Assembly: GCF_000341895.1 (NCBI RefSeq)
Contig: NC_020409.1
Location: 1,950,001-1,982,000 of the forward strand
Reading direction: 5' to 3'
Origin: Pseudodesulfovibrio piezophilus C1TLV30
GTDB taxonomy: Bacteria; Desulfobacterota; Desulfovibrionia; Desulfovibrionales; Desulfovibrionaceae
DNA: 32,000 bases
Below, one piece after another: positions 1 to 32,000 of the stretch. A model generated the notes under the pieces. That model had not been told where the DNA came from. It ran no database searches and worked only from the letters and a program-made list of their open reading frames with translations. A program made the position numbers and the translations under genes. Positions within the stretch are counted from its first letter, which is position 1, and each line of letters begins with the position of its first letter.

Positions 1-473
1 CGCTGGAAGGATTGACCCTGGCCCCTTATTACGGATGCATCATGAATCGCCCGCCCGAGGTCATGGATTTTGACGACTGCGAGAATCCCATCGCCATGGA
101 CCGGATCATGGAAGCCATCGGTGCGACAGTTGCGCCCTTCCCACTCAAGGTGGAGTGTTGTGGCGCGTCATTCGGTGTGGCCAGAAATGACATCGTCACC
201 CGACTTTCCGGCAAACTTCTTGATGCAGCAGAAGACTGTGGAGCCATTGCCATGGTCACGGCCTGTCCTCTGTGCCAGATGAATCTGGACATGCGTCAGG
301 ACCAGATCAACAGGGCCAACAACAGCAAACACGACATGCCCATCTTCTACTACACACAGCTCATCGGCATGGCGCTCGGCCACAGCGACGCCAGCCTAAT
401 GATGGACAAACTGTGTGTGGACCCTGGAAAGGCATTTCGCACAATGCGTGAAACCCAACAGGCCCAAGCCTAG
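1..473 (+). CDS. hdrB: Heterodisulfide reductase subunit B-like CCG-domain protein, 5'-truncated by the window edge
   Basis: The reading frame is open from position 3; the listed ORF 12..473 begins at an internal TTG. CCG-domain signatures are present: APYYGC, VECCGASFG, ACPLCQMNLD. hdrA follows 31 nt downstream with an AAGGAG RBS. Confidence 0.7.
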   Translation, partial: LEGLTLAPYYGCIMNRPPEVMDFDDCENPIAMDRIMEAIGATVAPFPLKVECCGASFGVARNDIVTRLSGKLLDAAEDCGAIAMVTACPLCQMNLDMRQDQINRANNSKHDMPIFYYTQLIGMALGHSDASLMMDKLCVDPGKAFRTMRETQQAQA

Positions 474-503
474 CCAGGCAGGATCCAAGGAGCGTCATTC
501 AAT

Positions 504-2483
504 ATGAAAATCGGAGTTTTCGTCTGCCACTGCGGCAGCAACATAGCCGGAACCGTCGATGTCGCCGAAGTGGCCAAACAGGCCCGCAAAATGCCCAATG
601 TGGCCTTTGCCAGCGACACTTTGTACGCGTGCTCGGAACCGGGCCAGGACGGCATCATCGACGCCATCAAGGAACATGGACTTGACGGCGTCGTGGTTGC
701 ATCCTGCACCCCGCGCATGCATGAACCGACCTTCCGCCGGACTGTGGAACGCGCCGGTCTCAACAAATACATGTTCGAGATGGCCAATATCCGCGAGCAT
801 GTCTCGTGGATCGGCAAAGATACGGAAGCCAATACAGCCAAGGCCATTGATCTGGTCTCCATGGCTGCGGCCAAGCTCGCCCATGACAAAGGGCTGACAC
901 CTAAGAAATTCGACATTAACAAACGCGTGCTCGTCATCGGCGGCGGCGTGGCCGGAATTCAGGCAGCCCTGGACTGCGCGGACGGTGGACTTGATGTCGT
1001 TCTCGTGGAAAAGACTTCATCCATCGGCGGCAAGATGTCGAAGCTGGATAAGACTTTCCCCACAGTGGACTGCTCAAGCTGTATCCTCGGCCCCAAGATG
1101 GTCGATGTGGCCCAGCACCCGAACATCACCCTTTATGCCAGTTCCGAAATCGCGGACATCAAAGGGTATGTGGGCAATTTCAATATCACCGTCAAGAAGA
1201 AAGCCACCTATGTGGACTGGGATGCCTGCACAGGCTGCGGTCTGTGTATGGAGAAATGTCCGAGCAAGAAAAGCAAGGACTATTTCAACGAGGAAATCGG
1301 CACCACCACGGCGATCAACATCCCGTTTCCCCAGGCCATTCCTAAAAAAGCGGTTATTGACGCTGATTTCTGCAAAAAATTGCAAAGTGGCAAATGCGGC
1401 GTCTGTGAAAAAGTCTGCCCCACCAAAGCTATCAGATTCGAACAGCAAGACGAGGCTGTGGAAGAAGCCGTTGGAGCGATTATCGTAGCCACAGGCTATG
1501 ACCTCTTTGATTTCACTCGTTACGGAGAATACGGGGGCGGTCGATACCCGGACGTCATCACCTCAATGCAATACGAACGACTGCTCTCGGCCTCCGGCCC
1601 CACCGGCGGACACGTCAAACGTCCGTCCGATGGCAAGGAGCCGGAGACCGTGGTCTTCATCCAATGCGTCGGTTCAAGAGACAAATCCATTGGCAGGCCA
1701 TACTGCTCAGGCTTCTGTTGCATGTACACGGCTAAGCAGGCTATTCTGACCAAGGATCACATGCCGGATTCACAATCCTATGTCTTCTATATGGATATCC
1801 GCGCACCAGGAAAGCTGTACGACGAATTCACCCGTCGAGCCATGGAAGAATACGACACCAAGTACATTCGTGGCCGCGTCGCCATGATTTATCCCAAAGG
1901 TGACAAATATGTTGTCCGTGGAGCGGATACACTGCTTGGCAGCCAGGTTGAGATCGAAGCAGACCTCGTTGTCCTCGCGGTCGGAGCCGAAGCAGCCCAC
2001 GGAGCGCCACAACTCGCGGAAAAGCTGCGTATTTCCTATGACAGCTACGGTTTTTACATGGAAAGCCATATCAAACTCAGGCCGGTGGAAACCAACACCG
2101 CCGGAGTCTATCTCGCCGGGTCCTGCCAGGGTCCCAAGGACATCCCGTCTTCGGTCAGCCAAGGCAGTGCTGCCGCAGCCAAGGTTCTCGCGATGTTTTC
2201 CCAGGATCAACTTGAAAGCGACCCGCAGATATCCTCTGTGGACATCAAACGATGCATCGGTTGCGGCAAATGCATAGCGACCTGTCCCTTCGGTGCAATC
2301 GAAGAAATGGACTTCCGCGGCATGCCCAAGGCCAATGTCATTGAGACTATCTGTCAGGGATGCGGCATCTGCACATCCACCTGCCCGCAGGGGGCCATTC
2401 AATTGCAACACTTCACCGACAACCAGATTCTCGCGGAGGTCAATGTCTTATGTCAGCAGTCGCCAGTCCGGAACTACGAATAG
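504..2483 (+). CDS. hdrA: Heterodisulfide reductase subunit A-like FAD / multi-[4Fe-4S] flavoprotein
   Basis: 659 aa. The N-terminus MKIGVFVCHCGSNIAG is typical of HdrA. FAD fold VLVIGGGVAGIQAAL. Ferredoxin motifs CTGCGLCMEKCP, CIGCGKCIATCP and CQGCGICTSTCP. RBS AAGGAG precedes the ATG. Confidence 0.85.
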   Translation: MKIGVFVCHCGSNIAGTVDVAEVAKQARKMPNVAFASDTLYACSEPGQDGIIDAIKEHGLDGVVVASCTPRMHEPTFRRTVERAGLNKYMFEMANIREHVSWIGKDTEANTAKAIDLVSMAAAKLAHDKGLTPKKFDINKRVLVIGGGVAGIQAALDCADGGLDVVLVEKTSSIGGKMSKLDKTFPTVDCSSCILGPKMVDVAQHPNITLYASSEIADIKGYVGNFNITVKKKATYVDWDACTGCGLCMEKCPSKKSKDYFNEEIGTTTAINIPFPQAIPKKAVIDADFCKKLQSGKCGVCEKVCPTKAIRFEQQDEAVEEAVGAIIVATGYDLFDFTRYGEYGGGRYPDVITSMQYERLLSASGPTGGHVKRPSDGKEPETVVFIQCVGSRDKSIGRPYCSGFCCMYTAKQAILTKDHMPDSQSYVFYMDIRAPGKLYDEFTRRAMEEYDTKYIRGRVAMIYPKGDKYVVRGADTLLGSQVEIEADLVVLAVGAEAAHGAPQLAEKLRISYDSYGFYMESHIKLRPVETNTAGVYLAGSCQGPKDIPSSVSQGSAAAAKVLAMFSQDQLESDPQISSVDIKRCIGCGKCIATCPFGAIEEMDFRGMPKANVIETICQGCGICTSTCPQGAIQLQHFTDNQILAEVNVLCQQSPVRNYE

Positions 2484-2911
2484 TCGGCTTTCTCTGTAAC
2501 TGGTGTTCCTACGGCGGCGCGGACACTGCCGGCGTCGGACGATTCCAGCAACCCACGGACCTTCGTATCATTCGCGTCCCCTGTTCCGGACGCATTGATC
2601 CGCTGTTCGTGCTCAAGAGCCTGGTCAACGGCGCGGATGGAGTCCTGGTCTCCGGATGCCATCCCCGTGATTGTCACTATTCAGAAGGCAATTACTACGC
2701 CCGCAGACGCCTGGAAGTGCTCAAGCAATTCCTGCCGATCCTCGGTATTGACGAGCGCCGGTTCGAATACACATGGGTTTCCGCCTCCGAAGGGCAGAAA
2801 TGGAAAACTGTGGTCCAGACGTTCACCGAACGCATCCACGAGCTGGGGCCTGCGCCCAAGCTGGACCCTGAGCTTCTGGCTCGGGCCGATGCCATGGCCG
2901 CTGCCGTTTAA
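2450..2911 (+). CDS. flxD: MvhD/FlxD-like protein (methyl-viologen-reducing hydrogenase delta subunit family)
   Basis: The start is taken at the internal ATG 2450 (MSAVASPELRIVGFLCNWCSYGGADTAG), which is the typical MvhD N-terminus. It overlaps the hdrA 3' end by 34 nt. The longer ORF from 2360 would lie inside hdrA. Confidence 0.75.
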   Translation: MSAVASPELRIVGFLCNWCSYGGADTAGVGRFQQPTDLRIIRVPCSGRIDPLFVLKSLVNGADGVLVSGCHPRDCHYSEGNYYARRRLEVLKQFLPILGIDERRFEYTWVSASEGQKWKTVVQTFTERIHELGPAPKLDPELLARADAMAAAV

Positions 2912-2935
2912 ACGACCTCACCAACGGAGAATACA

Positions 2936-3889
2936 ATGTCGAATCTGGAGCAACTGAAAACCAAAATAAAAGAGAAACTCCCGGACCTGGACATGGTCAT
3001 CGGCTGGGAGCAGGGGTTTGACCCCCTGCGCACCAACCCCCTGTTCATGCGTACCGAGGAGGATGTCGATAAGATGATGTGGGGTCCCCTGTGCGTTCAC
3101 AACCTTGCCACCTACCTGCCAGGACTCAAAGGCAAAAAGGTTGGTATTGTGGTCAAAGGATGCGACAGCCGCTCCATCATCGAACTTTTGCAGGAAAAAC
3201 TGATCAATCGTGATGATGTCACCATCTTCACCATTCCGTGTGAAGGGGTTATCTCCATCCGCAAGATACAGCGAATAGTCGGTACACTCGACTATGTGGA
3301 AGCCGTGGAAACAGGCGAAGAAGCCCTGCGAATTACAGTGGATGGGCAGGCGCACAAACTCTGGCTCAAGGATATATCCGCCTCGAAATGTGAACGGTGT
3401 CAACACCACAACGCTCTGGTCAGTGACGTTTTCATCGGCGATCCCATCGAGGAATCCGCTGAGGACGACTATTCGGACGTGACAGAATTCGAAGCCCAGT
3501 CCAACGAGGAAAAGCTCGCATTCTGGTTCAAGGAAATGGATCGTTGCGTACGGTGTTACGCCTGTCGCAACGCCTGTCCCATGTGCGTATGCCGGGATCA
3601 TTGTGTGGCCCAAAGCCGTGATCCCCACTGGATTACCCAGGAAGATACCGTTCAGAACAAATGGTTCTTCCAGATGATCCACGCCATGCACCTTGCCGGT
3701 CGGTGTACCGAATGTGGAGAATGCGAGCGAGCATGTCCGGTGGGCATCCCCCTGCTGCTGCTCAAACGCAAACTGAACAAGGAAATCAATACCCTGTTCG
3801 ACTACAAGGCCGGAACCATCATTGAAGCGACCCCGCCCTTACAGGCCTTCAAGGTGGAAGAAGACAACATCAATGAGAGGGGATGGTAA
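2936..3889 (+). CDS. flxC: Iron-sulfur protein of the Flx module (FlxC-like, two ferredoxin-type clusters)
   Basis: 317 aa. Motifs CVRCYACRNACP and CTECGECERACP are both CxxCxxCxxxCP. RBS GGAGA upstream. Position directly after mvhD/flxD. Confidence 0.55.
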   Translation: MSNLEQLKTKIKEKLPDLDMVIGWEQGFDPLRTNPLFMRTEEDVDKMMWGPLCVHNLATYLPGLKGKKVGIVVKGCDSRSIIELLQEKLINRDDVTIFTIPCEGVISIRKIQRIVGTLDYVEAVETGEEALRITVDGQAHKLWLKDISASKCERCQHHNALVSDVFIGDPIEESAEDDYSDVTEFEAQSNEEKLAFWFKEMDRCVRCYACRNACPMCVCRDHCVAQSRDPHWITQEDTVQNKWFFQMIHAMHLAGRCTECGECERACPVGIPLLLLKRKLNKEINTLFDYKAGTIIEATPPLQAFKVEEDNINERGW

Positions 3890-4944
3890 TGGCAGCCAAA
3901 TTCTTACCACAAGATCAACTTGTTCCCTGGCTGGCGGAGCTGTCCGAAACCTATCGGACCCTTGTTCCCAGGCAGGAAGGCGATGCGGTCGTCTACCGTC
4001 CATTCAGCGAAGAACAGGCCCCGGAACTGCGCTTGCGCCCGACAGTCTCGGCCAAGAGTGCGGTCTTTCCTCAATGTGAAGCCTTGATGACCTTCAAATA
4101 CGAGAAGGACGAACAGGATCTGGGCAGAGTTCGCCTGAATATCGAAGAAAAGAAACATGCTGCTCCGACTCTTGTCGTGGGCGGCAGAGGATGTGATGCA
4201 GCCGGTTTCAACACTTTTGATCGGGTGTATATCACTGACAAAGTCACGGACCAGAACTATCTGAACCGCCGAGAGCAGACTTTGTTCATCAGCCTTGTGT
4301 GCGACAGGCCCGCCACCACATGCTTTTGCAATTGGGTGGGCGGCGGGCCTGCCGATACGAAAGGTTCTGACGTCCAGATGACCGCTCTGCCGGACGGTTG
4401 GCTTTTGGAATCGGTGACCGAAAAAGGCGAAACCCTGCTGAACAGCTCCCTGCTGACAAACGGAGAAAGCCGGATTGAAGAAGCCCGAGGCATCAAATCC
4501 ATGGCCGAAGACCGCATGGAAGAGGCCCCGGATATCTCAACCGCACCGGAACACCTGCTCGCACTGTTCGACAATGCCGAATTCTGGGAAGAGGTTTCCG
4601 ATCGCTGCATCAGTTGCGGCACCTGTACGTATCTCTGTCCCACGTGCTACTGTTTTAACATCACAGATGAAAAATTCGGTATGGAAGGAGTCCGACTTCG
4701 GACCTGGGACAACTGCATGTCCAATCTCTTCACCATGGAGGCCAGCGGACACAACCCACGGCCCACTAAAGCGCATCGCTTGAAAAACCGCGTCGGGCAC
4801 AAGTTCAGCTACTATCCGTCCATCCATGGCGGAAACATGGCCTGCTCAGGCTGTGGCCGTTGCATCAAGAGCTGCCCCGTGTCGGTCGATATTCGCGCCA
4901 TCGTCAAAAAAGCCATTGCCGCACCGACGGCAGCGGAGGAATAA
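3883..4944 (+). CDS. flxB: Iron-sulfur protein of the Flx module (FlxB-like; sulfhydrogenase beta / AsrA-like)
   Basis: 353 aa. Motifs CISCGTCTYLCP and CSGCGRCIKSCP. The start overlaps the flxC stop (ATGGTAATG; an alternative start is at 3889). Confidence 0.55.
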   Translation: MVMAAKFLPQDQLVPWLAELSETYRTLVPRQEGDAVVYRPFSEEQAPELRLRPTVSAKSAVFPQCEALMTFKYEKDEQDLGRVRLNIEEKKHAAPTLVVGGRGCDAAGFNTFDRVYITDKVTDQNYLNRREQTLFISLVCDRPATTCFCNWVGGGPADTKGSDVQMTALPDGWLLESVTEKGETLLNSSLLTNGESRIEEARGIKSMAEDRMEEAPDISTAPEHLLALFDNAEFWEEVSDRCISCGTCTYLCPTCYCFNITDEKFGMEGVRLRTWDNCMSNLFTMEASGHNPRPTKAHRLKNRVGHKFSYYPSIHGGNMACSGCGRCIKSCPVSVDIRAIVKKAIAAPTAAEE

Positions 4945-4947
4945 ATC

Positions 4948-5802
4948 GTGTTGCAAGAGTCCAACAACAAAGAAACGGCCAATCCCTATCTTCCGGCCGT
5001 GGGCACGATCATCGAGACCATTCAGGAAACGCCGAATATCATGACGTTCCGGGTCGTGCTCAACAGCGAAGAAGAGATGAAAAACTTCACCTTCCATCCC
5101 GGCCAGGTTGGCCAGCTCTCGGTGTTCGGCACCGGAGAGTCCACCTTTGTCATCAATTCACCGCCCACACGCATGGATTATCTCCAGTTCAGCGTCATGG
5201 TTTCGGGCGAAGTGACGGCAAAACTGCATACCTTATCCGCTGGTGATCAGATCGGCGTTCGCGCCCCCTTGGGCAACTGGTTTCCCTATGAAGATCTCAA
5301 GGGCAAGGATATCGTGTTTGTCGGTGGAGGCATCGGCATGGCTCCCCTGCGCACCCTGCTGCTGTACATGCTCGACAACAGGGCCGACTACGGGAAAATA
5401 TCGCTTCTGTATGGAGCACGATCCCCGGTAGACATGGCTTTCAAGTATGAATTGCCGGACTGGCTGGAACGTGACGACCTCGACACAACTCTGACCATTG
5501 ACGCAGAGTACGAGGGATGGGAACACTCTGTGGGATTGATCCCCAATGTTCTCCTCGACATGGCCCCGTCCAACGAAAACTGCGTGGCCATCACCTGCGG
5601 TCCGCCGATCATGATCAAGTTTACCCTGCAAGCCCTGCAAAAACTCGGCTTTAAGGATGACCAGATCCTGACCACGCTCGAAAAACGCATGAAATGCGGC
5701 GTTGGCATCTGTGGTCGCTGTAATATAGGGTCTAAATACGTCTGCATGGACGGACCTGTTTTCAGCTACGCACAGCTCAAGGAATTGCCCAACGAGCTTT
5801 AG
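4948..5802 (+). CDS. flxA: FAD/NAD(P)-binding oxidoreductase with C-terminal [2Fe-2S] (FlxA-like; HydG/AsrB/PyrK family)
   Basis: 284 aa, GTG start 3 nt after the flxB stop. Motifs include the NAD fold FVGGGIGMAPL and the C-terminal KCGVGICGRCN cluster typical of this family. Confidence 0.65.
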   Translation: MLQESNNKETANPYLPAVGTIIETIQETPNIMTFRVVLNSEEEMKNFTFHPGQVGQLSVFGTGESTFVINSPPTRMDYLQFSVMVSGEVTAKLHTLSAGDQIGVRAPLGNWFPYEDLKGKDIVFVGGGIGMAPLRTLLLYMLDNRADYGKISLLYGARSPVDMAFKYELPDWLERDDLDTTLTIDAEYEGWEHSVGLIPNVLLDMAPSNENCVAITCGPPIMIKFTLQALQKLGFKDDQILTTLEKRMKCGVGICGRCNIGSKYVCMDGPVFSYAQLKELPNEL

Positions 5803-5816
5803 AAAACTGTGTGCTT

Positions 5817-5856
5817 CAGGGACGAAGCCGGGCCGGAACAGCTCGCTTCGTCCCTG
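5817..5856 (+). terminator. Perfect 12-bp stem-loop after flxA with no U-tract (terminator, mRNA stabiliser or processing site)
   Basis: CAGGGACGAAGC (5817-5828) and GCTTCGTCCCTG (5845-5856) are exact reverse complements. The loop is 16 nt. The stem is followed by TCGCCATTAC, with no T-run. Confidence 0.35.
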
Positions 5857-5894
5857 TCGCCATTACATGGATTCAAACCATATCAGGAGATGTC

Positions 5895-6374
5895 ATGGCA
5901 TATTTTTTTCACGCCAACGAAATCGCCAAATCAGCAGTGGAAATAGAGAGAAAAGGGCGCGCTTTCTATATGCGACTGGTCAGTTCGGCCCAGAACGAAA
6001 AAACGGCTGAGCTTTTCAAATACCTGGCAGATGAAGAGGCTAAGCACGAACAGATTTTCCAGGGCCTGATGGATCGTCTTGGCACCATAGAGCTGCCAGC
6101 CTGGGCATCGCAGGAAGAGTATTCCGTCTATCTGGAATCCCTCATAGAAGGCCACGCCCTGTTCTCCGACGAACGCATGGAAAAAGGCATGGCCGCTCTC
6201 CAGGATGAGAAGGATGCCATCAGAATGGCCATGGGATTCGAGAAGGATACCCTGCTCTTTTTCTCTGAGATGGAGAATCTCGTCCCCGAATCCGAGAGAG
6301 ACGCCGTACGAGCCTGCAAGGATGAGGAACGGCAGCACCTGGGCCGTCTTCAAAAAATGCTCAACGACCTGTAG
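5895..6374 (+). CDS. Ferritin-like / rubrerythrin-family diiron four-helix-bundle protein (no rubredoxin domain)
   Basis: Start taken at ATG 5895 (MAYFFHANEIAK), preceded by AGGAGA at 5885-5890. Two ExxH-type motifs are present: ADEEAKHEQI and KDEERQHLGRL. The longer ORF from 5811 lacks an RBS. Confidence 0.6.
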   Translation: MAYFFHANEIAKSAVEIERKGRAFYMRLVSSAQNEKTAELFKYLADEEAKHEQIFQGLMDRLGTIELPAWASQEEYSVYLESLIEGHALFSDERMEKGMAALQDEKDAIRMAMGFEKDTLLFFSEMENLVPESERDAVRACKDEERQHLGRLQKMLNDL

Positions 6375-6383
6375 GAGTGAAAA

Positions 6384-6427
6384 GAGCGATACCGAACTTG
6401 AATCCGGCATCGCTCATTCGCCGTTTT
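6384..6427 (+). terminator. Candidate rho-independent terminator after the ferritin-like gene
   Basis: GAGCGAT(A)CCG ... CGG(C)ATCGCTC stem with 7+3 bp and one mismatch, at 6384-6415. It is followed by ATTCGCCGTTTTCCC. Confidence 0.35.
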
Positions 6428-6484
6428 CCCTCGCAGTATTGAGGGCTGGAGTACCTCAAAGGCGGAAGCGGCAAGGAGATCGGG

Positions 6485-8227
6485 ATGGACACAATCATAC
6501 GCATCAATGTCGGAGCCTCCGGCGGTCCCAAGGCTGATAAGGAGCCTATTGGGAAGTATGTCGGCTTTGGCGGTCGAGCCATGACCGCAGCCATGGTGCA
6601 TGATGAGGTCCCTCCCCAATGCCATCCCCTGGGACCGGAAAACAAATTGATCATTGCACCGGGGTTGCTGACCGGCTCTGCGGCCAGCACCTCCGGTCGT
6701 CTTTCCGTAGGCTGTAAAAGCCCCCTGACAGGCGGTATCAAGGAATCCAATGTGGGAGGCATGGCCGGACAATATCTCGGCCATCTCGGTATCGCCGCCA
6801 TCGTGCTCGAAGGCAATCCTTCCTCGGAAACACTCTACAAAGTCATTATCACACGGGAAGGAGTGAGTATAGAACCGGATGACGACCTGCGCATGCTCAC
6901 CAATTATGAACTCTGTGCGCGATTGAAGAAAATCCACGGCAGCACTGTTGCTGTCATCTCCATCGGGCCTGCCGGAGAGATGGGCCTGTCCAACTCCTCC
7001 GTCGCCGTAACGGATGCCCACTTCCGCCCGACCCGTCAGGCACGGCGAGGCGGTGTCGGCGCAGTCATGGGAGCCAAGCACATCAAGTGCATCGTTATCG
7101 ACCCCGCCGGGACGACCATCCGGGAACCGGCCGACCCGGAGCGGTTCGAAACTGCCAATCGAAAATTCATCGACGGTTTGCACCGTCATCATATCACCGG
7201 CCACGACCTGCCTCAACACGGAACCAATGTTCTCACCAATCTGATCGATGGCGCAGGCAGCTACCCTGCTCTCAACTTTCGGCATGGCCGGTTCGACGGC
7301 ACCCCATCCATTGATGGATACGCCATGGAATTGCTCGCTGACGCACGCTCGGAAAGCACGACCTGTTCCGATTCCTGTTTCAAGGGATGCAGCATCCAAT
7401 GTTCAGCCCAGTATCTGGACAAGGACGGTAATTTCCTGAGTAAAAGACCGAGCTATCAAACCATCTGGGCACATGGAGCCAACTGCGGCATAGACGACCT
7501 TGATGTCATCGCCCGACTGGACTTCATGGATGATGATTTCGGATTCGACAGCATTGAAATGGGTGTCGCCATCGGATTGGCCATGGACGCCGGGGTCATT
7601 GAATTCGGTGATGCCGAGGGAGCCATTCGATTGCTGAAGGAAGCAGGACGGGGAACACCCATGGGCCGAATTCTTGGCAGTGGCGCGGCCACTGTTGCAC
7701 GGTGCTTCGGGCTGGAGCGTGCTCCGGTTGTCAAAGGACAAGCCATGCCTGCCTATGATCCCCGATCGGTCAAGGGGATCGGCGTTACCTATGCCACCTC
7801 TCCCCAAGGTGCTGATCATACCGCAGGTTATGCCGTGGCTCCCAATATTCTCAAGGTCGGCAGAGACATCGATCCGTTGGGTATCGAAGGACAAATCGAT
7901 ATCTCCCGCAACCTCCAGATCGCCACTGCGGCCCTTGATGCAACCGGATATTGTCTTTTCGTGAGTTTTGCCATCCTTGACCAACCGGATACCTTTGACG
8001 CCATGCTGGCAACCATCAATGGCATGTTCGACCTCAAGCTGACCGGCCGGGATATCGTCGAACTGGGCAAGCTTGTCCTGCGCATGGAGCGCGCCTTCAA
8101 CGAGAAGGCCGGTTTCACCAAATTCCACGACAGACTGCCGATGTATTTTTCCCGTGAACCCCTTGGGCCGCACAACACGACCTTTGATATTCCGGACAAG
8201 GATCTGGATCTGGTTCACCAGTATTGA
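6485..8227 (+). CDS. aor: Aldehyde:ferredoxin oxidoreductase family (tungstopterin-type AOR)
   Basis: 580 aa. The N-terminal domain pattern GGRAMTAAMV...PLGPENKLIIAPGLLTG...SGRLSVGCKSPLTGGIKESNVGG is characteristic of the AOR family. RBS AAGGAGA upstream. Confidence 0.85.
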   Translation: MDTIIRINVGASGGPKADKEPIGKYVGFGGRAMTAAMVHDEVPPQCHPLGPENKLIIAPGLLTGSAASTSGRLSVGCKSPLTGGIKESNVGGMAGQYLGHLGIAAIVLEGNPSSETLYKVIITREGVSIEPDDDLRMLTNYELCARLKKIHGSTVAVISIGPAGEMGLSNSSVAVTDAHFRPTRQARRGGVGAVMGAKHIKCIVIDPAGTTIREPADPERFETANRKFIDGLHRHHITGHDLPQHGTNVLTNLIDGAGSYPALNFRHGRFDGTPSIDGYAMELLADARSESTTCSDSCFKGCSIQCSAQYLDKDGNFLSKRPSYQTIWAHGANCGIDDLDVIARLDFMDDDFGFDSIEMGVAIGLAMDAGVIEFGDAEGAIRLLKEAGRGTPMGRILGSGAATVARCFGLERAPVVKGQAMPAYDPRSVKGIGVTYATSPQGADHTAGYAVAPNILKVGRDIDPLGIEGQIDISRNLQIATAALDATGYCLFVSFAILDQPDTFDAMLATINGMFDLKLTGRDIVELGKLVLRMERAFNEKAGFTKFHDRLPMYFSREPLGPHNTTFDIPDKDLDLVHQY

Positions 8228-8334
8228 CAACAACCATCCTCGACCCAGGAGGGGTGCTCTCTTTCGGGGGCCCCCTCCACGTTCGAGGGAAAACCGGACG
8301 ATGTCGCCCGGCGAAAACACCCAACGGAGGGGTC

Positions 8335-9198
8335 ATGTTTCAGCATATGCATACAACTGACGACGCCGTGTTTTCCATGCAGCATACTGCCTATGAAACA
8401 GAGCACTCTCTCTTCCCCGCGACTTCACCCGGCGGTACGACCTTTCGGACACAACGGCTCGGCACGTACCTCATTTCCGATCTCTTCCGTGGCGATTATA
8501 TGGCTCCCACCACTTTCACTCACAATAAACGACTGATTTCCCTGGTCAGGGGCAAGGAAATTTTCTTCACGGGCGAAACCTTTGACCAATGGGATCTTGA
8601 TGTTCTGCTCCACTGTGTGAATAATGCTCCGGCCAACACCCGGCAAGCGTGTCAGATACAATTTTCCCCGGCTGACCTGCTCCATTCACTGCACCTGCGC
8701 AACAATGAGCACAATCGCGACCAGGTTTTTGCCAGCCTACAACGCCTGCATACCGGCGTCATTGATATTTCCGGCAGTGAATATCGGTACATGACACGAC
8801 TGATCAACCGCGTCCTGGTTGATCGCCAACAGAACATGTGTCTCGTTGAAATCAATGGAGATGTTGTCACGACATTCCGCTCAGGAGGCACTCCCATGAA
8901 ACTGGAGGACCGACGTTTCCTCGGACGTAACGGGCTGGGCAAATGGCTCCTGGGCGCGACCAAGGTCTTCGAGGGGGGATTCACTGCTGAAATGCTGAGT
9001 CTGCAAGCACTGTGTGGCACCCCGACAAAACAGAAACACTGCTTTGCAAACCGCCTGACAAAGGCACTTGATCTGCTGGCGGAAAACGGGCGTGTTGAGA
9101 GCTGGAATATGGATGGAGACAGGGTTCAGGTCACAACCCATCCACTGCAAATTCGAAATACGGCCTGCGGCATATTTTGTTCAGGCGTCTGCGCTTAG
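8335..9198 (+). CDS. Hypothetical protein resembling the TrfA-family plasmid replication initiator (winged-helix)
   Basis: Start chosen at ATG 8335 with RBS GGAGGGG at 8326-8332. The track ORF starts at TTG 8224, overlapping the aor stop. The layout GETFDQWDLDVLLHCV ... FSPADLLHSLHL ... VFASLQRLHTGVIDIS ... LGKWLLG ... FANRLTKALDLLAENGRVESW matches my recollection of TrfA-like proteins. This was not verified by search. Confidence 0.4.
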   Translation: MFQHMHTTDDAVFSMQHTAYETEHSLFPATSPGGTTFRTQRLGTYLISDLFRGDYMAPTTFTHNKRLISLVRGKEIFFTGETFDQWDLDVLLHCVNNAPANTRQACQIQFSPADLLHSLHLRNNEHNRDQVFASLQRLHTGVIDISGSEYRYMTRLINRVLVDRQQNMCLVEINGDVVTTFRSGGTPMKLEDRRFLGRNGLGKWLLGATKVFEGGFTAEMLSLQALCGTPTKQKHCFANRLTKALDLLAENGRVESWNMDGDRVQVTTHPLQIRNTACGIFCSGVCA

Positions 9199-9207
9199 AA
9201 GGATACC

Positions 9208-10794
9208 ATGCATACTGATCGGACCATCACCCAGGCTCTCGTCATCGGCTCCGGCATAGCCGGTGCCACCTGCGCCCTTTCCATCGCTGCCCAAGGTCAT
9301 GAAGTCACGCTGATCAGCGCCGGGGAAGAACTCGGCGATGGCAATACCGCCTCGGCGCAAGGGGGAATCGTGACCCGAGGCGACGAAGATACCCCGGCTT
9401 TACTCTCCAAGGATATCAGAAAAGCGGGCTGGAATCACAATCACACGCCTGCCGTCAATCATCTGGCAAGAAACGGGCCGGATGCAGTACGTGAAGTCCT
9501 CATTGACAAATTGGGCGTCCCTTTTGCCACCAAAGAAGACGGTTCAGGTTTTGACATGACTCGTGAGGGCGGCCATTCCGTCAGCCGAGTCCTCTACTGC
9601 GGCGACTACACAGGCAAGGCGATCATGGACAGTCTCAGGGCCGCAGTTATTGCCGACCCGAACATCAAGATCGCCACAGGCAGAACTGCCGTGGATTTGA
9701 TCACCAGCCATCATCATACCTGCAAGCTTTCTTTCCAGTACAGCAGAATCAACAAATGTCTCGGTGCCTATGTCTACAATAACGACACCAGAAATGTTGA
9801 AACCATACTGGCCGACCATACAGTCCTGGCGACAGGCGGTCTCGGGCGCATTTTCCTGCACTCAACCAATACAGAATCTTCCGTGGGGAGTGCCCTGTCC
9901 ATGACACACAGGGCCGGAGCCAAGATCATGAACGCCGAGTTCATGCAGTTTCATCCCACCACACTCTACCATCGGTCCAAGCGCCGCTTCCTCATCACCG
10001 AAGCCATGCGCGGCGAAGGTGCCCATCTGGTGGACAGCAAGGGCAAACGATTCATGGAGCGCTATGACACCCGCAAGGAACTTGCCCCGCGCGACATTGT
10101 CTCCCGAGCCATTGTGGACACGCTCCACCGCAGTGGAGAGGAATGCGTCTTTCTGGATTGTACTCCCGTACAACATAATCTGGCTGAGCGTTTCCCCACC
10201 ATCTATGCCCACTGCCTGGACATTGGCATCGATATCCAGCGCGACCCCATTCCTGTGGTTCCGGCCGCACACTACCATTGCGGCGGGGTGTATTCGGACA
10301 TCAACGGACGAACCAGTCTGGAACGGCTGTTCGCCATCGGCGAATGCAGTTGCACCGGTGTTCACGGGGCCAATCGACTTGCGAGTACCTCCCTGCTCGA
10401 AGGCGTCTTGTGGGGACGCAACGCAGGCAACTTCATCGGTCGACAACTCACCAGAAATCCCTCAATCAACAAACGCCTTCTGGAATCCATTCCGGATTGG
10501 GAATACCCCGGCCTGGTGCACAACGAAGACCCGGCCCTCATAGCCCAGGACTGGATGAACATCCGCTCGACCATGTGGAATTATGCGGGCATCAACCGCA
10601 CAGAGCAACGATTGGCCAGAGCATGTGAAGACCTGCGAGGCCTGATCCGTGACCTGACACAATTTTACAAGAAAACACCACTTTCGAAATCACTCATCGA
10701 CCTTTACCATGGGTGCTACGCAGCGTATATTGTGGCAATGTCCGCCCAATGCAACAAGCAAAGTATCGGCTGCCACGCCTTGCAAAATGATTGA
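9208..10794 (+). CDS. nadB: L-aspartate oxidase
   Basis: 528 aa. FAD fold ALVIGSGIAGATCAL and motifs AQGGI, HYHCGGV and GANRLASTSLLEG are typical of the NadB/succinate dehydrogenase flavoprotein family. The size fits NadB. Confidence 0.85.
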   Translation: MHTDRTITQALVIGSGIAGATCALSIAAQGHEVTLISAGEELGDGNTASAQGGIVTRGDEDTPALLSKDIRKAGWNHNHTPAVNHLARNGPDAVREVLIDKLGVPFATKEDGSGFDMTREGGHSVSRVLYCGDYTGKAIMDSLRAAVIADPNIKIATGRTAVDLITSHHHTCKLSFQYSRINKCLGAYVYNNDTRNVETILADHTVLATGGLGRIFLHSTNTESSVGSALSMTHRAGAKIMNAEFMQFHPTTLYHRSKRRFLITEAMRGEGAHLVDSKGKRFMERYDTRKELAPRDIVSRAIVDTLHRSGEECVFLDCTPVQHNLAERFPTIYAHCLDIGIDIQRDPIPVVPAAHYHCGGVYSDINGRTSLERLFAIGECSCTGVHGANRLASTSLLEGVLWGRNAGNFIGRQLTRNPSINKRLLESIPDWEYPGLVHNEDPALIAQDWMNIRSTMWNYAGINRTEQRLARACEDLRGLIRDLTQFYKKTPLSKSLIDLYHGCYAAYIVAMSAQCNKQSIGCHALQND

Positions 10795-10810
10795 TGTCCT
10801 GGAGGAAATC

Positions 10811-11083
10811 ATGAACCGGAAAATCACGCTCTACGCACTCAGCACATGCACTCACTGCCACAACGTCGGCACACTCCTGGAAGAATTGCTCGGGCCAAAG
10901 GGGTTTACACATATTTATGTGGATCGTCTCTCTGGCGACGAACGCAATATCACCATGCGTGCCCTCCGTACCAAAAACCCGGAAATGTCCTTCCCCACCA
11001 CAGTCATCGGGGATAAAGTGATCACTGGTGAAAAATTGGATGTCATCAGGAAACTGGTCGAAGAGGCATCCCCTCAAAAATAA
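10811..11083 (+). CDS. Small glutaredoxin-like thioredoxin-fold protein (CxxC = CTHC)
   Basis: Start at ATG 10811 (MNRKITLYALSTCTHCH), preceded by GGAGGA at 10801-10806. It is 90 aa with a beta-alpha-beta start and an active-site CTHC. The longer ORF from 10709 overlaps the nadB 3' end. Confidence 0.65.
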   Translation: MNRKITLYALSTCTHCHNVGTLLEELLGPKGFTHIYVDRLSGDERNITMRALRTKNPEMSFPTTVIGDKVITGEKLDVIRKLVEEASPQK

Positions 11084-11084
11084 C

Positions 11085-11690
11085 TCAGTTCAATGCCTCT
11101 TCAACCTGATCCGGGGCAATGGACTCAGCCAAAACCTGCAAGCCCGAATCTGCTCGAGCCAGTACACAGCACCAGCCATGCCGTGGAGTAAAGTGAAAAA
11201 GATCGTCCAAAGGATGCCCTGTCAGACGACACAGGAGAGAACGAATCACGCCAGCATGGGTCGCAGCCAGAATCGGAAGAGTTGACTCCGGCAAAGATTC
11301 CAGGACCGAAAGAGCACGGGCAGCCACATCTGCGAAAGACTCTCCTCCGGGTGGACGAAACGAAGCGAACCGGCGTCCACGCTGCTCATACGCCTCGGCA
11401 TCCGTCTGCTTGAGAACCGCAAAGGATTGTCCCTCCCACAGCCCCATATCGATCTCATCAAGCCCTGGCAGGGTTTCCACATCGAGCCCAAGATGAAGGG
11501 CCAGGGGAGCGACCGTTTCCATGGCACGGACGGCCGGGCTTGAGACAATCCTGCCAAACCGCACCGCGCCGAGAGTGGAAATCAGACCGTGTGCTTGAAC
11601 AACGCCAGCCGGGGACAGAGGGAGCGGCGTTTGTCCAATGCATCGCCCTGTTCCGCCGGAAGTCCGGGCATGCCGAACAAGGACGATCAT
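11085..11690 (-). CDS. Histidine phosphatase family protein (phosphoglycerate mutase / CobC-like); last gene of the mop-linked operon
   Basis: 201 aa. N-terminal MIVLVRHARTS (an RHG-type motif, here RHA) and a distal ATHAGVIR histidine. The start overlaps the upstream stop as ATGA (11687-11690). Confidence 0.7.
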   Translation of the reverse strand: MIVLVRHARTSGGTGRCIGQTPLPLSPAGVVQAHGLISTLGAVRFGRIVSSPAVRAMETVAPLALHLGLDVETLPGLDEIDMGLWEGQSFAVLKQTDAEAYEQRGRRFASFRPPGGESFADVAARALSVLESLPESTLPILAATHAGVIRSLLCRLTGHPLDDLFHFTPRHGWCCVLARADSGLQVLAESIAPDQVEEALN

Positions 11691-12814
11691 CCGCCCCCCT
11701 CGAAAGCCAGGGTTTCCACGTCCACGCCTATCACACGCTCGAGGCGCGCCCGCACGGCATTGGCCCGTTCCTGTCTGGCCCGAATGGCTTTCCTGGCTTC
11801 TGGACGATCGCCAAAGAGCATCAGCTTGGCCTCATACCTGGCATTAAGCCGAACCGGAGAGCTTCCCTGCACCAATTTATCGGCAAGAAAGACGATCTCC
11901 TTTTCAGTCATGTTGTCCCGTTCCCCAAGAGAGAGATCCGAATGTTCCCGGACAATTTGGGCCGCATCGGTAAAACCGTGTTCGAGTAACCGCCATGCAC
12001 CCACCGCGTCATGATGCTTTCGACCCTTGCCAATGTCATGAACCATGGCAGCCCCGGTTGCCAACGCCGGATTCAAAAGCGCATGGGGCGTACATGTTTC
12101 ATTAAATCTGAGACAAAGAATTTTGGCCACACGGGCAACGGCTGCACAGTGCTCTCGAATATCCTGTGAAACTCCATAGACATCCCACAGTTGTTCCCAC
12201 TCCTCAGCGAAGGGGTATTCCTGCCCCACGCGCTTCATGGCAAATTCATAGTCAGCCGGATGATCGAGGTCCCTGAGTGATCCGGCGTCAGTCACCACGA
12301 GATCGTGCGCCCCGGACTCAAAGGTATCCAGCAAGGCCCGCAAGCCGCCCTGCCCATCATGCGTGAGAATGTGAGGGATAAGGCTGGAGGAAATAAGTGG
12401 GGGATGGCCCCGTTGCCCCTGAAACCGTGGGTAGAAAACAGAGGCATCGCTTTCGGAGAAAGCCTGGATAAGCCGGGTAACGGTTTCAACCCGAACAAGG
12501 GGGATATCCACCGGAAGCAGGAAGAATCCGGATATGGTTGGATCGAGGGCACGGATTCCGGTCAGAACTGATGAAAACATGCCCTGTTCATAGTCGGCAT
12601 TGTGAACTGCCACGGCTCCGGCCCGACGGGCGGCGGACGCCACCTCTTCCGCTCTTTTTCCTGTCACAACTATAATTCGAGCCACCCCATTCTGCCGAAA
12701 AACTTCAATACAGCGGGACAGCACTGTTCCCGAGCCAAGGGGGAGCAACGGCTTGAACGATCCCATGCGCGAGGAAAGCCCTGCTGATGGGATCACAGCC
12801 GCCAACCTGGTCAT
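11687..12814 (-). CDS. MobA/MocA-like NTP transferase fused to an HD phosphohydrolase domain
   Basis: Start at ATG 12814 (MTRLAAVIPSAGLSSRMGSFKPLLPLG, the nucleotidyltransferase signature). It overlaps the xdhC stop as ATGA (12811-12814). The C-terminal half carries VHDIGKGRKHHD (HD domain). Confidence 0.75.
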   Translation of the reverse strand: MTRLAAVIPSAGLSSRMGSFKPLLPLGSGTVLSRCIEVFRQNGVARIIVVTGKRAEEVASAARRAGAVAVHNADYEQGMFSSVLTGIRALDPTISGFFLLPVDIPLVRVETVTRLIQAFSESDASVFYPRFQGQRGHPPLISSSLIPHILTHDGQGGLRALLDTFESGAHDLVVTDAGSLRDLDHPADYEFAMKRVGQEYPFAEEWEQLWDVYGVSQDIREHCAAVARVAKILCLRFNETCTPHALLNPALATGAAMVHDIGKGRKHHDAVGAWRLLEHGFTDAAQIVREHSDLSLGERDNMTEKEIVFLADKLVQGSSPVRLNARYEAKLMLFGDRPEARKAIRARQERANAVRARLERVIGVDVETLAFEGGG

Positions 12815-13800
12815 GTTCCCTCCCCGGAACGAACCTGAATCAGCTCGGCACAAATACTGACAGCAATCTCTTCCGGAGTCTGCGCGCCAATGGGCAGTCC
12901 GATGGGACAGGAGCATCGATCAATGTCCTTCTGTGAAAAACCTTCCTCAAGAAGAACGGCATAAATGGAGTCGCGCTTTCTGCGACTGCCGATCATTCCG
13001 ATATAACCGGCGACAGTTCCCAGCGCTTCCGCCAGAACAGTTTTGTCATGCAGATGGCCACGAGTCACAATGATCACGAATGAATCCTTGCGCACATCCA
13101 ACGCTTCGCAACACCCTTTGAAGGAGGAGAGCACCACGACTTCATCAGCTTCGGGAAACCGTTCCGCATTGGCAAAATCAGCCCGATCATCCAGAACCAC
13201 CGTTCGAAAACCAATCATGGCCGCGACCCGAGCCGTGAATTGAGACACATGCCCGGCCCCGAATATATAAAGCGAGGGAGCAGGAATAAACGGTTCAACA
13301 AGTTTCAATTCCGTCTCGGTTTTTTCAAAAGTCGGGGTCTCTCCCTGCATGAATTCAATTCGAATTTCATGACTCACGGCGCGTAGCTGATCACTCTTTT
13401 CAAATCGGGTACACAACGCGGCACGGGTGCCCTTACGCAGCAAGCCATCGAGATCAACATAAGCGGCAGCGCATGGCCCGTCCGGTTCCACGACCTCCAT
13501 GAGCACGGTCAGACCTCCCCCGCAGATCATGTCCGACTCGGCAGCCAGCTCCTGTGTCATGTCCACGTAGGATACCTGCGCAGTTCCGTCCCCGCTTTCC
13601 ATCAGCTTCAGGCTGTCCCGGCAAGCGTGGGCTTCAGCCAATCCTCCTCCCACAGTGCCAAAGATGGAACCATCGCCTCGAACCACCATTTTGGCCCCGG
13701 AAGACCGGGGAGTGGAACCGGAGCTTTCCACCACGGAAACCATAACAAAGGTCTCTTTCGCTTCCACAAGATCACATACCGAACGGACAAATTTCTTCAT
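12811..13800 (-). CDS. xdhC: XdhC/CoxI-family molybdenum-cofactor insertion chaperone
   Basis: 329 aa. N-terminal VMVSVVESSGSTPRSSGAKMVV...GTVGGG and a C-terminal Rossmann-like LYIFGAGHV are typical of XdhC. RBS GGGGAG upstream. Confidence 0.75.
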   Translation of the reverse strand: MKKFVRSVCDLVEAKETFVMVSVVESSGSTPRSSGAKMVVRGDGSIFGTVGGGLAEAHACRDSLKLMESGDGTAQVSYVDMTQELAAESDMICGGGLTVLMEVVEPDGPCAAAYVDLDGLLRKGTRAALCTRFEKSDQLRAVSHEIRIEFMQGETPTFEKTETELKLVEPFIPAPSLYIFGAGHVSQFTARVAAMIGFRTVVLDDRADFANAERFPEADEVVVLSSFKGCCEALDVRKDSFVIIVTRGHLHDKTVLAEALGTVAGYIGMIGSRRKRDSIYAVLLEEGFSQKDIDRCSCPIGLPIGAQTPEEIAVSICAELIQVRSGEGT

Positions 13801-13803
13801 GAG

Positions 13804-15114
13804 TCAACTCCCCAAATGCAATTCAATGCGGCGTTTGCCAAGCCCCTGGACCGCAGGAACTCCACCATTTTCGATCTGTATCTCTATCTTGAACATTCCC
13901 TGCGTCACTCCACGCTGCAAAGGCTCCACAGTCTCAAGAGCTGCTCTGACCCGCCGGGACACACCTTCTCCCCAGCTACTTACCGTCACTCGGATCTCGC
14001 CCGGCAGAACTGCCACGCAGAAATCATCCAGCCCGTCCACAGCGTACAAAACCTCATTCAACTCCTGAAGACCAATCACGCCTGTGCCGATATCCACACC
14101 TTCATCTCGCCGAAAAACTCGTGGGTCCAGTCGTCGAGCAGGGCTGCCACAGGCGCATTGCCCGGATACAATCCGCCCAGAATCCCCTGTCCGGTACCGT
14201 ATCAATGGCATCCCGCGCCGCAAGGGAGTGCTGACCACTATCTCTCCGAATTCTCCGTCCGGGAGCAATTCTCCTGTTTCCGGGCACACTATTTCCACAT
14301 ACACATCAGCCTCCCGCACATGCAGGCCAGAGCCAGGGCTGCACTCCACGGCTCCACCGAGACCCGTCTCAATCATGCCCCAATGCCGGAAAACCTTGCA
14401 GCCAAAAGCCTTTTCCACATTCTGTACCACAATTCCGGGGGCCATGTCCCAACACAAAAGCACGGAACGAATTTGATCCTTGGGCAAACACTCCCGCTCC
14501 CAGGCGCGGGCCACCATGTTGAGATGGGCGGATGGCCCGACAATGCACCGAACCTGCTCACGCAAACACCGGGCAATGACGTCACCCGTTCTATCAAAAA
14601 TACCATATGGAACAGGCCTGGCACCAGCCCGCGTCAGAGCGTCCACAAGCAGCCGTCCCACTCCATCCGGCCGATCGCCAGGCATGAGCACGAGCACGCC
14701 TTCATCAATTCCTACCAAGTTTGCCATACCCCATCGAAAATAGTCGACGGTCGCCTCCAGATCGGCATGCGTATGAAAAACCCGCTTGGGTGGGCCAGTG
14801 GTCCCGGAGCTGTGTAAGGTGACAACACGAGCCACTGCATCACGGGACAGACACAGCAATTGTTCCGGGTCCCGACGCAGGTCATCCGCCGTCATGGTCG
14901 GCAGAGAAGAAAAGTCATCCAATGAGGCAATCTTCTCAGGAAACACCGTCTCAAAGTGTCGGGCATAAAACGGACTGTTTTTCGAAGCATGTTCGACAAT
15001 CCTGCGCAACTGATCAAGCTGCCAACTGCGCAGAAACTCCCGAGTCGGAGGGTGGTCCGTCCCGAGCCAGCCCAGACGCAGGGCGAGACATTGATCAAGA
15101 TTGGACAGGCCCAT
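13804..15114 (-). CDS. PaaK / coenzyme F390 synthetase-like adenylate-forming enzyme (AMP-dependent ligase)
   Basis: Contains the SSGTTGPPKRV AMP-binding motif. The N-terminus LRSWQLDQLRRIVEHASKNSPFYARHF is typical of phenylacetate-CoA-ligase-like proteins. ATG 15114 with RBS GGGGGA is preferred over the GTG at 15141. Confidence 0.7.
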   Translation of the reverse strand: MGLSNLDQCLALRLGWLGTDHPPTREFLRSWQLDQLRRIVEHASKNSPFYARHFETVFPEKIASLDDFSSLPTMTADDLRRDPEQLLCLSRDAVARVVTLHSSGTTGPPKRVFHTHADLEATVDYFRWGMANLVGIDEGVLVLMPGDRPDGVGRLLVDALTRAGARPVPYGIFDRTGDVIARCLREQVRCIVGPSAHLNMVARAWERECLPKDQIRSVLLCWDMAPGIVVQNVEKAFGCKVFRHWGMIETGLGGAVECSPGSGLHVREADVYVEIVCPETGELLPDGEFGEIVVSTPLRRGMPLIRYRTGDSGRIVSGQCACGSPARRLDPRVFRRDEGVDIGTGVIGLQELNEVLYAVDGLDDFCVAVLPGEIRVTVSSWGEGVSRRVRAALETVEPLQRGVTQGMFKIEIQIENGGVPAVQGLGKRRIELHLGS

Positions 15115-16456
15115 GACATTTCCCCCGATACAGGCTTTCACCGTCCATGGATGTCAGGTTGTAGGCGCAGAAGGGAATCAATCTCCCGTCCGGCGAAACC
15201 ACATGAATACAACACCCCTTGAGACGTTCCAGATCAAGTGTCCAGGCATCCTGAAAAGCCATGGCTGAAATAGCCAGCGTATGCGTGGCGGCCCGTTCGA
15301 TGAAGACATCCAGTTCATCAGGGACATCGGTTGTCATGGCATGGGCCATGGGCAGGGACGTTCCCGGTGCTGCCCACTGTCGCTTGACAAAAGCCTTGGC
15401 CTTGTCAGCCCCCTCTTCCGCCGGTCGCGGCGCACACCCGCACTGCCCCTTGGCAGAAAGTCGTTTGAGGGCACGGGATTCCGTCACCACATAGTTGGCA
15501 TGAAAAGAACAATGGGAATGCTCGCACCCCGGCGGCTGAAAATCAATGGCTCGAATACTTCCTCCGGTCTGCTCTTCAAGGGAACGCATCAACTCAGGCA
15601 GCGTGATTCGCTGTGCATCATCCGGTGCATCGGGATACCGGCCAAAATAGCTCACCGGCTGAAAATGGACACCCCGTACTCCGGGGGAATGCAGGGAAGC
15701 TAACCGTACTATTGCACCCAGGTCATGCTCATTGACTCCCGGCACCACAGTAGGGACCAGGACAACACCCACCCCGACCTCAGTCAAAGCTTCCATAGCC
15801 GCGATTTTGTCCGCAAGAAGCGGTTTTCCTCGAAGTGACCCGTAAATATCATCGCTGGTCCCGTCAAATTGCAAAAAGACCGAGGACAAGCCTGCTTCAG
15901 CCAATGTGGCGGCATATCCCGGCTCCCGGGCAAGGCGCAGGCCATTGGTATTGAGTTGGACAAAGGGAAACCCTTTGCCACGCGCCAGACGAATCAAGGC
16001 TGGCAGATCATCTCGCACGGTCGGCTCTCCACCTGAGAGTTGAATATTGCACAGCCCGGAAATCCGAATGACCCTATCCAACAAAAAACCGATTTCTTCC
16101 ACTGCCGGATCGGTCTGTGCCTGCTTGCCCGAGGACGCAAAACAGACAGGACACCCGAGATCACACCGCCAGGTCACCTCAATCAAAGCTGTACAGGTAT
16201 GCTGCCGATGGGCACCACAAAGACCGCAGTCATTAGGGCACCCCTTCTCAACCTTGGTCAAAGGCTCCTTGGGCAGAGAGGGAATCTTGGCTCGTGACCA
16301 GCCATGAAAATCAGGCGTACCTCGCCAGACAACAGTCCTAAAAACACCGTGTTCCGGACATTCCTTGACCAAAAAAGTCTCACCATTCACGCTTTCGTGG
16401 GTCGCAATGACCGGAGCCAGGCAGACAGGGCAGACGCTGCGCGGAAGAGCACTCAT
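15095..16456 (-). CDS. Radical SAM enzyme with N-terminal zinc-ribbon and extra Cys-rich segment (COG1964-like architecture)
   Basis: 453 aa. Zinc-ribbon-like CPVC...CPEHG, then CPNDCGLCGAHRQHTC, then the radical SAM CX3CX2C motif (WRCDLGCPVCFA). The start overlaps the upstream stop as ATGA (16453-16456). Confidence 0.75.
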   Translation of the reverse strand: MSALPRSVCPVCLAPVIATHESVNGETFLVKECPEHGVFRTVVWRGTPDFHGWSRAKIPSLPKEPLTKVEKGCPNDCGLCGAHRQHTCTALIEVTWRCDLGCPVCFASSGKQAQTDPAVEEIGFLLDRVIRISGLCNIQLSGGEPTVRDDLPALIRLARGKGFPFVQLNTNGLRLAREPGYAATLAEAGLSSVFLQFDGTSDDIYGSLRGKPLLADKIAAMEALTEVGVGVVLVPTVVPGVNEHDLGAIVRLASLHSPGVRGVHFQPVSYFGRYPDAPDDAQRITLPELMRSLEEQTGGSIRAIDFQPPGCEHSHCSFHANYVVTESRALKRLSAKGQCGCAPRPAEEGADKAKAFVKRQWAAPGTSLPMAHAMTTDVPDELDVFIERAATHTLAISAMAFQDAWTLDLERLKGCCIHVVSPDGRLIPFCAYNLTSMDGESLYRGKCHGPVQS

Positions 16457-16908
16457 GGCATGTCCCGGCCCTCGGCCGGATCAAAATTATTTTCAGCCAC
16501 AATTTCGCGGACCTTCTCATGTGCGTCGGCAAGAAGTCCGCCACACAAAACAGGATCGGCCTGCCCACACCGGCCATCCAAGATATGACCGCATGTCGTC
16601 CCGCCATGTTCGGCAGTACGCTCCGCAAACCAATCTCGCAAAGACTCCAGCATGACAGGAAGCACTTCTTCGGCCTCTTCCAAATCCGTACCCTTGCCAC
16701 CGAACACCCCCAAGACCATGGCCGCACCAGTCAGCACACCACACGGACCGGAACAGTCTCCGAGCCCATTGCACAATCCAGCCGCTGCCCTGACCAGATC
16801 AGGATTTTCCCTGTCCATTTCATCCAGAGTCAGCAGAACCATGATCTGGCTGCAACAATACCCTTTGCCTGCCAATTCCATCATTCGCAATCCGGCGTCA
16901 CCCACCAT
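16453..16908 (-). CDS. C_GCAxxG_C_C family protein (putative redox-active Cys protein)
   Basis: 151 aa. Pattern GYCCSQIMVL ... SGPCGVLTGAAMVLG ... TTCGHILDGRCG ... LCGG matches the C / GCAxxG-like / C / C pattern of this family. It overlaps the methyltransferase 3' end by 11 nt; an alternative start is at 16884. Confidence 0.65.
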   Translation of the reverse strand: MVGDAGLRMMELAGKGYCCSQIMVLLTLDEMDRENPDLVRAAAGLCNGLGDCSGPCGVLTGAAMVLGVFGGKGTDLEEAEEVLPVMLESLRDWFAERTAEHGGTTCGHILDGRCGQADPVLCGGLLADAHEKVREIVAENNFDPAEGRDMP

Positions 16909-17578
16909 TTTCCAACCCTTTTTTCTGCGCGATCACAAGATGATACCCGACCCTGCGACTTTCACAAGTACACTGGTTACGAGGCTTTCCGTCAATGAAT
17001 ATCAGTTTGGCCGCCAACTCCTTGAGATGACGGGAATGGTCTTCCACCAGAAAGACCGAAAATCCCTGTGCCACAAGCATCTCCCGCGTGACCGAGAGCG
17101 GACCGGCCCGATCCGCACAAGAGGCACCACTTCCAACGCCCTCTCCGCCTTCTCCGTGAAGGTCAGACAGCACCAAAAAACCTCCGGGCCTGAGGACACG
17201 ATAAAATTCACGCAAACCAGCGCTCTTGTCGTCAAACAAAGAGAGAACACATTCACAAAAAAGCGCATGAAAGACCCCATCACCAAAGGGAAGTATAGCA
17301 CCGTCAGCCTGGACACACCTGCTTCCAGTCGAAGCACGCTGAATCTGCTGCAACGATGTTTCCACCCCAAAGGCTTGTGCTCCGTAACGGGAGCAAAGGC
17401 GTTTCATGGTCGCTCCCAGGCCGCTCCCGACATCAAGAACCCGCCAGCCAGGGACCACGCCAATCAATTCCGCCGCCCTGTCCGTCAAATTCAATCCACC
17501 AGGCCGCAGCGTCGTCCCTGCCGCCGCACGCAGTTCCGCACGCTCCCACAGAGGAATAGCAGCTTCAGGCGTGGTCAT
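16898..17578 (-). CDS. Class I SAM-dependent methyltransferase
   Basis: 226 aa. Motif I is VLDVGSGLGATMKRL, and an acidic post-I region and motif II/III-like segments are visible. The start overlaps the upstream stop as ATGA (17575-17578). Confidence 0.75.
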   Translation of the reverse strand: MTTPEAAIPLWERAELRAAAGTTLRPGGLNLTDRAAELIGVVPGWRVLDVGSGLGATMKRLCSRYGAQAFGVETSLQQIQRASTGSRCVQADGAILPFGDGVFHALFCECVLSLFDDKSAGLREFYRVLRPGGFLVLSDLHGEGGEGVGSGASCADRAGPLSVTREMLVAQGFSVFLVEDHSRHLKELAAKLIFIDGKPRNQCTCESRRVGYHLVIAQKKGLENGG

Positions 17579-17790
17579 TTATCCTCCAACAACTGCTCCA
17601 CGGAATGCATCTTACCAAGGGCAAGCCCCTCTGGAATCAACACCAACCCGCACTTCGGGCAGGTCGGCAATTCCACGTTGAATAAAGAGTCGAGATATTC
17701 AAGCTCCACGGCGCGTGGCACCAACTTCTCATTGCAGGTCGCACACTGCCAGGCAGCGGCATCCGCTTCCGGCACCTTGATGACACTCAT
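17575..17790 (-). CDS. Small zinc-ribbon / double-CxxC protein (71 aa)
   Basis: Start at ATG 17790 (MSVIKVPEAD), overlapping the upstream stop as ATGA (17787-17790). Two CxxC pairs are present: CATC and CPKC. The longer ORF to 17823 would lie inside the upstream gene. Confidence 0.55.
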   Translation of the reverse strand: MSVIKVPEADAAAWQCATCNEKLVPRAVELEYLDSLFNVELPTCPKCGLVLIPEGLALGKMHSVEQLLEDK

Positions 17791-20033
17791 GCCTGTCCCC
17801 CCTTGATGCGCATACGGTGGCACCAGACATTATGAACGGTAAAGACATCGCCGGAACGCTCGAACTCCACCCAATAGGTGACGGTCACCGGCCGGAATGA
17901 AGCCAAAAGCCGACCAGTTTCACTATTGACAAAGCTCCGCCCCGAGTCCCGAACCTGCAACAACGTCTTTTGCACATCACTTTTAAGAATCCGCCGCTCT
18001 TCCATCAGCCGAGCAGCCTCTTCAGTGAACGTCACCTCGATGGATTCGAACGGTTCTTCTGCACCGCTATCCTGCTCGCGCCACATCTCCCGGAGCAAAT
18101 GCTCCCTGAGATGCACTCGATTTTCCCGGCGTTCGGAATATCCCGGCGATGGACGCGCACCAGCATCTCCGCTTACAGGATACAAGACATCGTACAAGTG
18201 GAGAGCCCGCTTGCCTACCTTGACGAATCGATCGCGGCACATGATGCAGTACGTCACGAAATCTTCCTGAACCGAGTCGGCCCTGTGCTCTGTTATCGCA
18301 TCGGCAAGCGAGGAATTGGCCTCGGCCACCAACCCGCCATAGCCACAACATTCCGTGGTTTCCCCTGTCAATTCGGGTTCGACCACGGCCTGCGCCACCT
18401 CACCGAGCAGCATCCGGACATCCTCCCGCATCATGAGATCATGCCGTGCGGAACAGGGATCATTGATAGCGACAGTCCCACACCTGGACGCAGACCTAGG
18501 CACGCCGAGCGCTCGAAGAATCGTGTAGTGTGAAGTGATTTCCGCACCGGGCAACACTTTTTTCAAAGCGCCCAGACAGGAAGGACAGGAGGCGATAATC
18601 TTGGGCTGTCCCAGGGATGCCCACATGGCGGCAAGATGGTGTGTGGCTTCGGCCTTCATATCTTCACGCCCCGCCCATTCTGCCGGGATACCACAACAAT
18701 GCAGTATCAATCCCACCTGACCTATCCGGTGGCACAGGTCGGCATAGGCTCGCTGCACGACACCGGGGTTGGAAGCAGTCAATTGACAGCCGGGGAAAAA
18801 AACATATTCACTCGAATCCGTTCCCGGCGCATGACGGGCCAGGGAAACAGAATCCCGATTGGCAAAGAGCATATCCCGCAGGGCAAATTCATGGGCCGAT
18901 TGTGGCATCTTCCCATGCTGCACCATACTGAGACGTGCCTCATGGCACAAATCAGCCATGGCGAAATCTTCAGGGCAAACGACTTCGCACAGCCCGCACA
19001 AAGTACAGGAGTTAATCATGCCATTGGCTTGACGTGTGCCCATGACAATAGATTCGTTATTGGAAATTTGACGAGCATACACTTTGGGATATGCCTTGTA
19101 ATGCTTCAGATATTCACACTTTTTCACACATTCAAGACACTCGCACTGAAGGCAGCGCCGAGCCTCGGCACAAGCGGCCTTTTCGTCATATCCTTCATCT
19201 TCCGACACGGGAGAAGCCGAAGAAACCTTTTCGAGACTGGTGAACAGACGCGTCTCATACGCCCCTTCCTTTTCCCTGCCTGTCACCATGGAGACGCCTT
19301 GGGTAAAGCGCTCCAGGGAATTGGCTGCGCGACGCCCCGTGGCGGCCTGCAAAATAAAAGAGGGTTCCCCCAACGGACTGGCAAACAATCCTCGAAGCTG
19401 TGTCCCCAGTGTCATCGCATCCGGCTTATCAAGCCCCGCAGCAAGCTCAGGAAAAGCATCCGAATCAAGAAAAACCGCATCACTCTGCTCAATCAGGGAG
19501 AGGAGCATCGCTTTCTCGACCACAATGCCGGTTTCCATGGTGACGCCCAGTTTGCCAAGATTTTCCAGTTCCCGAACAAGCACCCCTTCGTCGAGAAAAG
19601 CCAATTCTCCCGCGACGCTGTCACAGTACAGGGTCACGTCAAATCCTCTGCGAGCCATCTCCCAGGCAGCACACAGTCCGGTGAGATTGCCACCAACAAC
19701 GGCCACATGTTTGTGCCGCGATGGCAATGGGCGGGGAGGGGAAACAGGCTTGGCAGTCTCAGCGCAGAACCGCTCCAACGTCCCCATTTCTATGGGACCA
19801 CCTGCATCCTTGCGCACGCATGCCTCACGGCACGGCGCATCACAAATTCGGGCCAGAACTCCTGGCAGGGGCATGGTCTTGGCGAGAACTGTCCATGCCT
19901 TGTCCCACCGTTTCTGCGCCATCAAAGAGCAGAAAGTGCGTCCATCCACATGCAAAGGGCATGCAGCGACGCACTGCGGAGGTTCCTCCTGAATACATTT
20001 ACTTTCCCACTGTCTCAGTTCAGCCTGTTCCAT
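17787..20033 (-). CDS. Multidomain oxidoreductase: GltD-like N-terminal Fe-S domain, dinucleotide-fold domain, 2x[4Fe-4S] ferredoxin and two HdrD/GlpC-like CCG domains
   Basis: 748 aa. GltD-type N-terminus CVAACPLHVD...ARICDAPCREACV. Degenerate Rossmann motif VAVVGGNLTGLCAAW. Ferredoxin motifs CLQCECLECVKKC and CTLCGLCEVVCP. CCG-type motifs FFPGCQL...HCCGIP and NDPCSARH...ECCGYGG. RBS GGAAGGA upstream. Confidence 0.7.
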   Translation of the reverse strand: MEQAELRQWESKCIQEEPPQCVAACPLHVDGRTFCSLMAQKRWDKAWTVLAKTMPLPGVLARICDAPCREACVRKDAGGPIEMGTLERFCAETAKPVSPPRPLPSRHKHVAVVGGNLTGLCAAWEMARRGFDVTLYCDSVAGELAFLDEGVLVRELENLGKLGVTMETGIVVEKAMLLSLIEQSDAVFLDSDAFPELAAGLDKPDAMTLGTQLRGLFASPLGEPSFILQAATGRRAANSLERFTQGVSMVTGREKEGAYETRLFTSLEKVSSASPVSEDEGYDEKAACAEARRCLQCECLECVKKCEYLKHYKAYPKVYARQISNNESIVMGTRQANGMINSCTLCGLCEVVCPEDFAMADLCHEARLSMVQHGKMPQSAHEFALRDMLFANRDSVSLARHAPGTDSSEYVFFPGCQLTASNPGVVQRAYADLCHRIGQVGLILHCCGIPAEWAGREDMKAEATHHLAAMWASLGQPKIIASCPSCLGALKKVLPGAEITSHYTILRALGVPRSASRCGTVAINDPCSARHDLMMREDVRMLLGEVAQAVVEPELTGETTECCGYGGLVAEANSSLADAITEHRADSVQEDFVTYCIMCRDRFVKVGKRALHLYDVLYPVSGDAGARPSPGYSERRENRVHLREHLLREMWREQDSGAEEPFESIEVTFTEEAARLMEERRILKSDVQKTLLQVRDSGRSFVNSETGRLLASFRPVTVTYWVEFERSGDVFTVHNVWCHRMRIKGGQA

Positions 20034-20055
20034 ATTCCTTCCGAGAAAGAATCAA

Positions 20056-20089
20056 GACAGCGGCCCATCTTGGAGGACGGACCGCTGTC
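20056..20089 (-). terminator. Intercistronic hairpin between mop and the downstream accessory genes (partial terminator or attenuator candidate)
   Basis: GACAGCGG (20056-20063) and CCGCTGTC (20082-20089) are exact reverse complements. On the minus strand the stem is followed by TTGATTCTTTCTC, then the RBS of the next gene. Confidence 0.4.
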
Positions 20090-20106
20090 AATGAGTTTAC
20101 AGAGTC

Positions 20107-22824
20107 TTAGCCCTTGAGTCCGGCCAACACCTTTTCAGGCAGTGCAGGCAGGTCTCTAATACGAACACCACACGCATTGGCTATGGCGTTGATAACAGCG
20201 GCATGAGGAGCTGTGAGCGGCATTTCACCGACTCCGGAGGCTCCGAAGGGACCGTCGGGACGTGGGCTCTCGACATAGATGATCTCCATGTTGTCGGGGA
20301 TCTGCTTGATGTACGGGAATCCGGCACCGACCATGGTCGAGTGCTTCTTGATGTCCTCATAATCTTCGCTCAGCGCCAAGCCGATACCCTGTGCTACACC
20401 GCCATGAATCTGACCGTCAACAACCAGGAAGTTATTGACGACACCAACATCGGCGACTGTGGTCATCTTTTCGACAGTCGTTTTTCCTGTTGCCAGTTCC
20501 ACTGCGACTTCCGACAGGAACAAACCGTACATGTAGCAACAGAAGGGGTTACCCTGTCCGTTTTCATCACAATCATTGGCCGGAGCGGTCCACTTGCCCT
20601 CATAACGCAGGGGCAGGTCTTCGGCGACCATTTCATCATAGGTACGGAAGCTGCCATCCGGTTTGCGCATGGCTTCCACGAGGGCTTCGCAGGCAACACG
20701 GGTGGCCTGACCGGTCACAACCTGGGAGCGACTGCCGCCAGCAGGTCCGGCATTGGGAGCCTTGCTCGTATCGTTCATGACCAATCTGATCTGATCAGGG
20801 GTGAGATTGAGCGGGCGCAGGGCCTCATGAGCAGTACCCAGTGTTCCCATATCCGCGCCCTGGCCATGGTCTTCCCAGCAGGAATATACGGTCACGGTAT
20901 TATCGGCATTAATACTGATATCAACCTGGGAGCTATCCGGGCCGTCAAGACCGGAACCATACACCCCAAGGCCGATTCCGACGCCGCGTTTGACTTCGGC
21001 AGTGGAATTCGCGGCAGCGCGTTTCTTGGCTTCTTCATATTTAGGCCGCAGGATGTCGAACATCTCCGGCAGTGAGTAGACTTCGGGGTCCTGGCCGGTG
21101 GGAGTGGTGGAACCTTCGCGATAGACGTTCTTGTAACGCAGCTCGAACGGGTCCATCCCCAGCTTCTCAGCCAGTTCATCCATGAGCACTTCAGACGGGA
21201 ATTCACTTTCAGGTGCGCCGTAGCCACGGAAAGCGGCTCCCCAGGCGTGGTTGGTGCAGACGGTGCGTCCTTCTCCACGGATATTCGGGATATCATATCC
21301 AGCGCCGATATACTGTGCTCCGCGCAGCGTCAGCAGATCACCGAATTCGGAGTAGGGACCGTGGTCAACGCTCCAATCGGTTTCCATGCCAAGCAGTTTG
21401 CCGTCCTTGGTGGCTGCATACCGCATCCAGGTCAGGAACGGAGAACGCTTACCGGTGTAGGTCTGCTGCTGGTGCCATGTGTAGTTCAGGAAGACGGGAC
21501 GGCCAGTGGCCAACGATGCCGCGCCAACCAGGGCTTCCATGGTCGGGCTGAACTTGTAGCCGAAGGTACCGCCAGTGGGGTTCTGAACCAAAACCAGATT
21601 CTCTGGCTCCACGCCGAGACCGGGGGCGATCATGTACAGATGCAGGTGCAAACCAATGGATTTGGAGTGAATGCAGAGTCTGCCTTCATCATCGGTGTAG
21701 GCAAAGCCGACATCCGGCTCGATGGGCATATGCGGCTGGCGAGAAGTATAAAAGTCGCCTTCCACAACCACGTCTGCCTTATCAAATATGGGAGCGGTAT
21801 CTTCGCCTTTGGCGATTTTCTGAGTATAGTAAACGTTGGGAGTTCCGGGATGAATCTCGATAGCGTCATCAGCCATGGCAGCCGGGGCGCTCATGTATTC
21901 GGGCAACTGCTCCAACTCAACCTTGACCTTGGAAACCGCGGCCTTGGCATTCTTTTCAGTATCAGCGCAGACAATGGCAATGGCATCGCCGTACTGAAAG
22001 ATCTTCTCATCGCAGAGAATGGGACGATCCCAGCCATCACCTTTGTTGGTCGGGAATGTGATCAATCCGGTAATCCGGTTCTTTCCCTTGACATCCTTGT
22101 GAGTGACGACCTTGAAGACACCGGGCATCTTCTCGGCTTCAGTGGTATCGATGGAAATGATCTTGGCATGAGAAACTTCAGCCTGAACCAGAGCGCACTG
22201 GAGGGTCTCAGCAGGCAGTTTCAGACCGATGTCCGCACCGAAGTCCCAGGTACCTGTGACCTTGGCAACTGCGGAAGGACGGGGATACTTGGTATTCCAG
22301 ATCCGTCCGTCATCGGGGATCTTGAATTCCAGTTCCTCAATCTTCATATCACCGCGCATGACAGCGGCGGCATCCTGCGTGGCGTCCACAAGCTGCTGAT
22401 ACCCGGTACAACGGCAGGCGTTGCGATGCTTCTGGAACCAATCGCGAATGTCTTCACGGCTGGGATCAGGGTGGGAATCAATAAGAGCCTTGACGGAAAC
22501 AATGAAACCGGGAGTGCAGAAACCGCACTGGGCACCGCCATGAGCCATCCATGCAACCTGAATCGGGTGCATGTGACTCGGAGTTCCGATGCCTTCAGTG
22601 GTTGTAATGCAGGCGCCTTCCTTGACGCGCTTCATTTTCATGGTGCACGAGCGAATCAGCTTGCCATCCACGATAACACTACAACTACCGCATTGGCCTG
22701 AACCACAGCCAACCTTGACACTGGTGAGGCCAAGATTCTGGCGCAAAACATTGGCGAGCGACTCATCTTGTTCGCACACCACCTGTTTGGACACGCCGTT
22801 CACGAAGAGCGTGAGTTTGATCAT
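20107..22824 (-). CDS. mop: Molybdenum (MCD) aldehyde oxidoreductase, Mop type (xanthine oxidase family, two [2Fe-2S], no FAD domain)
   Basis: Start at ATG 22824 (MIKLTLFVNGVSKQ...GLTSVKVGCGSGQCGSCSVIVDGKLIRSC) with RBS AAGGAGG. At 905 aa, it matches the roughly 907-aa Desulfovibrio gigas Mop layout. The second 2Fe-2S motif is GGAQCGFCTPG and a large Mo-binding domain follows. The track ORF start at 22899 adds 25 non-homologous residues. Confidence 0.85.
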   Translation of the reverse strand: MIKLTLFVNGVSKQVVCEQDESLANVLRQNLGLTSVKVGCGSGQCGSCSVIVDGKLIRSCTMKMKRVKEGACITTTEGIGTPSHMHPIQVAWMAHGGAQCGFCTPGFIVSVKALIDSHPDPSREDIRDWFQKHRNACRCTGYQQLVDATQDAAAVMRGDMKIEELEFKIPDDGRIWNTKYPRPSAVAKVTGTWDFGADIGLKLPAETLQCALVQAEVSHAKIISIDTTEAEKMPGVFKVVTHKDVKGKNRITGLITFPTNKGDGWDRPILCDEKIFQYGDAIAIVCADTEKNAKAAVSKVKVELEQLPEYMSAPAAMADDAIEIHPGTPNVYYTQKIAKGEDTAPIFDKADVVVEGDFYTSRQPHMPIEPDVGFAYTDDEGRLCIHSKSIGLHLHLYMIAPGLGVEPENLVLVQNPTGGTFGYKFSPTMEALVGAASLATGRPVFLNYTWHQQQTYTGKRSPFLTWMRYAATKDGKLLGMETDWSVDHGPYSEFGDLLTLRGAQYIGAGYDIPNIRGEGRTVCTNHAWGAAFRGYGAPESEFPSEVLMDELAEKLGMDPFELRYKNVYREGSTTPTGQDPEVYSLPEMFDILRPKYEEAKKRAAANSTAEVKRGVGIGLGVYGSGLDGPDSSQVDISINADNTVTVYSCWEDHGQGADMGTLGTAHEALRPLNLTPDQIRLVMNDTSKAPNAGPAGGSRSQVVTGQATRVACEALVEAMRKPDGSFRTYDEMVAEDLPLRYEGKWTAPANDCDENGQGNPFCCYMYGLFLSEVAVELATGKTTVEKMTTVADVGVVNNFLVVDGQIHGGVAQGIGLALSEDYEDIKKHSTMVGAGFPYIKQIPDNMEIIYVESPRPDGPFGASGVGEMPLTAPHAAVINAIANACGVRIRDLPALPEKVLAGLKG

Positions 22825-22905
22825 GACAGTATTCCTCCTTGGTATTTGGACTGTCTCACTTTGCAATTGGAAGATCGGGGCGAAAACACGACTATACAAT
22901 GAAAA

Positions 22906-23922
22906 CTATTTTCCAAAGGGACAAATGGGATATCGGCAGACATCGCAGGTTGCACAGAAACCGCCGTGTCCCAGGGCAACGATGTCTTCACGAGTCACTT
23001 CTTCACCGGCCAGCAACCTGGGAACCACCAGGTCGAAAATACTCGCTCGGTAATACATGACACATCCGGGAAGCCCCAGGATATGGACATCCCCCAGCTT
23101 GGCGACCATGAACATGGCACCGGGGAAAGTGGGAGCGCCGTAAGTGATGACCTCTGCTCCGGTGGCCCGGATTGCCGTGGGCGTCTGATCATCCGGATCC
23201 ACGGACATACCTCCGGTGACCATGACCATTTCAGCCCCCTCAGCAATGGTTGCGAGGATGGCATCCCGCGTCATGGATGGATCGTCGGATGACAATTTCT
23301 GATCCATGACTGTCGAGCCAAGCTTGGAAAATTTTCTCCGGATGACCGGACCGAATTTGTCCTTGATACGACCGTGGTACACCTCGCTGCCCGTAGTCAC
23401 GAGACCGACACGGAAATGGCGAAACGGACGAACCCCGACCACATAAGGGTATTCGGCACAAATGGCTTCCACCTGCTTTATCTTTGCTTCATCGATGACC
23501 AGAGGGACCACACGGGTTCCAGCCACCGGACCTGGGTCGGATATCTGAAGTCCGCTATGCATGGTGGACAACACCACTTCCTCAATGGAATTGATGCGGG
23601 TGAGCGCTTCGACATTGATGTCGAGCAGTCCGGGTGCGGCGATCATGTTGACCCGTCCTTCACAGACTTCGGTCAGCGTGATGCCCTGGCCGGATGCGGC
23701 TTTGGCAATACGGAATGCGGCTTCATCCTCATGGATGGTCCCCCGCTCCATATTCAAAACATAGATATGCTCCTTGCCCATTTCGAGCAGTGCGGAAACA
23801 TCCTCTTCGCCTATGACATGCCCTTTTCTAAAGGCCGGGCCTTTGCATTCTCCGGGAACTATTTTGGTCATGTCGTGGCACAAGACCATGCCCACGGCAT
23901 CCTGAACGGGAACTGTTTTCAT
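22906..23922 (-). CDS. Molybdopterin-binding protein (MoeA-N-like plus MoCF-biosynthesis/Mog-like domain) with a C-terminal Cys cluster
   Basis: 338 aa. The N-terminus MKTVPVQDAVGMVLCHDMT resembles the MoeA N-terminus. The central LVTTGSEV...MVMVTGGMSVDPDD resembles the MoaB/Mog fold. The C-terminal CATCDVCRYPICP is CxxCxxCxxxxCP. RBS GGAG lies 9 nt upstream. Confidence 0.65.
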   Translation of the reverse strand: MKTVPVQDAVGMVLCHDMTKIVPGECKGPAFRKGHVIGEEDVSALLEMGKEHIYVLNMERGTIHEDEAAFRIAKAASGQGITLTEVCEGRVNMIAAPGLLDINVEALTRINSIEEVVLSTMHSGLQISDPGPVAGTRVVPLVIDEAKIKQVEAICAEYPYVVGVRPFRHFRVGLVTTGSEVYHGRIKDKFGPVIRRKFSKLGSTVMDQKLSSDDPSMTRDAILATIAEGAEMVMVTGGMSVDPDDQTPTAIRATGAEVITYGAPTFPGAMFMVAKLGDVHILGLPGCVMYYRASIFDLVVPRLLAGEEVTREDIVALGHGGFCATCDVCRYPICPFGK

Positions 23923-23998
23923 CTTTTCGACTCCATTAGCACATGTGCAATCGGACCGGGCAAGCGAGCACGCCTTACTTCATTCCACATCGACAACG

Positions 23999-24020
23999 AT
24001 TATGCTCATTTGGGCATAAT
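23999..24020. promoter_or_regulatory. Palindrome copy 1: ATTATGC-N8-GCATAAT (operator or leader-RNA hairpin)
   Basis: Perfect 7-bp arms with an 8-nt spacer, 77-98 nt upstream of the operon start codon. A second copy lies 79 bp away. Confidence 0.4.
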
Positions 24021-24055
24021 AACAGCGACCAGAAACCCCTTTCCGGCCGCCGCTT
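24021..24055 (-). other. Strand-specific 15-bp stem-loop in the putative operon leader
   Basis: The minus-sense sequence AAGCGGCGGCCGGAAA-GGGG-TTTCTGGTCGCTGTT pairs over 15 bp, including 4 G-U pairs. On the plus sense those positions would be C-A mismatches, so the structure only works as minus-sense RNA. It abuts palindrome copy 1. Confidence 0.35.
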
Positions 24056-24077
24056 GTGGACGGTCCGTCTCAAAAAA

Positions 24078-24099
24078 ATCATGCCTGGACGGGCATAAT
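24078..24099. promoter_or_regulatory. Palindrome copy 2: ATCATGC-N8-GCATAAT
   Basis: 6 of 7 arm positions are complementary, and the mismatch becomes a G-U pair in minus-sense RNA. It shares GGGCATAATAA with copy 1. On the minus strand it is followed by a T7 run. It overlaps a possible -10 (TATTAT, 24095-24100) paired with TTGCTA (24119-24124) at 18-nt spacing. Confidence 0.4.
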
Positions 24100-24247
24100 A
24101 ATAGACACAACTATTTTTTAGCAAGAACAAATATCAATCTGTTTCAACAAACTCGTACGGACGATACAGCGCAGGAATCGACCACTTCCTTTGGCTGTGT
24201 CAAACCGCACCTATCTGTTGGGAACGACGATTTTGACATAGTCCCAG

Positions 24248-24264
24248 TAGCAATCTCTAGGCCA
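24248..24264 (-). promoter_or_regulatory. Sigma-54 (-24/-12) type promoter candidate for the mop-linked operon
   Basis: The minus-strand sequence TGGCCTAGAGATTGCTA has exact GG-N10-GC spacing. It matches TGGC....... TTGCW of the consensus TGGCACG-N4-TTGCW. It lies about 325 nt upstream of the first start codon. Confidence 0.4.
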
Positions 24265-24515
24265 ATCAAAAAAAGATGTATTTTCAGGCTCTTGAAATCG
24301 CACTGAGGAAAGAGACTCTCTTATTGGGGGCAAAAAGGCCCACAAAGATGGTTCTCGAAAGGTGAAATTGACAAATAAGTACTCGATAACACGCTCAATA
24401 TATTCAATTTTATAGACAATGAGTCAAAAAGATACAAAAAAGACGGACTTTGGGTCAAAATGACTTGGTGAAAAAAAGGACAAGCGCATGGTTGCTCGGT
24501 TGGGAGTCTTTTTGC

Positions 24516-24564
24516 GAAAAAAGCGGAAAATAAGAAGAGGCGGCCATTTCAAAGAATGACCGCC
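24516..24564 (-). terminator. Rho-independent terminator downstream of the cysteine desulfurase gene
   Basis: Minus-sense GGCGGTCAT-TCTTTGAA-ATGGCCGCC forms a 9-bp stem with one G-U pair. It is followed by TCTTCTTATTTTCCGCTTTTTT and starts about 25 nt after the stop codon. Confidence 0.55.
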
Positions 24565-24588
24565 CCAAGACAAATAAGAAAAAATCTC

Positions 24589-25779
24589 TCATCGACCGAA
24601 GGTAGCAGCGATTTCAGCAACGGCTTCCAGTGCAGTCGTAATATGCTGACGGGTATTGAATGGTCCCACTCCGAAGCGAACAGTTCCTCCTTGTGCTTCA
24701 GTCCCGAGCTTACGATGGACCAACGGGGCGCACTGCAACCCGGTTCGACACGCGATGCCATAGTCTCCGTCAAGAAGTGTTCCCACATTTCCGGCTTCGA
24801 ATCCATTCACATTAAAGCTGACCACAGCGATATGATTGACACGCTCCCTTTGGCAATACAGCGTGATGTTGTCGATTTTCTCCAATCCATCCACTAACAG
24901 ACGGGTCAAAGCCATTTCATGTTCATGAAGGGCGTTCATTCCCTGCTCACCAATCCAGCGAACACCGGCCAGCAGCCCGGCAATACCCACGAGGTTGGGA
25001 GTGCCGTATTCCAATCGATAAGGATACTCTTCCAGATGATGCAACTGAGCGGATCGAACACCGGTTCCTCCTGCACGGGTATGGCGGATCACGACATCCT
25101 CCCCCACATAAAGACCACCGATCCCCGTGGGGCCAAGCAAAGATTTGTGGCCGGTAAAAGCCAGTATATCAATACATGACTTCCTGATATCCACCGAAAT
25201 CTTTCCTGCGGACTGGGAAGCATCGACCATGAATAAAATACCCCGCTCACGACACAAGCGACCAATGGCCTCTATGGGTTGCACGGTTCCAATCACATTC
25301 GAAACATGGTTCACAACCACCAGACGAGTGGAAGGCTTGAAGAGCGCCACAAAGTCTTCAGGATGGACAAAGCCATCAGCATCAAAGTCCACATGATCTA
25401 CTTCGACCTCATTATACCGCCAGTGATGATGCAAGGGACGAAGCACGGCATTGTGCTCCAGGGCAGTCGTGACAACATGGTCCCCAGGGGACACGATACC
25501 ATTGATGGCCAGGTTCAGTGCGTCTGTTGAATTGAGGGTAAAGACCAACCGATTCGAATCAGTTCCATGAAAGAGAGCTGTCAGTTCTTTGCGCGTAGTC
25601 TCAATGATGTTTCCCGTTTCAATGGAAAGGTCGCACCCGGATCGCCCCGGACTGACCCCGTGGCTGCGATGGAAACTATCCATATACGTATAAACGGACT
25701 CGGGTTTGGGAAATGATGTGGCCCCGTTATCCAAATAAATCAGTTCTTCCATGACAGACCTCACGTGTTCTTCAACCAC
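24589..25779 (-). CDS. Class V aminotransferase-fold PLP enzyme, SufS/CsdA-like cysteine desulfurase
   Basis: 396 aa. N-terminus IYLDNGATSFP, PLP-lysine region FTGHKSLLGPTGIGGLY, and a catalytic-Cys loop ACRTGLQCAPLVH resembling the group II RTGHHCAQP. An alternative start is at 25752 (MEELIYL). Confidence 0.75.
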   Translation of the reverse strand: MVEEHVRSVMEELIYLDNGATSFPKPESVYTYMDSFHRSHGVSPGRSGCDLSIETGNIIETTRKELTALFHGTDSNRLVFTLNSTDALNLAINGIVSPGDHVVTTALEHNAVLRPLHHHWRYNEVEVDHVDFDADGFVHPEDFVALFKPSTRLVVVNHVSNVIGTVQPIEAIGRLCRERGILFMVDASQSAGKISVDIRKSCIDILAFTGHKSLLGPTGIGGLYVGEDVVIRHTRAGGTGVRSAQLHHLEEYPYRLEYGTPNLVGIAGLLAGVRWIGEQGMNALHEHEMALTRLLVDGLEKIDNITLYCQRERVNHIAVVSFNVNGFEAGNVGTLLDGDYGIACRTGLQCAPLVHRKLGTEAQGGTVRFGVGPFNTRQHITTALEAVAEIAATFGR

Positions 25780-25818
25780 TTTTTCAATGCATGCCGCTCT
25801 CTGTATTTATTATAAATA

Positions 25819-25838
25819 CACAATACATTTATATTGTG
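25819..25838. promoter_or_regulatory. Perfect inverted repeat CACAATA-N6-TATTGTG in the AT-rich promoter region of the desulfurase gene
   Basis: 7-bp perfect arms located 40-60 nt upstream of start codon 25779. A TATAAT hexamer (minus strand) sits at 25809-25814. The GntR-family gene lies immediately upstream on the same strand. Confidence 0.35.
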
Positions 25839-26021
25839 CAAGGCCTGTATCACCCAGAGGCTTTGACTGGGGCTGAAGAGCCTTGCCCACAACAAGAGAC
25901 AGCGACAGGATCTTATCATGTCGCTGGAGCTTCCATGCGCCAGGCATCAAAGGGGAAAAGGGTTCCCTTGGCAAGACTCACAAAGAAAAAGGAACCGGAA
26001 AAAAAGGAGGGGCGAAACGGG

Positions 26022-26639
26022 CTAGCGAGTTCCCATGATTTCGGCTACGGAATTTCGGATATGCCTGACAGTACACTCACGCACGACGTCTTCATCCCTG
26101 GTTGCGATGGCGTCGATAAGCTCCAGTGATTCGGCAAAAAAGGTTCTCGGTTCGATCCGGCGCGGTGCAGCAAGCCAGAATCGTAGGTAATGGTTCAGGA
26201 TACGTTCGAGGACAGTGGTCAGCTGGCTGTTATGAGCAGCGGTAAAAACGAGCCTGTGGATTTTCGAATCAAGGTCAACGATGGCCCTGTTGTCGTGCAG
26301 CCCGGTAAAGTCGAGGGTTTCCTGCTTCAGCGCCAGCAGTGCATCACGCTCTTCCTGAGAAATTCGTTGCGTGGCCCAAAGGTTGGCCTGGACCTCAAGG
26401 ACCATGCGAATTTCCGTAATTTCCCTGATTCGTTCCAAACTCAGCGGAGTCACCATGAAGTGCGACCCCTGCCGCACAATCCATTCTTCAGCCTGAAGAG
26501 TGAGCAGAACTTCTTTGATGGGCGTTCGACTGACACCAAATTCCTCGGCCAGCTCGGACAGATTGAGAACGGATTCCGGAGCCAATTCCAAGTGAATTAT
26601 CTTGGAACGCAACGCATCATAAATCACTTGAGAATCCAC
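26022..26639 (-). CDS. GntR-family transcriptional regulator (FadR/FCD subfamily)
   Basis: 205 aa. The N-terminal winged HTH is LSELAEEFGVSRTPIKEVLLTLQAEEWI, and the C-terminal domain is all-helical and FCD-like. Confidence 0.75.
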   Translation of the reverse strand: MDSQVIYDALRSKIIHLELAPESVLNLSELAEEFGVSRTPIKEVLLTLQAEEWIVRQGSHFMVTPLSLERIREITEIRMVLEVQANLWATQRISQEERDALLALKQETLDFTGLHDNRAIVDLDSKIHRLVFTAAHNSQLTTVLERILNHYLRFWLAAPRRIEPRTFFAESLELIDAIATRDEDVVRECTVRHIRNSVAEIMGTR

Positions 26640-26728
26640 TGAACACCTCGATACGACATGACTTATCGACTTTGTCTGGACGGACGAAACCGACTATTGA
26701 TTCAAGGTAGATTCATGCCTGTTTCGTG

Positions 26729-27301
26729 TCAAGGCATTCTCAACAGGCAAAAAAAGCCCTGAGATTGGTTTCCATGCATGGTCTCATAAGTCGCCTCTTC
26801 AAAAAAAAGCGTCTCGAAATCGGAAAAAAGCGCTTCCATATGATTGCGGTCATGATGGCGCAGAGTTCCGCCATCTTCGACATCAAAAACGCCATACAGG
26901 CCATATTTTTCCTTGCCCGCTTTGTAGCGGTCCAGATTTCTGCGATCCCGGTTGATCAGAAAGTCACCCACAGCAAGGATGCCGCCGGGCCGAAGCACCC
27001 GTTTCAATTCGAGAAGGGCCTGTGCCTGCGCTTGTGTTTCGATGATGCATGTGAACACCCCCATGACCACAGCGGCATCGAAGCAATCGTCTTCATAGGG
27101 AAATTCGCCTCCAGGGTATGCAGTCACGTCGAAGGAAGGATTCTCGCGCCGTGCGCGTTCCACGAGAGGTTCGGAAAAATCGATGCCAGTCAGACGAGTA
27201 TAACCGACCACGGCCAGTTCTCTCATGGTTCTTCCATACCCGCATCCAAAGTCGAGTATCTGTGCGTCCCTGGGAACGCATTCCGCAAAACGATCCATCA
27301 T
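26729..27301 (-). CDS. Class I SAM-dependent methyltransferase (Methyltransf_11/25-like)
   Basis: 190 aa. Motif I ILDFGCGYGRT sits only 16 residues from the first ATG. The open in-frame sequence upstream looks like coding sequence (see findings). Confidence 0.65.
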   Translation of the reverse strand: MMDRFAECVPRDAQILDFGCGYGRTMRELAVVGYTRLTGIDFSEPLVERARRENPSFDVTAYPGGEFPYEDDCFDAAVVMGVFTCIIETQAQAQALLELKRVLRPGGILAVGDFLINRDRRNLDRYKAGKEKYGLYGVFDVEDGGTLRHHDRNHMEALFSDFETLFFEEATYETMHGNQSQGFFCLLRMP

Positions 27302-27410
27302 GAACGGGGTGGTGAACGTCTTGTTCTCGCACTGCTCCGTCCAATATCTTCGTTGACCTTCTATGGGACACCTCCCTGAGTTGACGAGTAGCCCCCGATG
27401 GATTGACAGG

Positions 27411-28733
27411 TCACAATGTCAGCCGCACATGGTACAACCCGTTATCACGCTGGACACGCATCATCACGGTCCTCTGCATCCTGTTACGCAAAAAAGCATT
27501 GAGCAGGTCGATACCCGCTCCCAAGCGTTTGTTTCCGATCTGATGAATGATGTCGCCGGGTTTCAATCCAAGCTTGTCGGCCGGACTGCCGGGAACCACT
27601 GTTGTGACTTCAGCACCGGACCCGCTCTTGGCATCAGCCAACTCAAATCCCCATCGGGTCCGTACCAGATTGAGCGCCATCCCCTTGTCCAGAACTTGCG
27701 GTTTGAGCGTCAACTGTCTTGACTTGCCATCATGCTGAACCGTCAAGGTCACAGTCTCCCGCTTGGTGGTGCCGAACAGCTGCGTCAGGAAATCATCCTT
27801 ACCGGTCACTTTTCGCTTGTTGAAAGCAAGGACGATGTCCCCTGGTTTGAGTCCGGCCCGCGCAGCAGGGGTGTCTGGATACGCCTCTGCCACCAGCATT
27901 CCGTGCACACTCTTGAGATTGAAATAACGCGCCGTGGCCTGATCTATGTCCTGACCGAAAAGCCCGAGCCAGATGGGTGAGACATGGCCGGAGTGAAGCA
28001 ACTCATCGACCACGAATTTTGCCTTGTTCACCGGAATGGCGAATCCGATTCCCTCGGCTCTAGCCTGAATTGCCGTATTGATACCGATAAGTTGCCCTTC
28101 AATATTGAGCAGCGGTCCACCCGAATTGCCGGGATTAATAGCCGCGTCTGTCTGAATGAAGGAGCCGAATGCCCCGCTGTTGATCTTCATGGGCCGGTTC
28201 AAGGCCGAAACCACGCCCGTGGTCACGGTGTGGGAATACCCGAACGGGTTGCCTATGGCGATGACCGTCTCGCCGATGTAGATATCATCCGAATCCCCCA
28301 TGGCGACCTGCGGCAGATTTTTCGCATCCTCAAGCTTGAGGACCGCAAGATCGAAATCAGGGTCCGCGCCGACCAGTGCGGCCTTGTACTCCCTGCCGTC
28401 ATTAAGACGCACTGTAATCGTGCTGCCGTTGGCAACAACATGGGCATTGGTCAAGACCAGCGCTTTTGCTCCGTCTATGATGACCCCAGATCCCAAAGAC
28501 TGAGACTGACGGGGCTGCTGTCCATAAAAGTTCTTGAAAAACTGATCGAAAAAGGGATCGCCAAAGGGAGAATGGCTTCGCCCCTGGCTCGTCTTGACCA
28601 CGGTGATATTGACAACCGACGGACTGACGGCTTGCACAGCGACAACAACAGGTGTTCGCCTATGATTGGCCAAAGCCGGAGAAGCCATGAGCAGAACCGC
28701 GAGGAAAATTGCAAAAAAATGACTGCGCTGCAT
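27411..28733 (-). CDS. degP: Periplasmic serine endoprotease DegP/DegQ/HtrA family with two PDZ domains
   Basis: Start at ATG 28733 (MQRSHFFAIFLAVLLMASPALA, a signal peptide). The catalytic motifs are TNAHVV, DLAVLKL and GNSGGPLLN. Two PDZ-like repeats are present (GLKPGDIV..., GLKPGDII...). Confidence 0.85.
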   Translation of the reverse strand: MQRSHFFAIFLAVLLMASPALANHRRTPVVVAVQAVSPSVVNITVVKTSQGRSHSPFGDPFFDQFFKNFYGQQPRQSQSLGSGVIIDGAKALVLTNAHVVANGSTITVRLNDGREYKAALVGADPDFDLAVLKLEDAKNLPQVAMGDSDDIYIGETVIAIGNPFGYSHTVTTGVVSALNRPMKINSGAFGSFIQTDAAINPGNSGGPLLNIEGQLIGINTAIQARAEGIGFAIPVNKAKFVVDELLHSGHVSPIWLGLFGQDIDQATARYFNLKSVHGMLVAEAYPDTPAARAGLKPGDIVLAFNKRKVTGKDDFLTQLFGTTKRETVTLTVQHDGKSRQLTLKPQVLDKGMALNLVRTRWGFELADAKSGSGAEVTTVVPGSPADKLGLKPGDIIHQIGNKRLGAGIDLLNAFLRNRMQRTVMMRVQRDNGLYHVRLTL

Positions 28734-28734
28734 C

Positions 28735-29586
28735 CTAACGGTTCTCCCCGGCCATAGCACGTAAACGGGCAATACGATCTTCAATGGGCGGATGTGTGGC
28801 AAAAAGCGAAGCCGCGCCTTTTCCCCGAAATGGGTTGACGATAAACAGATTCTCCGTAGCGGGATTTCCCTTCATGGGAATCTGTTGGCTGGCGGAGTCG
28901 AGTTTACCCAAAGCATTCGCAAGGTCCAGGGGGTTACCGGAAAGGCGCGCTCCCGTATCATCGGCAAGATATTCACGGGATCGTGAGATTGCCATCTGAA
29001 TCAATCCGGCAGCCACAGGAGCGAGAAAAGCCATGGCCAGGGCTGCAAAAGGGTTTCCCCCTTCATCATCATCCCGTCCAATGCCGAAAAGAGTGGTCCA
29101 CTGCATGATATTGGCAAGGAAGACAATGGTTCCAGCCAACACGGCCGCCACTGTCTGAATGAGAATATCACGGTTGGCGATATGCCCGAGTTCATGACCA
29201 AGGACACCGCGCAGTTCATCGGGATTGAGAATATTGACGATCCCTCTGGTCACGGCGACCACGGCATTTTCAGGATTACGCCCAGTCGCAAAAGCATTAG
29301 GGGCGTCCTGAGGAACGAGGACAAGGCGAGGCTTAGGTATTCCCGCGGCCCTGGACATTTCCTCGACGACCCGGTGAATGTGGGGTGCGTCCCCCGGAGA
29401 TAACTCTCGGGCATTGTACATCTTGAGGACGATCTTATCCGAATACCAATAACTGCCCACATTCATGAGCATGGCAAAACCAAAGGCCAGAAGCAGGCCC
29501 GCACGGCCACCCATTGCCCCTCCAAGGAACATGAGCAATCCGGTCAACAGGCTCAACAACAAGACAGTTTTTATCTGACTGGTCAT
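28735..29586 (-). CDS. htpX: Zinc metalloprotease HtpX (M48 family)
   Basis: 283 aa. It has N-terminal transmembrane helices, the HELGHIANRD zinc motif, two further hydrophobic helices, and RBS GGAGGG upstream. Confidence 0.85.
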   Translation of the reverse strand: MTSQIKTVLLLSLLTGLLMFLGGAMGGRAGLLLAFGFAMLMNVGSYWYSDKIVLKMYNARELSPGDAPHIHRVVEEMSRAAGIPKPRLVLVPQDAPNAFATGRNPENAVVAVTRGIVNILNPDELRGVLGHELGHIANRDILIQTVAAVLAGTIVFLANIMQWTTLFGIGRDDDEGGNPFAALAMAFLAPVAAGLIQMAISRSREYLADDTGARLSGNPLDLANALGKLDSASQQIPMKGNPATENLFIVNPFRGKGAASLFATHPPIEDRIARLRAMAGENR

Positions 29587-29671
29587 GTCAGGCTTCCCTC
29601 CGTGTAATCATCTGCCACCAAAGATAGGAATTTGAACGGCCACGTCAAGACGAAAAAAAGATGACCCACGA

Positions 29672-30421
29672 TCAATAGCGATCAATGATCGCCTTGAATG
29701 TCCCGTCCTGGTGCATTTCCCGAATGGCGACACCGAAATCGCGGGCCAATATTTTCGCTTCCTCACCCCGAGACCGCGAGAACATAAGGTACAGGGGGTC
29801 GCAGCCTATTTCATATGTGAACCGGATATGTTCCAGCATCCCGTTTTTTTTCGCAATATGCCGAAGCACCGCCTTGTTTCCCACAGCCGCATCCATGCGC
29901 CTGTTGGCGAGCATCCGCACAAGCTGGTGGCTGGAATTGGCTTCAATGCGGTGAAACCCTTTCATTTCGTCTATCCCGTGACCGTAGATATAATCACGGA
30001 CAATTCCCACACGTAATCCCTGAAGATCAGCAAGGCATGTCACGGTCAACTCTGAATCAGCCGGAACAACGACGACATTGGTTTCCATCGCCAGCGGTTC
30101 ATCCGGGAAAAAGATGATTTTTTCCCGCCTGGGAGTTCTGAACCCCGAAGAAAGAGCCAAAATGTCACCATTTTTCAACTCAAACAACGCCCGCTTCCAG
30201 GGGCGAGGCTCAAAAAGAGGGGTTTTGCCCATTCGTCTGAAAGCCTCACTGATCAGATCAAGGTTCATGCCCTTGTCTTTTCCATTTTCCCTATATTCAT
30301 AAGGAGGATAGTCCTCATAGACGATAGGAAGAAGGTTTTCCTGGGCAGAGGCAAAAACGCTTGAGAAGAGGAGAGGCAGAACAACCAGACAGGCAAGGGG
30401 GAATTGTATGGGGAAAAACAT
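29672..30421 (-). CDS. Periplasmic solute-binding protein (SBP family 3, amino-acid/polar solute type)
   Basis: Start at ATG 30421 (MFFPIQFPLACLVVLPLLFSSVFASA, a signal peptide). The mature part begins YEDYPPYEY, typical of family 3 binding proteins. No cognate permease or ATPase lies within the window. Confidence 0.6.
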   Translation of the reverse strand: MFFPIQFPLACLVVLPLLFSSVFASAQENLLPIVYEDYPPYEYRENGKDKGMNLDLISEAFRRMGKTPLFEPRPWKRALFELKNGDILALSSGFRTPRREKIIFFPDEPLAMETNVVVVPADSELTVTCLADLQGLRVGIVRDYIYGHGIDEMKGFHRIEANSSHQLVRMLANRRMDAAVGNKAVLRHIAKKNGMLEHIRFTYEIGCDPLYLMFSRSRGEEAKILARDFGVAIREMHQDGTFKAIIDRY

Positions 30422-30589
30422 GGAGTCACGGTACTCACCCGTCCCACGCTCTGCAAGGGAATAGATGCTTCTATCTGACCTAAAAATCACGTAACGAAGT
30501 GAAAAAACGCATTTATAAATTGCACCAAAGAGAAAACACGGATAACAATGGGGACACCAATTTCACCTACAGGACCGAGGAATCAAAGA

Positions 30590-31930
30590 ATGAAGACCTG
30601 CACTGACGAAACCGTGATCCCGAGCAAAACCGACATCCCGGTCGTCGGCAAAGCCAAAATCAAGAACCCGATCAGCTTCGGCAGATTTGTCTCCGAAGAC
30701 GACGCAGTCCTGGTCAATATCTCCAAACGCAATGTGGAAAAGAATCGACAGAGCAAAAAAGCTCCTGAACATACTTACTTCGAACCCGCCGGTCCCCGAA
30801 GTCGGGTCTACTTTGACCCGAGCAAAACCAAGGTTGCCATCGTAACCTGCGGCGGGCTGTGCCCTGGCCTCAATGACGTTATCAGGGCTATTGTCATGAC
30901 CGCCCACCACCAGTACAATGTTTCTTCCGTACTCGGTATTCGATACGGACTGGCTGGCTTCATTCCCCAATACGAATATGATGTGGTGGAATTGACACCG
31001 GATCACGTCAGCCGGATCCATGAATTCGGTGGCACGATCCTTGGGAGCTCTCGCGGGCCACAAAGCACCGAAGAAATCGTGGATGCTCTGGAACGCCTGA
31101 ACGTGTCCATCCTTTTCATGATCGGTGGAGATGGAACCATGCGCGCGGCCAGCAAAGTGGTTGCTGAAATCTCCGACCGCCACCTTGCCATCTCCGTTGT
31201 CGGGCTTCCCAAAACCATTGACAATGACATTAATTTCGCTTCGCCCTCCTTTGGGTTCGATACCGCAGTGGAGACAGCCGCCACCGCGATCAAAGGCGCG
31301 CATATAGAAGCCATGGGGGCACCATGGGGCATAGGGCTGGTCAAGGTCATGGGTCGCCATGCAGGATTCATCGCCGCCCAGTCCGCCCTGTCCTGCCAAG
31401 AGGTTAATTTTGTTTTGATCCCCGAAGATCCCTTCGACATTGAAGGGAAAAACGGGTTTCTTGCCGCTTTGGAAAAACGAATGCGCGAGCGAGGCAACGC
31501 TGTCATTGTCATGGCTGAAGGCGCGGGGCAGGATCTACTGGAAGTTTCTGAAGAGACAGACCCTTCCGGCAATGTCTGCCTCAGTGACGTCGCCACCCTG
31601 CTGCGGAGACATATTCTCCGGCACTTCCAGGACAAGGACATCACGCCAAATCTGAAATATATTGATCCGAGCTACATCATCAGGTCAGTCCCGGCCAATG
31701 CCAATGATCGTATTTACTGTTCATTCCTCGGTATCAATGCTGTTCATGCGGGCATGTCCGGACGGACCGGATTGGTCATCTCACGCTGGAACGGAAAATA
31801 TGTTCACATCCCCATGGAACTCGTGACTCAAGGGAAAAAAAGGATCAACCTCTGCTCCAACTACTGGCGAGCTGTCCTGGAGTCCACAGGACAACCACTC
31901 AACATGAAAAATGAGCCGGAGGCCTCATAA
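30590..31930 (+). CDS. pfk: 6-phosphofructokinase, long (about 450 aa) ATP-type
   Basis: Motifs KVAIVTCGGLCPGLNDVIR, MIGGDGTMRAA (GGDG indicates the ATP type rather than the PPi type) and LPKTIDNDI. ATG 30590, with GAGGA 8 nt upstream, is preferred; ATG 30548 is the alternative. Confidence 0.8.
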   Translation: MKTCTDETVIPSKTDIPVVGKAKIKNPISFGRFVSEDDAVLVNISKRNVEKNRQSKKAPEHTYFEPAGPRSRVYFDPSKTKVAIVTCGGLCPGLNDVIRAIVMTAHHQYNVSSVLGIRYGLAGFIPQYEYDVVELTPDHVSRIHEFGGTILGSSRGPQSTEEIVDALERLNVSILFMIGGDGTMRAASKVVAEISDRHLAISVVGLPKTIDNDINFASPSFGFDTAVETAATAIKGAHIEAMGAPWGIGLVKVMGRHAGFIAAQSALSCQEVNFVLIPEDPFDIEGKNGFLAALEKRMRERGNAVIVMAEGAGQDLLEVSEETDPSGNVCLSDVATLLRRHILRHFQDKDITPNLKYIDPSYIIRSVPANANDRIYCSFLGINAVHAGMSGRTGLVISRWNGKYVHIPMELVTQGKKRINLCSNYWRAVLESTGQPLNMKNEPEAS

Positions 31931-32000
31931 GCTCTTTAACAGGAATGATAATTGTTCTTGATTTTATTGAAAAACTTGGGTAATTTGCGACCACTGTTGA

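Follow-up and report, generated by a model that had tools for sequence, protein, structure and literature searches.

A well-described counterpart of the enzyme encoded at this locus is the aldehyde oxidoreductase MOP of Desulfovibrio gigas (DgAOR), which has been solved repeatedly with a plain Mo(=O)2(OH/H2O) center (PMC3877041; PMC10223205) and whose structures, including 1VLB and 4C7Y-type entries, are described with an ordinary pyranopterin cytidine dinucleotide (PMC3877041). Isolated DgAOR comes in an active and an inactive form; in the latter a dithiolene sulfur is oxidized, and strong reductants restore activity, whereas resulfuration does not (PMC3877041). Abundant Mop has been purified alone (PMC10223205; PMC10920352), and the partner of D. 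gigas MOP reconstituted in vitro is flavodoxin, rather than the Fe-S protein (g3) discussed below (PMC10223205). A chaperone role for XdhC is stated in PMC2997495.

The window, a 32,000-nucleotide stretch of the Pseudodesulfovibrio piezophilus C1TLV30 genome (NC_020409.1, positions 1,950,001 to 1,982,000), contains a minus-strand cluster at 11085-23922. An earlier note had described eleven genes here (g1 to g11, in minus-strand order); all eleven ORFs were found where it placed them, and its domain list agrees with the content found for each, except that a single histidine phosphatase is present where the note spoke of several. The junctions were also verified, with ATGA overlaps at 17787, 17575, 16453, 12811, and 11687, an 11-nt overlap between g5 and g6, a 20-nt overlap between g7 and g8 (taking ATG 15114), and a 3-nt gap between g8 and g9. 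Coupling along the cluster is not continuous, as gaps of 81 nt and 73 nt separate g1 from mop and mop from g3. Each of g2 to g10 scored above the curated cut-off of its own NCBIfam equivalog model (DVU_1551-1557 families and TrsS), which bears out the statement in the note that these families are listed without a function. The cluster is already catalogued, as the local copy of a widespread mop/TrsS neighborhood of anaerobic bacteria, and no published function for its genes was found in the literature searched.

Collinear gene order is shared by 80 loci, drawn from genomes of different species in several phyla, an arrangement far beyond chance. With the TrsS loci having enough flank for a given gene as denominators, mop lay within 10 kb of TrsS in 54/58 loci, and a near-universal core, each member at 90% or above, was made up of mop, the CCG/Fe-S protein g3 (56/62), the DUF7479 protein g4 (66/70), the methyltransferase g5 (64/70), the C_GCAxxG protein g6 (69/72), TrsS, and the PaaK-like ligase g8 (70/71). 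The variable part (45-64%) consists of XdhC (42/66), the MocA-HD protein (37/63), the histidine phosphatase (30/61), and the MoeA-like g1 (25/56). Taking Mop as the starting point, 4/4 orthologs looked up have the cluster, the Fretibacterium contig ending after TrsS. The linkage of the noncanonical genes to mop proposed earlier is supported from both sides.

The mop gene (g2; 20107..22824, minus strand) encodes a molybdopterin (MCD)-dependent aldehyde oxidoreductase (NF045668, 1715 bits versus a cut-off of 1100) that matches PDB 1DGJ and 1SIJ/1VLB over its full length (E=0). Translation most likely starts at ATG 22824, preceded by the ribosome-binding site AAGGAGG, and yields 905 aa; the mechanically derived 930-aa ORF was rejected as too long. 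Between mop and g3 lies a terminator-like GC-rich hairpin with a U-rich tail (20056..20089, minus strand), having a 14-bp stem with 9 GC pairs, a dG of −32.6 kcal/mol, and a z score of −5.35, with an equally good fold in 0/200 shuffles. Stable structures (z ≤ −2) occur 3' of mop in 41/57 loci, and 24 of those 41 have a T-rich tail. Because so strong a hairpin follows mop both here and elsewhere, Mop and the products of the downstream genes are probably made in unequal amounts, in keeping with the purification of Mop as an abundant protein by itself; the element could also be an attenuator, or could stabilize mRNA instead of ending transcription. The single eleven-gene stoichiometric operon envisaged earlier is not supported, given this hairpin and the patchy occurrence of the four variable genes.

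We put at about an even chance the reading in which the mop/TrsS locus pairs a structural gene with accessory genes that are expressed at a lower level and fall into three modules (A to C), the accessory genes providing a Mop-specific redox partner and a maturation/activation system rather than a pterin-tailoring pathway. The idea in the earlier note that these genes serve Mop or its redox partner survives in this weaker form, as the best reading, and its pterin-tailoring part is not supported. The gene content with its family assignments, synteny, and fusions was observed directly, as were the hairpin and a Cys/Sec site in TrsS; from this context we infer every biochemical role proposed below, including that of g3 to g8 in Mop activity.

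Module A would be g3 and g4 working as one Fe-S protein, the dedicated partner of FAD-less Mop, in electron transfer and thiol/disulfide reduction. The 748-aa g3 protein (17787..20033, minus strand; NF045663, 982 bits versus a cut-off of 530) contains Fer4_20, Rossmann, Fer4_17, and two CCG domains in Pfam terms. Its N-terminal module is of the GltD/NfnB 2x[4Fe-4S] type and includes a Rossmann remnant; a ferredoxin-like dicluster and two CCG domains of the HdrB type complete the protein, and 26 Cys are invariant. Its best PDB matches are NfnB/GltD-like modules, over residues 10-205 only, and YgfK/AegA-type families are among the matches. NAD(P)H coupling of g3 appears doubtful, because the P. 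piezophilus copy has a degenerate FAD motif and a domain not long enough to hold a complete FAD plus NADPH pair. In three loci (L013, L056, and L064), a second mop paralog (mop2) has a g3-like gene of its own after it. The adjoining g4 (17575..17790, minus strand; NF045645, 103 bits versus a cut-off of 60) encodes a 71-aa DUF7479/DVU_1557 zinc-ribbon protein, starting at an ATG (17790) within the overlap with g3, with four invariant Cys and an invariant C terminus, ...GKMxxVExxLEDK; 141 of the best 150 DUF7479 representatives end exactly at this LEDK tail. Because L083 and L084 have g4 fused to the C terminus of the CCG protein, and 8/8 longer DUF7479 representatives with a second domain detected are CCG/Fe-S fusions, g3 and g4 are treated as one module and g4 is read as a putative subunit of g3. 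The assembly would have motifs for four cubane-type clusters, the remnant of a flavin domain, the pair of HdrB-like CCG domains, and a zinc-ribbon subunit whose LEDK tail is free.

Module B, comprising the MoeA-like g1, XdhC, MocA-HD, the histidine phosphatase, and an upstream cysteine desulfurase, would represent canonical MCD handling that makes, protects, and inserts the cytidine dinucleotide cofactor and is dispensable in cis. All five genes are on the minus strand. The 338-aa g1 product (22906..23922) is a molybdopterin-binding protein of the MoCF_biosynth type (PF00994, E=3e-23), and g9 (12811..13800) is an XdhC-family Moco chaperone (NF045664, 415.7 bits versus a cut-off of 350). A MocA-like nucleotidyltransferase (NTP_transf_3) joined to an HD phosphohydrolase domain is encoded by g10 (11687..12814, start at ATG 12814; NF045665, 427.7 versus 315 bits); it matches MobA/MocA-related proteins in the PDB and scores 141.6 bits with the MocA model TIGR03310, below the cut-off of 186. 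The last gene, g11 (11085..11690), encodes a CobC-like branch-1 histidine phosphatase (His_Phos_1, PF00300, E=2e-43) that reaches 128.5 bits with TIGR03162, below the cut-off of 162.9. In L084, g1 is placed after the ligase gene and XdhC is fused to MocA-HD. The EF2568-type cysteine desulfurase family protein upstream of g1 (24589..25779; TIGR01977, 420 bits versus a cut-off of 377; Aminotran_5) probably donates sulfur (or selenium); its gene is a separate transcription unit from g1, with its own terminator-like hairpin at 24566-24537, and lies near the cluster in just a few other loci.

Module C, consisting of TrsS, g8, the Cys-rich g6, and usually g5, would carry out a Cys/Sec-dependent radical-SAM and adenylation step in molybdenum/tungsten-center or Moco handling, needed by Mop for maturation or (re)activation and leaving no stable covalent pterin change. 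All four genes are on the minus strand. TrsS (g7; 15095..16456), a radical SAM (seleno)protein, scores 682 bits with NF045646 (cut-off, 490) and is 100% identical to the RefSeq entry for P. piezophilus that already uses this name. The PaaK-like adenylating (AMP-binding) enzyme of the DVU_1553 family, g8 (13804..15114; NF045666, 429.5 bits versus a cut-off of 300), matches PaaK structures at E=1e-31 and has invariant C258 and C320xC322. The C_GCAxxG_C_C protein of the DVU_1555 family, g6 (16453..16908; NF045669, 171.5 bits versus a cut-off of 103), has invariant C19, C56, C106, and C122, and sequence search found no solved homolog. The DVU_1556-family class-I SAM methyltransferase, g5 (16898..17578; NF045667, 213 bits versus a cut-off of 155), is closest to generic small-molecule methyltransferases among solved structures and is absent from the Fretibacterium locus L085. 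In three closely related loci, clostridial TrsS (655 bits, above the family cut-off), which has no mop nearby, adjoins a CobW-type GTPase or is fused to it; in L054, a ModA/ModB/WtpC-like transporter and ModD come next after TrsS. The maturation/activation reading gains support from this context, which belongs to one narrow lineage (83-97% identity) with the transporter in one locus.

An unlikely alternative is that Mop is one catalytic step of a metabolic pathway in which the other genes act on what Mop consumes or produces; the ligase, for instance, might activate the carboxylate product of Mop or feed acid reduction, and TrsS and the methyltransferase might alter a carbon skeleton while g3, g4, and g6 carry electrons. 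A PaaK-like ligase nearest to phenylacetate-CoA ligases and a methyltransferase of small-molecule type would also fit this, an Fe-type alcohol dehydrogenase stands directly upstream of mop in L084, 4-hydroxybenzoyl-CoA reductase (an XO-family relative among the Mop matches) uses a CoA ester, and the physiological substrate of Mop is not established (PMC3877041). However, clostridial TrsS has as neighbors not mop but a GTPase of metallochaperone type and a Mo/W transporter, the core contains no recurring transporter or catabolic gene across the loci compared, the terminator-like hairpin points to downstream expression much lower than that of mop, the C-terminal ANL subdomain is often missing from g8, and an ATP-consuming ligase after non-CoA-acylating aldehyde oxidation would be wasteful in energy-limited anaerobes.

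More doubtful is the proposal that the LEDK tail of DUF7479 is modified by TrsS, g8, and g5, or serves them as a carrier arm, giving a new redox group on the partner protein of Mop. The tail is invariant across phyla and sits at the extreme C terminus even in fusions, and its low-confidence structure prediction would be consistent with a flexible arm. Radical SAM and ATP-dependent ligase sets, some with a methyltransferase, modify protein side chains in EF-P, diphthamide, PQQ, and mycofactocin, and Tes-type chemistry joins unactivated sp3 carbons. Against this, Pfam/NCBIfam profiles detected neither a SPASM nor an RRE domain in TrsS, no DUF7479 lies near clostridial TrsS, L027 and L029 keep TrsS and g8 with no detectable g4, a Foldseek search with the g4 model returned generic zinc fingers (best E=0.14) and no carrier-protein-like fold, and the tail could be a mere docking motif.

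Less likely again is a reductive (re)activation or repair system, in which g3, g4, and g6, possibly with TrsS, would restore oxidized, inactive Mop as the in vivo counterpart of the dithionite-plus-sulfide treatment needed in vitro. The reductant-rescued inactive form of DgAOR, the HdrB-type CCG domains of g3 (which elsewhere serve disulfide reduction), and the thiol or selenol candidates in g6 and at TrsS Cys88/Sec favor it, but the ligase and methyltransferase are left unexplained, we know of no precedent, and the idea shares ground with the maturation/activation reading, which already includes part of it.

The strong form of the first suggestion, in which TrsS together with the methyltransferase, the ligase, the HD domain, and the phosphatase makes a new nucleotide-linked, C-methylated or thiolated pterin as the real cofactor of Mop, is highly improbable. 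In its favor are the tight linkage to mop, the likeness of the gene set (radical SAM and adenylating enzymes, a methyltransferase, an NTP transferase, and Cys-rich proteins) to known organometallic-cofactor pathways, and the weak similarity of TrsS to MoaA and the "tungsten cofactor oxidoreductase radical SAM maturase" family. However, in D. gigas, which owns the cluster, MOP is described with its ordinary cofactor and Mo center, and the "nucleotide" and "tailoring" genes are not one obligatory pathway: MocA-HD and the phosphatase are absent from 40-50% of loci, including every Chloroflexota locus in the set, where the radical SAM enzyme and ligase are retained.

The D. gigas cluster runs MoCF-MOP-g3-g4-g5-g6-TrsS-g8-XdhC-HisPhos, with MocA-HD (g10) absent; a labile ligand could have been lost from aerobically purified, crystallized MOP, so that "no modification" covers stable covalent changes only. 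The g1 protein resembles MoeA domain III, its best PDB matches being to residues 171-317 of E. coli MoeA. TrsS resembles the tetraether synthase Tes (PDB 7TOL, E=8e-85), keeping the Tes Cys motifs in both aligned stretches, but it differs from Tes in an extra invariant residue, Cys88, which aligns with an in-frame TGA, read as selenocysteine, in the Fretibacterium locus.

All eleven minus-strand ORFs claimed in the earlier note were present, filling positions 11085 to 23922 with Pfam domains that match its list: a MoeA-like MoCF_biosynth protein (g1), the aldehyde oxidoreductase gene mop (g2), a 748-aa Fe-S/CCG protein (g3), a DUF7479 zinc ribbon (g4), a methyltransferase (g5), a C_GCAxxG_C_C protein (g6), the radical SAM enzyme TrsS (g7), a PaaK-like ligase (g8), XdhC (g9), a MocA-HD fusion (g10), and a histidine phosphatase (g11). 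Its five ATGA overlaps (17787, 17575, 16453, 12811, and 11687) could all be read in the junction sequence, and its other junctions were borne out as well, with g5 and g6 overlapping by 11 nt, g7 and g8 overlapping by 20 nt, and g8 and g9 separated by 3 nt. The cluster is real, nonrandom, and was correctly described. Probable minus-strand starts were ATG 22824 for mop (905 aa, with an AAGGAGG ribosome-binding site), ATG 17790 for the zinc ribbon (71 aa), ATG 15114 for the ligase, and ATG 12814 for MocA-HD. Just upstream of the cluster, an EF2568-type cysteine desulfurase (24589 to 25779, minus strand; TIGR01977 score of 420 versus a cutoff of 377) has its own terminator-like hairpin (24566 to 24537), and this separately terminated enzyme is a plausible sulfur donor. 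Rfam at the gathering threshold returned zero matches across the whole window, so no Moco riboswitch was detected there.

A plus-strand operon (504 to 10794) converges on the Mop cluster and encodes HdrA2-like (659 aa), MvhD/VhuD-like, and sulfhydrogenase beta- and gamma-like subunits, a NadB-like flavoprotein, and a tungsten-type aldehyde:ferredoxin oxidoreductase (AOR; 6485 to 8227), so that W-type and Mo-type aldehyde oxidoreductase operons stand tail to tail. A 324-aa ORF overlapping the AOR gene by 4 nt (8224 to 9198, plus strand) had no Pfam or NCBIfam match. Another plus-strand ORF of 124 aa (10709 to 11083) gave a weak glutaredoxin match below the Pfam cutoff (E = 3e-4), and its stop is 1 nt away from that of the oppositely oriented histidine phosphatase gene.

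Each of g2 to g10 exceeded the curated cutoff of its own NCBIfam equivalog: mop (NF045668 pterin_aldehy, 1715 versus a cutoff of 1100), g3 (NF045663 diclust_near_Sec, 982 versus 530), g4 (NF045645 DVU_1557_fam, 103 versus 60), g5 (NF045667 MTase_DVU1556, 213 versus 155), g6 (NF045669 DVU1555_fam_CGA, 171.5 versus 103), TrsS (NF045646 rSAM_Se_TrsS, 682 versus 490), g8 (NF045666 DVU1553_fam_AMP, 429.5 versus 300), g9 (NF045664 XdhC_rel_AOR, 415.7 versus 350), and g10 (NF045665 NTPtran_DVU1551, 427.7 versus 315). The gene order was likewise the same, and the window cluster is a member of the DVU_1551 to DVU_1559 neighborhood with no detectable difference. Because it is already modeled in NCBIfam, this neighborhood is not a discovery: the gene-by-gene models were known, as was the TrsS name in RefSeq for this species, where the entry [quoted passage not shown] and the window's protein share 100% identity. 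A passage of a 2026 review (PMC13188914) credits TrsS as a new selenoprotein family to Haft and Tolstoy (2025, mSystems 10:e0141724). The NCBIfam models supply names without functions, and full-text literature searches found no functional study of DVU155x genes, C_GCAxxG, DUF7479, or aldehyde oxidoreductase with radical SAM and XdhC, in line with the earlier note's description of locus-tag families lacking a function. Added here are the core/variable split among the genes, the conserved hairpin 3' of mop, the pairing of g3 with g4 and the invariant tail of this unit, the position of the Cys88/Sec site, the association of stand-alone TrsS with CobW and Mo/W genes, and an argument from Desulfovibrio gigas against stable tailoring of the pterin.

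When one genome per species was scanned with an alignment of TrsS, at least 589 TrsS relatives were detected, and the best 80 loci of these, which include Desulfovibrionaceae, other Desulfobacterota, Chloroflexota (Anaerolineae), Bacillota, Spirochaetia, and Campylobacterota, were used as the reference set (numbered L loci are TrsS/Mop loci in other genomes). Gene presence was scored by tblastn with the window proteins, counting only loci with sufficient flank. By this measure mop was found at 54 of 58 loci, g3 at 56 of 62, g4 at 66 of 70, g5 at 64 of 70, g6 at 69 of 72, and g8 at 70 of 71, compared to 42 of 66 for XdhC, 37 of 63 for MocA-HD, 30 of 61 for the histidine phosphatase, and 25 of 56 for g1. 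Thus mop and six other genes make up the conserved unit, g5 being the most dispensable of this core, and it is the textbook maturation genes that vary, the reverse of the naive expectation. The accessory genes were thus linked to mop from the TrsS side and also from the Mop side, where the cluster accompanied all four orthologues looked up (D. gigas, an Acidobacteriota metagenome-assembled genome [MAG], Desulfobacter curvatus, and Fretibacterium). The window's collinear order, mop-g3-g4-g5-g6-TrsS-g8, after which XdhC and MocA-HD usually come, was that of most of the 80 reference loci and of D. gigas.

Individual loci departed from this arrangement. Several core genes were missing from L027 and L029, where six-frame inspection revealed no hidden g4. 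At L031 (1212 to 5894), LRR, PIN-domain, and GmrSD-type restriction genes lie between the methyltransferase and TrsS, and the cluster therefore tolerates insertions. An apparently split formate dehydrogenase/NuoG-like molybdopterin oxidoreductase (438-aa and 551-aa ORFs) separates mop from g3 at L050 (3204 to 6200). In D. curvatus (L084), the MoeA-like g1 is 3' of the ligase gene, and an iron-type alcohol dehydrogenase gene is directly upstream of mop. Five Chloroflexota loci (L013, L018, L042, L056, and L064) carry a second Mop paralog of 959 to 987 aa (~44% identity) inside or beside the cluster; MocA-HD and the phosphatase are absent from these loci, and the only XdhC in some of them is divergent.

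The earlier note had read the cluster as one operon with stoichiometric coexpression. Instead, a 14-bp GC-rich hairpin with UUGAUUCUUU behind it sits in the 73-nt gap (20089 to 20056, minus strand; ΔG of −32.6 kcal/mol, z of −5.35), this hairpin and U tract lying between mop and g3, and translational coupling at the junctions is confined to g3 to g8 and g9 to g11. Of 57 loci, 41 had a comparable structure 3' of mop (median z of −3.4), in 24 of them with a T-rich tail. The hairpin therefore predicts plentiful mop mRNA and weaker readthrough into g3 to g11. This prediction agrees with the abundance of Aor in the Desulfovibrio vulgaris proteome (PMC10920352) and with the purification of Mop on its own (PMC10223205), and not with stoichiometric coexpression. 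In the D. vulgaris Hildenborough proteomics supplements, Aor was present and DVU_1551 to DVU_1558 were not among the listed proteins.

We give about an even chance to a reading in which mop is a structural gene accompanied by a lower-expressed, Mop-specific accessory set of three modules, every biochemical role being inferred. What the data show directly is which genes and families are present, their synteny and fusions, the hairpin, and the alignment of Cys with Sec. The first module, g3 and g4, would be a dedicated Fe-S, thiol-reducing redox partner of Mop. A second, comprising g1, XdhC, MocA-HD, the phosphatase, and the desulfurase, would assemble and insert the molybdopterin cytosine dinucleotide cofactor (MCD). 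The third, TrsS with g8, g6, and g5, would carry out a Cys/Sec-dependent radical and adenylation step in handling of the Mo center or Moco, a step that would be required for Mop maturation or (re)activation. Fusions and coduplications separate two of these modules, g3 and g4 with Mop on one side and g1/XdhC/MocA-HD on the other: a single protein combines g3 and g4 in L083 (874 aa) and L084 (838 aa), and the second mop paralog is followed by its own g3-like gene in three of four cases (L013, L056, and L064). XdhC, MocA, and HD form a single 715-aa protein in L084.

Support for the third module comes from TrsS itself. Its nearest solved relative in a PDB search was the tetraether synthase GDGT-MAS (PDB 7TOL, E = 8e-85), and Cys88 was invariant in an 11-sequence alignment. 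In the window, residue 88 is Cys (TGC/TGT) rather than UGA. In a Fretibacterium MAG (L085, 5844 to 7100), an in-frame TGA aligns with Cys88 and a hairpin begins 11 nt downstream, which locates a selenocysteine site; the TGA, probably a selenocysteine codon, is why this TrsS was called as two genes (75 and 339 aa). From this alignment, Cys88 is the probable catalytic thiol or selenol. No in-frame TGA was present at any Cys position of TrsS in the 80 loci, where apparent stops near residue 445, considered as Sec codons, were merely gene ends. The L085 locus also lacks the methyltransferase gene.

Two of the 80 loci, both from Clostridium, encode TrsS without a Mop cluster, and the Clostridium ragsdalei copy (L054, 655 bits) is above the family cutoff. 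Clostridial TrsS adjoins, or is fused with, a CobW/COG0523-type GTPase (L054, 8234 to 16912; L075, 8870 to 11332; and L086), and in C. ragsdalei a ModA/ModB/WtpC-like ABC transporter and ModD are 3' of TrsS. A metagenome scan for more clostridial TrsS found two loci, again next to CobW and with no added diversity. This context, from one lineage only, is independent evidence for TrsS in Mo/W handling. In about 12 of the 80 loci, the cluster is flanked by homologues of the C. ragsdalei Mo/W ABC permease. The clostridial proteins have CS in place of the CC motif at 415/416, and their loci yielded no ORF for a zinc ribbon with a terminal EDK. Peptide- or RiPP-type cofactor maturation, as for PQQ or mycofactocin, was rejected: Pfam and NCBIfam detected no SPASM or RRE domain in TrsS, PqqE and MftC matches were limited to the radical SAM core (56 to 59 bits), and g4 is a folded zinc ribbon, not a short precursor peptide.

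The PaaK-like g8 has a family-specific invariant Cys258 and Cys320-x-Cys322, and its C-terminal subdomain is missing in some genomes. Four Cys are conserved in g6, for which a PDB sequence search returned no solved homologue, and generic small-molecule methyltransferases were closest to g5. Rival readings of these genes partly overlap. They could belong to a metabolic pathway around Mop, which we consider unlikely; a ligase acting on Mop's acid product was considered and ranked low. It is rather doubtful, in turn, that TrsS, the ligase, the methyltransferase, and C_GCAxxG together make something novel for molybdoenzymes, either a redox group or carrier arm on the LEDK end of DUF7479 or a labile non-pterin Mo ligand or activation state lost on aerobic purification. 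If either were true, the 40-year-old view of Mop as a stand-alone homodimer with flavodoxin would be incomplete.

The end in question is a constant feature of the g4 family, which has four conserved Cys and an invariant extreme C terminus (...GKMxxVExxLEDK). Among the 150 best matches to the DUF7479 profile in a search of 1.84 billion representatives, 141 stopped exactly at the last profile position. Ten longer matches were checked: eight carried a fused CCG or Fe-S/CCG module, and the other two were DUF7479 alone or a below-cutoff match. That the LEDK tail is a modification site or carrier is nevertheless improbable. A LysW-like carrier is unsupported, because Foldseek of the g4 model (AlphaFold2, a mediocre pLDDT of 67.8) against the PDB found only generic zinc fingers (best E = 0.14). 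One database source calls a close g4 homologue (P0278) a "CLJU_RS11820 family redox protein," a possible sign of a related family of small redox proteins in Clostridium ljungdahlii.

The larger protein of this unit, g3, aligns with NfnB/GltD modules in a PDB sequence search only up to about residue 200. Its flavin-type GxGxxG/GG motif (19680 to 19720, residues ~105 to 135) is canonical in most other lineages and degenerate (VGGNLTG) in Pseudodesulfovibrio copies, where the ability to bind flavin may have been lost. The label "NAD(P)H-dependent" is unjustified for g3, given its degenerate motif here and a domain too short to hold a full FAD and NADPH pair. We think a purely reductive reactivation system quite improbable.

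The D. gigas enzyme bears on the earlier note's hypothesis that the cluster tailors Mop's pterin. D. gigas Mop was the first xanthine-oxidase-family enzyme with a solved structure. The window Mop has two [2Fe-2S] domains, an a/b hammerhead, and MoCoBD_1/2 in a single chain with no FAD domain, and it aligned over its full length with 1DGJ (residues 4 to 904) and 1SIJ (residues 1 to 906) at E = 0; by homology, it is an MCD-dependent aldehyde oxidoreductase of the Mop/MOD type, like D. gigas MOP and Desulfovibrio desulfuricans MOD. The D. gigas MOP sequence was rebuilt from the PDB alignment and matched to an identical database protein, whose locus (L081) was retrieved. Its order is MoCF_biosynth, MOP, nitroreductase, g3, DUF7479, methyltransferase, C_GCAxxG, TrsS, ligase, XdhC, histidine phosphatase, HEAT, so the crystallized MOP comes from a cell having the accessory set. 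The locus differs from the window in the nitroreductase gene 3' of mop (12800 to 13414), the HEAT-repeat gene at the end (21244 to 21861), and the absence of MocA-HD from the cluster. A periplasmic-binding-protein gene (PBP_like_2/SBP_bac_11; 6852 to 7724) is upstream. MOP structures from D. gigas (among them 1VLB and 4C7Y-type entries) are described with an ordinary pyranopterin cytidine dinucleotide and a Mo center with oxo and hydroxo ligands, in which the sulfido ligand is unnecessary and activity is set by dithiolene redox state; the physiological substrate, the electron acceptor, and the basis of sulfido-free action are unsettled in published work (PMC3877041, PMC10223205). Since D. gigas has the accessory genes and its MOP has the ordinary cofactor, a stable C-methylated or thiolated pterin is unlikely, although a labile feature could have disappeared when the enzyme was purified in air; the earlier note's hypothesis of a new pterin for Mop has only a slim chance of being correct.

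The comparative data show six unexplained genes that follow Mop more faithfully than the textbook maturation factors do. They provide concrete candidates, a dedicated Fe-S partner in g3/g4 and a Tes-like radical SAM enzyme that is tied to Mo/W handling and would have Cys or Sec at its active site, and their roles could disclose a new Mo-enzyme maturation or activation step in anaerobes, among them sulfate reducers of the gut and those relevant to corrosion. This is a well-posed question about a classic enzyme rather than a new kind of system.

Compared to canonical MCD maturation (MocA, XdhC/PaoD, and a cysteine desulfurase), the same domains are found in g10, g9, and the upstream desulfurase, but g10 is below the classical MocA model (TIGR03310, 141.6 versus 186.45) and g9 is below classical XdhC (TIGR02964, 139.7 versus 161.6). 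As homologous sister families, their function is therefore assigned by analogy only. A PDB search with g10 found generic relatives only, and g1 resembles MoeA domain III. The canonical route has no MocA-HD fusion, and six further conserved cluster genes have no counterpart in it. Selenium-dependent Mo hydroxylase loci (Escherichia coli xdhD-ygfK-ygfJ-yqeB-yqeC and Enterococcus faecalis EF2563 to EF2570) have in common with the window a xanthine-oxidase-family enzyme, a GltD/YgfK-like Fe-S protein, MocA-like and XdhC-like proteins, and an EF2568-type desulfurase; EF2568, namesake of TIGR01977, is a gene of the E. faecalis locus. Only that desulfurase model passed its cutoff among the tests for such a system. 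The window Mop scored 436 against Se_dep_XDH (TIGR03311), below 830, g3 could be aligned to YgfK over residues 21 to 136 only, and no cluster gene scanned against NCBIfam matched the YqeB/YqeC family. Selenium-dependent loci are not known to include radical SAM, ligase, methyltransferase, C_GCAxxG, or DUF7479 genes.

With HdrABC/HdrD and NfnB/GltD modules, g3 shares a GltD/NfnB-type N-terminal cluster domain, an HdrC-like dicluster, two HdrB-like CCG domains, and invariant Cys, but it is unlike them in being one polypeptide with a truncated flavin domain, an extra conserved C-terminal region, and a DUF7479 subunit. Tes/GDGT-MAS (MJ0619, 7TOL) and TrsS have in common, within aligned stretches, an N-terminal zinc-ribbon CxxC pair, an auxiliary CX3CX2C, the radical SAM CX3CX2C, and a C-terminal CCIH...PFC. 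TrsS is below the Tes model (NF045702, 348.8 versus a cutoff of 450), only residues 6 to 309 and 391 to 434 align with 7TOL, and the segment between 310 and 390 is unrelated. The invariant Cys88, which is Sec in L085, is an extra residue where Tes has Ile, and the genomic context of TrsS is molybdenum, not lipid.
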